In this document: positions 1 to 64,000 of the stretch, one piece after another | Layout of the letters: each line of letters opens with the position of its first letter | Position numbering within the stretch: position 1 is the first letter of the stretch | Assembly (NCBI RefSeq): GCF_013122565.1 | Contig: NZ_CP053258.1 | DNA length: 64,000 nt | Source: Escherichia coli | Lineage (GTDB): Bacteria > Pseudomonadota > Gammaproteobacteria > Enterobacterales > Enterobacteriaceae | Direction: 5' to 3' (one strand) | The notes under the pieces: model-generated | Databases searched by the model: none | Seen by the model: only the letters and a program-made list of their open reading frames with translations | What the model was told of the DNA's origin: nothing | Translations under genes and position numbers: made by a program

Positions 1-130
1 ACAGGTACAAAAGGCACATGAGGCCTATAAACGTCTGCCTGGCGGTGCGCGTAACGACGCAGGCCCGATGCAGTACCTGATCCCCGGCTGGACCTTTGAC
101 CGTAAACGTCCCGTTTTCGGCCGTCATTGA
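1..130 (+). CDS. gudX: 3' end of glucarate dehydratase-related protein (5'-partial at window edge)
   Basis: Frame-2 translation ...[20 protein letters not shown] is paralogous to the GudD C-terminus and sits directly upstream of gudD as in E. coli. Confidence 0.6.
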
Positions 131-150
131 TTCTGAAAAAGGACATAAAT

Positions 151-1491
151 ATGAGTTCTCAATTTACGACGCCTGTTGTTACTGAAATGCAGGTCATCCC
201 GGTGGCGGGCCATGACAGTATGCTGATGAATCTGAGTGGTGCACACGCACCGTTCTTCACGCGTAATATTGTGATTATCAAAGATAATTCTGGTCACACT
301 GGCGTAGGGGAAATTCCCGGCGGCGAGAAAATCCGTAAAACGCTGGAAGATGCGATTCCGCTGGTAGTGGGTAAAACGCTGGGTGAATACAAAAACGTTC
401 TGACGCTGGTGCGTAATACTTTTGCCGATCGTGATGCCGGCGGGCGCGGTTTGCAGACATTTGATTTGCGTACCACTATTCATGTAGTTACCGGGATAGA
501 AGCGGCAATGCTGGATCTGCTGGGGCAGCATCTGGGGGTTAACGTGGCATCCCTGCTGGGCGATGGTCAACAGCGTAGCGAAGTCGAAATGCTCGGTTAT
601 CTGTTCTTCGTCGGTAATCGCAAAGCCACACCACTGCCGTATCAAAGCCAGCCGGATGACTCATGCGACTGGTATCGCCTGCGTCATGAAGAAGCGATGA
701 CGCCGGATGCGGTAGTGCGCCTGGCGGAAGCGGCATATGAAAAATATGGCTTCAACGATTTCAAACTGAAGGGCGGTGTACTGGCCGGGGAAGAAGAAGC
801 CGAGTCTATTGTGGCACTGGCGAAACGCTTCCCACAGGCGCGTATTACGCTCGATCCTAACGGTGCCTGGTCGCTGAACGAAGCGATTAAAATCGGTAAA
901 TACCTGAAAGGTTCGCTGGCTTATGCAGAAGATCCGTGTGGTGCGGAGCAAGGTTTCTCCGGGCGTGAAGTGATGGCAGAGTTCCGTCGCGCAACTGGCC
1001 TGCCAACCGCAACCAATATGATCGCCACCGACTGGCGGCAGATGGGCCATACGCTCTCGTTACAATCCGTTGATATCCCGCTGGCGGATCCGCATTTCTG
1101 GACGATGCAAGGTTCGGTACGTGTGGCGCAAATGTGCCATGAATTTGGCCTGACCTGGGGTTCACACTCTAACAACCACTTCGATATTTCCCTGGCGATG
1201 TTTACCCATGTTGCCGCAGCTGCACCGGGTAAAATTACCGCTATTGATACACACTGGATCTGGCAGGAAGGCAATCAGCGCCTGACTAAAGAACCGTTTG
1301 AGATCAAAGGCGGGCTGGTACAGGTGCCAGAAAAACCGGGGCTGGGTGTAGAAATCGATATGGATCAAGTGATGAAAGCCCATGAGCTGTATCAGAAACA
1401 CGGGCTTGGCGCGCGTGACGATGCGATGGGAATGCAGTACCTGATTCCTGGCTGGACGTTCGATAACAAGCGTCCGTGCATGGTGCGTTAA
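151..1491 (+). CDS. gudD: Glucarate dehydratase
   Basis: ORF track 127..1491; ATG at 151 gives [20 protein letters not shown]..., enolase-superfamily glucarate dehydratase. Confidence 0.93.
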
Positions 1492-1502
1492 GACAGAATA
1501 CC

Positions 1503-1531
1503 AAAACCGGCTCTATCTGGAGCCGGTTTGA
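1503..1531 (+). terminator. Rho-independent terminator-like hairpin after gudD
   Basis: aaaccggctc-tatctg-gagccggttt inverted repeat immediately 3' of the gudD stop. Confidence 0.5.
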
Positions 1532-1614
1532 GACTGATGCTAAACGCAAAATAGCCTGTTGTGCTATGTATCAGGTCTACATCATTTTTTAATTCATTGA
1601 ATTTAATTGGTTTT

Positions 1615-1650
1615 GTAGGCCGGATAAGGCGTTAACGCCGCATCCGGCAT
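1615..1650. repeat. REP (repetitive extragenic palindromic) element
   Basis: gtaggccggataaggcgttaacgccgcatccggcat matches the E. coli REP consensus; convergent gudD/barA intergenic. Confidence 0.7.
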
Positions 1651-1722
1651 AAACACAGGCACTTTGTCACCAATCTGAAACCAGCGTCATAAAAAGCCGA
1701 TTGCTACTCGACAAGACGTCCG

Positions 1723-4479
1723 TTACCCGAGAATTTTGCTGGCTTCGCGCGCGACATTATCCATCTCGTCCAACAGTTCCAGCAGCTCCGGCTCCAAATC
1801 TTCTTCTTTAGTACCGCTACGTAGCTGTTGTTCGATCAGTTGGCAGAGATTCTTCATACGCGGCACACCGCTATAGCCGCAACTGCCATGCAGTTTATGA
1901 ATCAAATCAACCAGGCCTTCCGGGTTTTCTCCAACCAGCTGTTCCTCAACTTTGTTGCGAACTTCAGGCAGGAAATCGAGTAACATTTGCAGCATATCGC
2001 GCGCTAAATCGGTTTTTCCTGCTGCCTGGCGTAGTGCCAGTTGCCAGTCGAGGGTCGCATTCGGGTTCACCACAATTTCGTTGACTTCGGGCGTCACGAC
2101 GCGAGAGGAAATACCGCTGCCAGGCTTGTAGCGCAACAACAAATTATGCAATCGCTCTTCTTCAATCGGTTTCGCCAGATAATCGCTCATCCCTGCGCCA
2201 AGCAGCTTCTCTTTTTGCCCGGCCATTGCATGCGCCGTTACCGCGATAACCGGCGTTTGTTGCTGATGGGGGAGCTGGTGGATGAGCTCGCAGGCCCGAA
2301 TGCCATCCATGTCCGGCATTTGAATATCCATTAAGATCAAATCGAACGGCATCTGTTTCGCCCGTTCAACCGCCTGATGCCCGCTATCGCAAAGTTCCAC
2401 ATGTTGCACCATATCTTCCAGCAATGCGCCGATAAGTTTCAGGTTAGCGGGGTTGTCATCAACCGCCATGACTGTCATTGCCAGCTTACTTTCATCGGTT
2501 ACAGGCAAAAGCGTGTTTTGTTTGTGATGACAAAATTCCGTCAGGGCAGGCAACAGGCGCGTAGGTGTTAATGGTTTCAGCAGACACGCGCCGATACCAT
2601 CTTGCTTAAGTTTTTCAGCATTGACTTGTGCATGGCAAGGAAGTGCCAGCATCAGGAAATCGGTCATCGATACCGCTTTCGCTAATCGCTCATGTTGCAT
2701 TGTTAGCGGCTCGCGGAAGGTCACCGCGATGCCTAACAACATCATGTCGTAATGCGCGGGAGGCAGCGCGGAGAACGTTGGGCTATAAACCACTTCCAGC
2801 GGCGTTTCACTTAAAATATCCAGCGTGCATTGCGCTGCTGCGGAGTTTGGTTCGACATAGGCCAGGCGCTTACCTGCGAGGCACTGGGTGGATGGCCCTT
2901 CGATAATAATGTTCGGGTTCAGATCGAGATTAATGTGGAACCAGAAAGTTGAACCGCGATTTGGCTGGCTATGGAACGAAATATCGCCGCCCATTTCATT
3001 AACCAGTTTTTGTGTAATCACCAGCCCCAGCCCGGTGCCACCATGACGGCGGGAAATACTGGCATCAGCCTGTCGGAAGGCCTGGAATAAGCGCGATTGA
3101 TCGCGTTCAGGAATACCAATGCCGGTATCCCGAATCTGCACTTCAATCTGCACTTTGGTATTACTCAGCGCACGTTTTTCTACCAGAATATCAATGTTGC
3201 CATTCTCGGTGAATTTAATTGCATTCCCCACCAGGTTAGTGATGATTTGCTGTAATCGCAGTGGGTCGCCGATCACGTTATCAGGCACGTCGCTTTTAAT
3301 ATTGAGCGTCAGTTCCAACCCTTTATCGTGAGAAGAATGTGCCAGCAGAGTAACGACTTCATCCAGCGTGCTGCGTAGTGGGAATGGAATACTTTCCAGA
3401 ATCAGCTTACCTGCTTCCAGTTTCGAGAAGTCGAGAACATCATTAATAATTGCCAGCAAATTATTTGCTGAACGTTCAATCGTATTCAGGTGATCGCGCT
3501 GCGTTGGTGTTAATTCTGTTTTCAGTGTCAGGCGGGTAAAGCCAATAACACCATTCAGTGGTGTACGCAGCTCGTGTGACATATTTGCCAGAAACTCGGA
3601 TTTAATACGCGCCGCTTCCTGGGCGCGCTTTTTCGCCAGATCCAACTCAACGTTCTGAATTTCCATCTGCTCCAGCGTTTCACGCAGATCGGACGTCGCC
3701 TGGTCGATATTGTGCTGCATCTCTTCGTGATAAGCAGCCAGCGACATTGCCATCGAGTTGATACCGTTTTTCAGCATATCCAGCTCGCCGAGCATAAATC
3801 CTTCCACCCGGCTGTCGAGTTGCCCGCGACGGATGCGGTCGACGGTATTCACCATGTTGCGAATCGGACCGGTTACATCGCGCATTAAGCGCCAGCCAAA
3901 AATAAGCGCAATACCGATACAAAACAGCATCATCACGCTGGAAATAAAGATCTCTTTATATTGCTGCAAGCGAACCGATTTAAGATCCAGCTCAAGCGCA
4001 ATATATCCCAACATATTTTGACTATTTTTGGCATCGCTACTGGGCGATTCGTCGGGGGAATAACTCTCAGAAATAATCGGCGTGCGGAGGATCATAATAT
4101 CGCCGTCACGAGTGACAGTGAGCTGGCGAGGAAACGGCACGTTGCTGCCGAGCTGCATTGATGAGGGATCAAGATGAAAATTGGAGGTGACAAAGAGTCG
4201 GTTATTTTCATCATAAACCGAAATCGCGCGAACAATATCAGAATGGCGACGATGCAGTACGCTTATTAACTGACCGATAGATTCGCGATTTTGCAGGCTC
4301 ATGCCATATTCAGTAGAAACTGCAAGCGGCTCAATAATGCTGGCACCGGCATCTTCCAGTTGACGCTGCAAGTCGTTATAGCGATGCACGACGAAAAAGA
4401 TACTCAGCAATAAACCAATAAGGACGGTCGGTGCCAGGATCAGAATCATCATGCGTGCGCGCAGGCTGTAGTTGGTCAT
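1723..4479 (-). CDS. barA: Hybrid sensor histidine kinase BarA
   Basis: 918 aa ORF with TM N-terminus, HAMP, HisKA (SHELRTPLN), HATPase, receiver and HPt domains. Confidence 0.95.
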
Positions 4480-4535
4480 GGAGTTCCGTTATGGGACAAT
4501 TAAGGTCACACTGTTAAATTGAGAAAGTCTCGCCA

Positions 4536-5837
4536 ATGGCGCAATTCTACTCTGCAAAACGACGCACGACGACGCGTCAGATCATAACCGTTTCAGTCAA
4601 CGACCTCGACTCTTTTGGTCAGGGCGTGGCGCGACATAACGGCAAAACGCTATTTATCCCCGGATTATTACCGCAGGAAAACGCGGAAGTTACTGTTACT
4701 GAAGATAAAAAACAGTATGCCCGCGCTAAAGTCGTACGCCGGTTAAGCGATAACCCGGAACGCGAAACGCCACGCTGTCCTCATTTTGGCGTATGCGGCG
4801 GCTGTCAGCAACAACACGCCAGCGTGGATTTACAGCAGCGAAGCAAAAGTGCGGCACTCGCCCGATTAATGAAACACGAAGTCTCTGAAGTGATCGCCGA
4901 TGTTCCCTGGGGCTATCGCCGTCGCGCGCGTTTAAGTCTGAATTACTTACCGAAAACACAGCAACTTCAGATGGGGTTTCGCAAAGCGGGCTCCAGTGAC
5001 ATTGTCGACGTTAAACAATGCCCCATTTTAGTGCCCCAACTTGAAGCATTGCTGCCCAAAGTCAGGGCATGCCTGGGCAGCTTACAAGCTATGCGCCATC
5101 TTGGTCATGTTGAACTGGTACAGGCAACCAGCGGCACGCTGATGATTTTGCGCCATACCGCACCGCTAAGTTCGGCAGATCGCGAAAAACTGGAACGCTT
5201 TTCGCATTCTGAAGGCCTGGATCTGTATCTCGCCCCCGATAGTGAGATACTCGAAACCGTCTCTGGTGAGATGCCCTGGTATGACTCAAACGGGTTGCGC
5301 TTAACTTTTAGCCCGCGCGATTTTATTCAGGTCAATGCGGGTGTGAACCAAAAAATGGTAGCGCGTGCGTTGGAATGGCTGGATGTGCAACCTGAAGATC
5401 GCGTACTGGATCTGTTCTGCGGTATGGGCAACTTTACACTGCCATTGGCGACACAAGCTGCCAGTGTGGTCGGTGTAGAAGGTGTTCCGGCGCTGGTGGA
5501 AAAAGGCCAGCAGAATGCGCGTCTTAATGGCTTACAGAATGTGACGTTTTATCACGAAAATCTTGAAGAAGATGTCACAAAGCAGCCGTGGGCGAAAAAC
5601 GGCTTCGATAAAGTGTTGCTGGACCCTGCGCGAGCAGGTGCCGCAGGTGTTATGCAGCAAATTATAAAACTGGAACCTATTCGTATAGTTTATGTATCCT
5701 GTAACCCTGCAACGCTGGCTCGGGATAGCGAAGCGTTATTAAAAGCAGGATATACCATTGCGCGACTGGCGATGCTGGATATGTTCCCACACACGGGACA
5801 TCTGGAATCGATGGTACTTTTCTCGCGCGTTAAATAG
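4536..5837 (+). CDS. rlmD: 23S rRNA (uracil1939-C5)-methyltransferase RlmD (RumA)
   Basis: 433 aa; TRAM domain, Cys cluster ([11 protein letters not shown]) and SAM methyltransferase motifs; divergent from barA. Confidence 0.93.
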
Positions 5838-5884
5838 TTGCGATTTGCCGATTTCGGCAGGTCTGGTCCCTAAAGGAGAGGACG

Positions 5885-8119
5885 ATGGTTGCGGTAAGAA
5901 GTGCACATATCAATAAGGCTGGTGAATTTGATCCGGAAAAATGGATCGCAAGTCTGGGTATTACCAGCCAGAAGTCGTGTGAGTGCTTAGCCGAAACCTG
6001 GGCGTATTGTCTGCAACAGACGCAGGGGCATCCGGATGCCAGTCTGTTATTGTGGCGTGGTGTTGAGATGGTGGAGATCCTCTCGACATTAAGTATGGAC
6101 ATTGACACGCTGCGGGCGGCGCTGCTTTTCCCTCTGGCGGATGCCAACGTAGTCAGCGAAGATGTGCTGCGTGAGAGCGTCGGTAAGTCGGTCGTTAACC
6201 TTATTCACGGCGTGCGTGATATGGCGGCGATCCGCCAGCTGAAAGCGACGCACACTGATTCTGTTTCCTCCGAACAGGTCGATAACGTTCGCCGGATGTT
6301 ATTGGCGATGGTCGATGATTTTCGCTGCGTGGTCATCAAACTGGCGGAGCGTATTGCTCATCTGCGTGAAGTAAAAGATGCGCCGGAAGATGAACGCGTA
6401 CTGGCGGCAAAAGAGTGCACCAATATCTACGCGCCGTTGGCAAACCGTCTTGGGATTGGGCAACTGAAATGGGAGCTGGAAGATTACTGCTTCCGTTATC
6501 TCCACCCGACCGAATACAAACGCATCGCAAAACTGTTGCATGAACGCCGTCTCGACCGCGAACACTATATCGAAGAGTTTGTCGGTCATCTGCGCGCTGA
6601 GATGAAAGCTGAAGGCGTTAAAGCTGAAGTGTATGGTCGTCCGAAACACATCTACAGCATCTGGCGCAAAATGCAGAAAAAGAACCTCGCCTTCGATGAG
6701 CTGTTTGATGTGCGTGCGGTACGTATTGTCGCCGAGCGTTTACAGGATTGTTATGCCGCACTGGGGATAGTGCACACTCACTATCGCCACCTGCCGGATG
6801 AGTTTGACGATTATGTCGCTAACCCGAAACCAAACGGTTATCAGTCTATTCATACCGTGGTTCTGGGGCCGGGTGGAAAAACCGTTGAGATCCAAATCCG
6901 CACCAAACAGATGCATGAAGATGCAGAGTTGGGTGTTGCTGCGCACTGGAAATATAAAGAGGGCGCGGCAGCTGGCGGCGCACGTTCGGGACATGAAGAC
7001 CGGATTGCCTGGCTGCGTAAACTGATTGCGTGGCAGGAAGAGATGGCTGATTCCGGCGAAATGCTCGACGAAGTACGTAGTCAGGTCTTTGACGACCGGG
7101 TGTACGTCTTTACGCCGAAAGGTGATGTCGTTGATTTGCCTGCGGGATCAACGCCGCTGGACTTCGCTTACCACATCCACAGTGATGTCGGACACCGCTG
7201 CATCGGGGCAAAAATTGGCGGGCGCATTGTGCCGTTCACCTACCAGCTGCAGATGGGCGACCAGATTGAAATTATCACCCAGAAACAGCCGAACCCCAGC
7301 CGTGACTGGTTAAACCCAAACCTCGGTTACGTCACAACCAGCCGTGGGCGTTCGAAAATTCACGCCTGGTTCCGTAAACAGGACCGTGACAAAAACATTC
7401 TGGCTGGGCGGCAAATCCTTGACGACGAGCTGGAACATCTGGGGATCAGCCTGAAAGAAGCAGAAAAACATCTGCTGCCGCGTTACAACTTCAATGATGT
7501 CGACGAGTTGCTGGCGGCGATTGGTGGAGGGGATATCCGTCTCAATCAGATGGTAAACTTCCTGCAATCGCAATTTAATAAGCCGAGTGCCGAAGAGCAG
7601 GACGCCGCCGCGCTGAAGCAACTTCAGCAAAAAAGCTACACGCCGCAAAACCGCAGTAAAGATAACGGTCGTGTGGTGGTTGAAGGTGTCGGTAACCTGA
7701 TGCACCACATCGCGCGCTGCTGCCAGCCGATTCCTGGAGATGAGATTGTCGGCTTCATTACCCAGGGACGCGGTATTTCAGTACACCGCGCCGATTGCGA
7801 ACAACTGGCGGAACTGCGCTCCCATGCGCCAGAACGCATTGTTGACGCGGTATGGGGCGAGAGCTACTCCGCCGGATATTCGCTGGTGGTCCGCGTGGTG
7901 GCTAATGATCGTAGTGGGTTGTTACGTGATATCACGACCATTCTCGCCAATGAGAAAGTGAACGTGCTTGGCGTTGCCAGCCGTAGCGACACCAAACAGC
8001 AACTGGCGACCATCGACATGACCATTGAGATTTACAACCTGCAAGTGCTGGGTCGCGTGCTGGGTAAACTCAACCAGGTGCCGGATGTTATCGACGCGCG
8101 TCGGTTGCACGGGAGTTAG
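5885..8119 (+). CDS. relA: GTP pyrophosphokinase ((p)ppGpp synthetase I)
   Basis: 744 aa; ends ...VPDVIDARRLHGS, typical RelA. Confidence 0.96.
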   Translation: MVAVRSAHINKAGEFDPEKWIASLGITSQKSCECLAETWAYCLQQTQGHPDASLLLWRGVEMVEILSTLSMDIDTLRAALLFPLADANVVSEDVLRESVGKSVVNLIHGVRDMAAIRQLKATHTDSVSSEQVDNVRRMLLAMVDDFRCVVIKLAERIAHLREVKDAPEDERVLAAKECTNIYAPLANRLGIGQLKWELEDYCFRYLHPTEYKRIAKLLHERRLDREHYIEEFVGHLRAEMKAEGVKAEVYGRPKHIYSIWRKMQKKNLAFDELFDVRAVRIVAERLQDCYAALGIVHTHYRHLPDEFDDYVANPKPNGYQSIHTVVLGPGGKTVEIQIRTKQMHEDAELGVAAHWKYKEGAAAGGARSGHEDRIAWLRKLIAWQEEMADSGEMLDEVRSQVFDDRVYVFTPKGDVVDLPAGSTPLDFAYHIHSDVGHRCIGAKIGGRIVPFTYQLQMGDQIEIITQKQPNPSRDWLNPNLGYVTTSRGRSKIHAWFRKQDRDKNILAGRQILDDELEHLGISLKEAEKHLLPRYNFNDVDELLAAIGGGDIRLNQMVNFLQSQFNKPSAEEQDAAALKQLQQKSYTPQNRSKDNGRVVVEGVGNLMHHIARCCQPIPGDEIVGFITQGRGISVHRADCEQLAELRSHAPERIVDAVWGESYSAGYSLVVRVVANDRSGLLRDITTILANEKVNVLGVASRSDTKQQLATIDMTIEIYNLQVLGRVLGKLNQVPDVIDARRLHGS

Positions 8120-8214
8120 TCTTACATAGCTGGATATGGCGTCAGCCGTATCCAGCGATATCTTTTACTCGAAGGTATTACACCTGACAGATCCGCAATT
8201 TTCAGGACAATTCA

Positions 8215-9006
8215 ATGAATCAAATCGACCGTTTGCTCACCATCATGCAGCGTCTTCGCGACCCGGAAAACGGCTGCCCGTGGGATAAAGAGCAGACATT
8301 TGCAACCATTGCGCCTTACACCCTTGAAGAAACCTACGAAGTGCTGGACGCCATCGCCCGCGAAGACTTTGACGATCTGCGCGGTGAACTCGGCGATCTG
8401 CTGTTCCAGGTGGTGTTTTACGCACAAATGGCCCAGGAAGAAGGGCGCTTTGATTTTAATGATATTTGCGCCGCGATTAGCGATAAATTAGAGCGTCGCC
8501 ATCCGCATGTTTTTGCTGACAGTTCTGCCGGAAACAGCCGCGAAGTTCTCGCCCGTTGGGAGCAAATCAAAACCGAAGAGCGCGCGCAGAAAGCGCAGCA
8601 TTCGGCGCTGGACGATATTCCTCGTAGTTTACCAGCCTTAATGCGTGCGCAAAAAATCCAGAAACGTTGCGCCAACGTTGGCTTCGACTGGACGACGCTT
8701 GGCCCGGTGGTTGATAAAGTCTACGAAGAGATCGATGAGGTGATGTGCGAGGCACGGCAGGCTGTTATCGACCAGGCTAAACTGGAGGAGGAAATGGGGG
8801 ACCTGCTGTTTGCCACGGTCAATCTGGCTCGTCATTTAGGGACAAAAGCGGAAATCGCATTGCAAAAAGCGAACGAAAAATTCGAGCGTCGTTTTCGCGA
8901 AGTGGAGCGTATTGTTGCCGCGCGTGGACTGGAAATGACAGGTGTTGACCTCGAAACAATGGAAGAAGTCTGGCAACAGGTAAAACGGCAGGAAATTGAT
9001 CTCTAA
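8215..9006 (+). CDS. mazG: Nucleoside triphosphate pyrophosphohydrolase MazG
   Basis: 263 aa, tandem MazG domains; starts 95 bp after the relA stop. Confidence 0.94.
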   Translation: MNQIDRLLTIMQRLRDPENGCPWDKEQTFATIAPYTLEETYEVLDAIAREDFDDLRGELGDLLFQVVFYAQMAQEEGRFDFNDICAAISDKLERRHPHVFADSSAGNSREVLARWEQIKTEERAQKAQHSALDDIPRSLPALMRAQKIQKRCANVGFDWTTLGPVVDKVYEEIDEVMCEARQAVIDQAKLEEEMGDLLFATVNLARHLGTKAEIALQKANEKFERRFREVERIVAARGLEMTGVDLETMEEVWQQVKRQEIDL

Positions 9007-9218
9007 GGGAATTACGTGGTCAAGCGCGATTTGTGTCATTTTTTAAATGACAAGCGCTTGATTTGCGTCAAAAACATTTACCCCAAAGGGGCTATTTTCT
9101 CACTCCTGATTTCAATAGTGCGCTGGCGAAGAGGAGGGATAATGAAAGTTTGTGGCACAGGTCATGTTCGGGTATACTGCTTTCCCGTCCTGGTTATTCC
9201 ATCGTCTTTTCAACCTAA

Positions 9219-10871
<1,653 letters not shown>

Positions 10872-10890
10872 GTAAAAAAGTTAGAACGGC

Positions 10891-10919
10891 AACGCGTACC
10901 CTGGGTACGCGTTGTTTGT
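10891..10919 (+). terminator. Hairpin (terminator/attenuator-like) between pyrG and eno
   Basis: aacgcgtaccc/gggtacgcgtt inverted repeat followed by a T-rich run. Confidence 0.45.
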
Positions 10920-10943
10920 CTGGAGTTTCAGTTTAACTAGTGA

Positions 10944-12257
<1,314 letters not shown>

Positions 12258-12275
12258 GTCTGACTTTATCTGATT

Positions 12276-12308
12276 TAAAAATGCCAGCCTCCGGGCTGGC
12301 ATTTTTTA
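12276..12308. terminator. Bidirectional rho-independent terminator between convergent eno and ygcG
   Basis: aaaaatgccagcc-tccg-ggctggcatttttt: perfect stem flanked by A-run and T-run. Confidence 0.75.
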
Positions 12309-12316
12309 TGGTTGAG

Positions 12317-13189
12317 TTACCAGCGGCCAGATGCGCCGCCCCCGCCAGAAGAACCGCCCCCGCCGCTAAACCCGCCGCTATCTGAGCCTCCAGCGGAACC
12401 GCTGTTGTCTGAATGATAACTTCTACCAGATGCTCTTTTCTGAAGTACACATAAACAGGTAAAGACCATAAATATGGTGAAAGTAAAAAAGAAGGAAAAT
12501 ACAGCAATGGAAAAAGTTTTATCGGAGAACAGGAATAAATCTAAAAGATAGATTGCTGAAATACAGACTCCACTTTTACATGCGCGACAAAAATTACTGC
12601 CTTGATGAAAAAACCAGAAAGGGAAGAACATCACTGCAAATACCCAAAAAATAGCAAAGTAATAATGATCACTGGAAGACGCTGATTCACTTTCTGAAGG
12701 ATTAGCCGGATATTGGTGTTGTGAAGTGAGTTGGTTATTCAAAGCGTTTATAGCTAGCTCTAATCCCTGAGCTAATTTTTGTTGTTTAAATGCGGGTATC
12801 ATGTTGCTACGGATGATATCTCCAGCCAGAGCATCGGTTACCTTTTCTTCCAGCCCATAACCTACCTGGATGCGGACAGTACGATCCGACCAGGCAACAA
12901 TGATCAGTATCCCATCATTACGTTTGGCATCTCCTAAACGCCAATTGTCAAAAACTCTTGTAGCATATTGTTCAATTGTCTCGTCTTTGGTTGTGGGAAC
13001 AATTAATACAGCAATTTGCACTTGGGTATTATTGAAAATAGATTCTAACTTGTACGTCAGTTCTTTCTTTTCTTGTGAGTTTAAGCTACTGGTAAGATCC
13101 GTAACTTGTTGCTGTAATGATGGGACAATAGTTGGTTGGGCTGCAACAAAGGAACACACGAATGTGAACATTAGTATGAAATAGCGCAT
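12317..13189 (-). CDS. ygcG: TPM-domain protein YgcG (signal peptide, Gly/Ser-rich C-terminus)
   Basis: ORF track 12317..13471; internal start [19 protein letters not shown] (signal peptide) gives 290 aa; the 5' extension is AT-rich and unlikely to be coding. Confidence 0.8.
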
Positions 13190-13481
13190 TATAAATTTCT
13201 CATTAAATCTGGATAAATAAATTGACGGCGGCATCGGTAATTTGAGATTCGTTATCATTAAAAAAGAATACAGAAAAATAAATATAAATTTGGTGAATGT
13301 TTTTGACATGATTAAATCCATTTTCTTTATTTTCTTCTGACATAATACGTTACTCCCTTTAATTCTTAACGATATGTTTCGCATTTTTCTTGAAACCTGC
13401 CTGTAACAGAATGTTAATAAGACATGATTGTTGTGGCAGGATCTGCAATAATTAACAATTATCCACTTCACAGAGAATGCT

Positions 13482-14153
13482 ATGCAGTACCCGATTAACG
13501 AGATGTTCCAGACCCTGCAAGGTGAGGGTTACTTTACCGGCGTCCCCGCCATTTTTATTCGTTTACAGGGATGCCCGGTTGGCTGTGCCTGGTGCGACAC
13601 CAAACACACCTGGGAAAAGCTTGAGGATCGGGAAGTCTCCCTTTTCAGCATTCTGGCGAAGACCAAAGAGAGTGATAAGTGGGGGGCGGCGAGCAGTGAA
13701 GACTTGCTGGCTGTCATTGGTCGCCAGGGATATACCGCGCGGCATGTGGTGATTACGGGGGGTGAGCCTTGCATTCATGATTTGCTGCCACTGACTGACC
13801 TGCTCGAAAAGAACGGTTTTAGCTGCCAGATCGAAACCAGTGGTACTCATGAAGTACGCTGTACACCGAATACCTGGGTTACCGTATCGCCAAAGCTGAA
13901 CATGCGCGGCGGCTATGAAGTGTTGTCACAGGCACTGGAGCGAGCCAACGAAATCAAGCATCCAGTGGGACGCGTACGTGATATTGAAGCACTGGATGAA
14001 CTTTTGGCGACGCTGACCGATGATAAACCGCGAGTCATTGCACTGCAGCCGATTAGCCAAAAGGATGATGCCACACGTTTGTGCATTGAAACCTGCATTG
14101 CGCGTAATTGGCGTTTGTCGATGCAAACCCATAAATATTTAAATATTGCCTGA
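13482..14153 (+). CDS. queE: 7-carboxy-7-deazaguanine synthase (radical SAM)
   Basis: 223 aa; CxxxCxxC-type cluster motif ([13 protein letters not shown]). Confidence 0.92.
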
Positions 14154-14160
14154 TTAAACA

Positions 14161-14490
14161 TTTATAAGTGTTATAAATGGGTGGAACCTGTAAAGAATTC
14201 CACTCATTTATATTGTTTGTCGCCTCTGAAAACCCCTCTTTTTTGCCCATCCTTGACTAATCATTATCATTCTCTACAAATTCTGTGGCGTTAATTTTTC
14301 GCTGGAGTGAAAATTATTGCGGTAAAGTTTGGTAGATTTTAGTTTGAATAGAGTTATTTTAAATATTTATCTTTTTAATCAATGGATTAAGTGCTCTTTA
14401 ACATAATGGATGTGTTGTTTGTGTGATCCTGTAAAGTTGTTAGATTGTGACTGGCTTAAAAAATCATTAATTAATAATAGGTTATGTTTA
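14161..14490 (+). promoter_or_regulatory. CRISPR leader (AT-rich), ending ...ctggcttaaaaaatcattaattaataataggttatgttta
   Basis: AT-rich block abutting the first repeat; the 3' end matches the E. coli type I-E leader terminus as I recall it. Confidence 0.7.
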
Positions 14491-14702
14491 GAGTTCCCCG
14501 CGCCAGCGGGGATAAACCGGCGATTATAGCGGACTTTCAAGAGAACAGTCTGAGTTCCCCGCGCCAGCGGGGATAAACCGTGGAAAATCACCGACAATAT
14601 TCGACATGGAGAGAGTTCCCCGCGCCAGCGAGGATAAACCGTTATCGGTCATCAACTATAGCGCGTATTTACTAAGTTCCCCGTTCCAACACGAATAATC
14701 CG
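14491..14702 (+). CDS. placeholder
   Basis: placeholder. Confidence 0.
14491..14702 (+). CRISPR. Type I-E CRISPR mini-array: 4 repeats (4th degenerate), 3 spacers of 32 bp
   Basis: Repeats GAGTTCCCCGCGCCAGCGGGGATAAACCG at 14491, 14552, 14613 (one G>A change) and a degenerate copy at 14674; AT-rich leader upstream. Confidence 0.93.
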
Positions 14703-14767
14703 ATAATATCGACGATACCAACCTAATATTATCAAATGTTAAAGGTTCTAATTTAAGAGGAAATTTA

Positions 14768-15031
14768 ATGTCTACGTTAATGGAAAAAGAATCTCTCCTG
14801 AATGGCGTGAGTCAAAATATTGCATTTTTATCAAATGTATCTGAAATGGTTTACAACTCTCAGAATGAAGAGTTGCAGTATGAAATATATGAGCTGGTGA
14901 GTTATAAAGATTATCTATACTCAACAGACCATGAACTTGTTGATTTTCAAGAGGGAGTATTACGATTTCAACAAATTAGAACAAAATACAGGCAAGAGCT
15001 AAAAGAACTCGGTTATCCTGTAGGTAATTAA
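14768..15031 (+). CDS. Hypothetical small protein (87 aa), no recognised family
   Basis: ORF preceded by AAGAGGA Shine-Dalgarno about 7 nt upstream of the ATG; AT-rich codon usage unlike flanking core genes. Confidence 0.5.
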   Translation: MSTLMEKESLLNGVSQNIAFLSNVSEMVYNSQNEELQYEIYELVSYKDYLYSTDHELVDFQEGVLRFQQIRTKYRQELKELGYPVGN

Positions 15032-15393
15032 GAAATATTGTCTTGATGGTGGGGAAACGTAATTTTTTATATTTTAAATATTAGATTAAAACAATAAATT
15101 AATATCATACTTTTATTTTATTCTCGAAAATGCCTAATTTCATTAAATACGTTGTCCTGTAAATGTAAACCGGGCATTTTTCCGCCCGGTCTCCCTCGAT
15201 TACGCTTCTGAGCAGGTCTCGAGCGAATTCACACTCTCCCGTTCAACTTGCATCACCAGTTGGTTAAATTCAGTCAAACTCTCGCTCATAATAATAATGT
15301 CGCAGTCGTCTTCCATGTCATGCCCCAGATATCCAGAACACAACACCCTAACATAGCGTTACTTAAGGGAAATTGACCGCCGACACACTCTTA

Positions 15394-15759
15394 TCATTCG
15401 CCGCGATAGATACAACCTGCGGTGCAGGTTTCTTTCACCATCACTGCACTTAATAGCGGCACAACGGGTTTAACCTGATCCCAAATCCATTTTGCTAAAA
15501 CTTCGCTGGTTGGGTTTTCCAGACCTGGAATATCATTGAGATAATGGTGATCGAGGCGCTCATAAGTTGGCTTAAACGCCGCTTTCAGTTCAGCGAAATC
15601 GATAATCCAGCCCGTATGCGGATCGACTTCCCCGGTAATTTCCAGTCGCACCATAAAGGAATGCCCGTGCAGGCGACCACATTTATGTCCTTCCGGGACG
15701 TGTGGTAAGCGGTGAGCGGCTTCGAAGGTGAAATCTTTAAATAACGTGGTGGACATCAT
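15394..15759 (-). CDS. queD: 6-carboxy-5,6,7,8-tetrahydropterin synthase
   Basis: ORF track 15394..15843; start at [19 protein letters not shown] gives about 121 aa; PTPS family with zinc-binding His motif. Confidence 0.9.
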
Positions 15760-16074
15760 AATTTCTCTACATGACGATAAAACCGCCGTAGAGTACCGGA
15801 AAGGCTGTTTTTTCGCATTATCTAAAACGACTTTGTTGCGCAAAATCGCTGATTTATCTTAATGATTGGCTAAATTCATTTGTTTTTCATTAGGTTGGTT
15901 AATCTATTTTGTTGTTAAAGACTATTGCTAAAACAGGTTAGTCGATTTGGTTATTAGTTATCGCTATCCCGTCTTTAATCCACACCGTTCACCCCGTTAA
16001 CCTTACCTTCTCTTCTGTTTTATGGGCGCTGACAGGGCGCAGAAACAGCTTTGCTTACTGGAACATAACGACGC

Positions 16075-17874
16075 ATGACGACACAGGTCCCACCTTCCGC
16101 GTTGCTTCCGTTGAACCCGGAGCAACTGGCACGCCTTCAGGCGGCCACGACCGATTTAACTCCCACCCAGCTTGCCTGGGTTTCTGGCTATTTCTGGGGC
16201 GTGCTCAATCAGCAGCCTGCTGCGCTTGCAGCGACGCCAGCGCCAGCCGCAGAAATGCCGGGTATAACTATTATCTCCGCCTCGCAAACTGGCAATGCGC
16301 GCCGGGTTGCTGAAGCATTACGCGATGATTTATTGACGGCAAAACTGAACGTTAAGCTGGTGAACGCGGGCGACTATAAATTCAAACAAATCGCCAGCGA
16401 AAAACTGCTCATCGTAGTGACGTCAACGCAAGGGGAAGGGGAACCGCCGGAAGAAGCCGTCGCGCTGCATAAGTTCCTGTTCTCCAAAAAAGCGCCAAAG
16501 CTGGAAAACACCGCGTTTGCCGTGTTTAGCCTCGGCGATAGCTCTTATGAATTTTTCTGCCAGTCCGGGAAAGATTTCGACAGCAAGCTGGCGGAACTGG
16601 GCGGTGAACGCCTGCTCGACCGTGTCGACGCCGACGTTGAATACCAGGCTGCTGCCAGCGAGTGGCGCGCCCGCGTGGTTGATGCGCTTAAATCGCGTGC
16701 GCCTGTCGCGGCACCTTCGCAATCCGTCTCTACTGGCGCGGTAAATGAAATCCACGCCAGCCCGTACAGCAAAGACGCGCCGCTGGTGGCGAGCCTCTCT
16801 GTTAACCAGAAAATTACCGGGCGTAACTCTGAAAAAGACGTTCGCCATATCGAAATTGACTTAGGTGACTCGGGCCTGCGTTACCAGCCGGGTGACGCGC
16901 TGGGCGTCTGGTATCAGAACGATCCGGCACTGGTGAAAGAACTTGTCGAACTGCTGTGGCTGAAAGGCGATGAACCTGTCACCGTCGAGGGCAAAACGTT
17001 GCCTCTGAACGAAGCGCTACAGTGGCACTTCGAACTGACCGTCAACACCGCCAACATTGTTGAGAATTACGCCACGCTTACCCGCAGTGAAACACTGCTG
17101 CCGCTGGTGGGCGATAAAGCGAAGTTACAGCATTACGCCGCGACCACGCCGATTGTCGACATGGTGCGTTTCTCTCCGGCGCAACTGGATGCCGAAGCGC
17201 TGATTAATCTGCTGCGTCCGCTGACCCCGCGCCTGTATTCCATCGCCTCCTCGCAGGCGGAAGTCGAGAACGAAGTACACGTCACCGTTGGTGTGGTGCG
17301 TTACGACGTGGAAGGCCGCGCCCGTGCCGGTGGTGCCTCCAGCTTCCTCGCGGATCGTGTGGAAGAAGAGGGCGAAGTCCGCGTATTTATCGAACATAAC
17401 GATAACTTCCGTTTGCCTGCTAACCCGGAAACCCCGGTGATTATGATTGGCCCCGGTACCGGCATCGCGCCGTTCCGTGCCTTTATGCAGCAACGCGCCG
17501 CCGACGAAGCGCCGGGTAAAAACTGGCTGTTCTTTGGCAACCCGCACTTTACGGAAGATTTCCTCTACCAGGTGGAGTGGCAGCGCTACGTCAAAGAGGG
17601 CGTGCTGACGCGTATCGATCTTGCCTGGTCGCGCGACCAAAAAGAAAAAGTTTATGTACAAGACAAACTGCGCGAACAGGGCGCGGAGCTGTGGCGCTGG
17701 ATCAATGACGGTGCCCACATTTATGTCTGCGGCGACGCTAATCGCATGGCGAAAGACGTTGAGCAGGCACTTCTGGAAGTGATTGCCGAATTTGGTGGCA
17801 TGGACACCGAAGCGGCGGATGAATTTTTAAGTGAGCTGCGCGTAGAGCGCCGTTATCAGCGAGATGTCTACTAA
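16075..17874 (+). CDS. cysJ: Sulfite reductase [NADPH] flavoprotein alpha subunit
   Basis: 599 aa; flavodoxin plus FAD/NADPH reductase domains. Confidence 0.96.
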
Positions 17875-19586
17875 TGAGCAAAAAACATCCAGGGCCTTTA
17901 GTGGTCGAAGGAAAACTGACAGACGCCGAGCGCATGAAGCTTGAAAGCAACTACCTGCGCGGCACCATTGCGGAAGATTTAAACGACGGTCTGACCGGCG
18001 GCTTTAAGGGCGACAACTTCCTGCTGATCCGCTTCCACGGCATGTATCAGCAGGATGACCGCGACATCCGCGCCGAACGTGCTGAACAGAAGCTGGAGCC
18101 GCGCCACGCGATGCTGCTTCGCTGTCGTCTGCCGGGTGGGGTGATTACCACTAAACAGTGGCAGGCGATCGACAAATTTGCCGGTGAAAACACCATCTAT
18201 GGCAGCATTCGCCTGACCAACCGCCAGACGTTTCAGTTCCACGGCATTCTGAAAAAGAACGTCAAACCGGTGCACCAGATGCTGCACTCGGTCGGTCTTG
18301 ATGCGCTGGCGACCGCTAACGACATGAACCGTAACGTACTCTGCACCTCGAACCCTTACGAGTCGCAGCTGCACGCGGAAGCATATGAATGGGCGAAGAA
18401 AATCTCTGAACATCTGCTGCCGCGTACTCGCGCGTATGCGGAGATCTGGCTCGATCAGGAAAAAGTCGCCACCACTGATGAAGAGCCGATCCTTGGTCAG
18501 ACCTACCTGCCGCGTAAGTTCAAAACCACGGTAGTGATCCCGCCGCAGAACGATATCGATCTGCACGCCAACGACATGAACTTCGTGGCGATCGCCGAAA
18601 ACGGCAAGCTGGTGGGCTTTAACCTGCTGGTGGGCGGTGGGCTTTCTATCGAACACGGCAACAAGAAAACCTACGCCCGCACGGCGAGTGAGTTTGGCTA
18701 TCTGCCGCTAGAACATACGCTGGCGGTGGCGGAAGCCGTCGTGACAACTCAGCGTGACTGGGGTAACCGAACCGATCGTAAAAATGCCAAAACCAAATAC
18801 ACGCTGGAGCGCGTGGGGGTTGAGACGTTTAAAGCGGAAGTGGAGCGTCGCGCGGGGATCAAATTTGAACCGATCCGTCCGTATGAGTTCACCGGACGCG
18901 GCGATCGTATTGGCTGGGTTAAGGGCATTGATGATAACTGGCACCTGACGCTGTTTATCGAAAATGGTCGCATCCTTGATTATCCGGGGCGTCCGCTGAA
19001 AACTGGCCTGCTGGAGATCGCGAAGATCCACAAAGGTGATTTCCGCATTACGGCGAACCAGAATTTGATCATCGCCGGTGTGCCGGAAAGTGAGAAAGCG
19101 AAGATCGAGAAGATCGCCAAAGAGAGCGGGTTAATGAATGCCGTCACGCCGCAGCGTGAAAACTCAATGGCCTGCGTGTCATTCCCGACTTGCCCGCTGG
19201 CGATGGCGGAAGCAGAGCGTTTCCTGCCGTCTTTTATCGACAACATCGACAATTTAATGGCGAAACATGGTGTCAGCGATGAGCATATCGTGATGCGTGT
19301 AACAGGCTGCCCGAACGGTTGTGGTCGCGCGATGCTGGCGGAAGTGGGCCTGGTGGGTAAAGCGCCGGGTCGCTACAACCTGCATCTTGGCGGCAACCGC
19401 ATTGGGACACGTATCCCACGGATGTATAAAGAAAACATCACCGAGCCGGAAATCCTGGCGTCGCTTGATGAACTGATAGGGCGCTGGGCGAAAGAGCGCG
19501 AAGCGGGTGAAGGCTTCGGCGACTTTACGGTGCGTGCGGGCATCATTCGCCCGGTGCTCGATCCGGCGCGCGATTTGTGGGATTAA
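17874..19586 (+). CDS. cysI: Sulfite reductase [NADPH] hemoprotein beta subunit
   Basis: 570 aa; overlaps the cysJ stop (ATGA); siroheme/Fe-S Cys motifs. Confidence 0.96.
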
Positions 19587-19602
19587 CCATCAGCCCGGTC
19601 TT

Positions 19603-19638
19603 GTAGGCCTGATAAGACGCGTGAGCGTCGCATCAGGC
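19603..19638. repeat. REP element between cysI and cysH
   Basis: gtaggcctgataagacgcgtgagcgtcgcatcaggc, a REP variant. Confidence 0.65.
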
Positions 19639-19659
19639 AAGGCAAACAGTGAGGAATCT

Positions 19660-20394
19660 ATGTCCAAACTCGATCTAAACGCCCTGAACGAACTGCCGAA
19701 GGTAGATCGCATTCTGGCGCTGGCGGAAACTAACGCCCAACTGGAAAAACTGGATGCTGAAGGCCGCGTTGCCTGGGCGCTGGATAATCTGCCCGGTGAA
19801 TATGTACTTTCTTCCAGCTTTGGTATTCAGGCGGCGGTGAGCCTGCATCTGGTGAATCAGATTCGGCCGGATATTCCAGTGATCCTCACCGATACCGGTT
19901 ATCTGTTCCCGGAAACCTACCGCTTTATTGACGAGTTAACGGACAAACTCAAGCTCAACCTGAAAGTGTACCGTGCTACCGAAAGCGCCGCCTGGCAGGA
20001 AGCACGCTACGGCAAACTGTGGGAGCAGGGCGTTGAAGGCATTGAAAAGTACAATGACATCAACAAAGTCGAACCGATGAACCGGGCGCTGAAAGAACTG
20101 AATGCGCAAACGTGGTTTGCTGGCCTGCGCCGTGAACAATCCGGCAGCCGCGCCAATTTACCGGTGCTGGCAATTCAGCGTGGCGTATTTAAAGTACTGC
20201 CGATTATCGATTGGGATAACCGAACGATATATCAGTATCTGCAAAAGCATGGCCTGAAATATCACCCATTATGGGACGAAGGATATTTATCGGTCGGTGA
20301 TACCCATACAACCCGTAAATGGGAACCCGGCATGGCGGAAGAAGAAACACGTTTCTTTGGTTTAAAAAGGGAGTGTGGGTTACACGAAGGGTAA
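19660..20394 (+). CDS. cysH: Phosphoadenosine phosphosulfate (PAPS) reductase
   Basis: ORF track 19507..20394; ATG at 19660 gives 244 aa [19 protein letters not shown]... Confidence 0.94.
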
Positions 20395-20560
20395 ATATTG
20401 CCGGATAAATTAAACGCCTCTGTCAGAAATGATGGGGGCGTTTTTATTTTGCGAGCAGCATTCCTGATTTTAAACGTGAACGCCGCTGGAAGAATTATCA
20501 GGTATAGAATGGCGTCGGGTGCTTGAGGCTGTCTGGCGTTAAGCATTCGCGAGGTTCCAG

Positions 20561-20665
20561 ATGGACAAAAGCCCCAGGCGATATTTCTATCAACCTGAGG
20601 CTTACGTTCGAACCCAAACAATTCGAATGTTAGTCTCTTCTTTGCAGGGAGGCAAGACATGCTGA
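20561..20665 (+). CDS. mok-like leader ORF overlapping the hok start
   Basis: 34-codon ORF whose TGA overlaps the hok ATG (ATGCTGA) in another frame, the arrangement typical of hok/mok loci. Confidence 0.3.
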
Positions 20666-20811
20666 CAAAATATGCCCTTGTGGCAATCATCGTACTGTGT
20701 TGTACAGTACTGGGATTCACGCTGATGGTAGGCGACTCGTTGTGTGAGTTGAGTATCAGAGAACGTGGTATGGAGTTTAAGGCAGTTCTCGCTTACGAAT
20801 CGAAGAAGTAG
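20659..20811 (+). CDS. Hok/Gef-family type I toxin (50 aa small membrane protein)
   Basis: Hand translation [50 protein letters not shown] has the Hok pattern (TM helix, then L-C-E-hydrophobic, then a conserved AYES-type C-terminus); absent from the ORF track because under 60 aa. Confidence 0.75.
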
Positions 20812-20815
20812 CCAC

Positions 20816-20876
20816 CACGCGGGGGTAAAACCCCGCGTACTGAATTGTGATGGTTTGGTCTCCTGCACCCTTTTTT
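20816..20876 (+). terminator. hok 3' stem-loop and T-run
   Basis: cacgcggggg-taaaa-ccccgcgt hairpin just after the stop, then ...caccctttttt. Confidence 0.5.
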
Positions 20877-21048
20877 AATTTATATTATTTATGTGAGTAT
20901 TATGCCTATGTTTATTATTTATATATATTACGGATGAAAATCATTTAATTATTCACAATGTAAATATTTTATTGAAAGATATATGTCACAGATAATTTTT
21001 AATATGTGCGTAAATATCCTTTAAGTTTTACTGAAGGATAAAAATATT

Positions 21049-22392
21049 GTGACTTTCTTTGATTTCTGGGGAAAAACCCGACGTGGCGAGAAAGAAGGGG
21101 GCGACGGCTATCACCTTCTTTGCTGGCATTCGCTGGATGTGGCCGCGATGGGCTATTTAATGGTTAAAAGAAATTGCTTCGGGCTGGCTGACTATTTTCG
21201 TCAATTAGGGATTTCTGACAAGGAACAGGCAGCTCAATTTTTCGCCTGGTTGCTGTGCTGGCACGATATTGGAAAATTTGCCCGCTCTTTTCAACAACTT
21301 TACCTGCCCCCTGAATTCAAGATTCAGGAAGGTGCCAGAAAAAATTACGAAAAAATCTCTCATTCAACGCTGGGCTACTGGTTGTGGAATCATTATTTAA
21401 GTGAATGTCAGGAGTTACTTCCTTCATCTTCGCTCTCTCCGCGCAAACTTAGGCGAGTGATAGAAATGTGGATGCCCGTGACGACAGGGCATCATGGTCG
21501 GCCCCCTGATCGTATGGATGAATTGGATAATTTTCTGCCTGAAGACAAAGCTGCAGCACGAGATTTTCTCCTTGAAATCAAACCACTGTTTCCGCTCATA
21601 GAGATCCCCGCATTCTGGGATGATGATGAGGGCATTGAACTTATAAAACACCTTTCCTGGTATATCTCTGCAACCGTCGTGCTCGCAGACTGGACGGGTT
21701 CGTCAACGCGATTTTTTCCACGCGTCGCACACCCAATGGATATTAAAGGTTACTGGCAGAAAACTTTAGTTCAGGCTCAAAATGCCTTAACCGTCTTTCC
21801 TCTAAAAGCAAAAGTCGCGCCTTTCACCGGAATTAATACGCTGTTTCCTTTTATTGAGAATCCGACACCGTTACAGCAAAAGGTGCTGGATCTGGATATC
21901 AGCCAGCCAGGGCCACAGTTATTTATTCTGGAAGATGTGACTGGCGCAGGTAAAACGGAAGCGGCGCTTATCCTGGCGCACAGGTTGATGGCTGCGGGTA
22001 AAGCGCAGGGTTTGTTTTTTGGCCTGCCAACAATGGCAACGGCCAATGCCATGTATGATCGGCTCGTCAAAACCTGGCTTTCTTTCTATTCGCCAGAATC
22101 TCGCCCCAGCCTGGTGCTGGCACACAGTGCCCGCACATTAATGGACCGCTTTAATGAATCACTCTGGTCCGGTGATTTAATCGGGTCAGAAGAACCGGAT
22201 GAACAAGCTTTCAGCCAGGGTTGTGCGGCCTGGTTTGCCGACAGTAACAAGAAGGCGTTGCTGGCTGAAATTGGCGTCGGCACCCTGGATCAGGCGATGA
22301 TGGCAGTGATGCCGTTTAAACATAATAATCTGCGGCTTCTGGGGCTGAGTAACAAAATCGTGTTCCCCGCGCCAGCGGGGATAAACCGATGA
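21049..22392 (+). pseudogene. cas3: Truncated cas3 (type I-E): HD nuclease domain and helicase motif I only, reading through into the first CRISPR repeat
   Basis: 447-codon ORF with GTG start; HD motif (HSLDV..WHDIGK) and Walker A (DVTGAGKTEA); the frame ends ...[18 protein letters not shown], where the last residues are translated repeat; no DExH motif II or C-terminal domain. Confidence 0.8.
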
Positions 22393-24586
22393 ATATTTGC
22401 GAATATTCGGCAGAAAGCGGGTGTTCCCCGCGCCAGCGGGGATAAACCGAGGTTGCGGCACAAATTGAGGTTGTCGCAAATGTGTTCCCCGCGCCAGCGG
22501 GGATAAACCGCCGACGCAGCAGCGGCAGCAGCGGCAGCAGCGGTGTTCCCCGCGCCAGCGGGGATAAACCGTGGATCAGTGCCGCGTTCTCTCTCCGTGT
22601 AATGTGTTCCCCGCGCCAGCGGGGATAAACCGATCGAGACGGGTACGCGTAAAGCCGAGCTGGCGTGTTCCCCGCGCCAGCGGGGATAAACCGCGATCGG
22701 TTAATTCTTCTACCTGCCTTTGCAGGTGTTCCCCGCGCCAGCGGGGATAAACCGCCCGCAATGCATTCGGGCAGTTCCTTGCCGGGGTGTTCCCCGCGCC
22801 AGCGGGGATAAACCGGAGATTGAGCCAGACGCCCGCCAGGTGTTACTGTGTTCCCCGCGCCAGCGGGGATAAACCGGAAGTAACACACCCAACCCAGGTT
22901 GCGCCAGAGTGTTCCCCGCGCCAGCGGGGATAAACCGCCTGTTTGAGCAGGCGCGAATGAACCGGACCAGTGTTCCCCGCGCCAGCGGGGATAAACCGTC
23001 AGGTAAGCCAGTGTTAGGGGCAATATAGCAGTGTTCCCCGCGCCAGCGGGGATAAACCGTCATCGGCTCGTTATTTGTAGCCAGCACTACGGTGTTCCCC
23101 GCGCCAGCGGGGATAAACCGCTTTATCAGATGGTAAAGGTGAATCAATATGAGTGTTCCCCGCGCCAGCGGGGATAAACCGATACCCCAGCGTTTCGTTA
23201 TATGACGGAAGATGTGTTCCCCGCGCCAGCGGGGATAAACCGTGCAACCAGGACGGCAGGACGCATCGCCAGATGTGTTCCCCGCGCCAGCGGGGATAAA
23301 CCGCACGTTATTATCCGATATTCACCGATAAGCGTGTGTTCCCCGCGCCAGCGGGGATAAACCGTCTGGGCGTAAACAGTCGGATAAATCGCGGGTGTGT
23401 TCCCCGCGCCAGCGGGGATAAACCGGCGGCGTGTGGGGTAACAATCAGGGAGAGAAAGTGTTCCCCGCGCCAGCGGGGATAAACCGGATAAATACAGTAT
23501 ATTCCCGCGCTCTGCTGGCGTGTTCCCCGCGCCAGCGGGGATAAACCGTAGATTTTGTCCGGCTCAGGTGCGCCGATGGTGTGTTCCCCGCGCCAGCGGG
23601 GATAAACCGATCGAGTACAACAAAAAATATACTGAGTGAGTGTGTTCCCCGCGCCAGCGGGGATAAACCGCTGTTTGCTCCTGCTGCTCATTTAGTGATT
23701 TAGTGTTCCCCGCGCCAGCGGGGATAAACCGCCTGTTCTTTTTTAGTCAACTTAACCATGCTCGTGTTCCCCGCGCCAGCGGGGATAAACCGTCTTTTTC
23801 GAGACTTGCAGCAACGCTCTGAAAGTGTTCCCCGCGCCAGCGGGGATAAACCGATCGAGTAGTTTTGAGGGTTGGTGAATTCAGGGTGTTCCCCGCGCCA
23901 GCGGGGATAAACCGCTTAATAAATGGACTTAAGCGCCCAGTATTGGGTGTTCCCCGCGCCAGCGGGGATAAACCGGGGAGGGCGAGCCGCCGTAGGTGCG
24001 GTGAGGGGTGTTCCCCGCGCCAGCGGGGATAAACCGACGCAGAAACTGGTTGAAATAGTTTACGGTGAGTGTTCCCCGCGCCAGCGGGGATAAACCGGCA
24101 GTAAATTATTTGACCTCGTTGATAATCCCGTGTTCCCCGCGCCAGCGGGGATAAACCGGTGGCGGTGTGATTGTGGGACTTATTGCCATCGTGTTCCCCG
24201 CGCCAGCGGGGATAAACCGGGCCTTTTCAGCAGATTAACCGCCGCGATTGCGTGTTCCCCGCGCCAGCGGGGATAAACCGAGAGATTTATATTCTTTCAA
24301 ACCGGATTATATCGTGTTCCCCGCGCCAGCGGGGATAAACCGCTTCAAGAATTTTTAAACGCTGGCTTCAAAATGTGTTCCCCGCGCCAGCGGGGATAAA
24401 CCGTCCCACGCGTGCCAGATGGCGCGTTTGATGGCGTGTTCCCCGCGCCAGCGGGGATAAACCGATGATAACGGCAAAGGGTACGCTACGTACAACGTGT
24501 TCCCCGCGCCAGCGGGGTTAAACTGTGATCCAGTGAGTACCGATCCGGGAACAACCGGTGTTCCTCGCATCAGCGGGGATAAACCG
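22360..24586 (+). CRISPR. Type I-E CRISPR array, 37 recognisable repeats and 36 spacers, no adjacent cas operon or leader
   Basis: 29-bp repeat GTGTTCCCCGCGCCAGCGGGGATAAACCG at 61-bp period from 22360; spacers 32 bp except two of 33 bp (after repeats 19 and 32); repeats 36 and 37 degenerate; a possible further decayed copy near 24619..24648. Confidence 0.97.
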
Positions 24587-24668
24587 GGTGCACTGGATGC
24601 GATGATGGATATCACTTGGCGTTCCCCCGCCCCTGCGGTAGAACTCCCAGCTCCCATTTTCAAACCCA

Positions 24669-25706
24669 TCAAGACGCCTTCGCCAACTCCTTCACCAGAG
24701 GTAGCATTATCCGCATAACGTCACGGCAGCGACGTTCTATTCTTCCAGGAAGTGCCTTATCAATATGCTGTTGATTATCCAGTCTTACGTCATGCCAGCT
24801 ATTTCCCGCAGGGAATGCGGCTGTTTTTGCGCGTTGCTGATAACCATCCTTATTCCCAAGATTCCAGTTAGTCGCTTCCACCGAAAGTACAGCAATGCCC
24901 GCTTTGTCGAATATTTCGGCGTCATTACAACATCCAGTGCCTTTCGGATAATTTTTATTCAAACCCGGATTGGTCGTTGCGGCAATTCCATGACTACGCG
25001 CAATTGCCAGCGCCCTGTCGCGCGTTAATTTCCTTACTGCTTCAGGGGTTTTTACACCGCTGTTGAAATACAATTTATCGCCAACAATTAAGTTATCGAG
25101 ATTAATCACCAGCAGCGTATTTTTCTTTTCGGTGTCACTCATCCGCTTGAGTAAATTCTCAGCGCCTAATTTTCCTTCCTCTTCGCCGCTGGTCGCCACA
25201 AATCGAATACCATACTCGGTAGGCGTATTTTTCAGGCGTTCTGCCAGTTCCAGCATGACACCTAAACCTGCGGCGTTATCATCTATTCCTTGTAACGTCA
25301 GTCCGCCGAGATTGGCATCGGCGTCAGCATCGCTCAGCGGGGCGTAAGTATCCAGATGCGCCATAATGATGATCTGCTGCGGCGCTTTGCCTTCATGAGC
25401 GGCAATCACCGTACTTCCCGTCACGTTATGCCAGCTCTTACGATTATCGCGGGCGGTATAAATATATCGACTATTAAATGTCCGAATATCACTGCGATAA
25501 CCCATTTGCTGAAACTGTTGGCGAATATAATCGGCAGATAACATTTCTGCAGGAGTTCCGGTCATGCGTCCCGGAAAGAAAGTAGCAATATGTCGTGCCT
25601 GGGTATTAGCAAAATCGCCAGGTTTAGGTGACGAGGCGTGTACGGGGAGAATAAAGCATACGCCGAGCGCCAGGGCAGCGGTACGGTGGCGCAATGCGGA
25701 AAACAT
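24669..25706 (-). CDS. iap: Alkaline phosphatase isozyme conversion aminopeptidase
   Basis: 345 aa; signal peptide plus M28-type peptidase; adjacent to the distal end of the array as in E. coli. Confidence 0.93.
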   Translation of the reverse strand: MFSALRHRTAALALGVCFILPVHASSPKPGDFANTQARHIATFFPGRMTGTPAEMLSADYIRQQFQQMGYRSDIRTFNSRYIYTARDNRKSWHNVTGSTVIAAHEGKAPQQIIIMAHLDTYAPLSDADADANLGGLTLQGIDDNAAGLGVMLELAERLKNTPTEYGIRFVATSGEEEGKLGAENLLKRMSDTEKKNTLLVINLDNLIVGDKLYFNSGVKTPEAVRKLTRDRALAIARSHGIAATTNPGLNKNYPKGTGCCNDAEIFDKAGIAVLSVEATNWNLGNKDGYQQRAKTAAFPAGNSWHDVRLDNQQHIDKALPGRIERRCRDVMRIMLPLVKELAKAS

Positions 25707-25957
25707 AGTGAGTCCTTAAATACCATGCAAATTTTTTTACCGCCATAGTATGAAACTGCCGCTGCGCTAAAACAATTTCAAATCTTCCTAAACGCCCGAA
25801 ATCCGGTGCCTTAAGCACTTTTTGATATTAGCTTTGCCAAATCGTTATTCCGTTAAGGAACTACTCATTCTAATTGGTAATTTCATTCGTTCTCTTACGC
25901 TCCCTATAGTCGAAACATCTGATGGCAAGAAAATAGCGGTATTGCAAAGGAACGGTT

Positions 25958-26866
25958 ATGGATCAAAAACGACTTACTCACCTGCGGCAACTGGAGGCGG
26001 AAAGCATCCACATTATTCGCGAGGTGGCGGCAGAATTCTCAAATCCGGTGATGCTCTACTCTATCGGTAAAGATTCCAGCGTCATGCTGCATCTGGCGCG
26101 CAAGGCGTTTTATCCAGGTACGCTGCCTTTCCCGTTGCTGCATGTTGATACCGGCTGGAAATTCCGCGAGATGTATGAGTTCCGCGATCGTACGGCGAAA
26201 GCCTACGGCTGCGAGCTGCTGGTGCATAAAAACCCGGAAGGCGTGGCGATGGGGATTAATCCATTCGTGCACGGCAGCGCGAAACATACCGATATTATGA
26301 AGACCGAAGGCCTGAAGCAGGCGCTGAATAAATACGGTTTTGATGCCGCCTTCGGTGGTGCGCGCCGTGACGAAGAGAAATCCCGCGCTAAAGAGCGAAT
26401 CTACTCTTTCCGTGACCGCTTCCATCGCTGGGATCCGAAAAATCAGCGCCCGGAGCTGTGGCACAACTACAACGGGCAAATTAATAAAGGCGAAAGCATC
26501 CGCGTCTTCCCGCTCTCTAACTGGACCGAGCAGGATATCTGGCAATACATCTGGCTGGAAAATATCGACATTGTTCCGCTGTATCTCGCTGCGGAACGAC
26601 CGGTTCTGGAACGTGACGGTATGTTGATGATGATTGATGACAACCGTATCGACCTGCAACCGGGCGAAGTCATTAAAAAACGGATGGTGCGTTTCCGTAC
26701 GCTGGGCTGCTGGCCGCTGACCGGTGCGGTGGAGTCAAATGCACAAACACTGCCGGAGATCATCGAAGAGATGCTGGTCTCCACCACCAGTGAACGTCAG
26801 GGTCGCGTGATTGACCGCGACCAGGCGGGATCCATGGAGCTGAAAAAACGTCAGGGGTATTTTTAA
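25958..26866 (+). CDS. cysD: Sulfate adenylyltransferase subunit 2
   Basis: 302 aa; PAPS-reductase-like fold. Confidence 0.96.
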
Positions 26867-26867
26867 G

Positions 26868-28295
26868 ATGAACACCGCACTTGCACAACAAATCGCCAAT
26901 GAAGGCGGCGTCGAAGCCTGGATGATTGCGCAACAACATAAAAGCCTGCTGCGTTTTCTGACCTGTGGTAGCGTCGATGACGGCAAAAGTACCCTGATTG
27001 GCCGCCTGCTGCACGATACCCGCCAAATCTACGAAGATCAGCTTTCATCGCTGCATAACGACAGTAAGCGTCACGGCACCCAGGGCGAAAAGCTGGATCT
27101 GGCACTGTTGGTGGACGGCCTGCAAGCTGAGCGCGAACAGGGCATCACCATTGACGTGGCTTACCGTTATTTCTCTACCGAGAAGCGTAAATTTATTATC
27201 GCCGACACCCCAGGACATGAGCAGTACACCCGCAATATGGCGACTGGCGCATCGACATGTGAACTGGCGATCTTACTGATCGATGCCCGTAAAGGCGTGC
27301 TCGATCAAACCCGTCGTCACAGTTTTATCTCCACACTGTTGGGGATCAAACATCTGGTCGTGGCGATCAACAAAATGGATCTGGTGGATTACAGTGAAGA
27401 GACGTTCACCCGTATTCGTGAAGATTATTTGACCTTTGCCGGGCAGCTGCCGGGTAATCTGGATATCCGCTTTGTGCCGCTCTCTGCACTGGAAGGCGAC
27501 AACGTGGCTTCGCAAAGTGAAAGTATGCCGTGGTACAGCGGTCCGACACTGCTCGAAGTGCTGGAAACCGTGGAGATCCAGCGAGTGGTGGATGCCCAGC
27601 CAATGCGCTTCCCGGTGCAGTACGTTAACCGCCCAAATCTCGATTTTCGTGGCTACGCCGGAACGCTGGCATCCGGTCGCGTGGAAGTCGGGCAACGTGT
27701 AAAAGTGCTGCCCTCTGGTGTGGAATCAAACGTCGCGCGGATCGTGACTTTTGATGGTGATCGCGAAGAAGCCTTTGCCGGAGAAGCGATCACCCTGGTG
27801 CTGACGGATGAGATCGACATCAGCCGTGGCGATCTGCTGCTGGCGGCAGACGAAGCGTTACCGGCGGTGCAGAGCGCGTCGGTGGATGTGGTATGGATGG
27901 CGGAACAGCCGCTTTCTCCAGGGCAGAGTTACGACATCAAAATTGCCGGTAAGAAGACGCGCGCGCGTGTTGATGGCATTCGCTATCAGGTTGATATTAA
28001 TAACCTTACCCAGCGTGAAGTTGAAAACCTGCCACTGAATGGGATCGGCCTCGTGGATCTCACTTTTGACGAGCCGCTGGTGTTAGATCGTTATCAACAA
28101 AATCCGGTGACGGGTGGGCTGATTTTTATCGATCGCCTGAGCAATGTGACCGTGGGTGCCGGTATGGTGCACGAGCCAGTTAGCCAGGCAACTGCTGCGC
28201 CATCTGAATTCAGTGCATTCGAACTGGAATTGAATGCTCTGGTTCGTCGCCACTTTCCGCACTGGGGCGCGCGCGATTTGCTGGGGGATAAATAA
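26868..28295 (+). CDS. cysN: Sulfate adenylyltransferase subunit 1 (GTPase)
   Basis: 475 aa; GTP-binding motifs ([19 protein letters not shown]). Confidence 0.96.
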
Positions 28296-28900
28296 TGGCG
28301 CTGCATGACGAAAACGTCGTCTGGCATAGCCATCCGGTCACTGTGCAACAACGCGAGCTACACCACGGTCATCGTGGTGTAGTGCTGTGGTTTACCGGCC
28401 TCTCTGGGTCCGGTAAATCAACGGTCGCCGGGGCGCTGGAGGAGGCGTTACATAAACTCGGCGTCAGTACGTATCTGCTGGATGGCGACAATGTTCGCCA
28501 CGGATTATGCAGCGATCTCGGTTTTAGCGATGCCGATCGTAAAGAGAATATCCGTCGCGTCGGTGAAGTGGCGAATTTGATGGTTGAAGCCGGACTGGTG
28601 GTGCTGACCGCATTTATCTCGCCACACCGCGCCGAACGCCAGATGGTTCGTGAACGCGTAGGAGAAGGGCGCTTTATCGAAGTGTTTGTCGATACGCCGC
28701 TTGCGATTTGCGAAGCCCGCGATCCAAAAGGCTTATATAAGAAAGCGCGTGCCGGTGAACTGCGCAACTTTACGGGAATAGATTCCGTTTACGAAGCGCC
28801 TGAATCGGCAGAAATTCATCTCAATGGTGAACAATTAGTAACAAATTTGGTACAGCAATTATTAGATCTGTTGAGACAGAACGATATTATCAGATCCTGA
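28295..28900 (+). CDS. cysC: Adenylylsulfate (APS) kinase
   Basis: 201 aa; P-loop GLSGSGKST; start overlaps the cysN stop. Confidence 0.96.
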
Positions 28901-28949
28901 GACACCACCGGGTTTCCATGCCCGGTTCGTCAAAGTAACAGGATCAAAT

Positions 28950-29273
28950 ATGCGTAATAGCCATAACATTACACTAACAAATAACGACAGCCTTACTGAG
29001 GATGAAGAAACCACATGGTCACTGCCTGGTGCCGTGGTCGGTTTTATCTCCTGGTTATTTGCGCTGGCGATGCCGATGTTGATTTATGGCTCTAACACGC
29101 TGTTCTTCTTTATCTACACCTGGCCTTTCTTTCTGGCGCTGATGCCCGTCGCGGTAGTGGTGGGGATTGCGCTGCATTCATTGATGGACGGAAAGCTACG
29201 ATACAGTATTGTTTTCACCCTGGTGACAGTAGGCATTATGTTTGGCGCACTGTTTATGTGGCTACTGGGCTAA
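28950..29273 (+). CDS. ygbE: DUF3561 inner-membrane protein YgbE
   Basis: 107 aa, hydrophobic helices; conserved position between cysC and ftsB. Confidence 0.8.
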   Translation: MRNSHNITLTNNDSLTEDEETTWSLPGAVVGFISWLFALAMPMLIYGSNTLFFFIYTWPFFLALMPVAVVVGIALHSLMDGKLRYSIVFTLVTVGIMFGALFMWLLG

Positions 29274-29466
29274 TTTGTACTTTCCCGTCTCCTCTGTTCA
29301 TAATTCAAACCGTAACTAATAATGAGATTATGTTCTGCACGCCCTGGGTATACGTAACAATGGACAAATGTGGTACATTTGCCCGCGTTGTCGCGGTATC
29401 CCCAACAGAGGATGTAGAGTCGTCTTCGGATGCATGGGATGATGATGCCGTTTTTCAGGGGGCAGG

Positions 29467-29778
29467 ATGGGTAAACTAACGCTGCTGTTGCTGGCTATTC
29501 TGGTCTGGCTACAGTATTCGCTGTGGTTCGGTAAGAACGGTATACATGACTATACCCGCGTCAATGATGATGTGGCGGCACAGCAAGCTACAAACGCGAA
29601 ACTTAAAGCGCGAAACGATCAACTTTTTGCCGAAATTGACGATCTCAATGGCGGCCAGGAGGCGCTCGAAGAGCGTGCGCGTAATGAACTCAGCATGACC
29701 AGGCCGGGCGAAACTTTTTATCGTCTGGTGCCTGACGCGTCGAAGCGCGCACAGTCTGCGGGGCAAAACAATCGATAA
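29467..29778 (+). CDS. ftsB: Cell division protein FtsB
   Basis: 103 aa; N-terminal TM segment plus coiled coil. Confidence 0.92.
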
Positions 29779-29796
29779 ATCAGCCCGGGAATTAAC

Positions 29797-30507
29797 ATGG
29801 CAACCACTCATTTGGATGTTTGCGCCGTGGTTCCGGCGGCCGGATTTGGCCGTCGAATGCAAACGGAATGTCCTAAGCAATATCTCTCAATCGGTAATCA
29901 AACCATTCTTGAACACTCGGTACATGCGCTGCTGGCACATCCCCGGGTGACACGTGTCGTCATTGCCATAAGTCCTGGCGATAGCCGTTTTGCACAACTT
30001 CCTCTGGCGAATCATCCGCAAATCACCGTTGTAGATGGCGGTGATGAGCGTGCCGATTCCGTGCTGGCAGGTCTGAAAGCCGCTGGCGATGCGCAGTGGG
30101 TATTGGTGCATGACGCCGCTCGTCCTTGTCTGCATCAGGATGACCTCGCGCGATTGTTGGCGTTGAGCGAAACCAGCCGCACGGGGGGGATCCTCGCCGC
30201 ACCAGTGCGCGATACTATGAAACGTGCCGAACCGGGCAAAAATGCCATTGCTCATACCGTTGATCGCAACGGCTTATGGCACGCGCTGACGCCGCAATTT
30301 TTCCCTCGTGAGCTGTTACATGACTGTCTGACGCGCGCTCTAAATGAAGGCGCGACTATTACCGACGAAGCCTCGGCGCTGGAATATTGCGGATTCCATC
30401 CTCAGTTGGTCGAAGGCCGTGCGGATAACATTAAAGTCACGCGCCCGGAAGATTTGGCACTGGCCGAGTTTTACCTCACCCGAACCATCCATCAGGAGAA
30501 TACATAA
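29797..30507 (+). CDS. ispD: 2-C-methyl-D-erythritol 4-phosphate cytidylyltransferase
   Basis: 236 aa; [21 protein letters not shown]. Confidence 0.95.
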
Positions 30508-30986
30508 TGCGAATTGGACACGGTTTTGACGTACACGCCTTTGGCGGTGAAGGCCCAATTATCATTGGTGGCGTACGCATTCCTTACGAAAAAGGATTGC
30601 TGGCGCATTCTGATGGCGACGTGGCGCTCCATGCGTTGACCGATGCATTGCTTGGCGCGGCGGCGCTGGGGGATATCGGCAAACTGTTCCCGGATACCGA
30701 TCCGGCATTTAAAGGTGCCGATAGCCGCGAGCTGCTACGCGAAGCCTGGCGTCGTATTCAGGCGAAGGGTTATACCCTTGGCAACGTCGATGTCACTATC
30801 ATCGCTCAGGCACCGAAGATGTTGCCGCACATTCCACAAATGCGCGTGTTTATTGCCGAAGATCTCGGCTGCCATATGGATGATGTTAACGTGAAAGCCA
30901 CTACTACGGAAAAACTTGGATTTACCGGACGTGGGGAAGGGATTGCCTGTGAAGCGGTGGCGCTACTCATTAAGGCAACAAAATGA
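30507..30986 (+). CDS. ispF: 2-C-methyl-D-erythritol 2,4-cyclodiphosphate synthase
   Basis: 159 aa; [13 protein letters not shown]. Confidence 0.96.
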
Positions 30987-32012
30987 TTGAGTTTGATAAT
31001 CTCACTTACCTCCACGGTAAACCGCAAGGCACCGGGCTGCTGAAAGCCAATCCGGAAGACTTTGTGGTGGTGGAAGATTTGGGCTTTGAGCCTGATGGTG
31101 AAGGTGAGCATATTCTGGTTAGAATCCTCAAAAACGGCTGCAATACCCGTTTTGTGGCGGATGCACTGGCGAAATTCCTGAAAATTCATTCCCGTGAAGT
31201 CAGCTTCGCTGGGCAAAAAGACAAACATGCTGTTACGGAACAGTGGTTATGCGCTCGCGTGCCGGGCAAAGAGATGCCCGATCTGAGTGCCTTTCAACTG
31301 GAAGGCTGCCAGGTGCTGGAGTATGCGCGGCACAAGCGTAAGTTGCGTTTAGGTGCACTAAAAGGTAATGCCTTCACTCTGGTGCTGCGCGATGTAAGCA
31401 ACCGTGACGATGTTGAACAACGTCTCATCGATATTTGCGTAAAAGGTGTACCGAACTACTTCGGTGCCCAACGTTTTGGGATTGGCGGTAGCAACTTGCA
31501 GGGTGCGCTGCGCTGGGCGCAAACCAATACTCCGGTGCGCGATCGCAATAAACGGAGTTTTTGGTTGTCGGCAGCCCGCAGTGCGTTGTTTAATCAGATT
31601 GTTGCTGAGCGCCTCAAAAAAGCAGACGTTAATCAAGTTGTTGACGGCGATGCGCTACAATTAGCCGGACGTGGTAGCTGGTTTGTCGCAACCACCGAAG
31701 AACTGGCGGAATTACAGCGTCGCGTCAACGATAAAGAGTTGATGATAACCGCCGCATTGCCGGGCAGTGGCGAATGGGGAACTCAGCGTGAAGCGCTGGC
31801 ATTCGAACAAGCAGCTGTCGCCGCAGAAACTGAATTACAAGCCTTACTGGTGCGCGAAAAAGTTGAAGCCGCGCGCAGAGCGATGCTGCTGTATCCGCAA
31901 CAATTAAGCTGGAACTGGTGGGATGACGTCACCGTAGAAATCCGTTTCTGGCTTCCGGCGGGTAGTTTTGCAACCAGCGTTGTCAGGGAACTTATCAACA
32001 CAACAGGTGATT

Positions 32013-32032
<20 letters not shown>
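30983..32032 (+). CDS. truD: tRNA pseudouridine13 synthase
   Basis: 349 aa; overlaps the ispF stop. Confidence 0.94.
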
Positions 32033-33394
<1,362 letters not shown>

Positions 33395-33532
33395 AACGTG
33401 AGGAAATACCTGGATTTTTCCTGGTTATTTTGCCGCAGGTCAGCGTATCGTGAACATCTTTTCCAGTGTTCAGTATGGTGCCTTGCACGGTAATTATGTC
33501 ACTGGTTATTAACCAATTTTCCTGGGGGATAA

Positions 33533-34672
33533 ATGAGCGCGGGAAGCCCAAAATTCACCGTTCGCCGCATTGCGGCATTGTCACTGGTTTCGCTATGGCT
33601 GGCAGGCTGTTCTGACACTTCAAATCCACCAGCACCGGTCAGCTCCGTTAATGGCAATGCGCCTGCAAATACCAATTCTGGTATGTTGATTACGCCGCCG
33701 CCGAAAATGGGGACGACGTCTACAGCGCAGCAACCGCAAATTCAGCCGGTGCAGCAGCCACAAATTCAGGCTACTCAACAACCGCAAATCCAGCCAGTGC
33801 AGCCAGTAGCTCAGCAGCCGGTACAGATGGAAAACGGACGCATCGTCTATAACCGTCAGTATGGGAACATTCCGAAAGGCAGTTATAGCGGCAGTACCTA
33901 TACCGTGAAAAAAGGCGACACGCTTTTCTATATCGCCTGGATAACTGGCAACGATTTCCGTGACCTTGCTCAGCGCAACAATATTCAGGCACCATACGCG
34001 CTGAACGTCGGTCAGACCTTACAGGTGGGTAATGCTTCCGGTACGCCAATCACTGGCGGAAATGCCATTACCCAGGCCGACGCAGCAGAGCAAGGAGTTG
34101 TGATCAAGCCTGCACAAAATTCCACCGTTGCTGTTGCGTCGCAACCGACAATTACGTATTCTGAGTCTTCGGGTGAACAGAGTGCTAACAAAATGTTGCC
34201 GAACAACAAGCCAACTGCGACCACGGTCACAGCGCCTGTAACGGTACCAACAGCAAGCACAACCGAGCCGACTGTCAGCAGTACATCAACCAGTACGCCT
34301 ATCTCCACCTGGCGCTGGCCGACTGAGGGCAAAGTGATCGAAACCTTTGGCGCTTCTGAGGGGGGCAACAAGGGGATTGATATCGCAGGCAGCAAAGGAC
34401 AGGCAATTATCGCGACCGCAGATGGCCGCGTTGTTTATGCCGGTAACGCGCTGCGCGGCTACGGTAATCTGATTATCATCAAACATAATGATGATTACCT
34501 GAGTGCCTACGCCCATAACGACACAATGCTGGTCCGGGAACAACAAGAAGTGAAGGCGGGGCAAAAAATAGCAACCATGGGTAGCACCGGAACCAGTTCA
34601 ACACGCTTGCATTTTGAAATTCGTTACAAGGGGAAATCCGTAAACCCGCTGCGTTATTTGCCGCAGCGATAA
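33533..34672 (+). CDS. nlpD: Lipoprotein NlpD (LysM plus M23 peptidase-like)
   Basis: 379 aa; lipobox LAGCS, Gln/Pro repeats, LysM and M23 domains. Confidence 0.94.
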
Positions 34673-34734
34673 ATCGGCGGAACCAGGCTTTTGCTTGAAT
34701 GTTCCGTCAAGGGATCACGGGTAGGAGCCACCTT

Positions 34735-35727
34735 ATGAGTCAGAATACGCTGAAAGTTCATGATTTAAATGAAGATGCGGAATTTGATGAGAACGGAGTT
34801 GAGGTTTTTGACGAAAAGGCCTTAGTAGAAGAGGAACCCAGTGATAACGATTTGGCCGAAGAGGAACTGTTATCGCAGGGAGCCACACAGCGTGTGTTGG
34901 ACGCGACTCAGCTTTACCTTGGTGAGATTGGTTATTCACCACTGTTAACGGCCGAAGAAGAAGTTTATTTTGCGCGTCGCGCACTGCGTGGAGATGTTGC
35001 CTCTCGCCGCCGGATGATCGAGAGTAACTTGCGTCTGGTGGTAAAAATTGCCCGCCGTTATGGCAATCGTGGTCTGGCGTTGCTGGACCTTATCGAAGAG
35101 GGCAACCTGGGGCTGATCCGCGCGGTAGAGAAGTTTGACCCGGAACGTGGTTTCCGCTTCTCAACATACGCAACCTGGTGGATTCGCCAGACGATCGAAC
35201 GGGCGATTATGAACCAAACCCGTACTATTCGTTTGCCGATTCACATCGTAAAGGAGCTGAACGTTTACCTGCGAACCGCACGCGAGTTGTCCCATAAACT
35301 GGACCACGAACCAAGTGCGGAAGAGATCGCAGAGCAACTGGATAAGCCAGTTGATGACGTCAGTCGTATGCTTCGTCTTAACGAGCGCATTACCTCGGTA
35401 GACACCCCGCTGGGTGGTGATTCCGAAAAAGCGTTGCTGGACATCCTGGCCGATGAAAAAGAGAACGGTCCGGAAGATACCACGCAAGATGACGATATGA
35501 AGCAGAGCATCGTCAAATGGCTGTTCGAGCTGAACGCCAAACAGCGTGAAGTACTGGCACGTCGATTCGGTTTGCTGGGGTACGAAGCGGCAACACTGGA
35601 AGATGTAGGTCGTGAAATTGGCCTCACCCGTGAACGTGTTCGCCAGATTCAGGTTGAAGGCCTGCGCCGTTTGCGCGAAATCCTGCAAACGCAGGGGCTG
35701 AATATCGAAGCGCTGTTCCGCGAATAA
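34735..35727 (+). CDS. rpoS: RNA polymerase sigma factor RpoS (sigma-38)
   Basis: ORF track 34699..35727; start [14 protein letters not shown] gives 330 aa; codon 33 is GAG (Glu) and the frame is intact. Confidence 0.96.
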
Positions 35728-35743
35728 GTAAGCATCTGTCAGA

Positions 35744-35780
35744 AAGGCCAGTCTCAAGCGAGGCTGGCCTTTTTTCTTTT
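35744..35780 (+). terminator. rpoS rho-independent terminator
   Basis: aaaggccag-tctcaagcgagg-ctggccttttttctttt. Confidence 0.7.
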
Positions 35781-35847
35781 GTTTGGGAAGCATGTGTTTT
35801 TGTCGCCTGGATAAGACACGTCAGCGTCCTACCCGGCAATCAGCATT

Positions 35848-36255
35848 CTATGTGTTCATCATCTTGCGCACCAACTGCATAAACAGCTCCTGCTCTTCTG
35901 CACTCAAACGCCCCAAAAATTCCTCATCCACGCTGTCACCAATGGGGATCGCCGCAGCAAGTACCTTTTCTCCTTCGGCAGTCAGCCAGACAAAGCGTCG
36001 CCGCTTGTCAGCGGCGTCATGTTCACGTCTGACTAAGCCACGATTTTCCATTCTTGCCAACATTTCTGCCAGCGTTGCTTTGGTGCTGACTGCTGCTTCT
36101 ATCAGTGCCACCTGTTCGATACCAGGCTTATCAGCAATGGCGCGCATCACCGCGTACTGTGGTTTGGTCAGGTCAGGTAACTCGTGCTGCCAGCGAGCCG
36201 TGTGCTGCTGAAAAAGCTGTCGTAACTGATGGAACGCTTTATTTCGTAACGCCAT
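35848..36255 (-). CDS. MarR/SlyA-family transcriptional regulator
   Basis: 135 aa; winged-helix MarR-like sequence; divergent from the decarboxylase genes. Confidence 0.8.
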   Translation of the reverse strand: MALRNKAFHQLRQLFQQHTARWQHELPDLTKPQYAVMRAIADKPGIEQVALIEAAVSTKATLAEMLARMENRGLVRREHDAADKRRRFVWLTAEGEKVLAAAIPIGDSVDEEFLGRLSAEEQELFMQLVRKMMNT

Positions 36256-36370
36256 GTAAACTCCGGGCTAATTCTCTGCCGCTATCATAGCGGTTTTTCA
36301 GTGACGAAGAAGATGTTGTTACTTTTCAGCGCTTGCCGCGATGAAAACAGAGGCGTATTTTAATAATAAC

Positions 36371-36384
36371 GTTCGTATACGAAC
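36371..36384. promoter_or_regulatory. Candidate operator: perfect 14-bp palindrome GTTCGTATACGAAC
   Basis: Perfect inverted repeat about 18 bp upstream of the UbiX-like start, in the divergent intergenic region with the MarR-family gene. Confidence 0.4.
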
Positions 36385-36401
36385 AATTTAGAGAGTAAGC
36401 A

Positions 36402-36995
36402 ATGAAACTGATCGTCGGGATGACAGGGGCCACCGGAGCGCCTCTTGGTGTGGCATTACTGCAAGCACTGCGGGAGATGCCGAATGTCGAGACTCATCTG
36501 GTGATGTCGAAGTGGGCGAAAACCACCATTGAACTGGAAACGCCTTACAGCGCCCGCGATGTTGCTGCCCTCGCTGACTTCAGCCATAACCCGGCGGATC
36601 AGGCGGCGACCATCTCCTCAGGTTCCTTTCGTACCGACGGCATGATCGTTATTCCGTGCAGTATGAAAACGCTCGCAGGTATCCGTGCCGGTTACGCCGA
36701 TGGCCTGGTAGGGCGCGCGGCGGACGTCGTGCTCAAAGAAGGCCGCAAACTGGTGCTGGTGCCGCGTGAAATGCCGCTTAGCACCATCCATCTCGAAAAT
36801 ATGCTCGCACTTTCACGCATGGGCGTGGCGATGGTGCCGCCGATGCCTGCCTTTTATAACCATCCCGAAACGGTAGATGACATTGTCCACCATGTGGTAG
36901 CCCGCGTGTTGGATCAATTTGGCCTCGAACATCCCCACGCCAGGCGCTGGCAAGGATTGCCGCAGGCCCTGAATTTTTCTCAGGAGAATGAATAA
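36402..36995 (+). CDS. UbiX/Pad1-family flavin prenyltransferase (decarboxylase B subunit)
   Basis: 197 aa; MKLIVGMTGATGA... flavoprotein fold of the UbiX family. Confidence 0.85.
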   Translation: MKLIVGMTGATGAPLGVALLQALREMPNVETHLVMSKWAKTTIELETPYSARDVAALADFSHNPADQAATISSGSFRTDGMIVIPCSMKTLAGIRAGYADGLVGRAADVVLKEGRKLVLVPREMPLSTIHLENMLALSRMGVAMVPPMPAFYNHPETVDDIVHHVVARVLDQFGLEHPHARRWQGLPQALNFSQENE

Positions 36996-38422
36996 TGGCA
37001 TTTGATGATTTACGCAGCTTTTTACTGGCGCTTGATGACCACGGCCAGTTACTGAAAATCAGCGAAGAGGTGAACGCGGAACCGGATCTGGCAGCAGCAG
37101 CTAACGCCACCGGGCGTATCGGCGATGGCGCGCCCGCGCTGTGGTTTGATAATATTCGCGGTTTTACCGATGCGCGCGTGGCGATGAATACCATCGGTTC
37201 CTGGCAGAACCACGCGATTTCCCTCGGCCTGCCGCCAAACACGCCGGTCAAAAAGCAGATTGATGAGTTTATCCGCCGCTGGGATAACTTCCCGATCGCC
37301 CCGGAGCGCCGCGCCAATCCAGCCTGGGCGCAGAACACCGTCGATGGCGACGAGATTAACCTGTTCGATATTCTGCCGCTGTTTCGTTTAAACGACGGTG
37401 ATGGCGGTTTCTATCTCGATAAAGCGTGCGTGGTTTCCCGCGACCCGCTCGATCCGGATAACTTCGGCAAGCAGAACGTCGGTATCTACCGCATGGAAGT
37501 GAAGGGCAAACGTAAGCTCGGCCTGCAACCGGTGCCGATGCACGATATCGCCCTGCATCTGCATAAAGCGGAAGAGCGCGGTGAAGATCTGCCGATTGCG
37601 ATCACCCTCGGTAACGATCCGATCATCACCCTGATGGGCGCCACCCCGCTGAAATACGATCAGTCTGAGTACGAAATGGCGGGCGCACTGCGCGAAAGCC
37701 CGTACCCGATCGCTACCGCGCCATTGACCGGTTTTGACGTGCCGTGGGGTTCTGAAGTGATCCTCGAAGGCGTTATCGAAAGCCGCAAACGTGAAATCGA
37801 AGGGCCATTCGGTGAGTTTACCGGCCACTACTCCGGCGGGCGTAACATGACCGTGGTGCGCATCGATAAAGTCTCTTACCGCACCAGGCCGATTTTCGAA
37901 TCGCTGTACCTCGGCATGCCGTGGACCGAAATCGACTACCTGATGGGGCCTGCCACCTGCGTGCCGCTTTACCAGCAACTGAAAGCCGAGTTCCCGGAAG
38001 TGCAGGCGGTAAACGCCATGTACACCCACGGCCTGCTGGCGATTATCTCCACCAAAAAACGCTACGGCGGCTTTGCCCGCGCGGTGGGGCTGCGAGCAAT
38101 GACAACGCCGCATGGTTTGGGCTACGTGAAGATGGTGATTATGGTCGATGAAGACGTTGATCCGTTCAACCTGCCACAGGTGATGTGGGCGCTCTCCTCG
38201 AAAGTGAACCCGGCGGGCGACCTGGTGCAGTTGCCGAATATGTCCGTGCTGGAACTCGACCCAGGTTCAAGCCCGGCGGGGATCACCGACAAGCTGATTA
38301 TCGACGCCACCACGCCTGTTGCCCCGGACAACCGTGGTCACTACAGCCAGCCGGTGGTGGATTTACCGGAAACCAAAGCCTGGGCTGAAAAACTGACCGC
38401 TATGCTGGCCGCACGTAAATAA
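36995..38422 (+). CDS. UbiD-family (prenyl-FMN-dependent) aromatic acid decarboxylase, C subunit
   Basis: 475 aa; translationally coupled to the UbiX-like gene (ATAATGG overlap). Confidence 0.85.
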   Translation: MAFDDLRSFLLALDDHGQLLKISEEVNAEPDLAAAANATGRIGDGAPALWFDNIRGFTDARVAMNTIGSWQNHAISLGLPPNTPVKKQIDEFIRRWDNFPIAPERRANPAWAQNTVDGDEINLFDILPLFRLNDGDGGFYLDKACVVSRDPLDPDNFGKQNVGIYRMEVKGKRKLGLQPVPMHDIALHLHKAEERGEDLPIAITLGNDPIITLMGATPLKYDQSEYEMAGALRESPYPIATAPLTGFDVPWGSEVILEGVIESRKREIEGPFGEFTGHYSGGRNMTVVRIDKVSYRTRPIFESLYLGMPWTEIDYLMGPATCVPLYQQLKAEFPEVQAVNAMYTHGLLAIISTKKRYGGFARAVGLRAMTTPHGLGYVKMVIMVDEDVDPFNLPQVMWALSSKVNPAGDLVQLPNMSVLELDPGSSPAGITDKLIIDATTPVAPDNRGHYSQPVVDLPETKAWAEKLTAMLAARK

Positions 38423-38432
38423 GGAGAACAAG

Positions 38433-38669
38433 ATGATTTGTCCACGTTGTGCCGATGAACAGATTGAAGTGATGGCGAAATCGCCGGTGAAAGATGTCTG
38501 GACGGTCTACCAGTGCCAGCATTGCCTTTATACCTGGCGCGATACCGAACCGCTACGCCGCACCAGTCGCGAACATTACCCGGAAGCGTTTCGCATGACG
38601 CAGAAAGATATTGATGATGCGCCAATGGTGCCGAGCATCCCGCCGCTGCTGGCGGCAGATAAGCGTTAA
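38433..38669 (+). CDS. Small zinc-ribbon decarboxylase subunit (D subunit)
   Basis: 78 aa with two CxxC pairs (CPRC ... CQHC); third gene of a B-C-D decarboxylase operon. Confidence 0.75.
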   Translation: MICPRCADEQIEVMAKSPVKDVWTVYQCQHCLYTWRDTEPLRRTSREHYPEAFRMTQKDIDDAPMVPSIPPLLAADKR

Positions 38670-38710
38670 TAAAAAAGTGCTGGGTAGAGGCTTTGCTTTA
38701 CCCGGCCACG

Positions 38711-39367
38711 TTATTTAATTTTATAAAACGATAACCGTCCACTCTCCGGCGAGCCGGTATCAATATAAACTTGATTGGCAAATGTCTGGATATTGGTAAA
38801 CATCATATGCCCGAAGATAAAACAGTCTGCACCGTTTATTTCTTTTAACTCTCCCTTGAATGATTTCTGCACGCGATCAACAGGCCAGAGTAATTCTCTT
38901 TCTGCTATTTCTTTACCAAACTGATATTCATCACCCGGATAATCCGCATGTGCGATGACATATTTTATTCTGTCGTTAGTGATTTCAATAATATGTGGAA
39001 GGTGATGAAATTTCAGCAACAGATCTATTGCCTCTTGTTGCTCTGAATCATTTAAATCGAAAAACCAGTCACCACCGCTGGCAAGCCACATGTTGCCATC
39101 GCCGGTCGCGAACGCATCCAGCGCCATTGCTTCGTGGTTGCCTTTAACGGAGATAAACCAGGGCTGGTTTAGCAGGCGCAGGACGCTAAGACTCTCCGGC
39201 CCACGATCAATATTATCGCCGACAGAAATAAGTAAGTCGGTTTCGGGGAAAAAAGAGAGTTGATGTAAACGGGATTGTAATAACTGATATTCACCATGAA
39301 TATCACCAACGACCCATATATGGCGATAGTGACGGGCATTGATTTTTTGATAGCGTGTAGATGGCAT
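38711..39367 (-). CDS. pphB: Serine/threonine protein phosphatase 2 (lambda-phosphatase-like)
   Basis: 218 aa; metallophosphatase motifs GDIHG, GDNIDRG, GNHE; adjacent to mutS. Confidence 0.88.
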   Translation of the reverse strand: MPSTRYQKINARHYRHIWVVGDIHGEYQLLQSRLHQLSFFPETDLLISVGDNIDRGPESLSVLRLLNQPWFISVKGNHEAMALDAFATGDGNMWLASGGDWFFDLNDSEQQEAIDLLLKFHHLPHIIEITNDRIKYVIAHADYPGDEYQFGKEIAERELLWPVDRVQKSFKGELKEINGADCFIFGHMMFTNIQTFANQVYIDTGSPESGRLSFYKIK

Positions 39368-39472
39368 GGTTTTACCCTGTAAAATAAGCTTTCCTATTAT
39401 ACAGGGTATTTTTATTTGATTCGTCAGTTGTCGTTAATATTCCCGATAGCAAAAGACTATCGGGAATTGTTA

Positions 39473-42034
39473 TTACACCAGACTCTTCAAGTGATAAATC
39501 CACTCCAGCGCCTGACGCGGGGTCAGTGAATCCGGGTCGAGATTTTCCAGCGCTTCCACCGCGGGCGAGGTTTCTTCCGGCACTGAAAGCAGCGACATCT
39601 GCGTACCATCAACCTGCGTAGCGGCGGCATTCGGCGAAATGCTCTCCAGCTCGCGCAGTTTCTGCCGCGCACGCTTGATCACCTCTTTCGGCACACCCGC
39701 CAGCGCAGCAACCGCCAGGCCGTAGCTTTTGCTCGCCGCGCCGTCCTGCACGCTGTGCATAAAGGCAATGGTATCGCCGTGCTCCAGTGCATCGAGATGC
39801 ACGTTGGCGACGCCTTCCATTTTCTCCGGTAACTGGGTCAGCTCGAAATAGTGGGTAGCAAACAACGTCAACGCTTTAATCTTATTCGCCAGATTTTCCG
39901 CGCACGCCCACGCCAGCGACAGACCATCGTAAGTGGACGTTCCACGCCCAATCTCATCCATCAGCACCAGACTGTACTCGGTGGCGTTATGTAAAATATT
40001 GGCGGTTTCGGTCATTTCCACCATAAAGGTTGAACGGCCGGAAGCCAGATCGTCCGCTGCCCCTACGCGGGTAAAGATGCGATCGATAGGTCCAATCTCG
40101 ACTTTTTGTGCCGGTACATAGCTGCCGATGTAGGCCATCAACGCAATCAGTGCGGTCTGGCGCATATAGGTACTTTTACCGCCCATATTCGGACCGGTAA
40201 TGATCAACATGCGACGCTGCGGCGACAGGTTCAGCGGGTTGGCGATAAACGGCTCATTCAGCACCTGTTCAACCACCGGATGGCGGCCTTCGGTGATGCG
40301 AATACCCGGTTTATCAATAAAGGTCGGGCAGGTGTAGTTCAGGGTATAGGCCCGCTCTGCCAGGTTAACCAGCACATCAAGTTCTGCCAGCGCGCTTGCG
40401 CTCTGTTGCAACGCTTCCAGATGCGGCAACAGCAGGTCGAACAGCTCTTCATAAAGCTGTTTTTCCAGTGCCAGTGCTTTGCCTTTTGAGGTGAGAACTT
40501 TATCTTCGTACTCTTTTAGCTCTGGAATAATGTAGCGTTCGGCGTTTTTCAGCGTCTGGCGGCGCATGTAGTTAATCGGAGCCAGGTGGCTTTGCCCACG
40601 GCTGATCTGAATGTAATAGCCATGCACCGCGTTAAAGCCAACTTTCAGCGTGTCCAGGCCGGTACGTTCACGCTCGCGGATTTCCAGACGCTCCAGATAA
40701 TCGGTCGCGCCGTCAGCCAGCGCGCGCCACTCATCCAGCTCTTCGTTATAGCCCGATGCGATAACACCACCGTCGCGTACCAGCACTGGCGGTGTGTCGA
40801 TGATTGCTCGCTCCAGCAGATCGCGCAGCTCGGCAAACTCGCCCATCTTCTCACGCAGCGCCTGTACCGGTGCACTATCGACGCCTTCCAGTTGCGCACG
40901 AAGTTCCGGCAGTTGCTGGAAAGCGTGACGCATACGGGCCAGATCGCGTGGGCGAGCGGTACGCAACGCCAGACGCGCCAGAATACGTTCCAGGTCGCCG
41001 ACCTGACGCAGTACCGGCTGCAGCTCGGCGGTGAAATCCTGCAATGCGCCAATAGTTTGCTGGCGCTCAAGCAACACGCGGGTATCGCGCACTGGCATAT
41101 GCAGCCAGCGCTTCAGCATACGGCTACCCATCGGCGTTACAGTGCAGTCGAGTACGGAAGCCAGCGTGTTTTCCGCACCACCCGCCAGATTCTGGGTGAT
41201 TTCCAGATTTCGACGCGTCGCGGCATCCATAATGATGCTGTCCTGCTCACGTTCCATGGTGATAGAACGAATATGCGGCAGGGTTGTGCGTTGGGTATCT
41301 TTCGCATACTGCAACAGACAACCGGCAGCACAAAGTCCGCGCGGCGCGTTCTCGACGCCGAAACCAATCAGATCACGAGTACCAAATTGCAGGTTCAACT
41401 GCTGGCGCGCGGTGTCGATTTCAAACTCCCACAGCGGGCGACGGCGCAGACCGCGACGACCTTCAATTAACGACATTTCAGCAAAATCTTCTGCATACAG
41501 CAGTTCCGCCGGATTAGTGCGTTGCAGTTCTGCCGCCATCGTTTCCCGGTCAGCCGGTTCGCTAAGGCGAAAACGACCGGAGCTGATATCCAGCGTCGCG
41601 TAGCCGAAACCTTTACTGTCCTGCCAGATAGCCGCCAACAGGTTGTCCTGACGCTCCTGCAACAGCGCTTCATCACTGATGGTGCCTGGCGTAACGATAC
41701 GCACAACTTTGCGCTCAACCGGACCTTTGCTGGTCGCCGGATCGCCAATTTGTTCGCAGATGGCAACGGACTCGCCCTGATTCACCAGTTTGGCGAGGTA
41801 GTTTTCCACCGCATGGTAGGGGATCCCCGCCATCGGGATCGGCTCGCCCGCTGAAGCGCCGCGTTTGGTCAGTGAAATATCCAGCAGTTGCGACGCGCGT
41901 TTTGCGTCGTCATAAAACAGTTCATAAAAATCACCCATCCGGTAAAACAGCAGGATCTCGGGATGCTGGGCTTTCAGCTTGAGATACTGCTGCATCATGG
42001 GCGTATGGGCGTCGAAATTTTCTATTGCACTCAT
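39473..42034 (-). CDS. mutS: DNA mismatch repair protein MutS
   Basis: 853 aa; Walker [10 protein letters not shown]. Confidence 0.97.
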
Positions 42035-42280
42035 GGGGTTATGTCCGGTTCCCTGATATTAAATGGGGTGTGATGGTTTTTATTTTCGTTGTAATCACAT
42101 AAGGCGCACATGATACCGGAGTTAATCATTTCAGGGGAAGAAGCGAACGGCGAGTTCTTGATGCTGGTTCCGGGAAAGATGCTGTTTTGCAGCTTTTGCG
42201 TGATGCTTATGAAGCAAGTACGCAAAATTGTATCGGTTGAATAAACCTCCTCCTTCAGAGCCATAGTCCCCTTTCAAATT

Positions 42281-42303
42281 AAGTTGTAGTATAAATACAC
42301 CTT
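42281..42303 (+). promoter_or_regulatory. Candidate NsrR-type operator upstream of ygbA
   Basis: aagttgtagtataaatacacctt, an imperfect AT-rich inverted repeat about 20 bp upstream of ygbA; the match to the NsrR consensus is approximate and from memory. Confidence 0.3.
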
Positions 42304-42320
42304 AAGAGTATGGAGGCAGT

Positions 42321-42674
42321 ATGTCCGGCAAGCGTATCTCTCGTGAAAAACTGACGATTAAAAAAATGATCGATCTTTATCAAGCGAAATGCCCGCAGGC
42401 GTCAGCGGAGCCGGAGCATTACGAGGCGTTGTTTGTTTACGCGCAAAAGCGGCTGGATAAATGTGTGTTCGGCGAACAGAAACCAGCCTGTAAGCAGTGT
42501 CCGGTGCACTGTTACCAGCCTGCAAAGCGTGAAGAGATGAAACAGATTATGCGTTGGGCCGGGCCGAGAATGCTGTGGCGTCATCCGATCTTAACCGTGC
42601 GTCATCTCATTGATGACAAGCGTCCGGTGCCAGAACTGCCGGAAAAATATCGTCCGAAAAAACCTCGTGAATAG
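42321..42674 (+). CDS. ygbA: Nitrous oxide-stimulated promoter family protein YgbA
   Basis: 117 aa, Cys-rich (CPQ...CKQCPVHC); conserved neighbour of mutS and fhlA. Confidence 0.85.
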   Translation: MSGKRISREKLTIKKMIDLYQAKCPQASAEPEHYEALFVYAQKRLDKCVFGEQKPACKQCPVHCYQPAKREEMKQIMRWAGPRMLWRHPILTVRHLIDDKRPVPELPEKYRPKKPRE

Positions 42675-42710
42675 TATGCCGGACAGGCAGATCTGTCCGG
42701 CAATTTGCAG

Positions 42711-44789
42711 TTAAATCAATGCCGATTTATCAATTCCAAGCCGCTTCATCCGTGACAGCAGGGTCGTGCGTTTCAGCCCCAGACGTTGCGCAGCGCCTTT
42801 AGGCCCGGCAACCACGCCATTAGTTTCTTTCAGCACGCGCACAATCAACTGATATTCATCTTCGCCCTCCTGAGCGACAACCGTTGCGGCAGGCGGCGTT
42901 TCAGGTTCCGGTAAAGCAATATCTGGCAATGACAGCTGCAGCACGTTACCGCGTGTTAGCAATACCGCGCGCTCAATGACGTTTTCCAGTTCGCGTACGT
43001 TACCCGGCCACTCCATGTTGCTCAAGGTGCGCAGCGTCTCGGCAGGAATGCTGTCGATATTGCGCCCCAGACGACGGGCAATTTTGAAGGTAAAGGCTTT
43101 CGCCAGCAGAGGAATATCTTCCGGACGCTCGCGTAGTGGCGGCAGGTGAATCGGGAATACGTTCAGGCGGTAATAGAGATCGCTACGGAACTCACGGTCG
43201 GCGACCATTTTTTTCAGATCGCGGTTAGTCGCGGCGATTAGACGCACGTCCGTCTGAATGATTTTGTTGCTGCCGAGACGTTCAAACTCCTGTTCCTGTA
43301 ATACACGCAGCAACTTCGGCTGTAACTCCAGTGGCATATCGCCCACTTCGTCGAGGAACAGGGAGCTTTTATCCGCCAGTTCAAAACGACCAATGCGCTG
43401 GGCGCTGGCACCGGTAAAAGCTCCGCGTTCATGACCAAACAGATCGCTTTCCAGCAATCCGGCAGGCATTGCCGCGCAGTTCATTTTGACCATGCGGCGA
43501 GTATTACGTCCACTGAGATTATGGATAGCGCGGGCAATCAGCTCTTTACCCGTGCCAGTTTCACCGAGGATCAGCACGGTACTGTCACTTTGCGCCACCA
43601 TTTCAACTTGTTTAAGCACGCTGTACATGGCTTCGCTGCGGCCAATAATCTCGCCAAATTCACTATCAACATTGTTGAGCTGCTCGGTCAGGGCGAGGTT
43701 TTCATCAACCAGCCGTTCTTTCAGACGATGGATTTCCTGATAGGCGAGGGCGTTATCGACAGCGATTGCCACACGTTCGGCAATCTGGCGCAGTAAATTC
43801 AGATTGGTAGTGGTAAATACTTTCTCTTCGCATTGCGCCAGTTTCAGCACGCCCAGCATGGTGTCGCCAGACATCAGCGGTAACAGGCACAAGGTTTGAA
43901 TCTGGTTGCCCCAGGTGTCGAACAACATACGTTCATAGGGGGCTAAATCGTCCCGCTCGTGGAGATTGATCAGCAGCATCTCTTTACTTTTGAACACGCG
44001 TTCGGTGAGGGTTCCGGCTTCATCGACTTCACTCTGTTCGTGGGCGGGATGCTGTTTATCAAGATAGTGAGTGGAGTAGATGTTGAGTTTGTTTTTACGG
44101 TGGCTGCGTAAGACGATACTGATATCGTCAATATCGAAATAGTAATGGATTTCTTTGGCGACTTCGCTGACCAGTTCGTCCATATCCAGGCGGGAAAGCA
44201 CCGCGTTGGTGATGGCGACCAGGATGCGGAAGTTATCGCGTTCCCGGCATAACAACTCATAGTCAACATTGTTAACGACGCGACTCTGGATTTGTTCGGT
44301 GACGACAGAAACGATCTGCGTAAATGTTTGCAGACGATTGAACTCTTTTTCGCTCCAGGGGCGATCGTCATAACGAATAAATTCACAGCCACCAAAAATA
44401 TGCCCTTCTGCCGCCAGTGGCATCAGGCAATAGTGACCAAATTTTGGGTATAGCCCACCTGCGGCCAGCTGCGGCCAGGTTTCACAAAATTCTTCGTAAC
44501 TGCAATGCAGCGTATCAGGGCGCGACAAAATGCTGCGTACCGGACCGTGTGCCAGAACAGTTTCGTCTTCATATTTAATGGGGGTGTCTTTTTCACGCGA
44601 CGCGTAATAAGACGCACGTTGAGTCTGCGCTTGCCACAACACGATAGCCGCGTTGTCGGCGAGCGCAGAACGCTTTACCAGTTGCGAAAGAGCCTCACAC
44701 AGCGAGGCCAGATCGGGCTGCTGCAATAGTGTCCGAGTGATGTCGAACAACCCTTGCTGTCCGAGATCACTCATCGGTGTATATGACAT
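42711..44789 (-). CDS. fhlA: Formate hydrogenlyase transcriptional activator (sigma-54 enhancer-binding protein)
   Basis: ORF track 42711..44825; start at MSYTPMSDLGQQG gives 692 aa; GAF domains, AAA+ sigma-54 interaction module (GETGTGKE, GAFTGA), C-terminal HTH. Confidence 0.95.
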   Translation of the reverse strand: MSYTPMSDLGQQGLFDITRTLLQQPDLASLCEALSQLVKRSALADNAAIVLWQAQTQRASYYASREKDTPIKYEDETVLAHGPVRSILSRPDTLHCSYEEFCETWPQLAAGGLYPKFGHYCLMPLAAEGHIFGGCEFIRYDDRPWSEKEFNRLQTFTQIVSVVTEQIQSRVVNNVDYELLCRERDNFRILVAITNAVLSRLDMDELVSEVAKEIHYYFDIDDISIVLRSHRKNKLNIYSTHYLDKQHPAHEQSEVDEAGTLTERVFKSKEMLLINLHERDDLAPYERMLFDTWGNQIQTLCLLPLMSGDTMLGVLKLAQCEEKVFTTTNLNLLRQIAERVAIAVDNALAYQEIHRLKERLVDENLALTEQLNNVDSEFGEIIGRSEAMYSVLKQVEMVAQSDSTVLILGETGTGKELIARAIHNLSGRNTRRMVKMNCAAMPAGLLESDLFGHERGAFTGASAQRIGRFELADKSSLFLDEVGDMPLELQPKLLRVLQEQEFERLGSNKIIQTDVRLIAATNRDLKKMVADREFRSDLYYRLNVFPIHLPPLRERPEDIPLLAKAFTFKIARRLGRNIDSIPAETLRTLSNMEWPGNVRELENVIERAVLLTRGNVLQLSLPDIALPEPETPPAATVVAQEGEDEYQLIVRVLKETNGVVAGPKGAAQRLGLKRTTLLSRMKRLGIDKSALI

Positions 44790-44862
44790 TTTGTTCTTCC
44801 AGGAAAGCACCGCAAAGCGGTGCAAAAGGTCATTGACTAACTATAGGAGATTTAGAATTTTA

Positions 44863-45873
44863 TTAGCATATACGCGGAAGCGGTTCGGCGTGTGGTAAAT
44901 CGAGGGTTCGTTTCACGCCATACAGACCGGCAAGACGAACACCTTTACGTTCCACCACTTCACCAATCAGCGCCGCGTCTTTCCCCAGTGGATGGGAATG
45001 TAACGCTGCCAAAACTTGCTCTGCCGCGTTGCGTTCAACGGCGATCACCAGTTTGCCTTCATTGGCAAAGTTAAGGGCGTCCAGTCCCAGTAGTTCGCAA
45101 ACGCCGCGCACAGCAGGTTTAACCGGCAGTGCCGCTTCTGAAAGTTCAATACCGCAACCGCAGGCTGCCGCGAACTCATGAACCACCGCGTTTACACCAC
45201 CACGGGTGGCATCACGCAGCGCTTTCACGCCGGGAATGTCACGCAGCGTCTGAATAAGCGGCGTCAGCACCGCGCAGTCGCTGACCAGTTCGCCATCCAG
45301 CCCCAGTTGCTCACGCAGGTTAAGGATAGTCGCCCCGTGGTCGCCGAGTGTACCGCTCACCAGCAACACATCGCCTGCACTTAACGTTTGTGCGCCCCAG
45401 TGAATATTCGCCGGAATTGCGCCCATGCCAGCGGTGTTGATAAACAGTTTATCTGCCGCGCCGCGCTGCACCACTTTAGTATCGCCAGTAACGATGGCAA
45501 TGCCTGCCGTGCGGGCGGTTTCTGCCATGCTGGTCACTACGGCTTTCAGTGTCTCCATCGGCAATCCTTCTTCGAGGATAAAGCCACAGGAGAGATAGCG
45601 CGGAATAGCGCCACTGACCGCAACGTCATTGGCGGTGCCGCAAATCGCCAGCTTGCCGATATTACCGCCAGGGAAGAACAGCGGGTCAATAACGTAACTG
45701 TCGGTGGAGAACGCCAGACGGTCGCCTTCCGCTACCAGTTGCGCCAGATCAAGACGTGCCTGATCTTCCTGCTCTGCCAGCCACGGGTTGGTAAAGGCTT
45801 CCATAAACAGGCTGTTGATTAATTGCTGCATCGCCTGGCCGCCGCTGCCGTGGGCGAGTTGGATATTATTCAC
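44863..45873 (-). CDS. hypE: Hydrogenase maturation carbamoyl dehydratase HypE
   Basis: 336 aa; C-terminal PRIC motif. Confidence 0.95.
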   Translation of the reverse strand: MNNIQLAHGSGGQAMQQLINSLFMEAFTNPWLAEQEDQARLDLAQLVAEGDRLAFSTDSYVIDPLFFPGGNIGKLAICGTANDVAVSGAIPRYLSCGFILEEGLPMETLKAVVTSMAETARTAGIAIVTGDTKVVQRGAADKLFINTAGMGAIPANIHWGAQTLSAGDVLLVSGTLGDHGATILNLREQLGLDGELVSDCAVLTPLIQTLRDIPGVKALRDATRGGVNAVVHEFAAACGCGIELSEAALPVKPAVRGVCELLGLDALNFANEGKLVIAVERNAAEQVLAALHSHPLGKDAALIGEVVERKGVRLAGLYGVKRTLDLPHAEPLPRIC

Positions 45874-46991
45874 GCTTCACTCTCCTGCTGACGATACTGA
45901 TACCACGCGGCGCACGCTCCTTCGGAGGAAACCATCAGCGCACCAAACGCGGTTTGAGGATTACAGGTGTTACCAAACAGCGGGCATTGATGCGGCTTAC
46001 ATTTGCCCGTCAAGACTTCGCCACAACGCGCGCGCGGGTCATCGCAGACCTGCTGCGGTGCCGGGCGGAAATGTGCTTCGGCATCGAATCGTTGATAATC
46101 CGGCGTCAGGTGCACGCCAGAAGATTCAATCACGCCTAAGCCGCGCCATTCGCTGTCGCCGTTGACACAGAACACATCGGCAATCGCCTGTTGCGCCAGC
46201 AGGTTACCGGCATCCGGTACCACCCGACGATACTGATTCTCTACCTTGCTGTGGGCCGCTATTTTCTGCTCCACCAGCATCACCACGCCTTGCAGTAGAT
46301 CAAGGGGTTCGAAACCAGCGACCACCAGCGGACGATGAAAATCGCTGGCGATAAAATTATAGGCATCAGTGCCGATAACCATACTAACGTGGCCCGGCGC
46401 GAGGAACGCGTCGATACCGTTATCCGGCTGTTCCAGCAAACTGCGCAGCGTCGGGATAAGCGTAATATGCTGGCAGAAGAAGTAAAAATTCTGCACATCG
46501 CGGGCTTTCGCCTGTTGCAGGGTGATGGCGGTGGTCGGCATGGTGGTTTCAAAACCTAAGCCGAAGAACACCACTTTGCGGGTTGGATTCTCCTGCGCCA
46601 GTTTCAACGCATCCATCGGCGAGTAAACGATGCGCACATCGGCACCGCGTGCTTTTGCCTGCAACAGCGATCCCTGTTTCCCCGGCACGCGCATGGCGTC
46701 GCCAAAGGTACAGAAGATGACTTCCGGATGGCTGGCAATCTCCACGCAGGTGTCGATTCTGCCCATCGGCAGTACGCACACCGGGCAACCCGGACCGTGG
46801 ATAAACTCAACGTTTTCAGGCAGTAACTGGTCGAGGCCGAATTTAAAAATGGCGTGGGTATGACCGCCGCACACTTCCATAATCCGCAGAGGGCGTTCGG
46901 CGGTGTAAGAGAGATGTGAAGCACGTTCGCGCAGATGCTCAATTAACTGCATCACCTGTTCCGGCGCGCGATATTCATCAACAAAACGCAT
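45870..46991 (-). CDS. hypD: Hydrogenase maturation factor HypD
   Basis: 373 aa; Fe-S Cys motifs (CGGHTH, GPGCPVC). Confidence 0.95.
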   Translation of the reverse strand: MRFVDEYRAPEQVMQLIEHLRERASHLSYTAERPLRIMEVCGGHTHAIFKFGLDQLLPENVEFIHGPGCPVCVLPMGRIDTCVEIASHPEVIFCTFGDAMRVPGKQGSLLQAKARGADVRIVYSPMDALKLAQENPTRKVVFFGLGFETTMPTTAITLQQAKARDVQNFYFFCQHITLIPTLRSLLEQPDNGIDAFLAPGHVSMVIGTDAYNFIASDFHRPLVVAGFEPLDLLQGVVMLVEQKIAAHSKVENQYRRVVPDAGNLLAQQAIADVFCVNGDSEWRGLGVIESSGVHLTPDYQRFDAEAHFRPAPQQVCDDPRARCGEVLTGKCKPHQCPLFGNTCNPQTAFGALMVSSEGACAAWYQYRQQESEA

Positions 46992-47263
46992 TATTTTTCC
47001 TCGCCATACAACAGCGCGCCGACATCCGGCTCAACGTCAAACATGTTTTGTAAGGCGTCGAGAGTGTCGCGTGCTTCGGCTTCATTAATTACGCTCATGG
47101 CAAAGCCAACGTGAACCAGTACCCACTGGCCCACGCGCGGCTGACCGTTTTCATCGCAGCTGCCGACTAACGTTAAATCGACATCGCGCTGAATGCCGCA
47201 GACGTCGACTTTTGCCTGGTTGCCGTCAATGGTGCGGATCTGGCCGGGAACGCCTATGCACAT
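46991..47263 (-). CDS. hypC: Hydrogenase maturation factor HypC
   Basis: ORF track 46991..47290; start at MCIGVPGQI (conserved Met-Cys N-terminus) gives 90 aa. Confidence 0.92.
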
Positions 47264-48126
47264 CGCTGTGTCTCCAGCCAGTTCAGCCACTGGTCCATCC
47301 CTTCGCCGCTGGTGGCGGAAATAAGGATGATTTCAATTTCTGGATTGACTTCGCGGGCGCAGGCGATGCACTTCTCAACGTCAAAGTTGAGATACGGCAA
47401 AAGGTCAACTTTGTTGAGCAGCATCAGCGAGGCGGCGGCAAACATATGCGGATATTTCAGCGGTTTGTCTTCACCTTCGGTAACGGAAAGCACCGCTACT
47501 TTGTGTTTTTCACCGAGATCGAAGCTGGCCGGGCATACGAGGTTGCCAACGTTTTCGATAAACAGAATACCGTTATCGTCCAGTGGCAGACGCGGTGCGG
47601 CGTCGGCAATCATCTGTGCGTCAAGATGGCAGCCTTTACCGGTGTTCACCTGAATCGCTGGTGTACCGGTAGCGCGAATGCGTGCGGCATCGTTCACGGT
47701 TTGCTGGTCGCCTTCAATAACTGCGCACGGAACGCTGTCTTTCAGGCGCATTAAGGTTTCCGTCAGCAGGGTGGTTTTACCGGAACCAGGGCTGGAAACC
47801 AGGTTGAGCACCAGTTGCTTGCGGGCAGCAAAGCGCGCGCGGTTGCGTTCAGCCAGACGGTTATTTTTGTCCAGCACGTCAATTTCGACTTCCAGCATCC
47901 GACGCTGGCTCATGCCCGGCGCGTGAGTGCCCGCTTCGCCATGACCGTAATGCAGGTCGCCTTCTTCAGTCTGGCTGGGGGTAAATTCAGGCGCTTTAAT
48001 ACCGGTGATTTTCATCTTCGGGCGTGCCGCCGGGGCAAATGGCGCGCTACGAAACGCGGAATGAGGGTTATGTTCATCACCCTCGATATACAGGTTGCCT
48101 TCACCGCAACCGCATGTTGTACACAT
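47254..48126 (-). CDS. hypB: Hydrogenase nickel-incorporation GTPase HypB
   Basis: 290 aa; N-terminal CxxCGC metal site, His-rich stretch, GTPase P-loop GSGKTT. Confidence 0.95.
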
Positions 48127-48129
48127 CGC

Positions 48130-48480
48130 TCACTCCTGGTCTATTTCTATCCGCCGAATCTGTAAACCGTCGTCTGCCACAATCTGTAGCATGTCACCAT
48201 GACACTGTGGACAGCGGCGGACGCGCTGGGTCAGTAGCGTCACATACTGTTGGCATGTTTCACACCAGCATTCGGCCTCTTGTTCTTCGAGGTGCAGTTT
48301 ACAACCTTCCGCCACGCTGCCGCGGCAAACCAGATCAAAACAAAAGGCAAGAGAGCTGGTTTCGACACAAGAAAATGCGCCAATTTTGAGCCAGACCCCA
48401 GTTACGCGTTTTGCGCCGTGTTTTGCGGCCTGCTGTTCGATCAATTCCAGTGCCCGTTGGCAGAGGGTTATTTCGTGCAT
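48130..48480 (-). CDS. hypA: Hydrogenase nickel-incorporation protein HypA
   Basis: ORF track 48130..48492; start at MHEITLCQ gives 116 aa; zinc-finger CxxC pairs. Confidence 0.93.
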   Translation of the reverse strand: MHEITLCQRALELIEQQAAKHGAKRVTGVWLKIGAFSCVETSSLAFCFDLVCRGSVAEGCKLHLEEQEAECWCETCQQYVTLLTQRVRRCPQCHGDMLQIVADDGLQIRRIEIDQE

Positions 48481-48510
48481 ATCGCCTCCCATTAACTATT
48501 GCCAGCTACA

Positions 48511-48526
48511 AGCAATAATTGTGCCA
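48511..48526 (-). promoter_or_regulatory. Candidate sigma-54 promoter (-24/-12) for the hyp operon
   Basis: Minus strand reads TGGCAC-AATTA-TTGC, with GG and GC at consensus spacing, about 30 bp upstream of hypA. Confidence 0.55.
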
Positions 48527-48639
48527 GTGTTGATTATCCCTGCGGTGAATAATGTCGATGATGTCGAAATGACACGTCGACACGGCGACGAAATTCATCT
48601 TTAGCTTAAAAATCTCTTTAATAACAATAAATTGAAAGT

Positions 48640-48655
48640 TGGCACAAAAAATGCT
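48640..48655 (+). promoter_or_regulatory. Candidate sigma-54 promoter (-24/-12) for the hyc operon
   Basis: TGGCAC-AAAAA-ATGCT about 40 bp upstream of hycA; the FhlA-dependent hyc promoter is known to be sigma-54 type. Confidence 0.55.
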
Positions 48656-48691
48656 TAAAGCAGGCATCTCTGTTAAACGGGTAACCTGACA

Positions 48692-49153
48692 ATGACTATT
48701 TGGGAAATAAGCGAGAAAGCCGATTACATCGCACAGCGGCATCGTCGCCTACAGGACCAGTGGCACATCTACTGCAATTCGCTGGTTCAGGGGATCACGT
48801 TATCGAAAGCGCGCCTGCATCACGCCATGAGCTGCGCGCCGGACAAAGAACTCTGTTTCGTCCTTTTTGAACATTTTCGTATTTACGTCACCCTGGCGGA
48901 TGGCTTTAACAGCCACACCATCGAGTATTACGTCGAAACAAAAGATGGCGAAGACAAACAGCGGATTGCGCAGGCGCAACTGAGCATTGACGGCATGATT
49001 GATGGCAAGGTCAACATCCGCGATCGCGAACAGGTTCTGGAACACTATCTCGAAAAAATCGCTGGCGTTTACGACAGCTTATACACCGCTATTGAAAACA
49101 ATGTGCCGGTGAATTTAAGCCAACTGGTAAAGGGACAAAGCCCGGCAGCATGA
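48692..49153 (+). CDS. hycA: Formate hydrogenlyase regulatory protein HycA
   Basis: 153 aa; first gene of the hyc operon, divergent from hypA. Confidence 0.92.
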   Translation: MTIWEISEKADYIAQRHRRLQDQWHIYCNSLVQGITLSKARLHHAMSCAPDKELCFVLFEHFRIYVTLADGFNSHTIEYYVETKDGEDKQRIAQAQLSIDGMIDGKVNIRDREQVLEHYLEKIAGVYDSLYTAIENNVPVNLSQLVKGQSPAA

Positions 49154-49277
49154 GCTGAGGCTTTGCCCGTTTTGCAGGCGTTACGCCTGTTTGGGGATGG
49201 GCGTGTCGATGAGTGTCGAAAATGACATTTCATCAGCATGTTTTCGTCAAAAATGACAATCACCTGAGGAATGCCTG

Positions 49278-49889
49278 GTGAATCGTTTTGTAATTGCTGA
49301 CTCCACGCTCTGTATCGGCTGCCACACTTGTGAGGCCGCCTGTTCAGAGACGCATCGCCAGCACGGCCTGCAATCAATGCCGCGCCTGAGAGTGATGCTA
49401 AATGAAAAAGAATCTGCGCCGCAGCTCTGTCACCACTGTGAAGATGCACCCTGCGCAGTGGTCTGCCCGGTTAACGCCATCACCCGCGTTGATGGGGCCG
49501 TGCAGTTGAATGAAAGTCTGTGCGTAAGCTGCAAACTGTGCGGCATCGCCTGCCCGTTTGGCGCAATCGAATTTTCCGGCAGCCGTCCGCTGGATATTCC
49601 GGCAAACGCCAATACCCCAAAAGCGCCACCGGCACCGCCTGCTCCGGCGCGTGTCAGCACATTGCTTGACTGGGTGCCAGGTATTCGCGCGATCGCCGTC
49701 AAATGTGACCTTTGTAGCTTTGATGAACAAGGTCCGGCCTGCGTGCGGATGTGCCCGACCAAAGCCCTGCATCTGGTGGATAACACCGATATCGCCCGCG
49801 TCAGCAAACGTAAGCGTGAGCTGACCTTTAACACGGACTTTGGCGATCTCACCTTGTTTCAGCAGGCTCAAAGTGGAGAGGCTAAATGA
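49278..49889 (+). CDS. hycB: Formate hydrogenlyase subunit 2 (4Fe-4S ferredoxin)
   Basis: 203 aa; several CxxCxxCxxxCP motifs. Confidence 0.95.
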   Translation: MNRFVIADSTLCIGCHTCEAACSETHRQHGLQSMPRLRVMLNEKESAPQLCHHCEDAPCAVVCPVNAITRVDGAVQLNESLCVSCKLCGIACPFGAIEFSGSRPLDIPANANTPKAPPAPPAPARVSTLLDWVPGIRAIAVKCDLCSFDEQGPACVRMCPTKALHLVDNTDIARVSKRKRELTFNTDFGDLTLFQQAQSGEAK

Positions 49890-51712
49890 GCGCAATTTCC
49901 CTGATCAATAGCGGCGTGGCGTGGTTTGTCGCCGCCGCTGTTCTGGCATTTCTCTTTTCTTTTCAAAAAGCGCTAAGTGGCTGGATAGCCGGAATTGGCG
50001 GCGCGGTTGGTAGTCTGTATACGGCAGCCGCGGGCTTCATTGTACTGACTGGCGCGGTTGGCGTGAGCGGTGCGCTGTCGCTGGTAAGCTACGATGTGCA
50101 AATCTCTCCGCTTAACGCGATTTGGCTGATTACGCTCGGTCTGTGCGGTCTGTTTGTCAGCCTCTACAACATTGACTGGCATCGCCACGCGCAGGTGAAG
50201 TGCAACGGCTTGCAGATCAATATGTTGATGGCTGCCGCCGTCTGCGCAGTCATCGCCAGCAACCTCGGCATGTTCGTGGTAATGGCCGAAGTCATGGCCT
50301 TGTGCGCGGTGTTCCTCACCAACAACAGCAAAGAGGGCAAACTGTGGTTTGCGCTGGGGCGTCTTGGCACTCTGCTGCTGGCGATTGCTTGCTGGCTGCT
50401 GTGGCAGCGTTATGGCACGCTGGATCTGCGCCTGCTGGATATGCGTATGCAACAGCTGCCGCTCGGTTCCGATATCTGGCTGCTCGGTGTGATTGGCTTT
50501 GGCCTGCTGGCCGGGATTATTCCGCTGCACGGCTGGGTGCCGCAGGCACATGCTAACGCCTCTGCGCCAGCTGCCGCGTTGTTTTCTACGGTAGTCATGA
50601 AAATTGGCCTGCTGGGCATTTTAACCCTGTCGCTGCTGGGCGGTAATGCACCGCTGTGGTGGGGGATCGCGCTGCTGGTGCTCGGCATGATCACCGCGTT
50701 CGTCGGTGGTCTGTATGCGTTGATGGAACACAACATCCAGCGCCTGCTGGCTTACCACACCCTGGAAAATATCGGCATTATCCTGCTGGGGCTGGGCGCT
50801 GGCGTAACGGGTATCGCGCTCGAACAACCGGCGCTGATTGCTCTTGGCCTGGTCGGTGGTCTGTACCATCTGCTTAACCATAGCCTGTTCAAAAGCGTAC
50901 TTTTCCTCGGGGCGGGGAGCGTCTGGTTCCGTACCGGTCATCGCGATATCGAAAAACTCGGTGGTATTGGCAAGAAAATGCCGGTTATCTCCATCGCCAT
51001 GTTAGTCGGGCTGATGGCAATGGCTGCGCTGCCGCCGCTGAACGGGTTTGCCGGGGAATGGGTTATCTATCAATCCTTCTTCAAGCTGAGCAATAGTGGC
51101 GCGTTTGTTGCCCGTCTGCTGGGGCCGCTGCTCGCAGTGGGGCTGGCAATTACCGGTGCGCTGGCGGTGATGTGTATGGCGAAAGTCTATGGCGTCACGT
51201 TCCTCGGCGCGCCGCGTACCAAAGAAGCCGAAAACGCCACCTGTGCGCCGCTCCTGATGAGCGTAAGCGTAGTGGCACTGGCGATTTGCTGCGTAATTGG
51301 CGGTGTTGCTGCGCCGTGGCTGCTGCCGATGCTCTCTGCTGCTGTACCTCTGCCGCTGGAGCCTGCTAACACCACCGTTTCTCAACCAATGATCACGTTG
51401 CTGCTGATTGCCTGCCCGCTGCTGCCATTCATCATTATGGCGATTTGCAAAGGCGATCGTTTGCCGTCGCGTTCCCGCGGCGCGGCCTGGGTGTGCGGCT
51501 ACGACCATGAAAAATCAATGGTAATTACCGCCCACGGTTTTGCCATGCCGGTGAAACAGGCGTTTGCGCCGGTGCTGAAACTGCGCAAATGGCTGAATCC
51601 GGTGTCGCTGGTGCCGGGCTGGCAGTGCGAGGGGAGTGCGTTGCTGTTCCGCCGGATGGCGCTGGTTGAACTGGCGGTACTGGTGGTGATTATTGTTTCA
51701 CGAGGAGCCTGA
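49886..51712 (+). CDS. hycC: Formate hydrogenlyase subunit 3 (membrane antiporter-like)
   Basis: 608 aa polytopic membrane protein of the NuoL/M/N family. Confidence 0.95.
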   Translation: MSAISLINSGVAWFVAAAVLAFLFSFQKALSGWIAGIGGAVGSLYTAAAGFIVLTGAVGVSGALSLVSYDVQISPLNAIWLITLGLCGLFVSLYNIDWHRHAQVKCNGLQINMLMAAAVCAVIASNLGMFVVMAEVMALCAVFLTNNSKEGKLWFALGRLGTLLLAIACWLLWQRYGTLDLRLLDMRMQQLPLGSDIWLLGVIGFGLLAGIIPLHGWVPQAHANASAPAAALFSTVVMKIGLLGILTLSLLGGNAPLWWGIALLVLGMITAFVGGLYALMEHNIQRLLAYHTLENIGIILLGLGAGVTGIALEQPALIALGLVGGLYHLLNHSLFKSVLFLGAGSVWFRTGHRDIEKLGGIGKKMPVISIAMLVGLMAMAALPPLNGFAGEWVIYQSFFKLSNSGAFVARLLGPLLAVGLAITGALAVMCMAKVYGVTFLGAPRTKEAENATCAPLLMSVSVVALAICCVIGGVAAPWLLPMLSAAVPLPLEPANTTVSQPMITLLLIACPLLPFIIMAICKGDRLPSRSRGAAWVCGYDHEKSMVITAHGFAMPVKQAFAPVLKLRKWLNPVSLVPGWQCEGSALLFRRMALVELAVLVVIIVSRGA

Positions 51713-51714
51713 GA

Positions 51715-52638
51715 ATGAGTGTTTTATATCCGTTAATTCAGGCGCTGGTGTTATTTGCCGTTGCGCCGCTGCTCTCCGGTATAACCCGCGTGGCGCGCGC
51801 CCGCTTGCATAACCGTCGCGGGCCGGGCGTGTTGCAGGAGTATCGCGACATTATCAAACTGCTGGGGCGTCAGAGCGTTGGCCCGGATGCCTCCGGCTGG
51901 GTTTTCCGCCTGACGCCGTATGTGATGGTGGGCGTCATGCTGACTATCGCTACTGCGCTGCCGGTGGTGACCGTTGGTTCTCCGCTGCCGCAGCTGGGTG
52001 ATTTGATCACCTTACTGTATCTCTTTGCCATCGCGCGTTTCTTCTTTGCCATTTCCGGTCTGGATACCGGTAGCCCGTTTACCGCTATCGGCGCGAGCCG
52101 TGAAGCGATGCTTGGCGTGCTGGTCGAACCGATGTTGCTGCTTGGTCTGTGGGTCGCCGCACAGGTTGCCGGTTCCACCAACATCAGCAACATCACCGAC
52201 ACCGTTTATCACTGGCCGCTGAGCCAGAGCATCCCGCTGGTGCTGGCGCTTTGTGCCTGTGCGTTCGCCACTTTTATCGAAATGGGCAAACTGCCGTTCG
52301 ACCTGGCGGAAGCCGAGCAGGAGTTGCAGGAAGGTCCGCTCTCTGAGTATAGCGGCAGCGGCTTTGGCGTCATGAAATGGGGTATCAGCCTGAAACAGCT
52401 GGTGGTGCTGCAGATGTTCGTCGGGGTGTTTATTCCGTGGGGACAAATGGAAACTTTCACCGTCGGTGGGCTGCTGCTGGCGCTGGTGATTGCCATCGTC
52501 AAACTGGTGGTCGGCGTCCTGGTTATCGCGCTGTTCGAAAACAGCATGGCCCGTCTGCGTCTTGATATTACTCCGCGCATTACCTGGGCTGGGTTTGGCT
52601 TTGCATTTTTAGCGTTCGTCTCCTTGCTGGCGGCGTGA
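51715..52638 (+). CDS. hycD: Formate hydrogenlyase subunit 4 (NuoH-like membrane subunit)
   Basis: 307 aa membrane protein. Confidence 0.95.
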   Translation: MSVLYPLIQALVLFAVAPLLSGITRVARARLHNRRGPGVLQEYRDIIKLLGRQSVGPDASGWVFRLTPYVMVGVMLTIATALPVVTVGSPLPQLGDLITLLYLFAIARFFFAISGLDTGSPFTAIGASREAMLGVLVEPMLLLGLWVAAQVAGSTNISNITDTVYHWPLSQSIPLVLALCACAFATFIEMGKLPFDLAEAEQELQEGPLSEYSGSGFGVMKWGISLKQLVVLQMFVGVFIPWGQMETFTVGGLLLALVIAIVKLVVGVLVIALFENSMARLRLDITPRITWAGFGFAFLAFVSLLAA

Positions 52639-52655
52639 TTAAAGAGAGTTTGAGC

Positions 52656-54365
52656 ATGTCTGAAGAAAAATTAGGTCAACATTATCTCGCCGCGCTGAAT
52701 GAGGCATTTCCGGGCGTCGTGCTGGACCACGCCTGGCAGACCAAAGATCAGCTGACCGTGACCGTAAAGGTGAACTATCTGCCGGAAGTGGTGGAGTTTC
52801 TCTACTACAAGCAGGGTGGCTGGCTGTCGGTGCTGTTTGGTAACGACGAACGCAAACTGAATGGTCATTACGCCGTTTATTACGTGCTGTCGATGGAGAA
52901 GGGCACCAAGTGTTGGGTAACGGTTCGCGTCGAAGTTGACGCCAACAAACCGGAATATCCTTCCGTGACGCCGCGCGTTCCGGCGGCGGTGTGGGGCGAG
53001 CGTGAAGTGCGCGATATGTACGGTTTGATTCCGGTTGGTCTACCGGATGAACGTCGTCTGGTGCTGCCGGATGACTGGCCGGATGAACTTTATCCGCTGC
53101 GCAAAGACAGCATGGATTATCGTCAGCGTCCGGCACCGACCACCGATGCTGAAACCTACGAGTTCATCAACGAACTGGGCGACAAGAAAAACAACGTCGT
53201 GCCGATTGGTCCGCTGCATGTCACTTCTGACGAACCGGGCCACTTCCGTCTGTTCGTCGATGGCGAAAACATTATCGACGCCGACTACCGCCTGTTCTAT
53301 GTCCATCGCGGCATGGAAAAACTGGCGGAAACCCGCATGGGTTATAACGAAGTGACCTTCCTCTCTGACCGTGTGTGCGGGATCTGCGGCTTTGCTCACA
53401 GCACCGCCTACACCACGTCGGTGGAAAACGCGATGGGTATTCAGGTGCCGGAACGTGCGCAGATGATCCGCGCCATTCTGCTGGAGGTGGAACGCCTGCA
53501 CTCGCATCTGCTCAACCTCGGCCTCGCCTGCCACTTTACCGGCTTTGACTCCGGCTTTATGCAGTTCTTCCGCGTGCGTGAAACCTCCATGAAAATGGCG
53601 GAGATCCTTACCGGTGCGCGTAAAACCTACGGCCTGAACCTGATCGGCGGGATTCGTCGCGATCTGCTGAAAGATGACATGATCCAGACCCGCCAGCTGG
53701 CGCAACAGATGCGTCGTGAAGTGCAGGAGCTGGTGGATGTGCTGCTGAGTACGCCGAACATGGAACAGCGCACTGTCGGCATTGGTCGTCTGGACCCGGA
53801 AATCGCTCGCGACTTCAGTAACGTTGGCCCGATGGTCCGCGCCAGCGGTCACGCCCGCGATACCCGCGCCGATCACCCATTTGTCGGCTATGGCCTGCTG
53901 CCAATGGAAGTCCACAGCGAGCAGGGCTGCGACGTTATTTCCCGTCTGAAAGTGCGTATCAACGAAGTCTATACCGCGCTGAACATGATCGACTACGGTC
54001 TGGACAACCTGCCGGGTGGCCCACTGATGGTGGAAGGCTTTACCTACATTCCGCACCGCTTTGCGCTGGGCTTTGCCGAAGCGCCGCGCGGTGATGATAT
54101 CCACTGGAGCATGACCGGCGACAACCAGAAGCTGTACCGCTGGCGCTGCCGTGCCGCGACCTACGCGAACTGGCCGACCCTGCGCTACATGCTGCGCGGC
54201 AATACCGTTTCCGATGCGCCGCTGATTATCGGTAGCCTGGACCCTTGCTACTCCTGTACCGACCGCATGACCGTGGTCGATGTGCGTAAGAAGAAGAGCA
54301 AAGTGGTGCCGTACAAAGAACTCGAGCGTTACAGCATTGAGCGTAAAAACTCGCCGCTGAAATAA
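52656..54365 (+). CDS. hycE: Hydrogenase 3 large subunit ([NiFe] catalytic subunit)
   Basis: ORF track 52635..54365; start at MSEEKLGQHYL; N-terminal RxCGxC and C-terminal DPCxxC nickel ligands. Confidence 0.95.
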   Translation: MSEEKLGQHYLAALNEAFPGVVLDHAWQTKDQLTVTVKVNYLPEVVEFLYYKQGGWLSVLFGNDERKLNGHYAVYYVLSMEKGTKCWVTVRVEVDANKPEYPSVTPRVPAAVWGEREVRDMYGLIPVGLPDERRLVLPDDWPDELYPLRKDSMDYRQRPAPTTDAETYEFINELGDKKNNVVPIGPLHVTSDEPGHFRLFVDGENIIDADYRLFYVHRGMEKLAETRMGYNEVTFLSDRVCGICGFAHSTAYTTSVENAMGIQVPERAQMIRAILLEVERLHSHLLNLGLACHFTGFDSGFMQFFRVRETSMKMAEILTGARKTYGLNLIGGIRRDLLKDDMIQTRQLAQQMRREVQELVDVLLSTPNMEQRTVGIGRLDPEIARDFSNVGPMVRASGHARDTRADHPFVGYGLLPMEVHSEQGCDVISRLKVRINEVYTALNMIDYGLDNLPGGPLMVEGFTYIPHRFALGFAEAPRGDDIHWSMTGDNQKLYRWRCRAATYANWPTLRYMLRGNTVSDAPLIIGSLDPCYSCTDRMTVVDVRKKKSKVVPYKELERYSIERKNSPLK

Positions 54366-54374
54366 GGAATCGCC

Positions 54375-54917
54375 ATGTTTACCTTTATCAAAAAAGTCAT
54401 CAAAACCGGCACGGCGACCTCGTCTTATCCGCTGGAGCCGATTGCGGTTGATAAAAACTTCCGTGGTAAGCCAGAGCAGAACCCGCAGCAGTGCATCGGC
54501 TGCGCGGCCTGCGTCAATGCCTGCCCGTCAAACGCCTTAACGGTTGAAACTGACCTCACCACAGGAGAGCTTGCGTGGGAGTTTAATCTCGGGCGTTGCA
54601 TCTTCTGTGGACGCTGCGAAGAAGTTTGCCCGACGGCGGCGATCAAACTGTCGCAAGAGTACGAACTGGCGGTGTGGAAGAAAGAAGACTTCCTGCAACA
54701 GTCCCGCTTCGCGCTGTGTAACTGCCGCGTCTGCAATCGTCCTTTCGCCGTTCAGAAAGAGATCGACTACGCCATTGCGCTGCTTAAGCACAACGGCGAC
54801 AGCCGCGCGGAAAACCACCGCGAAAGCTTTGAGACTTGCCCGGAATGTAAGCGCCAGAAATGCCTGGTGCCGTCCGACCGTATTGAACTGACTCGCCATA
54901 TGAAAGAGGCCATCTGA
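54375..54917 (+). CDS. hycF: Formate hydrogenlyase subunit 6 (Fe-S)
   Basis: 180 aa; ferredoxin-like Cys clusters. Confidence 0.95.
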
Positions 54918-55684
54918 TGAGCAATTTATTAGGCCCCCGTGACGCCAACGGCATTCCGGTCCCGATGACGGTGGATGAATCCATCGCCAGCATGAAGGCG
55001 TCGTTACTGAAAAAAATCAAACGTTCTGCCTATGTTTACCGCGTGGACTGCGGCGGCTGCAACGGCTGCGAAATCGAAATTTTCGCCACTTTGTCGCCGC
55101 TGTTCGATGCAGAACGCTTCGGCATTAAAGTCGTTCCTTCACCGCGTCATGCGGATATTTTACTGTTTACCGGCGCGGTCACCCGTGCAATGCGATCCCC
55201 TGCGCTGCGTGCGTGGCAGTCCGCGCCGGACCCGAAAATCTGTATCTCCTACGGTGCCTGCGGTAACAGCGGCGGGATCTTCCACGATCTCTACTGCGTG
55301 TGGGGCGGTACGGATAAAATTGTCCCTGTGGATGTTTATATCCCTGGCTGCCCGCCAACGCCTGCCGCCACGCTGTACGGCTTTGCAATGGCGCTCGGCC
55401 TGCTGGAGCAGAAAATTCACGCCCGTGGGCCGGGTGAACTGGATGAACAACCGGCGGAGATCCTGCATGGCGATATGGTGCAGCCGCTGCGCGTGAAAGT
55501 GGATCGCGAAGCACGTCGCCTGGCGGGTTATCGTTACGGTCGTCAGATTGCCGATGACTTCCTGACACAGTTAGGGCAGGGCGAAGAACAGGTTGCACGC
55601 TGGCTGGAAGCGGAAAACGATCCGCGTCTGAACGAGATTGTCAGCCATCTGAATCATGTTGTTGAAGAGGCGCGTATCCGATGA
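54917..55684 (+). CDS. hycG: Hydrogenase 3 small subunit
   Basis: 255 aa; NuoB-like Cys motifs (CGGCNGC, GCPP). Confidence 0.95.
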
Positions 55685-56091
55685 GTGAAAAGGTGGTGTT
55701 CAGTCAACTGAGCCGTAAATTTATTGATGAGAACGATGCCACGCCCGCCGAGGCGCAGCAGGTGGTCTATTACAGCCTGGCGATTGGTCACCACCTTGGG
55801 GTTATCGATTGCCTGGAAGCGGCGCTCACCTGCCCATGGGATGACTATCTGGCATGGATTGCCACTCTGGAGGCGGGCAGCGAAGCCCGCCGCAAAATGG
55901 AAGGCGTACCGAAATATGGCGAGATCGTCATCGACATTAACCATGTGCCGATGCTGGCCAACGCATTCGATAAAGCCCGGGCAGCGCAAACTTCGCAGCA
56001 GCAGGAATGGAGTACAATGCTGTTAAGTATGCTGCATGATATTCATCAGGAAAACGCCATCTATTTGATGGTGAGGAGACTGCGTGACTGA
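55681..56091 (+). CDS. hycH: Formate hydrogenlyase maturation protein HycH
   Basis: 136 aa; operon position. Confidence 0.92.
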
Positions 56092-56554
56092 CGTTTTACT
56101 CTGTGTTGGCAATAGCATGATGGGCGATGATGGCGCTGGCCCGCTGCTGGCGGAAAAGTGCGCCGCCGCGCCGAAAGGTAACTGGGTGGTGATTGACGGC
56201 GGTAGTGCACCGGAAAACGACATCGTCGCCATCCGTGAACTGCGCCCGACACGACTGCTGATTGTCGACGCCACGGATATGGGGCTAAACCCCGGCGAGA
56301 TCCGCATCATCGACCCGGATGATATCGCCGAGATGTTTATGATGACTACCCATAACATGCCGTTGAACTACCTTATCGATCAGTTGAAAGAAGATATTGG
56401 CGAAGTGATTTTCCTCGGCATCCAGCCGGATATCGTCGGCTTTTACTACCCGATGACTCAGCCGATTAAAGATGCGGTAGAAACCGTTTATCAACGACTG
56501 GAAGGCTGGGAAGGGAATGGCGGCTTCGCGCAGTTAGCGGTGGAAGAAGAGTAG
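56084..56554 (+). CDS. hycI: Hydrogenase 3 maturation endopeptidase
   Basis: 156 aa; [20 protein letters not shown] protease motif. Confidence 0.94.
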   Translation: MTDVLLCVGNSMMGDDGAGPLLAEKCAAAPKGNWVVIDGGSAPENDIVAIRELRPTRLLIVDATDMGLNPGEIRIIDPDDIAEMFMMTTHNMPLNYLIDQLKEDIGEVIFLGIQPDIVGFYYPMTQPIKDAVETVYQRLEGWEGNGGFAQLAVEEE

Positions 56555-56625
56555 TTTTTCATTAAGGAATCAGGACAGGGATGTTCTTGATGGGGTGAAC
56601 CAGCTCTGATGCCAAATGCTAAATT

Positions 56626-56706
56626 GCCCGATGCGCTGCGCTTATCGGGCCTTCCTGGTTCGTGCGACACGTAGGCCGGATAAGGCGTTCACGCCGCATC
56701 CGGCAC
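56626..56706. repeat. Tandem REP elements between hycI and ascB
   Basis: gcccgatgcgctgcgcttatcgggcct followed by gtaggccggataaggcgttcacgccgcatccggca. Confidence 0.65.
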
Positions 56707-56712
56707 TGTTAC

Positions 56713-59603
<2,891 letters not shown>

Positions 59604-59859
59604 CGGATTTTATCCTGTTATCAGTAGGGTAGATGTAGTTGTTATCAGTCGACGTGATGGAAAAATGCCGATGCTGAAACGGAATTAAGAAACCGGTTTC
59701 ACAAAATCATGAATAGTTGTCACTGAATAAGCAAGAGAGTTAATTGTTCATTTTTTATATTTGTGAAACCGGTCACCTGAATATTTTTCCCGCCGATTGC
59801 GCAAGGACAATCGGCAAACGGTGCAGTACACTGCGTTGATTGCGTGTAAAGGGATGAAA

Positions 59860-60873
59860 ATGATGACGACGATGCTGGAAGTGGCGAAGCGCGCCGGGGT
59901 TTCAAAAGCGACCGTTTCCCGCGTGCTTTCAGGTAATGGCTACGTCAGCCAGGAGACTAAAGATCGCGTGTTTCAGGCGGTAGAAGAGAGCGGTTACCGC
60001 CCAAATTTGCTGGCGCGCAATCTGTCGGCGAAGAGTACTCAGACGCTGGGGCTGGTAGTGACCAACACGCTTTACCACGGCATTTATTTTAGTGAATTAC
60101 TGTTTCATGCCGCGCGAATGGCGGAAGAGAAAGGGCGGCAGTTGCTATTGGCAGATGGTAAACACAGCGCCGAAGAAGAGCGCCAGGCGATTCAGTATCT
60201 GCTGGATTTGCGCTGCGACGCCATTATGATTTACCCGCGTTTTTTAAGCGTGGATGAGATCGATGACATCATTGACGCGCACAGTCAGCCGATAATGGTG
60301 CTTAATCGCCGCCTGCGCAAAAACAGCAGCCATAGCGTCTGGTGCGATCATAAACAGACCAGCTTTAATGCCGTGGCAGAGTTGATAAACGCCGGACATC
60401 AGGAGATTGCTTTCCTTACCGGCTCGATGGATTCCCCCACCAGCATTGAACGTCTTGCCGGGTATAAAGACGCGCTGGCGCAGCATGGTATTGCGCTCAA
60501 TGAAAAACTTATCGCTAACGGTAAATGGACGCCCGTCAGCGGGGCCGAAGGGGTAGAAATGTTGCTCGAACGTGGGGCTAAATTTAGCGCGTTAGTTGCC
60601 AGTAACGACGATATGGCGATAGGTGCGATGAAAGCGTTACACGAGCGCGGCGTAGCGGTGCCAGAGCAGGTGTCAGTTATCGGATTCGATGATATCGCAA
60701 TTGCCCCCTACACCGTTCCGGCGCTCTCCAGCGTAAAAATTCCGGTGACTGAGATGATTCAGGAAATTATTGGACGGCTGATTTTTATGCTCGATGGGGG
60801 CGCTTACACACCGCCGAAAACCTTCAGCGGAAAACTGATCCGCCGCGACTCACTCATTGCTCTTTCGCGATAA
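59860..60873 (+). CDS. ascG: LacI-family repressor of the asc operon
   Basis: ORF track 59797..60873; start near MMTTMLEVAKRAGVSKATVSRVLSG (HTH) gives about 337 aa; start codon choice uncertain by a few codons. Confidence 0.88.
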   Translation: MMTTMLEVAKRAGVSKATVSRVLSGNGYVSQETKDRVFQAVEESGYRPNLLARNLSAKSTQTLGLVVTNTLYHGIYFSELLFHAARMAEEKGRQLLLADGKHSAEEERQAIQYLLDLRCDAIMIYPRFLSVDEIDDIIDAHSQPIMVLNRRLRKNSSHSVWCDHKQTSFNAVAELINAGHQEIAFLTGSMDSPTSIERLAGYKDALAQHGIALNEKLIANGKWTPVSGAEGVEMLLERGAKFSALVASNDDMAIGAMKALHERGVAVPEQVSVIGFDDIAIAPYTVPALSSVKIPVTEMIQEIIGRLIFMLDGGAYTPPKTFSGKLIRRDSLIALSR

Positions 60874-60887
60874 ACATTGTCATCACA

Positions 60888-60921
60888 TGTCATCGTCACT
60901 AGTGTCGATGACATCTTTTTT
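60888..60921 (+). terminator. ascG rho-independent terminator
   Basis: tgtcatcg-tcactagtg-tcgatgaca hairpin followed by tcttttttcc, 15 bp after the ascG stop. Confidence 0.7.
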
Positions 60922-61021
60922 CCTGCATTACAGAAATTAATTTCCTTAAATAACAGTGAATTAAAAACTGGCATGATTTGTGAATGTATCGGCGCATTAA
61001 CTGTCATTGCTGGAGAATTTG

Positions 61022-61549
61022 ATGAACCGTTTCATCATTGCTGACGCGAGTAAATGTATTGGTTGCCGTACCTGTGAAGTAGCGTGCGTGGTTTCTCATC
61101 AGGAAAATCAGGATTGTGCATCGCTGACCCCGGAAACTTTTTTACCGCGTATCCATGTCATTAAAGGTGTGAACATTTCCACGGCGACAGTTTGCCGTCA
61201 GTGTGAAGATGCACCGTGCGCTAACGTCTGCCCGAATGGTGCTATCAGCCGTGATAAAGGGTTTGTTCATGTGATGCAGGAACGTTGCATTGGTTGCAAA
61301 ACCTGCGTTGTGGCTTGCCCGTATGGCGCGATGGAAGTGGTGGTGCGTCCGGTGATTCGCAACAGCGGCGCGGGTCTGAATGTACGGGCTGACAAAGCCG
61401 AAGCCAATAAATGCGACCTGTGCAACCATCGTGAAGACGGCCCGGCGTGTATGGCGGCTTGCCCGACTCATGCGCTGATTTGTGTCGATCGTAATAAACT
61501 TGAACAACTGAGCGCAGAAAAACGCCGCCGTACGGCGCTGATGTTCTAA
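61022..61549 (+). CDS. hydN: Electron transport protein HydN (4Fe-4S ferredoxin)
   Basis: ORF track 61007..61549; start at [18 protein letters not shown] gives 175 aa; HycB paralog. Confidence 0.93.
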
Positions 61550-61701
61550 AAATCTTACAGAACTGTTCTGGCATCAAAGGAATTCCCGGAAATATTCGTA
61601 GAATACGGAGCGGGCGGTATCGCCGACCTGAGACTGCCGGATACGACGCTGTCGTGTCCGGCTGGGCGGGTTACGCAATTCATGATGGCGGGAATAACTC
61701 A

Positions 61702-63954
61702 ATGGCAAAAAACACATCTTGCGGTGTCCAACTGCGTATTCGTGGCAAAGTGCAGGGCGTCGGTTTTCGTCCGTTTGTCTGGCAGCTGGCACAGCAATTA
61801 AATCTTCACGGCGATGTCTGTAATGACGGCGATGGCGTAGAAGTCCGGCTGCTGGAAGACCCGGAAACGTTTCTTGTTCAATTGCATCAGCACTGCCCGC
61901 CGCTGGCGCGTATTGATAGCGTCGAGCGTGAGCCGTTTATCTGGTCACAACTGCCCACCGAGTTCACTATACGCCAGAGCACAGGCGGCACCATGAATAC
62001 GCAAATTGTTCCCGATGCCGCTACTTGTCCTGCCTGTCTTGCCGAAATGAATACCCCAGGCGAGCGGCGTTATCGTTATCCGTTTATCAACTGTACTCAC
62101 TGTGGCCCGCGTTTCACCATTATTCGCGCCATGCCTTACGACCGCCCGTTTACCGTAATGGCGGCGTTTCCGCTGTGTCCAGCCTGTGATAAAGAGTACC
62201 GCGACCCGCTCGATCGTCGCTTCCACGCCCAGCCGGTGGCCTGCCCGGAGTGTGGCCCGCATCTTGAATGGGTAAGTCATGGTGAATATGCGGAACAAGA
62301 GGCGGCATTACAGGCAGCTATCGCACAGTTAAAAATGGGCAACATTGTCGCCATCAAAGGGATTGGCGGATTTCATCTTGCCTGCGATGCTCGTAACAGT
62401 AACGCGGTGGCGACACTTCGGGCGCGCAAACATCGCCCGGCGAAACCGCTGGCGGTCATGTTGCCAGTGGCTGACGGTTTACCAGACGCTGTGCGCCAGT
62501 TGCTTACCACCCCCGCCGCGCCGATTGTGCTGGTGGATAAAAAATACGTACCTGAGCTTTGTGATGATATCGCCCCTGGCCTTAACGAAGTCGGGGTGAT
62601 GTTGCCTGCGAACCCGCTCCAGCATTTGCTGTTACAGGAACTGCAATGCCCGCTGGTGATGACCTCCGGCAACCTGAGCGGTAAACCTCCGGCTATCAGC
62701 AACGAACAGGCGCTGGCGGATTTGCAGGGCATTGCCGACGGATTCTTGATACATAACCGCGACATCGTGCAGCGGATGGATGATTCGGTGGTGCGCGAAA
62801 GCGGCGAAATGCTGCGCCGTTCGCGGGGGTATGTACCGGATGCGCTGGCTTTGCCTCCGGGCTTTAAAAATGTTCCGCCTGTGCTGTGTCTCGGCGCAGA
62901 TCTGAAAAATACCTTCTGCCTGGTGCGCGGTGAACAAGCGGTGCTGAGTCAGCATCTGGGCGATTTAAGTGACGATGGCATCCAGATGCAGTGGCGCGAA
63001 GCGTTACGCCTGATGCAAAACATCTACGATTTCACCCCGCAATACGTTGTGCATGACGTGCATCCGGGCTATGTCTCCAGCCAGTGGGCGCGCGAAATGA
63101 ATCTGCCGACGCAAACGGTGCTGCATCATCATGCCCACGCAGCGGCGTGTCTGGCAGAACATCACTGGCCGCTGGATGGCGGTGATGTCATTGCTTTGAC
63201 GCTCGACGGTATCGGTATGGGGGAGAATGGCGCTTTGTGGGGCGGCGAGTGCCTGCGGGTGAACTATCGCGAATGTGAGCACCTGGGCGGCTTGCCTGCA
63301 GTGGCGCTTCCGGGTGGCGATTTGGCGGCGAAGCAGCCGTGGCGAAACCTGCTGGCGCAGTGCCTGCGCTTTGTGCCGGAGTGGCAGAATTACCCTGAAA
63401 CGGCAAGTGTGCAACAGCAAAACTGGAGCGTGCTGGCGCGGGCCATTGAGCGTGGAATTAACGCGCCGCTGGCATCATCGTGTGGGCGGTTGTTCGATGC
63501 AGTGGCGGCGGCACTGGGCTGTGCGCCAGCCACGTTAAGTTATGAAGGTGAAGCGGCTTGTGCTCTGGAGGCGCTCGCAGCCTCATGCGACGGAGTGACG
63601 CATCCGGTGACGATGCCGCTGGTGGACAATCAACTGGATCTCGCCACTTTCTGGCAGCAGTGGCTGAACTGGCAGGCACCGGTTAATCAACGCGCGTGGG
63701 CGTTTCATGATGCGCTGGCGCAGGGTTTTGCCGCGTTGATGCGTGAGCAGGCCACGATGCACGGTATCACTACGCTGGTATTTAGCGGCGGGGTTATTCA
63801 TAACCGTTTGCTGCGTGCACGTCTGGCGCATTATCTCGCTGATTTCACATTGCTCTTCCCGCAGAGTTTACCGGCGGGTGATGGCGGTTTGTCTCTGGGG
63901 CAGGGGGTTATTGCTGCGGCGCGTTGGTTAGCGGGTGAAGTCCAGAACGGATAA
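61702..63954 (+). CDS. hypF: Carbamoyltransferase HypF ([NiFe] hydrogenase maturation)
   Basis: ORF track 61654..63954; start at [15 protein letters not shown] (acylphosphatase domain), then two Zn-finger CxxC pairs, YrdC and Kae1-like domains; about 750 aa. Confidence 0.94.
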
Positions 63955-63978
63955 AGCGTGTTGCATTTGGACACCCTT

Positions 63979-64000
63979 GCCGGATGCGGCGTAAATGCCT
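63979..64000. repeat. REP element (partial, at window edge)
   Basis: gccggatgcggcgtaaatgcct matches the REP consensus start. Confidence 0.5.

Follow-up and report, generated by a model that had tools for sequence, protein, structure and literature searches.

Chromosomal toxin–antitoxin (TA) modules have been described as horizontally acquired units, consisting of a promoter and the TA genes and devoid of terminators, that have integrated between core genes (PMC5120126). The presence or absence of one such module, mazEF, between relA and mazG of Escherichia coli is already known and documented: in strains that lack it, such as UTI89, relA and mazG form an undisturbed bicistronic operon (Fraikin, Goormaghtigh, & Van Melderen, 2020, a review; PMC7167474), a point for which that review cites Fiedoruk et al. 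(2015) and Ramisetty and Santhosh (2016). This polymorphism has been used in the literature to argue that TA modules on the chromosome are accessory and horizontally acquired. It is not simply a matter of phylogroup, since the B2 strain NRG857c carries the classic mazEF pair (PMC7232551). Besides mazEF, parDE can occupy the relA–mazG region in Salmonella, and REP sequences fill the folA–apaH region that holds ccd in O157:H7 (PMC7167474). To this body of work, the present analysis adds the frequency of the mazEF-less arrangement (~18.5% of complete E. coli genomes), its exact junctions (53 bp vs. 689 bp), the identification of its principal hairpin as a REP element, and a probable polarity of the two alleles.

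The locus under study lies within a 64,000-nt stretch of an E. coli genome (hereafter the window; RefSeq assembly GCF_013122565.1, contig NZ_CP053258.1), where the gene order around the junction is barA (minus strand), rlmD, relA, mazG, pyrG, and eno. The relA gene (GTP diphosphokinase; 5885..8119, plus strand) is intact and encodes 744 aa, ending in a TAG stop codon at 8117–8119; its product matches the equivalog model NF008124 over its full length (1678 bits, residues 1–744 of 744) and is identical to the K-12 protein, RELA_ECOLI. The mazG gene (nucleoside triphosphate pyrophosphohydrolase; 8215..9006, plus strand) is likewise intact, with 263 aa and profile scores of 417 bits against TIGR00444 and 369 bits against NF007113, and its exact protein is on record for E. 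coli as QJU27224.1/WP_171460450.1. The two genes are separated by a 95-bp intergenic spacer (8120..8214, plus strand), an empty-site allele that lacks mazEF. A first-pass annotation of this DNA had placed the relA stop at 8119 and the mazG start at 8215, 95 bp apart, and the open reading frame (ORF) list and profile matches bear out each of these positions exactly. The relA-mazE-mazF-mazG order that it attributed to K-12 is seen in the annotated record of DH5alpha, a K-12 derivative, in which relA and mazG lie 731 bp apart, a distance composed of 77 bp, mazE, mazF, and 70 bp; both the 77-bp and 70-bp K-12 spacers are listed in PMC5120126.

The absence of MazE- and MazF-like ORFs from the window, with relA and mazG intact, was the central claim of that annotation, and it withstands tblastn searches run at deliberately loose settings (word size 2, E values as high as 100). 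Against all six frames of the whole 64-kb window, K-12 MazE and MazF return best E values of 1.1 and 2.7, respectively, which are noise. By the same searches, the window holds no ORF for a MazE (AbrB/SpoVT-type) antitoxin, nor is there an ORF in it for a MazF/PemK-fold endoribonuclease toxin, and no ORF of at least 40 aa is wholly contained in 8120–8214. A small ORF of 50 aa (8136–8288), which overlaps the mazG start out of frame, was considered and rejected as unsupported. At the nucleotide level, the sole blastn match of the K-12 cassette to the window is the 42 bp directly upstream of mazG, and the alignment shows no mazE promoter/operator directly 3′ of the relA stop, where K-12 homology ends. 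Judged by its coding content, the relA–mazG locus of the window would have no TA function.

Some features elsewhere in the window deserve mention in their own right. A sok antitoxin RNA (Rfam RF01794, 113 bits) is found at 20517–20674, downstream of cysH, at the position of an annotated Hok/Gef gene in E. coli MEI003; the window thus carries a type I TA locus despite the absence of mazEF. At 21049–24560 lies a decapitated type I-E CRISPR-Cas locus. Its 447-aa ORF matches Cas3 over the first half only (model positions 6–441 of 878) and leads directly into an I-E array of ~38 repeats with a 61-bp period (repeat GTGTTCCCCGCGCCAGCGGGGATAAACCG), which ends beside iap; compared with E. coli MEI003, the locus lacks casA-E, cas1, cas2, and the leader. 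A second, decaying I-E array of four repeats adjoins queE (14489–15288) and is followed by ~600 bp of AT-rich DNA with an 87-aa ORF (14769–15032) that has no MEI003 counterpart, and ~12 kb of MEI003 (ygcN to ygcE) is absent from the window at this site.

The alignment of the spacer to K-12, which the first-pass annotation had recommended for locating the boundaries, defines where the two alleles part. Homology to K-12 is interrupted immediately 3′ of the relA TAG and picks up again at 8173, and the intervening 53 bp of the window (8120..8172, plus strand) stand where K-12 has 689 bp, namely, the mazE promoter/operator, mazE, mazF, and ~28 bp after mazF. Megablast delimits the same empty-allele-specific segment: in mazEF-positive genomes the matching pieces stop at window position 8119 and restart at 8173, a right-hand limit that is uncertain by ~10–15 nt because similarity is weak there.

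How common this arrangement is can be gauged from the 5426 complete RefSeq E. coli genomes. Over 20 kb, the window shares ~98% identity with E. coli, and it falls below 99% against every one of the 5426. A 65-bp spacer probe (8116–8180) matches 1000 of these genomes, with 100% identity in 304 and 95–99% in another 696, always once, on the chromosome, and adjoining relA; a longer probe that spans the junction (8070–8265) is contiguous in 1006, and the empty-allele arrangement is accordingly present in ~18.5% of the sample. The K-12 cassette, at a coverage of at least 80%, occurs in 4416 genomes and is never plasmid-borne. Empty and occupied alleles together account for 5416 of the 5426, and the remainder include rearranged loci such as a cassette disrupted by IS1. 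Such a locus is found in E. coli SW07163 (locus extract 3598–4927), in which IS1 sits behind a slightly truncated mazE and the sequence beyond it, devoid of mazF and mazG, joins a pseudogene and fucO, an example of IS-mediated destruction of the locus.

Beyond E. coli, the MazG protein was searched against one genome per GTDB species, which yielded 80 Enterobacterales loci. In none of these 80 species representatives does MazE or MazF lie between relA and mazG, and the relA–mazG spacers are mostly 40–150 bp in length. A survey of related genomes had been suggested by the first-pass annotation, and its outcome is that short spacers without mazEF are the rule. The same spacer, at 94–95 bp, occurs in E. 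whittamii and in two divergent species representatives labeled "E. coli," and E. fergusonii carries it at exactly 95 bp. The type strain of E. albertii, NBRC 107761, is of a different kind: its 261-bp relA–mazG spacer (locus extract 2737–3000) is a mazEF scar. To the left of a BIME it retains ~30 nt corresponding to the K-12 mazE promoter region, and to the right 15 nt of mazF 3′ coding sequence and the post-mazF flank; the spacer also shows what appears to be a 45-bp deletion by slippage between direct repeats of AACTCA. The view that a lineage lacking mazEF is worth recording in itself does not survive these comparisons; such a lineage is ordinary, given its frequency in E. coli, its generality among the outgroups, and its earlier description in the literature.

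The spacer is nonetheless rich in predicted structure. As a whole it folds at −34.5 kcal/mol (z = −5.7), a value that none of 200 shuffles equaled, and it is predicted to form three hairpins. The first had been recorded in the first-pass annotation as a short hairpin; the hairpin is real, and the fold predicts it to be larger than described, with a 12-bp stem and a 4-nt GUCA loop (8129–8156). With its start 9 nt past the relA stop and its end 58 nt short of the mazG start codon, it is extragenic. Compared with the REP consensus GCCGGATGCGGCGTGAACGCCTTATCCGGC, as quoted in PMC12306157, it matches at 24 of 30 positions with two gaps. Its consensus score of 16 exceeds the maximum of 13 reached by shuffles (0/2000), and only four sites in the 64 kb score as well, the other three being canonical REP/BIME elements, including those at 1619–1648 and 56675–56704. 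A search of the window for canonical REPs that allowed three mismatches did not find the 8129–8156 hairpin.

The 53 bp of the window align with the orthologous Citrobacter spacers, which carry a canonical REP (GTAGGCCGGATAAGGCG...GCCGCCATCCGGCA) at the same position, followed by a second, inverted REP. More broadly, 28 of the 81 relA–mazG spacers examined contain a REP-like element. The tetranucleotide GTAG/CTAC that flanks the REP palindrome is the recognition motif of REP-associated transposases. It is not kept in the window, which reads CATAG where the Citrobacter orthologs have TGTAGG and E. whittamii has CGTAG, and its loss fits a decayed, immobile REP copy. On the combined strength of predicted fold, consensus match, and orthology, the hairpin (GCTGGATATGGCGTCAGCCGTATCCAGC; 8129..8156, minus strand in REP consensus orientation) is a decayed REP orthologous to the canonical REP/BIME of Citrobacter. 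One stem pair has changed from C-G to U-A between Escherichia lineages, a compensatory change that is probably a single event; this covariation is weak, and structural selection is not claimed from it. The second hairpin, a 9-bp stem predicted by the minimum free energy fold (8157..8179, plus strand), aligns with the second REP of the Citrobacter BIME and is possibly its decayed remnant. The third predicted hairpin (8183..8206, plus strand) overlaps the mazG Shine-Dalgarno sequence, and its segment, shared with K-12, is retained by mazEF-positive and mazEF-negative alleles alike. No structured RNA family was recognized in the spacer by Rfam at E up to 1.

These observations bear directly on a question that the first-pass annotation had left undecided, namely, whether mazEF was lost from this lineage or never gained. 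We consider it very probable that the 95-bp spacer is the native, ancestral relA–mazG region and that the site was never occupied by mazEF, and in that sense the question appears largely answered by comparative sequence data. The allele is read as an ancestral empty site because it bears no mazEF scar, unlike that of the E. albertii type strain, and the polarity follows from the identity of its hairpin as a decayed REP common to Citrobacter. On this reading, a mobile mazEF cassette, composed of the promoter/operator, mazE, and mazF with no terminator, would have been inserted right after the relA stop in K-12-type genomes as a 689-bp unit, displacing the 53 bp that include the REP.

A more intricate history is conceivable, in which the lineage once had mazEF and recombination across relA and mazG then imported an empty, REP-type allele. 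The flanks of the spacer are mosaic, with relA DNA 97.9–98.6% identical to that of E. coli and mazG at only 95.2–96.3%; RelA is identical to the K-12 protein, yet mazG reaches at most 96.3% identity to any E. coli compared. This mazG is 95.3% identical to that of E. fergusonii, whose relA stands at 87%, and the exact MazG protein of the window is on record in only two contigs, a pattern that suggests that the mazG segment was imported. Together with the mosaic flanks, the 100% match of the 65-bp spacer probe in 304 genomes means that an empty allele could be re-imported after an earlier occupation. The occurrence of both alleles within phylogroup B2, with UTI89 empty (PMC7167474) and NRG857c occupied (PMC7232551), further suggests that alleles move between backgrounds. 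Moreover, the E. albertii scar shows that the cassette was once present in at least one other Escherichia, and the history of the locus is thus not a single simple gain. There is, however, nothing to show directly that a recombination tract ends near the spacer, and vertical retention of the ancestral allele explains the pattern equally well; we therefore regard replacement of an occupied allele as improbable, if worth keeping in mind.

Far less credible is a secondary deletion, in which mazEF would have been excised so precisely as to leave a clean junction. Decay of the cassette is a known process, as the scar of E. albertii NBRC 107761 and the IS1 insertion with downstream deletion in E. 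coli SW07163 attest, but genuine scars retain remnants, whereas the window has neither mazE promoter nor mazF sequence, and excision could not regenerate 53 bp that contain a REP and are orthologous to the spacers of Citrobacter, E. fergusonii, and E. whittamii. This orthology of 8120–8172 to the outgroup spacers effectively refutes the deletion, the chance of which we put at next to nothing. The prospect that the assembler collapsed the region and dropped mazEF, which the first-pass annotation had raised against its own reading, found no support and is vanishingly small, as mazEF is a non-repetitive, single-copy sequence and the 95-bp junction recurs unchanged in ~1000 independent complete genomes as well as in a Logan read assembly, likewise independent, that contains the same MazG.

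In the empty allele, relA is followed by the REP stem-loop 9 nt past its stop, two further predicted hairpins, and the mazG ribosome-binding site, whose Shine-Dalgarno sequence AGGA (8204–8207) lies 7 nt before the ATG. Sigma-70-like matches in the spacer are no more frequent than in shuffles and offer no plausible mazG promoter; the only one, at 8184–8211, was rejected in this role, as transcription from it would start after the mazG ATG. Lacking a convincing promoter, mazG is probably transcribed by read-through from relA, as part of a two-gene operon. A terminator consensus scan flagged the REP hairpin (12 pairs, 7 of them G-C, tail GATATCTTTT), and the T-run after it is only 4 nt in length and starts 6 nt past the stem. 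The hairpin probably serves as a 3′-end stabilizer or a partial terminator/attenuator of the relA mRNA. An effect on translation has also been described, since a REP within 15 nt of a stop codon is reported to reduce translation of the upstream gene (Liang et al., 2015, as cited in PMC12306157); with a distance of 9 nt from the relA stop, the hairpin of the window falls inside this range.

The relA–mazG gap is a hotspot at which small toxin genes and other accessory DNA have been inserted. Superficieibacter sp. 1612_C1 carries parDE in the gap (locus extract 2174–2786; ParD, TIGR02606, 86 bits; ParE, PF05016, 1.5e-11). That of Buttiauxella gaviniae holds genes for Hcp (TssD), a DUF4225 protein, and a 109-aa membrane ORF (locus extract 1259–2927), and that of S. 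electus a 112-aa multi-pass membrane ORF (locus extract 2566–2904). Two Salmonella enterica locus extracts (1–2500) have fimbrial subunit and usher genes on the opposite strand upstream of mazG; with these genes in place of relA within the 2.5 kb upstream, the relA–mazG junction is interrupted by a fimbrial operon in these genomes. Relatives of MazF itself, with 71–73% amino-acid identity, are found on plasmids of Pantoea, Rahnella, Pectobacteriaceae, Citrobacter, and Providencia.

A broader and rather unlikely proposition, offered here as speculation, is that REP/BIME elements just 3′ of core genes are preferred landing pads for small toxin cassettes and that the insertion of mazEF, in displacing the REP 9 nt past the relA stop, changed relA mRNA stability or RelA translation. 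Candidate examples would be mazEF, parDE, and Hcp-DUF4225 at relA–mazG and ccdO157 at folA–apaH. Were it true, stringent-response dosage would differ systematically between mazEF-positive and mazEF-negative E. coli. Phenotypes ascribed to mazEF in K-12 cannot be taken to hold for E. coli at large.

Among known systems, the K-12 relA-mazE-mazF-mazG operon (the chpA locus) shares with the window relA, mazG, and the last 42 bp upstream of mazG, a stretch that includes the Shine-Dalgarno sequence and the third hairpin. The two differ in what lies between: the 689-bp cassette of K-12, made up of mazE, mazF, and the P2/P3 promoter that includes a palindromic operator, has as its counterpart in the window 53 bp bearing a REP hairpin. 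The hairpin in turn resembles enterobacterial REP/BIME elements in being an extragenic imperfect palindrome that matches the consensus and in occupying the position of the canonical REPs in Citrobacter and Enterobacter-group spacers, but the window copy is degenerate, with four substitutions and two single-base deletions. A parallel from the literature, at another locus, is ccdO157 at folA–apaH (Mine et al., 2009, as cited in PMC7167474), where a chromosomal type II TA module likewise stands between core genes and genomes without it carry REP sequences in the intergenic region; both the TA family and the locus are different. The closest counterparts remain the mazEF-less E. coli of the UTI89 type, in which mazG comes directly after relA and no TA genes intervene. 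At the locus itself, the window does not differ from them, and it is set apart by its flanking mazG, which is unusually divergent (at most 96.3% identity).

What the first reader, a model, noticed from the sequence alone, without database searches (positions are those of the whole stretch)
14161..14702. CRISPR mini-array with intact leader in a compact queE-queD interval
A 4-repeat, 3-spacer type I-E array follows an AT-rich leader whose 3' end matches the canonical E. coli leader terminus. The last repeat is heavily mutated (aagttccccgttccaacacgaataatccg). The whole queE-to-queD interval is only about 1.2 kb, whereas K-12, as I recall, carries a multi-gene ygc island between this array and queD. 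So this locus has an acquisition-competent leader but no cas1/cas2 in the vicinity, and marks a variable hotspot.
Basis: partly seen in the sequence, partly recalled or inferred. Interest (0 to 1): 0.35.

Follow-up and report, generated by a model that had tools for sequence, protein, structure and literature searches.

The report
Orphan E. coli CRISPR-II mini-array
This is the well-known second CRISPR array of Escherichia coli (CRISPR-II / CRISPR2.3, next to queE), here a three-spacer relic in a strain that has deleted its cas genes, so the array itself is ordinary; the way the cas genes were lost nearby is the more interesting thing.

Summary
There are four 29-nt type I-E repeats at 14491, 14552, 14613 and 14674, with three 32-nt spacers. 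A 337-nt AT-rich leader precedes them and is 94% identical to the K-12 CRISPR-II leader. The queE-queD interval is 1,240 bp, against 12,167 bp in K-12.

This is the known E. coli CRISPR-II (CRISPR2.3) locus. Spacer 2 matches HK97-like phages with an ATG PAM, the motif preferred by the E1 cas variant, so the array was once active.

It is now an orphan. The 64-kb window has no cas1, cas2 or Cascade genes. The E1-type cas3 is cut at nt 1353 and joined directly to a leaderless 37-repeat CRISPR2.1 array.

- The leader is not fully intact. It lacks 2 bp (GA) at the leader-repeat junction, a lesion seen in none of 4,549 complete genomes.
- The compact interval is a rare old allele, found in 7 of 5,426 genomes and in E. 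fergusonii. It keeps remnants of ygcE and ygcN and an orphan antitoxin-like ORF.

Side finding: seven independent cas3 truncations all end exactly at the first base of a repeat.

The parts
13482..14153 (+). queE (ygcF), the gene that flanks the leader side of the CRISPR-II locus
   Evidence: The 223-aa ORF is 100% identical to K-12 QueE and has Radical_SAM Pfam hits.
14154..14490 (+). Leader 2.3 (CRISPR-II leader), AT-rich, lacking its last 2 nt (GA)
   Evidence: It is 94.4% identical to the K-12 leader and 94.1% to the E. fergusonii leader, with 29.7% G+C. The 2-bp deletion at 14490|14491 is shared only with L011 and L012 and is absent from 4,549 complete genomes.
14377..14389 (+). Perfect IHF consensus (AATCAATGGATTA) at -114..-102
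   Evidence: Consensus scan. It is conserved in K-12 CRISPR-II. Its role has not been tested.
14457..14469 (+). IHF-type element TAAAAAATCATTA. It is positionally equivalent to the mapped CRISPR-I IHF site but sits 2 bp closer to the repeat
   Evidence: it has 2 mismatches to WATCAANNNNTTR, the same as the K-12 CRISPR-I element at -35..-23. In K-12 CRISPR-II it lies at -36..-24; here it lies at -34..-22.
14491..14519 (+). Repeat 1 (GAGTTCCCCGCGCCAGCGGGGATAAACCG)
   Evidence: It folds into a 7-bp stem at -15.1 kcal/mol.
14520..14551 (+). Spacer 1 (newest), no known target
   Evidence: No match in phages, plasmids or E. coli genomes, and no exact 24-mer match in IMG/VR. It is shared with draft L011.
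14552..14580 (+). Repeat 2
14581..14612 (+). Spacer 2, derived from an HK97-like lambdoid phage
   Evidence: 31 of 32 nt match HK97 gp60, HK446, HK544, CUS-3, mEp506 and others. The protospacer is preceded by ATG, and the only mismatch is at spacer position 1.
14613..14641 (+). Repeat 3 (G>A in the stem)
   Evidence: The stem is weakened to -8.2 kcal/mol.
14642..14673 (+). Spacer 3 (oldest, the anchor spacer)
   Evidence: Among complete genomes it is found as a spacer only in the 7 that carry the same compact allele. It is also in L012.
14674..14702 (+). Degenerate terminal repeat (8/29 mismatches, no hairpin)
   Evidence: A homologous degenerate repeat ends the E. fergusonii array.
14768..15031 (+). 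87-aa ORF, an orphan epsilon-like antitoxin homologue
   Evidence: No Pfam or NCBIfam hit; it matches phrog_25145. Homologues P0011, P0013 and P0014 each lie immediately upstream of a Zeta_toxin (PF06414) gene. No zeta remnant is present here.
15170..15256 (-). Diverged remnant of the ygcE 3' end
   Evidence: 76% identical to K-12 at the position of the ygcE stop.
15288..15316 (-). First 29 nt of ygcN (right-hand deletion boundary)
   Evidence: 100% identical to K-12 across the queD 3' end, the intergenic region and the ygcN start.
15394..15759 (-). queD
   Evidence: 100% identical to K-12 QueD; PTPS Pfam hit.
21007..22359 (+). Truncated cas3 (E1 variant, HD domain plus the start of the helicase), cut at nt 1353
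   Evidence: 97% identical to aa 8-453 of the 899-aa PT62 Cas3 and 30% identical to K-12 Cas3. Cas3_HD Pfam hit.
22360..24588 (+). Leaderless CRISPR2.1 array of 37 repeats, joined base-for-base to cas3 nt 1353
   Evidence: There is no leader, Cascade, cas1 or cas2 between it and cas3.

Best explanation
The feature is the E. coli CRISPR-II locus: leader 2.3 followed by a CRISPR2.3 array of four type I-E repeats and three spacers, downstream of queE. It was built by a type I-E adaptation machinery of the E1 (O157-type) variant. The oldest spacer, at the degenerate end, is shared with relatives. The two leader-proximal spacers are lineage-specific, and one came from an HK97-like phage next to an ATG motif. 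In this strain the array is a non-functional relic. The cognate cas operon at the cysH-iap locus has been deleted from the middle of cas3 up to a repeat of CRISPR2.1, which removed Cascade, cas1, cas2 and the CRISPR2.1 leader. The array may still be transcribed from its leader, which is inferred and not shown here. Its transcript could not be cut by Cas6e or loaded into Cascade, and no new spacers can be added. The leader also lacks 2 bp at the integration site. The short queE-queD interval is a rare alternative allele, also present in E. fergusonii. In this allele ygcN-ygcE were deleted, leaving 29 nt of ygcN and about 87 nt of ygcE, and an orphan antitoxin-like gene lies beside the array.
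For: Repeat sequence, period and significance. Leader homology. Position relative to queE, queD, cysJIH, cas3 and iap matches K-12 synteny. Spacer 2 protospacer with an ATG PAM; ATG (written CAT in the paper) is the motif preferred by the cas-EO/E1 variant (PMC3737337). Polarity: spacer 3 is shared with the 7 compact-allele genomes and L012, while spacers 1-2 are shared only with L011. cas loss: tblastn with K-12 (E2) and PT62 (E1) Cas proteins finds only cas3 aa 8-453, and the junction was read directly. Conservation of leader 2.3 in cas-less strains and the orphan arrays of BL21 are documented (PMC3903273; PMC3737337). Allele rarity and its presence in E. fergusonii.
Against: Only 64 kb of the genome was seen, so a cas operon elsewhere cannot be excluded, although E. 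coli I-E cas genes are known only at the cysH-iap site. Transcription of the array was not tested, and the promoter scan was no better than chance. The effect of the 2-bp junction deletion is inferred. L012 shares the deletion but carries different leader-proximal spacers, which could mean the altered junction still accepted spacers.
Confidence: 0.88

Rival explanations
1. The array is a dormant but competent landing pad. If Cas1-Cas2 were supplied in trans, from a plasmid or by horizontal re-acquisition of a cas module, it would take up spacers normally, as the BL21-AI CRISPR2.3 array does.
For: Leader 2.3 is 94% conserved, including the proximal 60 bp that Yosef et al. found necessary (cited in PMC3737337). 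Repeats 1 and 2 are perfect. L012 shares the 2-bp-deleted junction but has different proximal spacers, which is compatible with uptake after the deletion.
Against: The 2-bp loss removes leader positions -1 and -2, within the reported Cas1-Cas2 contact (-1 to -4), and moves the IHF-type element 2 bp closer to the repeat (PMC10011333; PMC5224486). No complete genome shares the lesion. The spacer differences between L012 and the window can equally be explained by one block deletion in each lineage.
Confidence: 0.45
2. The array is still an active immune memory, served by I-E cas genes located outside the window.
For: There is no direct evidence. Two perfect repeats and a conserved leader would allow processing if Cas6e and Cascade were present.
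Against: The canonical cas site is occupied by a truncated cas3 fused to the array. E. coli I-E cas genes are described only at iap-cysH (PMC3903273). I-F proteins do not use type 2 repeats (established knowledge).
Confidence: 0.05
3. The repeats are a chance or unrelated repetitive element (REP/BIME-type) and not a CRISPR.
For: None.
Against: The repeats are identical to the E. coli type I-E repeat, with 40 copies in the window against 0 in shuffles. The period is a strict 61 nt, the leader is homologous and one spacer is phage-derived with a PAM.
Confidence: 0.01

Closest known systems
E. coli K-12 CRISPR-II (CRISPR2.3 array with leader 2.3, ygcE-ygcF locus)
   Same: It has the same position next to queE (ygcF) and the same orientation. 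The leader is 94.4% identical, and the repeat family and 61-nt unit are the same.
   Different: K-12 has 7 repeats of the GTG (type A) form, while here there are 4 of the GAG form. K-12 has a canonical TTTAGA|G junction, while here 2 bp are missing. K-12 has a different trailer and the 10.7-kb ygcN-ygcE island, while here there are only 29-nt and about 87-nt remnants plus an 87-aa ORF. K-12 keeps a complete (E2) cas operon.
Orphan CRISPR arrays of E. coli BL21 / BL21-AI (no cas genes, leaderless CRISPR2.1, CRISPR2.3 with leader)
   Same: The overall state is the same: CRISPR2.1 without leader or cas genes, and CRISPR2.3 with its leader retained (PMC3737337). BL21-AI shows that such an array accepts spacers when Cas1-Cas2 is supplied.
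   Different: Here a 1.35-kb cas3 fragment remains, fused to the array, and the CRISPR2.3 leader-repeat junction is mutated.
E. fergusonii queE-CRISPR-queD locus (GCA_013886335.1, L008)
   Same: It has the same compact architecture. The trailer with the small ORF is about 96% identical, the degenerate terminal repeat is homologous, and the ygc island is also absent.
   Different: E. fergusonii has 11 repeats, a canonical junction and a 75-aa version of the ORF. No spacers are shared.
Epsilon/zeta-type toxin-antitoxin modules (for the 87-aa ORF)
   Same: Three homologues (51-66% identity) lie directly upstream of Zeta_toxin genes, overlapping them in two cases.
   Different: No toxin gene or remnant follows the ORF here. 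There is no Pfam assignment. The antitoxin role is inferred from gene order only.

Membership tests
Type I-E CRISPR array (E. coli type 2 repeats) | 29-nt repeat matching GWGTTCCCCGCGCCAGCGGGGATAAACCG | tested here: met
   Repeats 1-2 are identical to the consensus, repeat 3 has 1 mismatch and repeat 4 has 8 mismatches.
Type I-E CRISPR array (E. coli type 2 repeats) | Fixed 61-nt unit with unique 32-nt spacers | tested here: met
   The spacing is 61, 61, 61, and the three spacers are unrelated to one another.
Type I-E CRISPR array (E. coli type 2 repeats) | Repeat forms the 7-bp hairpin recognised by Cas6e | tested here: met
   Folding energies are -15.1 kcal/mol for R1 and R2, -8.2 for R3, and no hairpin for R4. 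So at most spacers 1 and 2 could mature.
Type I-E CRISPR array (E. coli type 2 repeats) | Spacers derived from mobile elements next to an I-E PAM | tested here: met
   Spacer 2 matches HK97-like phages at 31/32 nt with an ATG PAM. Spacers 1 and 3 have no target.
E. coli CRISPR-II locus (CRISPR2.3) | Leader 2.3 between queE (ygcF) and the first repeat | tested here: met
   94.4% identity over 339 aligned columns.
E. coli CRISPR-II locus (CRISPR2.3) | ygcE on the trailer side | tested here: not met
   Only a remnant of about 87 nt, 76% identical, remains. The ygcN-ygcE genes are absent by tblastn.
[quoted passage not shown] | cas1 and cas2 present | tested here: not met
   tblastn with the E1 and E2 proteins gives no hit in the 64-kb window. 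The rest of the genome was not seen.
[quoted passage not shown] | Cascade genes (cse1, cse2, cas7, cas5, cas6e) and full-length cas3 | tested here: not met
   Only cas3 aa 8-453 of 899 is present, and it carries only the HD domain by Pfam.
[quoted passage not shown] | Canonical leader-repeat junction (…TTTAGA|G…) with the IHF site at fixed distance | tested here: not met
   There is a 2-bp deletion at the junction, and 0 of 4,549 complete genomes share it. The functional consequence was not tested.
Epsilon/zeta toxin-antitoxin module (87-aa ORF) | Zeta toxin gene immediately downstream of the small ORF | tested here: not met
   Present for homologues P0011, P0013 and P0014. Absent here: tblastn at E<=10 on 14601-15500 and at E<=0.01 on the whole window finds no zeta match.

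The most novel reading that the evidence does not exclude
The reason this array is an orphan may be a repeat-boundary-specific deletion mechanism that has not been described. In the window, and in six other independent E. coli/Shigella lineages, an E1-type cas3 is cut at a different internal position (nt 915, about 1092, 1196, 1353, 1470, 1671, 2046). Each time it is joined to the very first base of a CRISPR2.1 repeat, which removes Cascade, cas1, cas2 and the leader. That boundary is exactly where Cas1-Cas2 joins an incoming 3'-OH during half-site integration. One reading is therefore a 'suicidal' integrase-catalysed capture of a broken cas3 end by a repeat. The alternative is recombination between a cas3-derived self spacer and its source. 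Six of the seven breakpoints also fall on a codon boundary, which is unexplained.
Probability: 0.35. Interest if true: 0.6.

Novelty: already known. Interest (0 to 1): 0.2.

Why it matters
The array itself adds nothing new. CRISPR-II arrays with conserved leaders in cas-less E. coli are documented, and BL21 is the laboratory example. Three details have some value:
- A natural 2-bp deletion at the leader-repeat junction is a ready-made test of how strictly Cas1-Cas2/IHF measure that junction.
- The compact queE-queD allele shared with E. fergusonii shows that the CRISPR-II flank is not as invariant as reported. PMC3903273 found 'no significant variations'.
- The exact cas3-to-repeat fusions suggest that cas operons in E. 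coli can be lost by a mechanism tied to the repeat boundary, and not only by the IS-mediated deletions proposed so far.

Tried and rejected
- Rfam (gathering threshold) on 12000-26000 found only sok and no CRISPR family, so it was uninformative for the array.
- The sigma-70 promoter scan of the leader gave 5 sites against 5.3 expected, so no promoter call was made.
- The strict IHF consensus (up to 1 mismatch) is absent from -9..-35 in the window and also in both K-12 leaders. Only a 2-mismatch element equivalent to the K-12 one was found, so the IHF check is inconclusive by sequence alone.
- Spacers 1 and 3 have no match in phages, plasmids or E. coli genomes outside arrays, and no exact 24-mer in IMG/VR.
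- The 87-aa ORF has no Pfam or NCBIfam hit. The idea that it is the N-terminal fragment of a 308-aa phage protein (phrog_25145) was dropped, because all seven homologue clusters are 82-122 aa.
- A zeta-toxin remnant downstream of the ORF was looked for and not found.
- Self-spacer recombination as the origin of the cas3|repeat fusions has little support. No repeat-spacer-repeat copy of the tested junction 32-mers (all but the 1353 and 915 ones returned only fusion hits, and those two returned none) exists in 5,426 complete genomes. None of the 7 has ATG or AAG at the PAM position. No CRISPR2.1 spacer of the window matches the window or a cas operon.
- A first concatenated junction query failed because megablast aligned it periodically to every array. 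It was redesigned.
- The window genome is not among the complete E. coli genomes; the best flank identity is 98.9%. An identical 7.8-kb contig exists in run SRR11451224.

Full report
1. OBSERVATION

The sequence at 14161-14702 is as described. There are four direct repeats 61 nt apart at 14491, 14552, 14613 and 14674. Repeats 1 and 2 are GAGTTCCCCGCGCCAGCGGGGATAAACCG. Repeat 3 has one G>A change. Repeat 4 (AAGTTCCCCGTTCCAACACGAATAATCCG) differs at 8 of 29 positions.

The 27-nt repeat core, with up to 3 mismatches, occurs 40 times in the window and never in 100 shuffles. Within 14101-15450 no other site comes within 11 mismatches of the repeat, against a shuffle mean of 0.015.

Repeats 1 and 2 fold into the canonical 7-bp hairpin at -15.1 kcal/mol. 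Repeat 3 folds more weakly at -8.2. Repeat 4 does not fold.

2. IDENTITY

The gene order in the window is the K-12 order in reverse: eno, ygcG/yqcG, queE, array, queD, cysJ, cysI, cysH, hok/sok, cas3, array, iap. QueE and QueD are 100% identical to the K-12 proteins.

The 337 nt between queE and the first repeat have 29.7% G+C. They align end to end with the K-12 CRISPR-II leader at 320/339 (94.4%) and with the E. fergusonii leader at 94.1%.

This is therefore the CRISPR-II locus (CRISPR2.3 array with leader 2.3) described by Diez-Villasenor, Almendros and Mojica. They report that leader 2.3 is conserved in E1, E2 and cas-less strains alike (PMC3903273).

3. HISTORY OF THE ARRAY

- Spacer 2 (14581-14612) matches 31 of 32 nt in HK97 gp60 and in HK446, HK544, CUS-3, mEp506 and other lambdoid phages, and in prophages of about 146 E. 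coli genomes. In HK97 the protospacer is preceded by ATG, and the only mismatch is at spacer position 1.
- ATG (written CAT on the other strand) is the acquisition motif preferred by the cas-EO/E1 variant, whereas K-12 prefers AAG (PMC3737337). The cas3 fragment in this window is of the E1 type, so the two observations agree.
- Spacer 3, next to the degenerate repeat, occurs as a spacer only in the seven complete genomes that share the compact allele, and in draft L012.
- Spacers 1 and 2 are shared only with draft L011, which is 99.2% identical in the flanks. This is the usual polarity: old spacers are shared at the distal end and new ones lie at the leader.
- Spacers 1 and 3 have no detectable target.

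4. WHY IT IS AN ORPHAN

tblastn with the K-12 (E2) Cas proteins and with the E1 set from strain PT62 finds only one thing in 64 kb: Cas3 residues 8-453 of 899, at 97% identity to E1 and 30% to K-12.

Read directly, cas3 runs to nt 1353 (…GAGTAACAAAATC). The next base is the first base of a repeat (GTGTTCCCCGCG…) at 22360. From there 37 repeats run to 24588, just before iap.

Cascade, cas1, cas2 and the CRISPR2.1 leader are gone. Only the window was examined, so cas genes elsewhere are not formally excluded. However, E. coli I-E cas genes are described only at this site (PMC3903273).

The overall state is that of BL21: a leaderless CRISPR2.1, no cas genes, and CRISPR2.3 with its leader (PMC3737337).

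5. THE LEADER IS NOT QUITE INTACT

Nine other leaders were examined: K-12, E. fergusonii and seven other E. coli loci. All end …ATGTTTAGA|G(A/T)GTTCC. The window, L011 and L012 end …ATGTTTA|GAGTTCC.

A 65-nt query across the junction found the leader in 4,549 of 5,426 complete genomes. None was identical; the best matches are 97% identical with a 2-nt gap. The simplest origin is slippage in AGAGAG.

The lost bases are leader positions -1 and -2, inside the reported Cas1-Cas2 contact (-1 to -4). The loss also moves the IHF-type element from -36..-24 to -34..-22 (PMC10011333; PMC5224486). An effect on acquisition is an inference.

L012 shares the deletion but has four different leader-proximal spacers. 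That fits either continued uptake after the deletion or one block loss in each lineage.

A perfect IHF consensus lies at 14377-14389 and is conserved in K-12. Its role is unknown.

6. THE COMPACT INTERVAL

The queE-queD interval is 1,240 bp here and 12,167 bp in K-12, where it holds ygcN, O, P, Q, R, S, U, W, yqcE and ygcE. At least 80% of that island is present in 5,061 of 5,426 complete genomes.

The whole interval of the window is found in only seven complete genomes, in several drafts, and in E. fergusonii. There the trailer is about 96% identical and the array ends in a homologous degenerate repeat.

The window keeps the first 29 nt of ygcN (15288-15316, 100% identical to K-12) and a 76%-identical piece spanning the ygcE stop (15170-15256). 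So the island was deleted and not simply never present.

A second, independent compact allele keeps a 448-bp ygcE fragment instead. The site is therefore variable, which differs from the statement in PMC3903273 that the CRISPR-II flanks show no significant variation.

Between the last repeat and the ygcE remnant lies a 467-bp AT-rich segment that K-12 lacks, with an 87-aa ORF (14768-15031). The ORF has no Pfam or NCBIfam hit. Its few homologues are all 82-122 aa. Three of them sit directly upstream of a Zeta_toxin gene in plasmid-like contexts. No toxin remnant follows it here. I read it as an orphan epsilon-like antitoxin gene, by gene order only.

7. SIDE FINDING: cas3|REPEAT FUSIONS

The exact cas3|repeat joint is not unique to this window. 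Loci fetched for other reasons, and truncated Cas3 proteins whose tails translate the repeat ([10 protein letters not shown] or CSPRQRG), gave seven different joints.

| cas3 breakpoint (nt) | Where found | Complete genomes |
|---|---|---|
| 915 | L011, L012 | 0 |
| 1091/1092 | S. flexneri; one G is ambiguous | 0 |
| 1196 | L023, L024 | 6 |
| 1353 | window | 0 |
| 1470 | L022 | 12 |
| 1671 | L021 | 5 |
| 2046 | L005 | 12 |

In every case the cas3 sequence is followed immediately by base 1 of a 29-nt repeat. If deletion end points were random within a 61-nt unit, this would be vanishingly unlikely.

Two mechanisms define that boundary:
- (a) Recombination between a cas3-derived self spacer and its source. 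This mechanism gains little support: no repeat-spacer-repeat copy of any junction 32-mer was found, and the triplet where the PAM would lie is TGG, TGG, TCT, ATA, GAA, GCG, ATA, never ATG or AAG.
- (b) Cas1-Cas2 joining a free cas3 3'-OH to the leader-side border of a repeat, which is the chemistry of half-site integration (PMC10011333). This mechanism fits the chemistry but is untested.

Six of the seven breakpoints are multiples of 3, which I cannot explain.

The papers I could search ascribe cas-E loss to IS elements and do not mention such joints (PMC3903273; PMC6990116). Cas3 also decays by other routes: in-frame internal deletions, and cas3-cas7 and cas3-cas1 fusions.

8. VERDICT

The finding is real and correctly named. 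It describes a known locus in a known (orphan) state, with a mutated junction and a rare flank allele. The interest of the array itself is low. The repeat-boundary fusions deserve a systematic survey.

Noticed in passing
window 21007-24588: An E1-type cas3 truncated at nt 1353 is joined base-for-base to the first nucleotide of a repeat of a leaderless 37-repeat CRISPR2.1 array. Cascade, cas1, cas2 and the leader are deleted.
   Followed up: yes
L011 17154|17155; L005 16431|16432; L021 5671|5672; L022 1699|1700; L023 2696|2697; L025 about 1120: Six further independent cas3|repeat fusions (cas3 nt 915, 2046, 1671, 1470, 1196, about 1092) all end at base 1 of a repeat. Four of the junction types occur in 35 complete E. 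coli genomes in total. None of the 7 has a canonical PAM 33-35 nt upstream, and 6 of 7 breakpoints fall on codon boundaries.
   Followed up: partly
window 8119-8215: The mazEF toxin-antitoxin genes are absent between relA and mazG (96-nt gap). The closest complete genomes (O169:H41 group, strain 88-3493; 98.9% identity) show the same gapless arrangement. Draft L012 keeps only a mazE-like ORF.
   Followed up: partly
window 20517-20811: A hok/sok module lies between cysH and cas3: Rfam sok at 113 bits, and a 50-aa Hok ORF at 20659-20811. This is as reported for all strains except those with the K-12-type cas variant.
   Followed up: partly
window 14768-15031: An 87-aa ORF lies beside the array. 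Its homologues sit directly upstream of Zeta_toxin genes, so it is a likely orphan antitoxin. It is found only in E. coli and E. fergusonii at this locus.
   Followed up: yes
E. coli genome hits H8-H17 and H223-H234: Genomes with a compact queE-queD interval tend also to carry a cas3|repeat fusion. Six of the seven with the ORF87 allele carry junction 2046, and those with the ygcE-remnant allele carry junction 1470. It is not resolved whether this is shared ancestry or something more.
   Followed up: no
window 22511-22542, 23487-23519, 24281-24313: One CRISPR2.1 spacer is a low-complexity GCA/GCG run (CCGACGCAGCAGCGGCAGCAGCGGCAGCAGCG). Two spacers are 33 nt instead of 32 nt. None of the 36 spacers matches the window or a cas operon.
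   Followed up: partly
window 12317-13471: The mechanical ORF over ygcG is 384 aa, but only the last 290 aa correspond to K-12 YgcG (97.9% identity). The small yqcG gene (13206-13343) is 76% identical to the K-12 protein and is annotated as frameshifted in related genomes.
   Followed up: no
proteins P0018, P0019, P0021, P0027, P0041, P0076: Other decay forms of E1 cas3 occur in public E. coli genomes: in-frame internal deletions (one at a WLT/WLT microhomology, on 71 contigs) and in-frame cas3-cas7 and cas3-cas1 fusions.
   Followed up: partly

Follow-up and report, generated by a model that had tools for sequence, protein, structure and literature searches.

EzeT is the zeta toxin of Escherichia coli (WP_000212693.1), reportedly described by Rocker and Meinhart in 2015. 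An antitoxin domain occupies its N-terminal 82 residues; it silences the C-terminal UDP-GlcNAc kinase in cis, and also in trans when made as a separate protein (PMC4803016). A published suggestion holds that EzeT arose through the fusion of a bicistronic operon. EzeT toxicity depends on low temperature. Antitoxins also occur as orphans, chromosomal homologs that lack a cognate toxin and for which neutralization of related toxins in trans has been proposed; E. coli has many of them (PMC10790755). One function proposed for them in the literature is anti-addiction. The ccd locus of Erwinia chrysanthemi, for example, reportedly protects against the ccd of the F plasmid (Saavedra De Bast and colleagues, 2008). 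Our search of the literature found no description of an orphan from the EzeT/zeta antitoxin family.

The 64-kb stretch of E. coli DNA analyzed here (the window) carries an 87-codon ORF whose product RefSeq labels 'hypothetical protein' (exact protein WP_171460453.1). We are confident that this product is an orphan homolog of the EzeT-family antitoxins, a statement of identity alone. The features of the locus are collected in Table 1; the region is 99.5% identical across 6.3 kb to assembly GCA_052983875.1.

Table 1. Features of the antitoxin locus, in window coordinates.
Feature	Position	Strand	Details and basis
CRISPR mini-array, type I-E-like, 4 repeats and 3 spacers, last repeat degenerate	14491..14702	+	65 nt 5' of the ORF
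Shine-Dalgarno sequence AAGAGGA	14755..14761	+	6 nt 5' of the ATG; read directly
87-codon gene, free-standing EzeT-N/epsilon-type antitoxin homolog	14768..15031	+	ATG at 14768, TAA at 15029-15031, stop included; ORF list
Predicted helix 1, residues 4-27	14777..14848	+	AlphaFold model
Predicted helix 2, residues 34-52	14867..14923	+	AlphaFold model
Predicted helix 3, residues 60-81	14945..15010	+	AlphaFold model
C-terminal tail GYPVGN and stop codon	15011..15031	+	Common LGYP motif begins one residue earlier
AT-rich non-coding spacer after the gene	15032..15169		~77% conserved with group-B loci (L002/L010 alignment)
ygc island deletion scar	15170..15316	-	ygcE 3' end 15170-15256, ygcN 5' end from 15288; comparison with K-12 and L012

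The assignment draws on several searches with the product. Residues 1-79 match positions 1-79 of the 308-position profile PHROG 25145 (E 9e-20), and tblastn located a protein of 308/310 aa adjoining lysC in an E. coli chromosome. This protein is EzeT, whose published place is next to the aspartokinase gene. BLASTP aligned EzeT residues 1-78 with the product at 53% identity over 78 aa (E 7e-26); EzeT residues 103-284 constitute the Zeta_toxin domain, whose relatives in the PDB are PezT and zeta. The product thus belongs by sequence to the family of the EzeT N-terminal antitoxin domain (~80 residues), the only family that the profile search recovers. HMMER, run exhaustively against 1.84 billion representatives, returned a narrow set comprising EzeT fragments and two free-standing proteins, P0011 (88 aa, 66% identical to the product and sharing its LGYP tail) and P0013 (82 aa, 56%). 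This family has no Pfam model and is captured by PHROG 25145. Pfam gave only a sub-threshold match to DUF5800 (E 0.15) and none to Epsilon_antitox, which places the product outside the Epsilon antitoxins. Scans with NCBIfam and PADLOC returned nothing useful, Pfam and NCBIfam revealed no helix-turn-helix, DNA-binding or other recognizable domain, and a sequence search of the PDB with the family profile gave chance matches only. Full-length EzeT is itself missing from representative-based searches because the 90%-identity protein collection files it under a representative LysC (449 aa, the neighboring aspartokinase), presumably via a chimeric sequence.

The likeness to the EzeT N-terminal domain spans the whole domain and includes the same length, an invariant N-terminal motif and a predicted three-helix bundle. 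The window protein differs in being unfused, in carrying an extra LGYPVGN tail, in having no toxin gene beside it and in lying at the queE-queD locus rather than in the neighborhood of lysC. The fold that AlphaFold predicts for this small acidic protein is a bundle of three helices resembling the domains with which PezA and epsilon bind their toxins. A confident fused model (pTM 0.87) lends indirect support to a possible neutralization of a zeta-type kinase, and a Foldseek search against the PDB and the viral library BFVD returned no significant match. Within the family, conservation is highest in the N-terminus together with helix 1 (MxTLMEKxxLLNGxxQxIAxLS), with per-segment identities of 59-93% and invariant columns, and this motif persists in the relatives from Neisseria and Pasteurellaceae. 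The C-terminal toxin-binding domain of PezA and the epsilon protein, from the PezAT and omega-epsilon-zeta systems, are only ~10% identical to the window protein, without detectable sequence similarity, and the window protein lacks the helix-turn-helix repressor domain of PezA. In epsilon/zeta and PezAT, helix 1 covers the P-loop.

The closest sequence relatives are P0011 and P0013, free-standing small proteins of mobile elements and putative antitoxins. Each lies directly 5' of a separate Zeta_toxin gene (245 or 266 aa) that it overlaps by 11 nt, the pairs being P0011/P0069 in L005, where the toxin ATG falls within the last codons of the antitoxin, and P0013/tox6 in L006; a Salmonella pair bears the consecutive accessions WP_254909313/WP_254909314. 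These unfused two-gene versions of EzeT occupy enterobacterial mobile elements (L005 2071-3064; L006 6001-7039), one module lying near type IV secretion and Toprim genes, and the second sharing a plasmid leading region with ArdA, ParB and PsiA. Whereas these genes of conjugation or plasmid leading regions overlap functional-looking toxin genes, the gene in the window has lost its toxin, is chromosomal and keeps to a fixed site. The fused form is also found in Pseudocitrobacter. Taken together, these modules, the EzeT fusion and the solo ORF show that the family exists in three forms: two-gene module, fusion and solo gene. The unfused two-gene relatives support the published fusion origin of EzeT.

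Further family members come from other lineages. In a Conchiformibius MAG (L023 3001-3640), between ispH and a heptosyltransferase gene, a complete 81-aa antitoxin homolog precedes a zeta-toxin gene in decay, which is frameshifted and truncated and whose P-loop is interrupted by a stop ('LLGG*PGAGKS'). This locus is a natural intermediate in which the toxin has been lost and the antitoxin retained. A solo homolog in Neisseria (L021) sits in housekeeping surroundings, flanked by thiC and a GTPase gene. A 68-aa member (MATLMEKDSLINGISQ...) is encoded on small tet(B) plasmids of Pasteurellaceae that have no zeta toxin (L004 988-1194; L018, L019, L020), where it adjoins a VbhA-family antitoxin gene, and one Neisseria scaffold has an identical copy; the match of these 68-aa proteins is marginal (E 9e-3), yet the shared MATLMEKD motif identifies them as true distant members. 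All of these solo copies retain the N-terminal MATLMEKD-L.

At the window locus the toxin is gone. Searches by tblastn with EzeT, tox5 and tox6 at very permissive thresholds detected no kinase remnant in 15032-15393, and no kinase sequence elsewhere in the window or in the L001 and L002 loci. When the L005 operon was compared with the window by blastn, similarity was confined to 14767-15018 and stopped where the toxin start codon would fall, inside the last codons of the antitoxin. The locus therefore presents an antitoxin homolog in an intact ORF with no cognate toxin, that is, an orphan. It is not EzeT proper, a protein of ~308 aa with a fused C-terminal Zeta_toxin kinase, as the ORF ends at 87 codons; nor is it a complete type II epsilon/zeta-like module, in which a co-oriented Zeta_toxin gene (PF06414) would be adjacent, the next gene being queD on the opposite strand.

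Substitution patterns and frame conservation indicate that the ORF is a real gene maintained by selection. When the local 501 nt were shuffled 5,000 times, an ATG-initiated ORF of at least 87 codons arose in just 25 cases. All informative allele pairs have a Nei-Gojobori dN/dS of 0.11-0.18 (bootstrap upper limits 0.26-0.51), with dS reaching 0.66-0.75 between the two allele groups; for calibration, the same ratio in intact EzeT is 0.19-0.24 for the antitoxin domain and 0.07 for the kinase domain. All alleles at the queE site have 87 codons, some truncated alleles also occurring, and the whole family keeps the start codon along with the N-terminal M[A/S]TLMEK[D/E]. Among E. coli carriers the ORF is 98.5% identical, against an average of ~95% for the 501-nt stretch that includes its flanks. 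The initial annotation had proposed a small gene worth checking, with a strong Shine-Dalgarno sequence, an AT-rich composition unlike its neighbors and a charged, Tyr/Glu-rich product that it left unassigned, and had named loss of the reading frame in related genomes as grounds for abandoning the proposal. The conserved frame and its fixed position after queE bear that proposal out, and the other particulars hold as well. The Shine-Dalgarno sequence stands as described, the group-B allele (L010) having GGAG at the equivalent position. G+C content is 33% in the ORF compared with 50-55% in queE and 52-62% in cysJ, the adjacent non-coding DNA and CRISPR leader being as AT-rich as the ORF (31-37%). 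The product is acidic (net charge about -7), Glu making up 12.6% and Tyr 9.2% of its residues.

It could be argued that the gene is an inert relic, a still-open but functionless remainder of a decayed module. The loss of the toxin, the existence of truncated alleles and the rarity of the ORF in E. coli (8 of 5,426 complete genomes by sensitive blastn, leaving 5,418 without it) would all fit, as would the expression signals: a scan for promoters and terminators found no plus-strand site near the ORF, with counts no higher than in shuffles, and a promoter-like site at 14243-14270 was at chance level only. An Rfam scan of 14100-15500 detected no RNA family. However, stops would soon arise in an unconstrained frame of 87 codons at 33% G+C, and the frame has instead stayed constant at low dN/dS across dS of up to 0.75. 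The constraint is at least that on the antitoxin domain of intact EzeT, and the ORF is more conserved than its flanks. The gene is also common in E. fergusonii, where the index of the assembly collection lists the main allele, P0019, in 472 blocks. We therefore consider an inert relic quite unlikely.

The ORF has a single fixed chromosomal site, directly 3' of queE, which occurs in four settings: E. fergusonii, with the order queE-array-ORF-queD; E. coli lacking the ygc island; E. coli with the island, in the order queE-ORF-ygcE; and E. coli in which the island has decayed. Of the eight E. coli carriers, six have ezeT as well, a gene present in 1,434 of the 5,426 genomes overall (p 0.006, uncorrected for phylogeny), and the names attached to the EzeT cluster in the protein collection are those of E. 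coli and other genera only. In the same genome pairs, dS of the ORF (~0.7) is 5-7 times that of adjacent queE (0.10-0.14; queE 13482-14153), so that the ORF alleles either diverged anciently or were separately acquired. Ancient polymorphism, separate acquisitions and diversifying pressure are candidate causes of this gap.

Selection that persists without a neighboring toxin, together with the great divergence of the allele groups, also raises the possibility that a former antitoxin was co-opted for a task that has nothing to do with zeta toxins, such as binding another P-loop enzyme or serving as a small adaptor. The solo homologs among Neisseria housekeeping genes and on Pasteurellaceae tet(B) plasmids would accord with such a change of role. 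However, the segment retained is the N-terminus and helix 1, precisely the part best conserved with toxin-linked relatives, the product has no recognizable domain for a new activity, and nothing points to any specific alternative partner. We regard co-option as unlikely.

The ORF lies on the same strand as the CRISPR mini-array and directly 3' of it, as the initial annotation had pointed out, and transcription from the array leader would read towards the ORF, such that leader-driven transcripts could include it. It was on this proximity that the initial annotation based its mention of regulators or anti-defense remnants next to CRISPR arrays. We found no detectable link between the ORF and CRISPR. 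In group-B E. coli (L002, L010) the ORF is found at the same site although not a single repeat is present; these strains keep the end of the leader (L010 3718-4001), which therefore directly abuts the antitoxin gene. The relatives all occur in toxin-antitoxin contexts, tblastn against phage genomes found no DNA or protein match, and the lack of a helix-turn-helix, of any PADLOC match and of a significant match in the viral fold library further sets the product apart from anti-CRISPR proteins, Aca proteins and CRISPR regulators. It is accordingly very unlikely that the gene is a CRISPR-linked factor, whether one that regulates the adjacent array or a remnant of an anti-CRISPR or anti-defense system. 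The general direction of the earlier guess was nonetheless roughly right, given the origin of the protein in a toxin-antitoxin module.

The initial annotation had also offered that the ORF might be a remnant of the island that K-12 carries at this position, and in this strain the island is indeed missing from the interval that separates the ORF from queD. Of that island the window keeps ~57 nt from the end of ygcE (within the match at 15170-15256) and ~29 nt from the start of ygcN, ~30 nt apart; these ends mark the scar of a ~10.6-kb deletion (ygcNOPQRSUW-yqcE-ygcE) ~140-260 nt 3' of the ORF, and the E. fergusonii scar has the same structure. We reject an origin in the K-12 ygc island, because K-12 has no counterpart of the ORF, the ORF stands beside the full island in L002 and L010, and the scar lies outside the ORF; the chance that the ORF is an island fragment is negligible.

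The surrounding interval is itself variable. Identity to K-12 is 95.5% left of the array (13400-14579, queE side) and 98.5% right of the scar (15288-16100, queD/cysJ side), a mosaic which suggests that a recombination boundary may lie within the interval. Where K-12 has yqcG, in the interval from queE to ygcG, the window has a 46-aa ORF (13203-13343, minus strand) in which no LemA similarity was obvious by eye; E. fergusonii and some E. coli have at that position a 200-aa LemA gene and extra TPM-domain genes, and in strain 13E0767 RefSeq calls the equivalent stretch a frameshifted pseudogene.

On balance, we lean towards reading the gene as an orphan zeta-family antitoxin, descended from a two-gene module that lost its toxin, and actively neutralizing zeta toxins in trans. 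A two-gene antitoxin/zeta-toxin module, of a type still carried by conjugative elements, would have inserted 3' of queE; the toxin gene would then have been lost completely, the antitoxin gene being kept intact by purifying selection. The likeliest activity of the protein would be to bind zeta-type UDP-GlcNAc kinases and block their nucleotide-binding cleft. Its targets may be zeta toxins arriving on plasmids or integrative elements, in which case it would serve anti-addiction or immunity. Alternatively, it may act on the resident EzeT kinase domain once this has been freed from its own N-terminal domain.

It is tempting to speculate further that selection actively maintains the solo antitoxin for immunity, as a chromosomal 'vaccine' protecting E. 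fergusonii and some E. coli lineages from post-segregational killing or abortive lysis by the zeta toxins of conjugative elements, or that it resets the cold-dependent lytic switch of resident EzeT. This more specific proposal is tentative, and we would not call it probable.

In summary, a 'hypothetical protein' of E. fergusonii and some E. coli now has a well-supported homology assignment and a testable function, and a CRISPR false lead is removed, as the gene shows no link to the array. The EzeT antitoxin domain, known only within a fusion, exists also as a separate gene in two-gene modules and in toxin-less solo copies, which offer natural material for asking whether orphan antitoxins protect against related mobile toxins. 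If the immunity proposal is true, the divergence of the alleles (dS far above that of queE) would reflect diversifying pressure to match different toxins. Moreover, the gene would then document, alongside the Conchiformibius locus and the relatives in two-gene modules, a full series leading from the two-gene module either to fusion, as in EzeT, or through toxin decay to the solo antitoxin.

Follow-up and report, generated by a model that had tools for sequence, protein, structure and literature searches.

A 38-codon open reading frame beside queD in Escherichia coli is very probably the scar of an old deletion between ygcN and ygcE

In approximately 94% of complete Escherichia coli genomes the FAD oxidoreductase gene ygcN adjoins queD. 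In the window, the whole 64,000-nucleotide stretch of E. coli DNA analysed here, the place beside queD is occupied by a short open reading frame (ORF), which raises the question of whether it is a gene, the remnant of one or neither. On the minus strand an ATG at 15316-15314 opens MEDDCDIIIMSESLTEFNQLVMQVERESVNSLETCSEA, which a TAA stop at 15202-15200 closes after 38 codons. A sequence-only reading had described this start and stop together with a GC-rich hairpin (15169-15190) and a T-containing run behind them, all of which are borne out on the minus strand, and had offered three readings: a small gene, a 3' fragment left when a gene was deleted, and chance. In a mechanically made ORF list the same frame reaches back to a GTG at 15346, giving 48 amino acids, and 63 ORFs of at least 25 amino acids overlap the surrounding 5 kb, so a length of 38 codons is by itself within chance. 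We here conclude, at a probability of roughly 0.9, that one old deletion, of about 10.6 kb, left the ORF as a scar without function. The CRISPR-II array of E. coli lies between ygcE and ygcF/queE (PMC3903273), and the setting in the window is as follows.

13482-14153, plus strand: queE
14489-14702: CRISPR-II array, four repeats spaced 61 bp
14768-15031, plus strand: 87-aa ORF
15394-15759, minus strand: queD
from 16075, plus strand: cysJ

Results

By alignment and RNA folding, the stretch between the 87-aa ORF and queD divides into these parts.

15200-15316, minus strand: chimeric 38-codon ORF, a ygcN'-'ygcE fusion including the TAA; the frame was checked and the two-part origin comes from alignment
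15288-15316, minus strand: 5' stub of ygcN, 29 nt, encoding MEDDCDIII plus the first two bases of codon 10, identical to K-12-type ygcN
15200-15287, minus strand: diverged 3' remnant of ygcE, 28 codons and the TAA, which ygcE has too; homology is demonstrable over 15200-15256 only
15287-15288: deletion junction, ambiguous by a few bases in an ATT repeat, from alignment with other carriers
15167-15192, minus strand: terminator-like hairpin of ygcE, core stem ACCGGGC/GCCCGGT at 15169-15190, then UUUACAUUU; from RNA folding, with pairing kept across haplotypes
15317-15393, minus strand: native queD-ygcN intergenic region with the ygcN upstream sequence, by identity to K-12

The 5' end of the ORF matches ygcN. 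Searched by megablast against 5,426 complete E. coli genomes, positions 15040-15400 found a match in 5,425, in all but seven of them only over 15288-15400; this part, typically identical at 100%, coincides in most E. coli genomes with the annotated start of ygcN and the end of queD. The ygcN coding sequence of JM109 starts at the base equivalent to window position 15316, with a product that begins MEDDCDIIIIGAGIAGTACAL, and K-12 YgcN begins MEDDCDIIIIGAGIAG. The alignment to ygcN is identical through ...GACATTATTATTAT and then diverges completely: after DIII the ORF reads MSESLT, where K-12 YgcN reads DIIIIGAGIAG. Judged from this alignment, the ATG and first nine codons of the ORF are the start of ygcN, in the orthologous position downstream of queD, on the same strand and with the same ATG. 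The intergenic region 15317-15393 also keeps the weak GGGG Shine-Dalgarno-like motif of ygcN.

The likeness to ygcN (b2766), which in K-12 encodes a FixC-like FAD-dependent oxidoreductase, thus consists of the place beside queD, the upstream region, the start codon and the first 29 nt, or nine residues. Nothing of ygcN remains past codon 9-10, so that the GxGxxG FAD-binding motif and the ETF-QO ubiquinone-binding domain are both gone, and the ORF has 38 residues compared with 423. Full-length YgcN matches 13 FAD/NAD families in Pfam, with the FAD/Rossmann domain running from residue 4-6 on, of which the fusion keeps about four residues. A Pfam search of the 38-aa peptide returned neither DAO nor FAD_binding, and the GxGxxG dinucleotide-binding motif of the YgcN/FixC-like oxidoreductases is absent from it.

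The 3' end has another source. A sensitive blastn search with positions 14690-15290 found 15170-15256 to be 76-77% identical to ygcE in approximately 1,000 genomes, and in RMDEC465 the match runs from the 87-aa ORF to the ygcE end. The ORF tail aligns codon for codon in the ygcE frame, with a YgcE C-terminus of ...VMHGELGNEDSIQSWSNA against ...VMQVERESVNSLETCSEA in the window and ...ETDSNA* in the other carriers of the junction, and the ORF and ygcE have the TAA stop and the following hairpin in common. As aligned here, ygcE, an FGGY kinase gene, supplied tail, stop and hairpin from its 3' end, with the homology shown for 15170-15256. The junction-proximal 30 nt or so (15257-15287) share only about 44% identity with ygcE, and their ygcE origin is suggested by colinearity alone. 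Of the sequence-only readings, the fragment left by a deletion therefore holds for the distal two thirds, in which tail, stop and hairpin are the ygcE 3' end in the ygcE frame, and fails for the ATG and nine codons that are ygcN.

Compared with ygcE (b2776), which encodes an FGGY-family carbohydrate kinase, the last 19 or so codons, the TAA and the hairpin are homologous (approximately 72-77% DNA identity) in the same frame, and the tail faces the CRISPR-II/queE side, as in intact genomes. Intact YgcE carries its FGGY domains at residues 5-420 of 494, with FGGY_C ending at 420 (Pfam); the tail kept in the ORF corresponds to residues of about 468-494, so the fusion retains none of FGGY_C, and neither FGGY_N nor FGGY_C was matched by the peptide in Pfam. 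An FGGY kinase domain is thus lacking in the ORF, both FGGY domains being gone; the tail has only about 26% amino-acid identity to the YgcE C-terminus, and it shows no codon-position bias, which indicates that it has drifted. A parent ygcE allele with the exact tail was not found in the complete E. coli genomes, the protein collection or the species-level reference genomes, where an exact-pattern scan with the ORF tail gave no match.

What lies between the two ends elsewhere is seen in the intact genome RMDEC465, which has the order queE, 87-aa ORF, ygcE, yqcE, ygcW, ygcU, ygcS, ygcR, ygcQ, ygcP, ygcO, ygcN, queD, and in which the ends retained in the window are approximately 10,610 bp apart. 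Ten genes are missing from the window (ygcN, ygcO, ygcP, ygcQ, ygcR, ygcS, ygcU, ygcW, yqcE and ygcE). Each breakpoint falls within a gene of the block, and the ten genes between are gone; the arrangement therefore results from a deletion, rather than being an insertion site that was never filled. One deletion would have taken out the whole ygcN-to-ygcE block, which normally lies between queD and the CRISPR-II array beside queE. Its first breakpoint would fall in codon 10 of ygcN, within a ATTATTATTATT run, and its second about 28 codons ahead of the ygcE stop. The ends would have been joined in frame by luck, at a one-in-three chance, such that the ygcN ATG reads into the old ygcE stop; because the joint is in frame, the ORF still ends at that stop. 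Behind it stands the old terminator hairpin of ygcE, and any 38-residue peptide made would probably be a by-product without function.

The junction is rare. Besides the window it is common to seven of the 5,426 complete E. coli genomes, all seven having one ATT unit fewer and a C for G at the junction, and six of them share one 37-aa version, MEDDCDIIISESLTEFNQLMMQVERESVNSLETDSNA. Of the 5,426 genomes, 5,122 cover the body of ygcN to at least 80%, and 26 do not match it at all.

The substitutions within the ORF bear on whether it codes. Between the tail and ygcE they are spread 9:11:11 over the codon positions, with 20 codons changing the amino acid and three synonymous, whereas the 87-aa ORF in the same pair of haplotypes gives 8:8:26. 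Between the window and strain 13E0767 the ORF has six substitutions, all in codons with a changed residue (none synonymous), plus a 3-nt indel in the ATT repeat. In isolate 23S01245-7 the ATG has become ACG, and there are five non-synonymous against two synonymous changes. Neither purifying selection nor a conserved start, as looked for in a functional small protein, is present. Over 15032-15287 the window is 89-93% identical to 13E0767 and the other carriers, compared with 98-99% for the flanking queE, 87-aa ORF, queD and cysJ; this low identity fits relaxed constraint. From RMDEC465, the only intact relative, 15032-15287 is approximately 23% diverged.

Searches for relatives gave the same picture. 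The 48-aa GTG-start version of the ORF, used as query against 5.8 billion protein clusters, brought up only this scar again (P0001, 37 aa) and another ygcN fusion (P0002). Among these clusters there was no full-length protein that ends in the ORF tail (SESLTEFNQLVMQVERESVNSLETCSEA). The NCBI PGAP annotation has no coding sequence at the junction in any of the seven carriers, and the peptide matches no family in Pfam, NCBIfam or PADLOC. Across protein clusters, species-level genomes and these three family collections there was no homologue beyond deletion carriers, none in other species and no described family. Rfam gave nothing at 15100-15400 even at E <= 1, and elsewhere only sub-threshold chance matches (CRISPR repeats and a snoRNA model).

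The most durable alternative is that the fusion is a new functional small protein, a gene born by deletion from the ygcN start signals and kept by selection, which we consider very unlikely. Its specific form, in which the in-frame ygcN'-'ygcE junction made a translated micropeptide of 37-38 residues whose frame has been maintained in several diverged E. coli lineages, would be just as improbable. The ygcN upstream region and ATG are indeed retained, the hairpin behind the stop is conserved, and none of the eight copies (three distinct haplotypes, 5-7% divergence) has an interruption between the position of the ygcN start and the common stop; their sole indel is of 3 nt, a multiple of three. 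An open frame and a 3-nt indel are also what selection on a peptide would give. With about 13 substitutions, however, a frame free of new stops would be seen roughly half the time without selection, and the indel falls within a triplet repeat. Against a gene birth stand also that every difference between the window and 13E0767 alters the peptide, that 23S01245-7 is without the ATG at a non-synonymous to synonymous ratio of 5:2, that the tail substitutions are even over codon positions, that no domain is kept and no family matched, that the carriers number only seven in 5,426 and the ORF is annotated in none of them, and that an earlier role behind ygcE accounts for the conserved hairpin.

Hence, with no constraint, the start lost in one carrier, no outside homologue and no family, the small-gene option of the sequence-only reading is unsupported. 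That reading had also proposed to look for homologues and frame conservation: homologues turned up only as the same scar, and the frame, although open in eight copies, is as expected without selection at so few substitutions. The ORF shows no sign of a working gene and is a chimeric pseudogene remnant of an ordinary kind. A toxin-antitoxin or defence small gene beside the CRISPR array was considered as a separate candidate and rejected, given that no family matches and that ygcN and ygcE account for both halves.

The hairpin is the one element of the locus that looks maintained. It consists of accgggcggaaaaatgcccggt at 15190-15169, 9 nt past the stop, with the loop GGAAAAAT between ACCGGGC and GCCCGGT, with TTTACATTTAC next. 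The predicted RNA fold of the 96-nt region has -24.8 kcal/mol and, compared with dinucleotide shuffles, z = -3.1; it contains a 10-pair stem at 15192-15167, all ten pairs of which are kept in five haplotypes, including K-12-type and RMDEC465-type intact ygcE, through G-C/G-U/A-U changes that break no pair. The run behind it is U-rich on the minus strand only, which sets its orientation as minus-strand.

The resemblance to Rho-independent terminators lies in a GC-rich stem of 7-10 bp with a loop of 6-8 nt directly past the stop, then a U-containing run, and in pairing conserved across diverged haplotypes. The U tract is nevertheless short and interrupted (UUUACAUUU), and the K-12-type allele is almost without one; terminator activity is putative. 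The stem is strong; a strict consensus terminator scan returned no site, because the maximal stem takes up the first three U residues and the rest of the tract is interrupted.

Between queD and the ygcN stub neither the consensus scan nor folding (z = -0.52) found a terminator-like or unusually stable structure, and promoter-like sites in a consensus scan were at the level expected from shuffles. Given that the ygcN upstream region is kept and that no terminator follows queD, transcription from queD probably runs on through the stretch. In that case queD transcripts that read through the scar would now probably end at the hairpin. A 12-pair hairpin is also predicted on the minus strand at 15317-15345, in the 28 nt upstream of the ygcN ATG, taking in the GGGG motif; it may be chance, as the whole intergenic fold is no better than shuffles (z = -0.52).

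The different ygcN fusion found in the protein search (P0002, 54 aa, 35 contigs) represents a second ygcN-ygcE deletion allele. It has the first 22 YgcN residues, after ten from an upstream GTG start call, and then unrelated sequence. Its loci (L012-L014) read queD, the 54-aa ORF, an overlapping 137-aa ORF that is an FGGY_C fragment, then queE. The same gene pair is joined, the same block lost and a short ORF again opened at the ygcN start signals, but the breakpoint is at YgcN codon 22 and the joint out of frame and further upstream in ygcE. Because the breakpoints differ, this is an independent event. On these breakpoints, the ygcN-ygcE block has been lost at least twice independently, and its loss recurs. 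In E. coli JNE082640 (AP027206.1) the P0002 gene is at 4001-4165, and its nr name is 'carbohydrate kinase'.

This second allele also bears on the polarity of the event. The short ORF might be ancestral and the 10-gene ygc block inserted in an ancestor of most E. coli, given that the haplotype with the empty site is highly diverged in 15032-15287 and flanked by a rare 87-aa ORF, which could suggest an old alternative arrangement. We find this hard to credit: both breakpoints are inside block genes, the stub encodes the first beta-strand of the YgcN FAD-binding domain, which in intact YgcN runs straight into GAGIAG, and the tail is the ygcE end with stop and terminator. An insertion must have brought two genes each without an end and completed both exactly. 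RMDEC465 has the 87-aa ORF plus an intact block, and a second deletion with other breakpoints exists. An ORF arisen by chance in intergenic DNA, unrelated to any gene, hardly merits consideration even though ORFs of this size are abundant by chance and no family matches, since both ends refute pure chance, the one being exactly identical to the ygcN start and the other, the tail, matching ygcE significantly by blastn in approximately 1,000 genomes.

Three neighbouring features were also seen. The 87-aa ORF on the plus strand, MSTLMEKESLLNGVSQNIAFLSNV..., lies between the CRISPR-II array and the ygcE remnant, and its DNA is approximately 32% G+C. It is annotated as 'hypothetical protein' (WP_024243946.1), occurs in only eight of 5,426 complete E. 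coli genomes and shares 84% DNA and 83% protein identity with its RMDEC465 homologue, the differences being those split 8:8:26 by codon position. It has no match in Pfam, NCBIfam or PADLOC, and an exact-pattern scan of species-level reference genomes did not find a 32-mer conserved in both haplotypes. By its substitution pattern the 87-aa ORF behaves like a real gene, and it is a side observation with more potential than the ORF scar.

The CRISPR-II array has four type I-E repeats, the last degenerate (74%), and three spacers. The annotation of RMDEC465 shows no CRISPR array in the interval from queE to the 87-aa ORF. Further out, a 46-aa ORF on the minus strand (13203-13343) lies at the position of yqcG, encoding a cell envelope stress response protein, in other genomes. 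The mechanically made list has a 384-aa ORF (12317-13471, minus strand) that covers the TPM-domain gene ygcG and whose 5' extension contains the 46-aa ORF; yqcG is marked as a frameshifted pseudogene in 13E0767.

Discussion

Here, we account for an unannotated ORF as a pseudogene scar, for which a gene call is unwarranted. A literature search on ygcN, ygcE and deletion found no papers. The ORF itself has little biological weight beyond bookkeeping; if the micropeptide reading were true, the locus would illustrate, in nature, how a deletion fusion can give birth to a gene.

The haplotype that the scar marks is rare (seven of 5,426 complete genomes and the window) and is without the whole uncharacterised ygcNOPQRSUW-yqcE-ygcE block. 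Such a haplotype offers a natural knockout and, beside the CRISPR-II typing locus, a lineage marker, and two independent losses suggest that the block is dispensable in some niches.

Follow-up and report, generated by a model that had tools for sequence, protein, structure and literature searches.

A probable intact copy of the known hokX/sokX toxin-antitoxin locus between cysH and cas3 in Escherichia coli

The interval between cysH and cas3 in the Escherichia coli DNA analysed here (64,000 nucleotides of contig NZ_CP053258.1, assembly GCF_013122565.1, hereafter the window) very probably holds an intact copy of the catalogued chromosomal hokX/sokX type I toxin-antitoxin locus of this species. 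The locus is already known, both its toxin gene and the difference from K-12 being recorded in the literature and in RefSeq, and the copy in the window is the same entity as the catalogued one, with no difference of substance. At the level of sequence the hok/sok elements form a complete and uninterrupted set, conserved across alleles, and this copy is probably functional. It is flanked on its 5' side by cysH, which ends at 20394, and on its 3' side by cas3, which starts at 21049. RefSeq genomes carry a 'Hok/Gef family protein' at the same site, either between cysH and cas3 or, where a strain has no cas genes, between cysH and iap.

Results

The toxin gene and its product

The toxin gene, hokX, occupies 20659..20811 on the plus strand, from the ATG at 20659 to the TAG at 20811, and encodes in 50 codons a protein of 50 residues. 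It is preceded, 6 nt before the ATG, by the Shine-Dalgarno sequence GGGAGG (20647..20652), in a position where the family alignment keeps CAAGGAG/GGAGG. A preliminary description of this DNA had proposed an intact Hok/Gef reading frame with a single transmembrane helix, an L-C-E-L-S-I-R core and an AYESKK C-terminus. All of these are present, the hydrophobic stretch covering residues 5-25, and the Pfam model HOK_GEF (PF01848) is matched over its entire length (model positions 1-42 of 42, E=6.3e-10). Aligned with HokA to HokE of K-12, a comparison which that description had also proposed, the hokX protein is 33-78% identical to the family, with HokE the closest at 78%, then HokA at 48%, and HokB, HokC and HokD at 33-39%; there are no internal gaps, only a one-residue offset after the initial Met relative to HokC and HokD.

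Finer classification places the protein apart from the named subgroups. It scores 53 bits against the HokA equivalog model NF007290 of NCBIfam, under the cut-off of 89, and 39.5 bits against the Hok family subfamily model NF007279, under the cut-off of 73, and is therefore neither a HokA equivalog nor a member of the R1-like subfamily. PGAP names it only 'Hok/Gef family protein'. The exact protein occurs on at least 1000 public contigs, variously as 'Hok/Gef family protein', 'protein HokE' and 'Putative protein HokG' (HOKG_ECO57), the last being the UniProt entry for HokG of O157:H7. Among seven hokX sequences from divergent lineages, nine codons are polymorphic and eight of these vary synonymously only (synonymous sites 35 of 150); one of the seven carries the replacement C15F. 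A single identical Hok protein is found in divergent E. coli lineages, and clear purifying selection thus acts on the protein.

The antisense RNA and its promoter

The K-12 non-coding RNA sokX (b4701, NC_000913.3 2887353-2887411) aligns to positions 20619->20561 of the minus strand, which agrees with the earlier expectation of a sok RNA on that strand around 20520..20620. SokX is thereby predicted to be an RNA of about 59 nt (20561..20619), with a single-stranded 5' tail and a terminator hairpin at 20603-20569 followed by UUUUG, the stem of which is common to SokE, SokC, SokB and the R1-type Sok. Its predicted fold has an energy of -26 kcal/mol (z=-3.7). The search for minus-strand promoter elements and a terminator, which the preliminary description had suggested, yielded, besides this hairpin, a putative Sok promoter at 20627..20655, with a -35 element TTGCCT (20655-20650), a 17-nt spacer and a -10 element TAACAT (20632-20627). 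The -35 element overlaps the Shine-Dalgarno sequence of hok, and both elements align with those of sokE, sokC, sokB and the R1-type sok. The promoter agrees with the consensus at 8 of 12 positions, under the threshold of the scan, and is invariant across the alleles compared. As far as sequence can tell, the locus thus has the cis-antisense Sok, with promoter and terminator of its own, by which hok/sok loci are recognised.

The Rfam model RF01794, named 'sok', matches the window on the plus strand at 20517-20674 (113 bits against a gathering score of 59, E=3e-26). Since this is the hok-sense strand, the model represents the leader of the hok mRNA and is unable to delimit SokX, for which the K-12 annotation was used instead. 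Pipelines that rely on RF01794 (e.g. for 'sok_15/sokX', PMC5331693) may consequently annotate sokX in the wrong orientation and at about 150 nt.

Anatomy of the hokX mRNA

A consensus promoter and terminator scan recovered only the cysH terminator (20412-20443) and missed the promoters of both hok and sok, which were positioned by alignment with paralogues. On this basis the probable -10 box of the hokX promoter is TAGAAT (20505..20510, plus strand), which aligns with TAAGAT of hokE, TATAAT of hokC, TAGGAT of hokB and TATGAT of the R1-type locus, all at an equal distance from the GGGTGC/GGCGC 5' end; no -35 element is recognisable for this promoter. The full-length transcript would extend over about 360 nt (20517..20876), its 5' end placed by homology and its 3' end at the U-tract. 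Folded as a whole, this RNA has a predicted energy of -129.8 kcal/mol (z=-4.4 against shuffles), with its 5' and 3' ends paired.

The two ends correspond to the tac and fbi elements of hok transcripts. The tac element, GGGUGCUUGAGGCU, lies at 20517..20530 and is conserved in hokE, hokC, hokB and R1-type hok; the fbi element, GGUCUCCUGCACCC, lies at 20857..20870 and makes up the last 14 nt before U6 at 20871-20876. Folding the mRNA to look for this pairing had been put forward in the preliminary description, and the minimum free energy (MFE) structure does pair 20517-20530 with 20857-20870, specifically 20517-20522 with 20865-20870 and 20525-20530 with 20857-20862, the duplex contributing -21.8 kcal/mol. 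The same pairing is predicted for three of the four other alleles, for hokB and for R1-type hok; in the MFE fold of one hokX allele the 3' tail pairs with the hok Shine-Dalgarno sequence and not with tac. In hokB the ends pair as GGGUGCC.UGAGA with UCUCA.GGCACCC, and in the R1-type plasmid locus as GGCGCUU with AAGCGCC. In both of these loci fbi is located some 350-390 nt downstream of the 5' end, so that the sequence differences between loci are compensated (GGGUGC/GCACCC versus GGCGCUU/AAGCGCC). Changes in fbi among hokX alleles likewise keep the pairing, a C to U change giving a G-U pair and a U to C change converting G-U to G-C.

Between these ends lies the ucb box AAGCCCC (20569..20575), the alternative partner of tac and an anti-Shine-Dalgarno sequence of the GAGGC box. 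The Rfam consensus structure pairs it with the GGG(U)GCUU of tac without non-canonical pairs. In the full-length MFE fold it pairs instead with the region of 20597-20601, and in the MFE fold of the 3'-truncated mRNA a local 5' hairpin takes the place of the tac/ucb stem. Downstream of the toxin gene, an 8-bp GC-rich stem-loop, ACGCGGGG-GUAAAA-CCCCGCGU (20817..20838), has equivalents in hokB and R1-type hok and probably forms the 3' terminus of the mRNA after processing. The preliminary description had taken a GC-rich hairpin after the stop codon for the fold-back element; the hairpin is indeed there, but the fbi element lies further 3', at 20857-20870. Taken together, the predicted RNA features appear to fit the canonical hok/sok RNA model, including the role of ucb, as set out in PMC9841398.

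The hairpin is also a site of insertions. In strain MB46 (L013) an element of the IS421/IS186 family lies inside the 3' GC hairpin of hokX, at the equivalent of about 20833, and parts the toxin gene from fbi; hokE (L003) and hokC (L004) of K-12 carry IS186 at the corresponding position, some 20 nt past their stops, and several genomes match the locus query only up to 20833. The hok 3' GC hairpin thus looks like a recurrent hotspot for IS186/IS421 insertion.

The leader reading frame and the missing canonical mok

A leader reading frame of 34 codons (20561..20665, plus strand) is preceded by GAGG at 20551-20554, begins with the ATG at 20561 and ends in a TGA that overlaps the hok ATG (ATGCTGA). 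It had been described as mok-like. Its length and its overlap with hok stand as described, whereas the canonical mok organisation does not: no start codon follows the GAGGC of 20597-20601 in hokX, either in the sequence itself or in the family alignment. In R1-type hok, hokC and hokB the canonical mok ATG lies 6-7 nt downstream of the GAGGC box; in the first two of these, mok begins 57 nt ahead of hok and continues in frame to the hok stop, and in hokB it starts at -58 in a frame other than that of hok. The leader ATG of hokX is at -98, where the family alignment gives no other member an ATG, and the 34-codon leader peptide has no family match in NCBIfam.

Nor is the reading frame constant among alleles. 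Of the seven hok-bearing sequences in the comparison, four (O157:H7, L011, L012 and L013) have a leader frame of only 18 codons, owing either to a TAA arising in the loop or to a deletion of 1 nt, and in L011 its Shine-Dalgarno sequence is weakened from GAGG to AAGG. Identity bands over 20590-20670 assign the leader version of the window to about 2300 genomes and divergent alleles to about 1860; the latter would by extrapolation have the short frame, as do all of the divergent alleles sampled. The 34-codon frame may therefore be viewed as a possible substitute for mok, specific to some alleles. Such a role is possible in the allele of the window, where SokX would still cover codons 1-20. We considered and rejected the -98 ATG as a conserved 'mokX/mokE' start, since, with reference to the AGCCCC box, the upstream ATGs of hokE and hokX are not in homologous positions, and many alleles have an interrupted frame.

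Allelic variation in the Sok target

The predicted Sok-target hairpin GAGGCU...AGUCUC (20597..20637, plus strand, loop CCCAAACAA) contains the GAGGC box (20597-20601) with no start codon after it. Across the seven hokX sequences the 145-nt leader is invariant except at 20602-20604 and in the loop of this hairpin, and for single changes at 20551 and 20626. The YUNR U-turn motif is absent from the target loop of the window (CCCAAAC) and present in the R1-type locus (CUGA), hokC (CUGA), hokB (CUAG) and some hokX alleles (CUAA), among them L012 and L013 with the loop CCUAAGC. The position concerned is 20615, at which T creates both the CUAA motif and the TAA stop of the 18-codon leader frame. In the window and in the sokX of K-12 this base is C, giving neither, and the allele of the window, with its CCCAAAC loop and 34-codon frame, is the common hokX allele.

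Just upstream of fbi, the 3' tail contains two segments (20841-20848 and 20852-20856) that could base-pair with the 3' side of the target loop (20610-20625). The complementarity, between 20610-20626 and 20840-20856, consists of ACAAUUCG with UGAAUUGU and of GAACC with GGUUU. At the adjoining pair, 20626/20840, the window has A/C, two alleles have G/U, one has A/U and one has G/C, a variation that hints at a real long-range helix which would mask the Sok target in the full-length mRNA.

K-12 and the distribution of the locus

From cysH through the ATG of hok (to 20661), the genome of K-12 MG1655 matches the window in every base apart from 20602-20604 and two single bases in the spacer between cysH and hok; beyond that point the two are unrelated. 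Within the sokX segment the two differ at 20602-20604 only. The sole K-12 annotation in the interval is the non-coding RNA sokX (b4701), on the strand opposite to hok. K-12 therefore has no hokX reading frame because other sequence takes over directly behind the ATG, and not through a gap in annotation; by this comparison K-12 has lost the toxin gene and retains sokX only. The preliminary description had given only a sok-like RNA (sokX) for this interval in K-12, which both the alignment and the annotation bear out, and had suggested that the intact toxin frame may be a strain difference. The difference is real and already published (PMC3903273, PMC12736100, PMC7232551).

At least 80% of the 360-nt locus is found in at least 4146 of 5426 complete E. 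coli genomes, the best matches being 99.7% identical. In the literature, the name hokX is used for a gene of the cysH-iap region in E. coli B and in adherent-invasive strains (PMC7232551); urinary isolates had hok and sokX together in 90% of cases, the rest having sokX only, as in K-12 (PMC12736100); and hok sok was present in all strains save those with cas-E2, the K-12-type cas variant (PMC3903273).

The neighbouring cas3 remnant

On the 3' side of the locus, cas3 is a remnant of 447 codons (from 21049) fused to a CRISPR repeat. Its homology to full-length cas3 ends at about 22362, and a CRISPR repeat, GTGTTCCCCGCGCCAGCGGGGATAAACCG, sets in at 22360; 35 or more such repeats, at a spacing of 61 nt, follow the remnant in the region 21049-24500. 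The window is devoid of casABCDE, cas1, cas2 and a CRISPR leader. The exact junction of cas3 and repeat was not found among the 5426 complete E. coli genomes, where no more than two records cover 80% or more of the query spanning it, in two pieces and at 92% identity. On the other side, between cysI and cysH, a REP-like palindrome (19606-19647) gives a weak match to naRNA4 (33.6 bits against a gathering score of 59.5).

Discussion

Proposed mechanism and alternative readings

By homology with the hok/sok system of plasmid R1, for which we follow the model in PMC9841398, the locus may be envisaged to work as follows. A weak promoter would drive the synthesis of a stable mRNA (20517-20876), about 360 nt long. 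In the full-length form, fbi (20857-20870) would pair with tac (20517-20530) and ucb would cover GAGGC, so that the message would be neither translated nor bound by Sok. Slow trimming of the 3' end as far as the GC hairpin (20817-20838) would free tac to pair with ucb, opening the leader and exposing the Sok-target hairpin. The short and unstable SokX (20619->20561) would then pair with the leader, over codons 1-20 of the leader frame, and direct the mRNA to decay by RNase III. Once SokX is depleted, the 50-residue Hok protein would be made and enter the inner membrane, with collapse of the membrane potential. In the allele of the window, the 34-codon leader frame ending in ATGCTGA may couple its own translation to that of hok, in place of a canonical mok; this is the weakest step of the scheme.

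It is at this step that a different reading arises, in which the locus is a regulatory relic: without a canonical mok start, hok would never be translated, and the locus would persist through SokX or by hitch-hiking. The absence of an ATG after the conserved GAGGC at 20597-20601, unlike in R1-type hok, hokC and hokB, is what one would anticipate of such a relic, as are the difference of the substitute leader frame between alleles and the retention of sokX without hok in K-12. Moreover, the five chromosomal hok loci of K-12 are described as non-functional in the account of Pedersen and Gerdes (1999) that PMC7232551 cites. However, a reading frame that is never translated should not vary as hokX does, with eight of its nine polymorphic codons differing synonymously only and one identical protein shared by divergent lineages, and this clear purifying selection argues against the relic, as does the conservation of the hok Shine-Dalgarno sequence, tac, fbi and the 3' hairpin alike. 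We regard the relic as improbable. The more radical notion, that sokX alone is real and the 50-codon frame arose by chance, could appeal to sokX being the sole annotation of the interval in K-12, but it is refuted by the Pfam match (E=6e-10), the 78% identity to HokE and the pattern of synonymous substitution; in K-12, furthermore, the sequence is replaced right after the ATG, so the frame was not merely left unannotated. With the Pfam (E=6.3e-10) and Rfam (E=3e-26) matches and the exact protein on at least 1000 contigs, a chance origin of the toxin frame and leader is out of the question, and we give this notion practically no credence.

The position of hokX/sokX directly upstream of cas3, and the correlation of its presence with the cas-E variant (PMC3903273), might also be taken to mean that it serves as an addiction module stabilising the neighbouring type I-E CRISPR-Cas locus. 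The window itself speaks against this: half of its cas3 and the whole of casABCDE-cas1-cas2 are gone, with hokX still intact; hokX is likewise kept next to iap in strains without cas genes, and K-12 conversely retains its cas genes without hok. A role in CRISPR-Cas maintenance was rejected on account of these hokX-positive arrangements that lack cas genes, the window included, and is very improbable. The reading that we favour is still that of an intact hokX/sokX type I locus.

Relationship to hokE and to plasmid R1

The closest paralogue of hokX is the hokE/sokE locus of K-12, the toxins being 78% identical. Like hokX, hokE has a GAGGC/GGGGC box with no canonical mok ATG after it, and it has an upstream ATG near -99. 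The two upstream ATGs do not occupy homologous positions, and whereas that of hokE continues in frame into hok (83 codons), that of hokX is out of frame and stops at or before the hok start. In K-12 hokE, fbi has been lost to the IS186 insertion.

With the parB locus of plasmid R1, hokX shares a toxin of the Hok/Gef family, the tac-fbi pairing of the mRNA ends, the ucb box and the 3' GC hairpin, and in both loci the antisense Sok has a promoter overlapping the Shine-Dalgarno sequence of hok. It differs in being chromosomal, and its toxin matches the R1-type Hok at roughly a third of positions, as judged by inspection of a six-sequence alignment. The R1-type mok, which starts at -57, runs in frame with hok and comprises 71 codons, has no counterpart of its start in hokX, and the YUNR motif of the R1-type target loop (CUGA) is replaced by CCCAAAC in the hokX allele of the window.

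Significance

For the strain in question the significance of the locus is little beyond correct annotation: it is an intact chromosomal hok/sok copy that K-12 lacks. Of more specialised concern are the missing canonical mok together with the allele-dependent leader frame, the fact that the commonest allele has lost the U-turn motif, and the recurrent interruption of the 3' hairpin by IS186/IS421, which cuts fbi off from the rest of the locus. We suggest, very tentatively and with considerable doubt, that the hokX/hokE branch of the family may lack a canonical mok, and that the C/T difference at 20615 sets both the YUNR motif and the length of the leader frame (18 or 34 codons). If so, common E. 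coli alleles would differ in the kinetics of Sok binding and in the coupling of hok translation, and position 20615 would be a site at which natural variation alters regulation in a textbook antisense system.

Follow-up and report, generated by a model that had tools for sequence, protein, structure and literature searches.

Introduction

Degraded type I-E CRISPR-Cas loci in which a cas3 pseudogene is all that is left of the cas genes have been known since 2010, with examples from Salmonella (SL92, SPB7) and Shigella flexneri (Touchon and Rocha 2010, PMC2886076). In Escherichia coli, loss or replacement of the cas-E genes has been traced to insertion sequences (IS) (Almendros et al. 2014, PMC3903273; for BL21/REL606, PMC2886076), and both cas-less arrays and loss of the cas operon are usually put down to IS elements, autoimmunity or drift. 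A further process that acts on the same DNA is spacer acquisition. During the leader-side step of integration, E. coli Cas1-Cas2 links the PAM-distal 3'-OH of the prespacer to the repeat's 5' G, and DNA immediately upstream of CRISPR-1 is known as a hot spot for both breakage and spacer capture (both reviewed in PMC10011333).

Here we describe a locus in 64,000 nucleotides of E. coli DNA (the window). This type I-E CRISPR-Cas locus is dead: a deletion of 8 kb took the 3' half of cas3, casABCDE, cas1, cas2 and the leader. Such loss of cas genes is ordinary; the base-exact join between cas3 and the array looks undescribed.

Results

Cas3 is cut before its DExH box

The order of the locus is cysH, hok/sok, cas3', array and iap (Table 1). 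The sok RNA matches Rfam RF01794 with 113 bits and overlaps the 5' end of the Hok ORF. That ORF falls under the curated NCBIfam cut-offs (53 bits vs. 89 for HokA; 39.5 vs. 73 for the Hok family), and related loci have an annotated Hok/Gef protein at the equivalent position.

Table 1. Features of the window discussed in the text.
Feature	Position	Strand	Details
CRISPR-II, second orphan array, downstream of queE	14392..14704	+	leader kept
cysH (PAPS reductase), left flank of CRISPR-I locus	19660..20394, start approximate	+	ORF list; annotated cysH at same position in related loci
hok/sok toxin-antitoxin	20517..20811	+	sok RNA 20517-20674; hok ORF 20659-20811
cas3' remnant, type I-E, E1 variant	21049..22359	+	5' 1311 nt of cas3; profile search and alignment
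Deletion junction	22359..22360	+	last cas3 base (...AACAAAATC) joined to base 1 of first repeat (GTGTTCCCC...)
Chimeric ORF tail	22360..22392	+	repeat 1 translated as last ten residues
Orphan CRISPR-I (CRISPR2.1) array	22360..24647	+	37 repeats of 29 nt, 37 spacers, degenerate terminal repeat
iap, right flank of locus	24669..25706	-	adjoins array end

An earlier reading made from the letters alone (the sequence-only reading) had proposed that cas3 is cut before helicase motif II, that the HD and Walker A motifs are kept, and that the end of the product is translated repeat. Alignment bears this out. The chimeric ORF (21049-22392, plus strand) encodes 447 amino acids, of which residues 1-437 are colinear with residues 15-451 of the 899-residue Cas3 of E. 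coli E10 (96% identity): the product is a truncated Cas3 and not a complete protein of another family. After codon 437 the frame meets the repeat, and its TGA stop falls in spacer 1. In intact E10 cas3 the break would fall at nt 1353 (codon 451), with the DExH box four codons further on; past this point the intact homologue reads on as '...SNKI-LLADEIH'.

Membership of type I-E Cas3 was judged by the NCBIfam models NF007248, TIGR01596 and TIGR01587. The HD nuclease model (TIGR01596) is covered at positions 1-178 of 178 with 92.5 bits (cut-off 43.45), the cas3_HD domain being complete at residues 24-219 of the product. The helicase core matches profile positions 2-126 of 358 only (60 bits vs. 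a cut-off of 102); GAGKT (helicase motif I) is kept, and the full SF2 helicase core (motifs I-VI, DExH included) with the C-terminal domain is lacking. The whole-protein Cas3 model gives 210 bits against a cut-off of 569. On this evidence cas3' is a pseudogene and no functional member of Cas3; the remnant itself is free of frameshifts and of stops. An exact look-up of the 447-residue product matched no record.

Tblastn and blastn searches of the window with E10 casA, casB, cas5, cas6 and cas1, and with the whole casA-to-leader DNA, returned cas3' as the only match. As had been claimed, the window has lost Cascade, cas1, cas2 and the leader: neither casA-E, cas1 nor CRISPR-I leader DNA is present in the 64-kb window, and cas2 is likewise absent from it. 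There is no IS element or transposase at the junction, a further claim that held: nothing is inserted within 20800-24700, and cas3 follows that of E10 colinearly as far as the repeat. The one comparison that had to be replaced is that with the cas genes of K-12; the proper reference system is the hok-linked cas-E1 (O157-like) variant (PMC3903273).

Short-read assemblies often break at CRISPR arrays, and a join of this kind could in principle arise if repeats had collapsed and the assembler had skipped a real cas operon and leader. We consider this scarcely credible. The junction joins unique cas3 sequence to repeat 1 rather than repeat to repeat, and a second assembly (Logan contig L024, run SRR11451224, possibly of the same isolate) crosses it, being 100% identical to window positions 14554-22386. 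The same cas3'-array architecture is present, moreover, in many complete-level E. coli assemblies in RefSeq.

A long array without leader or cas genes

The repeat of the array is the 29-nt GTGTTCCCCGCGCCAGCGGGGATAAACCG, with base 22360 as its first base. The description of the array as long and nearly perfect was accurate: across 22360-24586, 35 of the 37 repeats are perfect, one carries 2 substitutions and one carries 3. Spacers are 32 nt in length (two are 33 nt), and the last, GGTGCACTGGATGCGATGATGGATATCACTTG, is the conserved ancestral spacer common to most of the arrays fetched; the degenerate terminal repeat follows at about 24619-24647. Repeat, spacers of 32-33 nt, position between cysH and iap, terminal repeat and last spacer are those of an E. 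coli CRISPR-I (CRISPR2.1) array of type I-E, and related loci carry arrays annotated as CRISPR at the same site. The array is oriented as cas3 and has no leader. Its first 28 spacers are absent from the other arrays fetched, and none of 5,426 E. coli genomes searched for an intact ancestor shares its leader-proximal spacers.

Compared to a phage collection the array matched only records that themselves contain CRISPR arrays, and thus gave no protospacers. Among plasmids, two imperfect protospacers were examined, flanked by ATG and ACG; because two are too few for definition of a PAM, the PAM was taken from PMC3737337. There were also 61 matches between the array and Yersinia plasmids, at 95-99% identity.

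From genes in the window there can be no more spacer acquisition or processing. Promoter and terminator sites predicted across 20380-24760 were no more numerous than in shuffled sequence, and the scan is therefore uninformative on transcription of the array; any read-through transcript would presumably be without a leader promoter and without Cas6e, a reasonable point that the sequence-only reading had already made. The array and the cas3 remnant are probably inert now unless cas genes are supplied in trans. Judged from the 64-kb window, the CRISPR-I locus alone cannot give immunity, and what its 37 spacers preserve is a record that no longer changes.

The second array, CRISPR-II, lies outside the deletion, yet is part of the same cas-less system. 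Its leader holds a boxA-like TGCTCTTTAACA at 14392-14403 (for the role of boxA see PMC7665894), and is followed by three good GAGTTCCCC repeats and one degenerate repeat (14491-14704).

Independent fusions share base 1 of the repeat

Microhomology at the window junction is 0 nt. The junction 36-mer has no match among GTDB species representatives, and the closest relatives found (99.2% identity across 17 kb) have another deletion allele. The sequence-only reading had suggested that the loss was recent. This is plausible, because the frame of the remnant is undamaged, the 28 leading spacers are unshared and the relatives have a different allele.

Comparison with other genomes revealed the same base-1 join in 13 further independent alleles with different cas3 breakpoints. 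The 14 fusions are from E. coli, Shigella flexneri (whose allele is also of the base-1 type), two Salmonella lineages and two other enterobacteria, and the cas3 breakpoints, as E10-equivalent nucleotides, are 915, ~1084, 1092, ~1159, 1353, ~1358, 1470, 1555, 1569, 1671, 2046, ~2068, 2168 and 2459. Base 1 of the repeat, a single position of the 61-nt unit, is the site of 14 of the 15 cas-to-array junctions examined; the exception (EC596) lies inside a repeat, with 3 nt of microhomology. For the ten E. coli and Shigella alleles compared with E10, microhomology is 0-1 nt with the start of the repeat and 0-1 nt with the end of the leader, which is the level expected by chance. Since base 1 was used in 14 independent alleles without microhomology, the array-side end is site-specific and not random.

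No common motif was found at the cas3 breakpoints of the fusions, and clustering is weak (1084/1092, 1353/1358, 1555/1569, 2046/2068). E10 has a properly oriented Chi at cas3+2531, and all breakpoints lie upstream of it, a biased result given that the sample favours alleles that keep the 5' part of cas3.

In the long arrays (the window, L003, L010 and L015) the junction repeat heads a run of spacers that are not shared with other arrays fetched, which fits a leader-proximal repeat. The arrays of N17 and A20 begin with old distal spacers, and in relatives their junction repeat sits near the distal end; for these two alleles later loss of spacers, or integration at an internal repeat, is needed.

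Other deletions at the locus nearly all show microhomology

If the fusions were the outcome of ordinary illegitimate recombination, by replication slippage or by hairpin-provoked end joining and without Cas1-Cas2, then the boundary would be an accident of the palindromic repeat. The locus is indeed riddled with other deletions that involve no repeats (cas3-cas2, casA-cas2, casB-cas2, cas3-cas6, cas7-cas1 and cas3-internal), and the junction of the EC596 array is of the kind such a process would yield. Nevertheless, within the cas operon of the same strains nearly every internal deletion has at least 2 nt of microhomology, whereas the cas3'-repeat fusions do not exceed chance; the stem of the repeat, as read from its sequence, begins at base 6, so that a hairpin-based break would miss base 1; and the use of one of 61 positions in all junctions but one is incompatible with unguided breakage. 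Unguided recombination is, in our judgement, an unlikely source of the fusions. The sequence-only reading had taken the window deletion for an illegitimate one, which is too generic given the recurrent base-1 end.

Several of the cas-internal deletions share a right end in cas2, TA/CTGGAAG (the slash marks the end), 4 nt upstream of an AAG. This shared end could be the footprint of bound Cascade, and would in that case speak for autoimmune deletion, in which a self-targeting crRNA guides Cascade-Cas3 to the vicinity of the cas operon, degradation by Cas3 and subsequent repair remove the cas genes, and survivors are those that lost interference. Targeting of the chromosome by type I systems is reported to cause large deletions and to favour cells that have lost cas genes (PMC3630108). 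No self-matching spacer, however, is present in the CRISPR-I arrays examined, and degradation by Cas3 predicts no end at base 1 of the repeat. We regard autoimmune deletion as quite improbable as the origin of the fusions: it fits better as a potential trigger upstream, one that supplies the initiating break, than as a replacement for the integrase explanation.

IS ends, restriction sites, a topoisomerase I preference (C at -4), IS200/605-type sites and PAMs were also considered as explanations of the TA-ended hot spots among cas-internal deletions, with no convincing fit.

Nearly all junctions lack the acquisition PAM

A different prediction follows if the deletions arose from spacers. Acquisition of a 32-nt spacer from cas3, followed by RecA-type recombination between spacer and source, would delete the interval, yield exactly the observed junction geometry and account for a leader-proximal position. 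Recombination between spacer and target has been documented in staphylococci (Varble 2019, as cited in PMC8616872), and in E. coli anti-cas spacers have been tied to the disappearance of I-F cas genes (PMC2886076, PMC8616872).

Spacers truly acquired by this cas variant have AWG beside the protospacer in ~82% of cases (37/45, PMC3737337); at the corresponding position, 32 nt upstream of the junction, AWG is found in one of the 14 alleles, the window having ATA. Under the AWG expectation the probability of one or fewer in 14 is 2.4e-9, and the observed number is compatible with random sequence. In addition, with up to 7 mismatches allowed, the cas operon is not matched by any spacer of the CRISPR-I arrays fetched. 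A shared stretch of 32 bp is also close to the minimum that RecA-dependent exchange needs. We rate deletion by way of a cas3 spacer as a long shot.

Discussion

A junction rule (base 1, no microhomology, no PAM) that 14 independent losses obey, and in several genera, suggests a particular molecular cause. For the window, the explanation we prefer is that the 8-kb deletion left a dead locus when a 3' end within cas3 was joined to the array by the leader-side chemistry of Cas1-Cas2; taken whole, it seems to us about evenly balanced between right and wrong. The array-side end would be the leader-repeat border, that is, the phosphodiester first attacked by Cas1-Cas2 in spacer insertion. What is joined there in place of the 33-nt prespacer would be a free 3' end on the coding strand of cas3, possibly a resected tail left on a chromosome arm after breakage; alternatively, the break may form at the Cas1-Cas2 nick, and a resected end in cas3 may then be joined to it. 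With subsequent replication or repair, all DNA between the two points would be lost, integrase genes included. To the left, the extent of such deletions is probably limited by hok/sok, because its loss would kill the cell.

We infer this mechanism from the anatomy of the junction alone. Strand and polarity (3' end of the cas3 top strand to 5' end of the repeat) agree with the product of a leader-side half-site reaction, and the junction has two features expected of a Cas1-Cas2 product: base 1 on the crRNA-sense strand, and no need for homology at the joined end.

More broadly, and with somewhat less confidence than an even chance, the base-exact fusions may be relics of the CRISPR integrase at work on its own chromosome: it would join a broken or resected 3' end at the leader-repeat border, or leave a nick that becomes a break, and its own operon would be deleted in the process. 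Type I-E systems would then have a recurrent, enzyme-specific route to self-destruction, one by which long orphan arrays stay behind in Escherichia, Shigella, Salmonella and relatives. If true, spacer acquisition bears an intrinsic risk of deletion of the system that performs it, and models of how CRISPR is maintained, and of why active I-E systems are sparse and patchily distributed among enterobacteria, should include that risk.

Comparison with known systems

The window shares with the loci of Touchon and Rocha (2010, PMC2886076) a deleted cas operon, a cas3 remnant and array between cysH and iap, and lack of function. It differs in that its array is unusually long for a cas-less locus (37 spacers) and its cas3 remnant shows no further decay; junctions were not analysed in that work. 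With IS-mediated loss of cas-E it has in common the locus and a CRISPR2.1 array that has 'type A' repeats but neither leader nor cas genes. In contrast to those cases, there is no IS at or near the junction, the 5' half of cas3 and hok/sok are retained, and the right end is a repeat border rather than an IS end. Orphan I-F arrays with anti-cas spacers (Almendros 2016, as summarized in PMC8616872) are similar in that an E. coli array outlives its cognate cas genes; in the window, however, 0 of 37 spacers match the I-E cas operon, and there is therefore no sign of an anti-cas role.

The remaining comparison is with half-site integration by Cas1-Cas2 (PMC10011333). There the incoming strand is a 33-nt prespacer, whereas here it would be the chromosome, and the window has no second strand transfer, no repeat duplication and no PAM. 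Phosphodiester, strand and polarity are nonetheless the same, as is the absence of a sequence requirement at the PAM-distal end, and by analogy this likeness shows how the fusion of cas3 to the array may work.

Organization of the truncated cas3 and the two arrays

The window sequence confirms the observation, made in the sequence-only reading, of a truncated cas3 fused to an orphan type I-E array from which cas genes and leader are absent. Protein alignment shows that the product of the 447-codon ORF is a truncated Cas3, colinear with residues 15-451 (96% identical) of the 899-aa Cas3 of E. coli E10, our intact-operon reference (locus L004), with the breakpoint after E10 residue 451. Because the intact protein, compared with the window product, continues past this point as ...SNKI-LLADEIH, the break precedes helicase motif II, as that reading had it, and does so by four codons. 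The sequence-only reading had also recognized the array-derived tail: the last 10 residues are the translated first CRISPR repeat. A TGA stop falls inside spacer 1. By NCBIfam models the HD domain is complete but the helicase core is represented by its initial third alone, and the whole-protein score is far under the curated cut-off. The remnant frame is free of frameshifts and stops. Nothing similar to casA-E, cas1 or the CRISPR-I leader was found anywhere in the 64-kb window, and no IS element at the cas3-array junction, both as first read.

The sequence-only reading had used the K-12 cas genes as comparator; this cas3 belongs instead to the hok-linked, O157-like variant (cas-E1/cas-EO), which accompanies 'type A' GTGTT repeats (PMC3903273, PMC3737337). 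The intact order in E10 is hok, cas3, casA, casB, cas7, cas5, cas6, cas1, cas2, a 96-nt leader, array and iap, relative to which the window lacks ~6.4 kb, from cas3 nt 1354 through the final leader base. The E10 operon is itself decaying (L004 19392-19470, 16012-17086): its cas2 carries TGA at the position of Trp22, and its cas7 has a frameshift in the annotation.

Of the 37 repeats of the array (GTGTTCCCCGCGCCAGCGGGGATAAACCG), 35 are perfect; spacers are 32 nt long, except two of 33 nt, and a final spacer and a degenerate terminal repeat close the array at ~24647. This last spacer is the ancestral one, common to most E. coli CRISPR-I arrays fetched, and the first 28 are absent from the other arrays fetched. 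Three of the 37 spacers (window 22633, 23610 and 23854) start with ATCGAG, two of them with ATCGAGTA, yet are otherwise unrelated. This exceeds chance expectation and suggests that related mobile elements share a conserved motif beside which spacers were repeatedly acquired. Spacer 3 (22511-22542) is of low complexity (CCGACGCAGCAGCGGCAGCAGCGGCAGCAGCG, GCAGCG-type repeats). Two spacers (23732-23763 and 24343-24374) have near-matches on plasmids: one, with 1 mismatch and flank ACG, on Enterobacter pJBIWA008_2; the other, with flank ATG, on E. coli IncFIB pRM9975-1, where 2 mismatches fall within an alignment of 33 nt that takes in the PAM-derived G. Part of the array is also matched by 61 Yersinia plasmid records at 95-99% identity.

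The second array, CRISPR-II, retains an intact leader with a boxA-like TGCTCTTTAACA at 14392-14403, followed by GAGTTCCCC repeats, three of them good and one degenerate. The ~14-kb ygcN...ygcE block that in E10 lies between CRISPR-II and queD/cysJ is missing (14705-15400), and the two arrays are therefore only ~8 kb apart. The 87-aa ORF found there occurs, as an exact sequence, in no more than a few E. coli contigs on record; most of its cluster is Escherichia fergusonii.

Features of the window, and cas3-repeat fusion breakpoints in other genomes (as E10-equivalent cas3 nt)
Feature	Position	Remarks
CRISPR-II, second orphan array	14150-14704	downstream of queE
87-aa ORF	14768-15031	replaces ygcN...ygcE block
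cysH, hok/sok, AT-rich intergenic region, ORF, CRISPR array, iap	19.6-25.7 kb	in this order; iap on opposite strand
447-codon ORF	21049-22392	cas3 remnant plus translated repeat
Breakpoint, L022 and L023	nt 915	closest relatives of the window
Breakpoint, Shigella flexneri	nt 1092	
Breakpoints, various complete E. coli genomes	nt 1470, 1555, 1569, 1671, 2046, 2168, 2459	
Breakpoint, S. enterica subsp. arizonae	~1358	
Breakpoint, another Salmonella	~2068	
Breakpoints, two other enterobacteria	~1084 and ~1159	

Junctions at the first base of a repeat

In the window, base 22359 is the last with cas3 homology and base 22360 the first of the repeat, with zero shared bases. An SRA-derived Logan contig (SRR11451224) that is 100% identical to window 14554-22386 spans the junction. 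Comparison with other genomes reveals similar fusions, but at differing cas3 positions. There are 14 independent events including the window, and in all 14 cas3 abuts base 1 of a repeat; 14 of the 15 cas-to-array junctions examined thus fall at a single position within a 61-nt unit, which cannot be chance. The exception is E. coli EC596, where casA is joined inside a repeat with 3 nt of microhomology. The EC596 junction (L007 4268-4310) begins with ATAAACCG, which is where Cas6e cuts and which forms the 8-nt 5' handle in mature crRNA; this may be coincidence. In the ten E. coli and Shigella alleles compared with E10, microhomology is 0-1 nt with the repeat start and 0-1 nt with the leader end, the level of random sequence. 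The proposal of an illegitimate deletion without an IS element therefore holds as to the IS, but the random end that it implies does not agree with a base-1 join in 14 independent alleles.

Across 8 kb of flanking core genes the top identity among 5,426 complete RefSeq E. coli genomes is 98.9%; the closest relatives are loci L022 (99.2% identical over 17 kb) and L023. Their independent nt-915 fusion means that two different base-exact deletions occurred within one narrow lineage. It lies at 16044-17450 (...CCACAGTTA/GTGTTCCCC) and is followed by only four spacers. The end of a truncated Salmonella Cas3 (P0189; 166 aa, 202 members) reads RFSPAG, close to the RFIPAG of the repeat in reverse complement; this protein may have arisen by an inversion or by fusion with a repeat in inverted orientation.

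At the E1 locus, a hot spot for deletions, ordinary illegitimate events show a different pattern. Deletions of the types cas3-cas2, casA-cas2, casB-cas2, cas3-cas6, cas3-cas1, cas3-cas7, cas7-cas1 and cas3-internal were seen (cas-internal set: loci L008, L009, L011, L013, L014, L016, L027 and L028; proteins P0003-P0101). Microhomology of 2 nt or more marks nearly all cas-internal deletions, and very often it is TA-ended (9/16 junctions). Sites recur with varying partners (E10 cas3+2037, cas3+1605, cas1+411, cas2 ~+69 and cas6 ~+30): cas3+2037 (CAGTTA/AAG) has at least six partners and the cas2 site (TA/CTGGAAG) four to five, and the operon has seven CAGTTA sites, of which three serve as breakpoints. 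We found no mechanism for the reused TA-ended breakpoints of these cas-internal deletions. The repeat fusions are set apart by their lack of microhomology and by an end that falls invariably at the same defined base.

A possible role for the spacer integrase

E. coli spacer insertion begins at the leader-repeat border, where the PAM-distal 3'-OH of incoming DNA is joined to the first repeat at its 5' end and a half-site intermediate results (PMC10011333); this step demands no particular sequence of the incoming end. The fusions are identical to the Cas1-Cas2 half-site product in strand, polarity and position, but carry chromosomal cas3 DNA where that product carries the prespacer. On the strength of this match we propose two related routes: in one, a chromosomal 3' tail left by resection became integrated at the leader-repeat border; in the other, a break at the leader-repeat nick was sealed to a resected end. 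That one of these routes produced the fusions we consider possible, at slightly below an even chance. The same junction geometry is expected if a spacer was first acquired from cas3 and then recombined with its source. The cas-E1 variant acquires spacers beside AWG in 37 of 45 tested insertions (PMC3737337), whereas AWG stands 32 nt upstream of the junction in only one of 14 alleles (the window triplet is ATA), a count that fits random sequence and has a probability of 2.4e-9 (≤1 of 14) under the acquisition expectation. Since, in addition, the cas operon has no match among the spacers of the fetched arrays, we rate this recombination model low; it would remain tenable were PAM-less self-spacers the only ones to last long enough for recombination.

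For the half-site routes, the junction repeat of long arrays, the window's included, leads a run of spacers unshared with other fetched arrays, as would be expected of a leader-proximal repeat; two short arrays fit only given later spacer loss. The loss of an active hok/sok locus is lethal, and its position beside cas3 may account for left ends that stop inside cas3. Upstream of CRISPR-1 lies a known, Chi-bounded hot spot of breaks and acquisition (PMC10011333). All fusion breakpoints lie upstream of the correctly oriented E10 Chi at cas3+2531, a weak argument because sampling favors alleles that retain cas3.

Age of the loss and transcription

Arrays shrink after cas loss (PMC2886076). A remnant whose frame is still open, a long array with 28 unshared spacers, and nearest relatives with a different deletion suggest that the loss in the window strain was probably recent, in support of the sequence-only reading. 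No promoter stands out in a scan around the cas3 remnant and array, the leader is absent, and no Cas6e gene was found in the window. Rho readily terminates transcription of untranslated arrays that lack leader-linked antitermination (PMC7665894), so that any transcript reading through from the cas3 promoter would be expected to cover few spacers.

Relation to known deletions

In the freely accessible literature we found no description of the base-1 junction rule or of integrase-driven self-deletion; both appear undescribed, and an earlier report in a subscription-only paper is possible. Deletions of the cas operon that leave a cas3 pseudogene beside the array were reported from Salmonella and Shigella flexneri in 2010 (PMC2886076), and loss of cas-E in E. 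coli has been attributed to IS elements (PMC3903273): the truncated cas3 and orphan array of the window are therefore a further instance of a known phenomenon.

What the first reader, a model, noticed from the sequence alone, without database searches (positions are those of the whole stretch)
22360..24586. Spacer content of the long array: 36 spacers, two of 33 bp, one low-complexity
Stepping through the array at 61-bp period gives repeats at 22360, 22421 and so on to 24558. The spacers after repeats 19 and 32 are 33 bp rather than 32 bp. Spacer 3 (22511..22542) is a GCAGCGGCA-type trinucleotide repeat, unusual for a phage-derived protospacer. The two distal repeats carry several substitutions and a third decayed copy may lie at about 24619..24648, which fits a leader end that was on the cas3 side. 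The spacer set is a historical record of invaders and may identify the lineage.
Basis: seen in the sequence. Interest (0 to 1): 0.35.

Follow-up and report, generated by a model that had tools for sequence, protein, structure and literature searches.

The report
Orphaned E. coli CRISPR spacer array
This is an ordinary Escherichia coli type I-E CRISPR array whose 36 spacers record past prophage and plasmid encounters; it is stranded and probably inactive, because a deletion removed its leader and every cas gene except the first half of cas3.

Summary
There are 37 repeats of 29 nt (35 identical) at 22360..24586 and 36 spacers. Spacers 19 and 32 are 33 nt. Spacer 3 is CCGAC(GCAGCAGCG)x3. The last two repeats carry 2 and 3 substitutions. 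A further decayed repeat at 24619..24647 is conserved in other E. coli.

It is the E. coli CRISPR2.1 array (cysH-iap locus) of the non-K-12 "E1/leader-A" variant. Eight spacers have identifiable sources:
- two hit recE of a Rac-like prophage;
- three hit one myovirus prophage;
- one hits pMT1/SSU5-like plasmids;
- one hits an Enterobacter plasmid;
- one overlaps a spacer of another strain.

Six of seven protospacers carry the ATG PAM expected for this variant. None of 5,426 complete E. coli genomes shares the array. Spacer 3's source was not found.

The array is orphaned: cas3 is cut at nt 1353 and fused exactly to base 1 of the first repeat, with no leader and no other cas genes. The kind is already known, and interest in the spacer content is low.

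One thing deserves follow-up. Twelve different cas3 truncations in E. coli, Salmonella and relatives are all fused exactly to repeat base 1, the Cas1-Cas2 cleavage site. None has a PAM in register, and the six E. coli junctions that could be compared with an intact cas3 share at most 1 nt with the repeat.

The parts
22360..24586 (+). CRISPR2.1 array, type I-E, CRISPR-A repeat variant: 37 repeats of 29 nt and 36 spacers. The crRNA sense strand is +.
   Evidence: repeat parsing; PAM orientation; position between cysH and iap, as in K-12.
24587..24647 (+). Conserved trailer: a 32-nt fossil spacer (24587-24618) plus a decayed 38th repeat (24619-24647).
   Evidence: alignment and background score; the same trailer in K-12 and NT1F10.
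21006..22359 (+). cas3 remnant, E1 variant, 97% identical to strain NT1F10 cas3. The start codon is ATG>GTG, with a 1-nt insertion near the start. It is truncated at cas3 nt 1353, just before helicase motif II (LLADEIH), and fused directly to base 1 of repeat 1. The longest ORF (21049-22392) reads into repeat 1 and spacer 1 (...NKI|[10 protein letters not shown]).
22389..22420 (+). Spacer 1, next to the deletion junction, so the newest surviving spacer. It overlaps spacer 11 of E. coli PS10-3 shifted by 3 nt, and its first three bases (ATG) are that protospacer's PAM. Its source element is unknown.
   Evidence: no exact hit in IMG/VR.
22511..22542 (+). Spacer 3, low complexity: CCGAC(GCAGCAGCG)x3, 78% GC. 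Frame 3 reads D-A9. Source not identified.
   Evidence: weak lead.
23487..23519 (+). Spacer 19, 33 nt.
23671..23702 (+). Spacer 22: 32/32 match with ATG PAM in the exodeoxyribonuclease VIII (recE) gene of a Rac-like prophage next to ttcA in E. coli STEC384.
23732..23763 (+). Spacer 23: 31/32 match with ACG PAM in Enterobacter sp. plasmid pJBIWA008_2 (88 kb).
23793..23824 (+). Spacer 24: 32/32 match with ATG PAM, in the same recE gene and on the same strand, 830 bp from the spacer 22 target.
23976..24007 (+). Spacer 27: 31/32 match with ATG PAM in the gene after the tail assembly gene of a lambda-head/P2-tail prophage beside yodB (strains CFSAN061769 and SE11). It matches phage vB_EcoM-569R10 at 29/32.
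24098..24129 (+). Spacer 29: 29/32 match with ATG PAM in the GPW/gp25 baseplate gene of the same prophage. The identical spacer also sits in other, unrelated E. coli arrays, the most widely shared of the three such spacers (most of the 68 genomes); it is the newest spacer in NT1F10.
24281..24313 (+). Spacer 32, 33 nt: 31/33 match with ATG PAM downstream of the tail-fibre gene of the same prophage, on the same strand.
24343..24374 (+). Spacer 33: 30/32 match with ATG PAM in a small hypothetical gene of Yersinia pestis pMT1 and of about 100-120 kb non-mobilizable plasmids (IncFIB replicon in the two records inspected) of E. coli and Salmonella. Calling these SSU5/pHCM2-type phage-plasmids is my own knowledge.
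24497..24586 (+). Degenerate repeats 36 (2 substitutions) and 37 (3 substitutions), flanking spacer 36.
20517..20811 (+). hok/sok toxin-antitoxin module upstream of cas3, a marker of the E1 arrangement: sok RNA at 20517-20674, hok ORF at 20659-20811.
   Evidence: Rfam RF01794, 113 bits; PMC3903273.
24669..25706 (-). iap, the conserved gene on the trailer side.
14380..14702 (+). Second I-E array (CRISPR2.3 position): an intact leader, 3 GAGTTCC-type repeats, 2 spacers and a decayed fourth repeat.

Best explanation
The region is the chromosomal CRISPR2.1 array of an Escherichia coli type I-E system, of the non-K-12 variant (cas-E1, leader-A, CRISPR-A repeats).

How it was built (inferred from the known I-E pathway). 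While the system was active, Cas1-Cas2 added 32-33-nt spacers at the cas3/leader end. The spacers came from temperate phages and large plasmids and were taken next to an ATG (AWG) PAM. Several were taken in runs from the same element and the same strand, which is the signature of primed adaptation.

How it was stranded (shown). A single deletion later removed the 3' half of cas3, casABCDE, cas1, cas2 and the leader. It joined cas3 nt 1353 to the first base of a repeat.

What it does now (inferred). The array has no leader promoter, no integration site context and no Cas6e or Cascade in cis. It can neither acquire spacers nor make crRNAs, so it is a frozen record. Its length and its 35 identical repeats suggest the loss is recent.
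For: - Anatomy. 37 repeats, a 61-nt period, a palindromic core and terminal degenerate repeats.
- Locus. The order is cysJIH - hok/sok - cas3' - array - iap - cysDN, syntenic with K-12 at 97.6-99% identity.
- Variant. The cas3 remnant is 97% identical to E1-type cas3 and has no blastn match to K-12 cas3. hok/sok is present, as PMC3903273 reports for every arrangement except E2. The repeats start GTG, which is the CRISPR-A type.
- Protospacers. S22 and S24 match at 32/32. S27 (31/32), S29 (29/32) and S32 (31/33) hit one prophage on one strand. S33 matches at 30/32 and S23 at 31/32. Six of these seven have ATG at -3..-1 (P about 1e-10 by chance). PMC3737337 reports CAT (ATG on this strand) as the commonest PAM of leader-A arrays.
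- Orphan state. cas3 homology stops at the repeat, no leader sequence is present, and the rest of the window is K-12-like with no cas genes.
- Precedent. Touchon and Rocha 2010 describe Salmonella and Shigella genomes in which only a cas3 pseudogene remains. They also note that arrays usually shrink after cas loss.
Against: - 28 of 36 spacers have no identified source, so 'phage and plasmid record' is shown for under a quarter of them.
- Inactivity is inferred from gene content within 64 kb. cas genes elsewhere in the genome cannot be excluded.
- Read-through transcription from the cas3 promoter into the array is possible and was not tested. The promoter scan was no better than chance.
- Primed adaptation is inferred from clustering and strand bias in only two target elements.
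Confidence: 0.9

Rival explanations
1. The cas operon was lost through a Cas1-Cas2 integrase side reaction. A chromosomal 3'-OH end on the + strand inside cas3 (a broken, resected or nascent strand) attacked the leader-repeat phosphodiester, the normal first integration site. This joined cas3 directly to repeat base 1, and replication fixed the deletion. It is a hypothesis about how the array became orphaned. It is compatible with the best explanation of what the array is.
For: - Twelve different cas3 breakpoints are all fused exactly to repeat base 1. In E. coli they are nt 1196, 1353 (this window), 1470, 1486, 1569, about 1671 and 2046. Five more are in Salmonella enterica (including subsp. 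arizonae CP000880) and relatives.
- If right ends fell at random in the 61-nt period, the chance of this is about (1/61)^11.
- At the six E. coli junctions that could be compared with an intact cas3, microhomology with the repeat is 0-1 nt.
- Deletions in the same operon that end inside other cas genes show 1, 4 and 11 nt of overlap.
- The polarity fits established integrase chemistry (my knowledge): the incoming 3'-OH is ligated to the 5' end of the repeat on the leader-containing strand.
Against: - There is no experimental support, and I found no paper describing it in the full-text searches aimed at it.
- It does not explain why the left ends cluster in cas3. None of 17 truncated or fused CasA proteins ended in repeat-coded peptide, and the one casA-to-array deletion seen ends inside a repeat (L011).
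- Sampling was driven by cas3 similarity, so the distribution of left ends is biased.
Confidence: 0.35
2. The junction arose from autoimmunity. A spacer was acquired from cas3 itself, and homologous recombination between that spacer and its cas3 protospacer deleted everything in between.
For: This would also give a cas3 sequence running exactly up to a repeat. Loss of cas function as an escape from self-targeting is a known outcome, as far as I recall.
Against: None of the 12 junctions has ATG or AAG 32-33 nt upstream of the repeat. By contrast, 6 of 7 real protospacers of this array do, and about 82% of experimental acquisitions by this variant do (37 of 45, PMC3737337).
Confidence: 0.04
3. 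The deletion is ordinary illegitimate or IS-mediated recombination, and the exact repeat boundary in this window is coincidence.
For: IS-mediated loss is the published explanation for most E. coli CRISPR-I rearrangements (PMC3903273). Many other deletions in this operon have non-repeat endpoints.
Against: There is no IS at the junction. The same exact boundary recurs at 12 different breakpoints.
Confidence: 0.1
4. The array is still functional, served in trans by I-E cas genes elsewhere in the genome.
For: The second array at 14491-14641 keeps an intact leader. 35 of 37 repeats are undamaged.
Against: In E. coli and Salmonella, I-E cas genes were found only beside this array (PMC2886076). No cas genes are in the window. 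The long array has no leader or promoter.
Confidence: 0.04
5. Spacer 3 is not a genuine invader-derived spacer. It is either a sequencing or assembly artefact or a host-derived low-complexity fragment.
For: No exact source was found in IMG/VR, JGI metagenomes or 100,044 species genomes. Its 27-nt core occurs in 115 unrelated, mostly high-GC contigs.
Against: It is exactly 32 nt, keeps the 61-nt register and has a non-repetitive 5' CCGAC. Its alanine frame matches, at 26/32, the poly-Ala stretch of the tail-fibre gene of the prophage targeted by S27, S29 and S32, on the same strand. BLAST low-complexity masking prevented a search of E. coli genomes, so absence is not shown there.
Confidence: 0.15

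Closest known systems
E. coli CRISPR2.1 array of the CRISPR-I locus, cas-E1 / leader-A / CRISPR-A variant (O157:H7- and E24377A-type; Diez-Villasenor 2013, Almendros 2014)
   Same: Same chromosomal site (cysH-iap), the same 29-nt GTGTTCC... repeat, 32/33-nt spacers, ATG-dominated PAM, hok/sok upstream of cas3, and the same conserved trailer.
   Different: The leader and seven and a half of the eight cas genes are missing. The spacer set is not shared with any of 5,426 complete genomes; only single, independently acquired spacers are in common.
E. coli K-12 CRISPR I (cas-E2 / leader-T)
   Same: Homologous locus, a near-identical repeat, and the same terminal repeat and fossil trailer.
   Different: K-12 repeats start GAG, its PAM is AAG only, its cas3 is too divergent to align by blastn, and it has only a sokX remnant where the window has hok/sok.
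Orphan I-E arrays after cas loss (E. coli BL21/REL606; Salmonella SPB7 and Shigella flexneri with only a cas3 pseudogene; Touchon and Rocha 2010)
   Same: An array retained without cas genes. In the Salmonella and Shigella cases a cas3 remnant is the only survivor.
   Different: The BL21 loss is attributed to flanking IS elements; here there is no IS. Relic loci usually keep only a few repeats, whereas this one keeps 37.
Cas1-Cas2 spacer integration at the leader-repeat junction
   Same: The deletion junction sits on exactly the phosphodiester that the integrase attacks first, with the polarity of an incoming 3' end (established biochemistry, my knowledge).
   Different: The joined DNA is the chromosome's own cas3 rather than a 33-nt prespacer. 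No repeat duplication or second-site reaction is visible.

Membership tests
Type I-E CRISPR array (E. coli CRISPR2 family) | A 29-nt (28+1) repeat with the CCCCGCG...CGCGGGG-type palindromic core and ATAAACCG 3' handle | tested here: met
   35 exact and 2 near copies of GTGTTCCCCGCGCCAGCGGGGATAAACCG.
Type I-E CRISPR array (E. coli CRISPR2 family) | Unique spacers of 32 nt (rarely 33) giving a 61-nt period | tested here: met
   34 spacers of 32 nt and 2 of 33 nt. No two spacers are alike at the 12-mismatch threshold used. About 4-5% long spacers are expected.
Type I-E CRISPR array (E. coli CRISPR2 family) | Protospacers in mobile elements flanked by a 5' AWG PAM on the spacer-sense strand | tested here: met
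   ATG for S22, S24, S27, S29, S32 and S33; ACG for S23.
Type I-E CRISPR array (E. coli CRISPR2 family) | An A/T-rich leader with promoter and IHF site next to the first repeat | tested here: not met
   cas3 coding sequence runs up to base 1 of repeat 1. The leader seen in NT1F10 and K-12 is absent.
Type I-E CRISPR array (E. coli CRISPR2 family) | An adjacent cas3-casABCDE-cas1-cas2 operon | tested here: not met
   Only cas3 nt 1-1353 remains. The rest of the window is K-12-like with no cas genes. The locus is a member by descent, but orphaned.
Type I-E CRISPR array (E. coli CRISPR2 family) | Transcription and Cas6e processing into 61-nt crRNAs | not testable with these tools
   No expression data. 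The promoter scan was at chance level.
CRISPR2.1, cas-E1 / leader-A variant | Located between iap and cysH, with hok/sok upstream of cas3 | tested here: met
   criterion taken from PMC3903273.
CRISPR2.1, cas-E1 / leader-A variant | CRISPR-A repeats (GGAACAC end, i.e. a GTG start) and E1-type cas genes | tested here: met
   All 37 repeats start GTG. The cas3 remnant is 95-97% identical to E1 cas3 and has no blastn match to K-12 cas3.
CRISPR2.1, cas-E1 / leader-A variant | Conserved ancestral trailer-end spacers shared within the species | tested here: not met
   S34-S36 were found in no other genome. Only the fossil spacer and decayed repeat beyond repeat 37 are shared.
Integrase-generated junction (hypothesis) | Junction exactly at the leader-proximal boundary of a repeat, with the incoming strand upstream, no PAM and no microhomology | tested here: met
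   All 12 distinct breakpoints lie at repeat base 1 and none has AWG in register. Microhomology with the repeat was checked only for the 6 E. coli junctions that could be compared with an intact cas3, and is 0-1 nt.
Integrase-generated junction (hypothesis) | Dependence on catalytically active Cas1-Cas2 | not testable with these tools
   Needs genetics.

The most novel reading that the evidence does not exclude
Enterobacterial type I-E systems repeatedly delete their own cas operon through a Cas1-Cas2-catalysed reaction. [quoted passage not shown] The window is one instance. At least eleven other independent instances exist in E. coli, Salmonella enterica (including subsp. arizonae) and relatives. 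That would make the adaptation integrase a direct cause of CRISPR-Cas loss and of orphan arrays.
Probability: 0.35. Interest if true: 0.65.

Novelty: already known. Interest (0 to 1): 0.33.

Why it matters
The finding as given is routine. E. coli CRISPR2.1 arrays, their AWG PAM, occasional long spacers, degenerate terminal repeats and frequent cas loss are all documented.

Its practical value is as a strain marker and as a small catalogue of what this lineage met: a Rac-like prophage, a lambda-head/P2-tail prophage, pMT1/SSU5-like plasmids and an Enterobacter-type plasmid. The spacer set is unique among 5,426 complete genomes.

The part that could matter more is the junction. If the exact cas3-to-repeat fusion, seen here and at eleven other breakpoints in several species, is made by the Cas1-Cas2 integrase, it gives a concrete and testable mechanism for two old observations. 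One is that CRISPR-Cas loci are lost often. The other is that orphan arrays beside a cas3 stump are common in Enterobacteriaceae.

Tried and rejected
- Spacer 3 source. Exact searches of IMG/VR, JGI metagenomes and GTDB species genomes (30-mer) found nothing. A PAM plus codon-degenerate pattern in IMG/VR gave 7 unrelated contigs, mostly high-GC, with 8-11 mismatches. The 27-nt core gave 115 hits in unrelated taxa (mostly high-GC), none among the 80 listed being enterobacterial. BLAST tools mask this spacer, so E. coli genomes, phages and plasmids could not be searched for it.
- Sources of spacers 1 and 2. No exact hit in IMG/VR.
- Lineage identification. None of the following found a relative carrying this array:
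  - a spacer search of 5,426 genomes;
  - exact look-up of the truncated Cas3 ORF;
  - exact look-up of the iap allele, which is very common and linked to many different arrays;
  - the junction 34-mer in metagenomes.
- Shared ancestry with arrays holding S14, S29, S31 or an S1-like spacer. Rejected, because each is a single shared spacer at a different position with no shared neighbours.
- Self-targeting as the trigger for cas loss. No spacer matches the window or an intact E1 operon at up to 8 mismatches.
- A Chi site as the determinant of the cas3 breakpoints. The correctly oriented Chi sites lie at cas3 nt 2531 and in cas5e, not next to the breakpoints.
- Rfam. Only sok was found. No family matched the array.
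- Promoter and terminator scan. No better than shuffled sequence.
- Literature. The full-text searches aimed at it found no description of the precise cas3-repeat fusion. Touchon and Rocha 2010 and Almendros 2014 describe cas3 relics and IS-mediated loss only.
Full report
**Observation**

Reading 22100-24900 and matching the consensus GTGTTCCCCGCGCCAGCGGGGATAAACCG with mismatches allowed gives 37 repeats from 22360 to 24586 and 36 spacers.
- Repeats 1-35 are identical. Repeat 36 has 2 substitutions and repeat 37 has 3.
- All spacers are 32 nt except spacer 19 (23487-23519) and spacer 32 (24281-24313), which are 33 nt.
- Spacer 3 (22511-22542) is CCGAC followed by three exact GCAGCAGCG units.
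- Exactly 32 nt after repeat 37, 24619-24647 aligns to the consensus at about 20 of 29 positions with two indels. Only 0.25% of nearby 29-mers score as well.
- This fossil spacer plus decayed repeat is present almost unchanged in K-12 and in strain NT1F10, so it is an old, species-wide trailer.

**Genomic setting**

The window is collinear with E. coli K-12 from gudD to hypF at 97.6-99% identity. The local order is cysJ, cysI, cysH, hok/sok (Rfam sok at 113 bits; hok ORF at 20659-20811), a cas3 fragment, the array, iap on the opposite strand, then cysD and cysN. This is the CRISPR-I locus that holds the CRISPR2.1 array.

The cas3 fragment has no blastn match to K-12 cas3 but is 95-97% identical to the other E. 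coli variant. That variant is called E1 by Almendros et al. 2014, who report hok/sok in every arrangement except E2 (PMC3903273). The repeats start GTG, which is the 'CRISPR-A' type that Diez-Villasenor et al. 2013 link to leader-A and non-K-12 cas genes (PMC3737337).

**Spacer sources and PAM**

I joined the 36 spacers with N spacers and searched four ways:
- complete E. coli genomes, near-exact;
- the same genomes, word size 11;
- 50,697 phage records;
- 72,556 plasmids.

I then scanned the fetched loci locally for every spacer and read the three bases upstream.

| Spacer | Match | PAM | Target |
|---|---|---|---|
| S22 | 32/32 | ATG | recE/exodeoxyribonuclease VIII of a Rac-like prophage next to ttcA in strain STEC384 |
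| S24 | 32/32 | ATG | same gene, 830 bp away, same strand |
| S27 | 31/32 | ATG | lambda-head/P2-tail prophage beside yodB in strains CFSAN061769 and SE11 |
| S29 | 29/32 | ATG | same prophage, same strand |
| S32 | 31/33 | ATG | same prophage, same strand |
| S33 | 30/32 | ATG | small gene of Y. pestis pMT1 and of 100-120 kb E. coli and Salmonella plasmids |
| S23 | 31/32 | ACG | 88-kb Enterobacter plasmid |

S27, S29 and S32 span 12.6 kb of the prophage. S27 and S29 also match phage vB_EcoM-569R10 at 29/32.

Six ATG out of seven has a chance probability of about 1e-10. It also matches the published bias of leader-A arrays: CAT on the opposite strand in 34 of 55 protospacers. The PAM position fixes the + strand as the crRNA sense strand and the cas3 side as the leader side.

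Two and three spacers from single elements, on one strand, inserted close together in the array, is what primed adaptation produces. This is an inference.

**Spacers shared with other arrays**

Spacer 1 overlaps spacer 11 of strain PS10-3 with a 3-nt shift, so its first three bases are that protospacer's ATG PAM. S14, S29 and S31 occur in other E. coli arrays, but singly, at other positions and without shared neighbours. These are repeated independent acquisitions, not common descent. No other spacer, including the three oldest, is found in any of 5,426 complete genomes. The array therefore does not place the strain in a known CRISPR type.

**Spacer 3**

I could not find its source.
- Exact searches of IMG/VR, JGI metagenomes and one genome per species all failed.
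- A degenerate pattern gave only unrelated contigs, mostly high-GC.
- The 27-nt core is common in unrelated, mostly high-GC genomes (115 contigs). That shows only that such coding repeats are frequent.

In frame 3 the spacer reads Asp-Ala9. The tail-fibre N-terminal-domain gene of the same prophage that S27, S29 and S32 target contains Ser-Ala9 in the same frame and strand, matching 26 of 32 bases but without an ATG in register. That makes a phage tail-fibre allele a reasonable source, but it is not shown.

The spacer keeps the exact 32-nt length and has a unique 5' end, which argues against an artefact.

The 33-nt spacers are ordinary. About 4-5% of natural spacers are one base long, and S32 aligns over all 33 bases to its target.

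**The orphan state**

Alignment to intact E1 operons (strains EC596 and PS10-3) shows that cas3 homology ends at nt 1353 of 2700. This is just before helicase motif II, and the next base is the G that starts repeat 1. Neither the roughly 96-bp leader seen in NT1F10 nor any part of casA-cas2 is present. cas3 also has a GTG in place of its ATG and a 1-nt insertion near the start.

No spacer matches the window or an E1 operon, so self-targeting by a surviving spacer is not the cause.

Without the leader, Cas1-Cas2, Cas6e and Cascade, the array should be unable to grow or to make crRNAs. This is inference from gene content. Touchon and Rocha 2010 found I-E cas genes only beside this array. They also noted that arrays usually shrink once only relics of cas remain (PMC2886076). 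A 37-repeat array with 35 perfect repeats therefore suggests a recent loss.

**A pattern beyond this window**

While comparing junctions I found that other E. coli genomes have cas3 cut at different places, each followed immediately by base 1 of a repeat:

| cas3 breakpoint | Strain(s) |
|---|---|
| nt 1196 | MFDS1016424 |
| nt 1470 | LHM10-1 and XJ5.2 |
| nt 1486 | strain 20 |
| nt 1569 | STEC384 |
| nt 2046 | 88-3493 and WEC |

A protein search with the truncated Cas3 found further truncated forms ending in repeat-encoded peptide ([17 protein letters not shown] or VPRASGDKP, according to frame). DNA look-ups confirmed exact base-1 fusions at six more breakpoints:
- one in an E. coli-type contig with hok;
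- two with cysH-sopD contexts typical of Salmonella;
- S. enterica subsp. arizonae CP000880;
- two other enterobacterial contigs.

That makes 12 distinct breakpoints, all at the same phosphodiester. If right ends were random within the 61-nt unit, the probability is about (1/61)^11.

At the six E. coli junctions that could be compared with an intact cas3, the junction shares 0-1 nt with the repeat start. None of the 12 has ATG or AAG 32-33 nt upstream. The absence of a PAM argues against recombination between a cas3-derived spacer and cas3.

Deletions of the same operon that end elsewhere behave differently:
- cas3 to cas5e: 11 nt of overlap;
- cas3 to cas6e: 4 nt of overlap;
- cas3 to cas2: 1 nt of overlap;
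- casA to the array: ends inside a repeat.

None of 17 truncated or fused CasA proteins ends in repeat-coded peptide.

The only enzyme known to cut exactly there is the Cas1-Cas2 integrase. Its chemistry (my knowledge) joins an incoming 3'-OH to the 5' end of the repeat on the leader-containing strand, and that polarity matches the observed junctions. I therefore propose, as an inference with about one-third probability, that these deletions are integrase side reactions using a chromosomal 3' end in cas3.

Two things are unexplained:
- why the left ends favour cas3;
- why some lie within a few bases of each other in different genera. The window and S. arizonae are 5 nt apart. nt 1466, 1470 and 1486 form another cluster.

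Chi sites do not account for the positions. I found no description of this pattern in the searches made. Published accounts stress IS elements.

**Verdict**

The finding is a correct description of a well-known kind of element. Its interpretation is supported apart from the unresolved origin of spacer 3 and the failure of the spacer set to identify a lineage. Interest in the spacer content itself is low. The recurrent exact cas3-repeat fusion is the one item that deserves a follow-up.

Noticed in passing
window 22359/22360; also loci L005-L010, L033, L149-L155: cas3 is truncated at 12 different positions in E. coli, Salmonella enterica (including subsp. arizonae CP000880) and relatives. In every case it is fused exactly to base 1 of a CRISPR repeat. 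None has a PAM in register, and the six E. coli junctions checked against an intact cas3 share at most 1 nt with the repeat. That phosphodiester is the Cas1-Cas2 first cleavage site.
   Followed up: partly
window 22345-22359; L154 (S. arizonae); L005, L006, L032: Breakpoints in cas3 cluster. The window and S. arizonae differ by 5 nt, just before helicase motif II. Three independent E. coli events lie at nt 1466, 1470 and 1486. E. coli nt 2046 and a Salmonella event are about 18 nt apart. This may be a hotspot or chance.
   Followed up: no
window 14380-14702: A second I-E array at the CRISPR2.3 position: intact leader, three GAGTTCC-type repeats (the third with one substitution), two spacers and a decayed fourth repeat. 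It is also orphaned.
   Followed up: partly
window 14582-15288: The 11.6-kb ygcN-ygcE segment of K-12 is absent. It is replaced by 0.7 kb of A/T-rich sequence with an 87-aa ORF (14768-15031) of unknown function, directly after the small array.
   Followed up: no
window 8119-8173: The mazEF toxin-antitoxin genes present in K-12 between relA and mazG are missing. Only about 54 nt lie between the flanks.
   Followed up: no
window 35773-38714: In the rpoS-mutS interval, K-12's 6.1-kb ygbI-ygbN block is replaced by a different 2.9-kb segment with ORFs of 197 and 475 aa. This is a known polymorphic region as far as I recall.
   Followed up: no
window 20517-20811: A hok/sok module, apparently intact, lies directly upstream of the cas3 stump (sok Rfam 113 bits; hok 50 aa with one substitution relative to NT1F10). 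It could limit how far leftward viable deletions can extend.
   Followed up: partly
window 21000-21060: The cas3 stump has GTG in place of the annotated ATG start, and a 1-nt insertion a few codons later. The gene was therefore also damaged at its 5' end.
   Followed up: partly
window 22389-22420 versus L016 4502-4533: Spacer 1 and spacer 11 of E. coli PS10-3 come from the same protospacer, offset by 3 nt, so spacer 1 contains the other spacer's ATG PAM. This is an independent, shifted acquisition from an unidentified element.
   Followed up: partly
proteins P0001, P0002, P0123, P0124, P0214 (public E. coli and relatives): In-frame fusion proteins Cas3-Cas7, Cas3-Cas1, CasA-Cas7 and CasA-Cas1 are present in many assemblies. 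Internal deletions of the I-E operon are therefore frequent and varied.
   Followed up: no
L006 and L011 arrays: Two other E. coli arrays carry a tandem duplicated spacer (the last two spacers of LHM10-1; spacers 3-4 of EC596).
   Followed up: no
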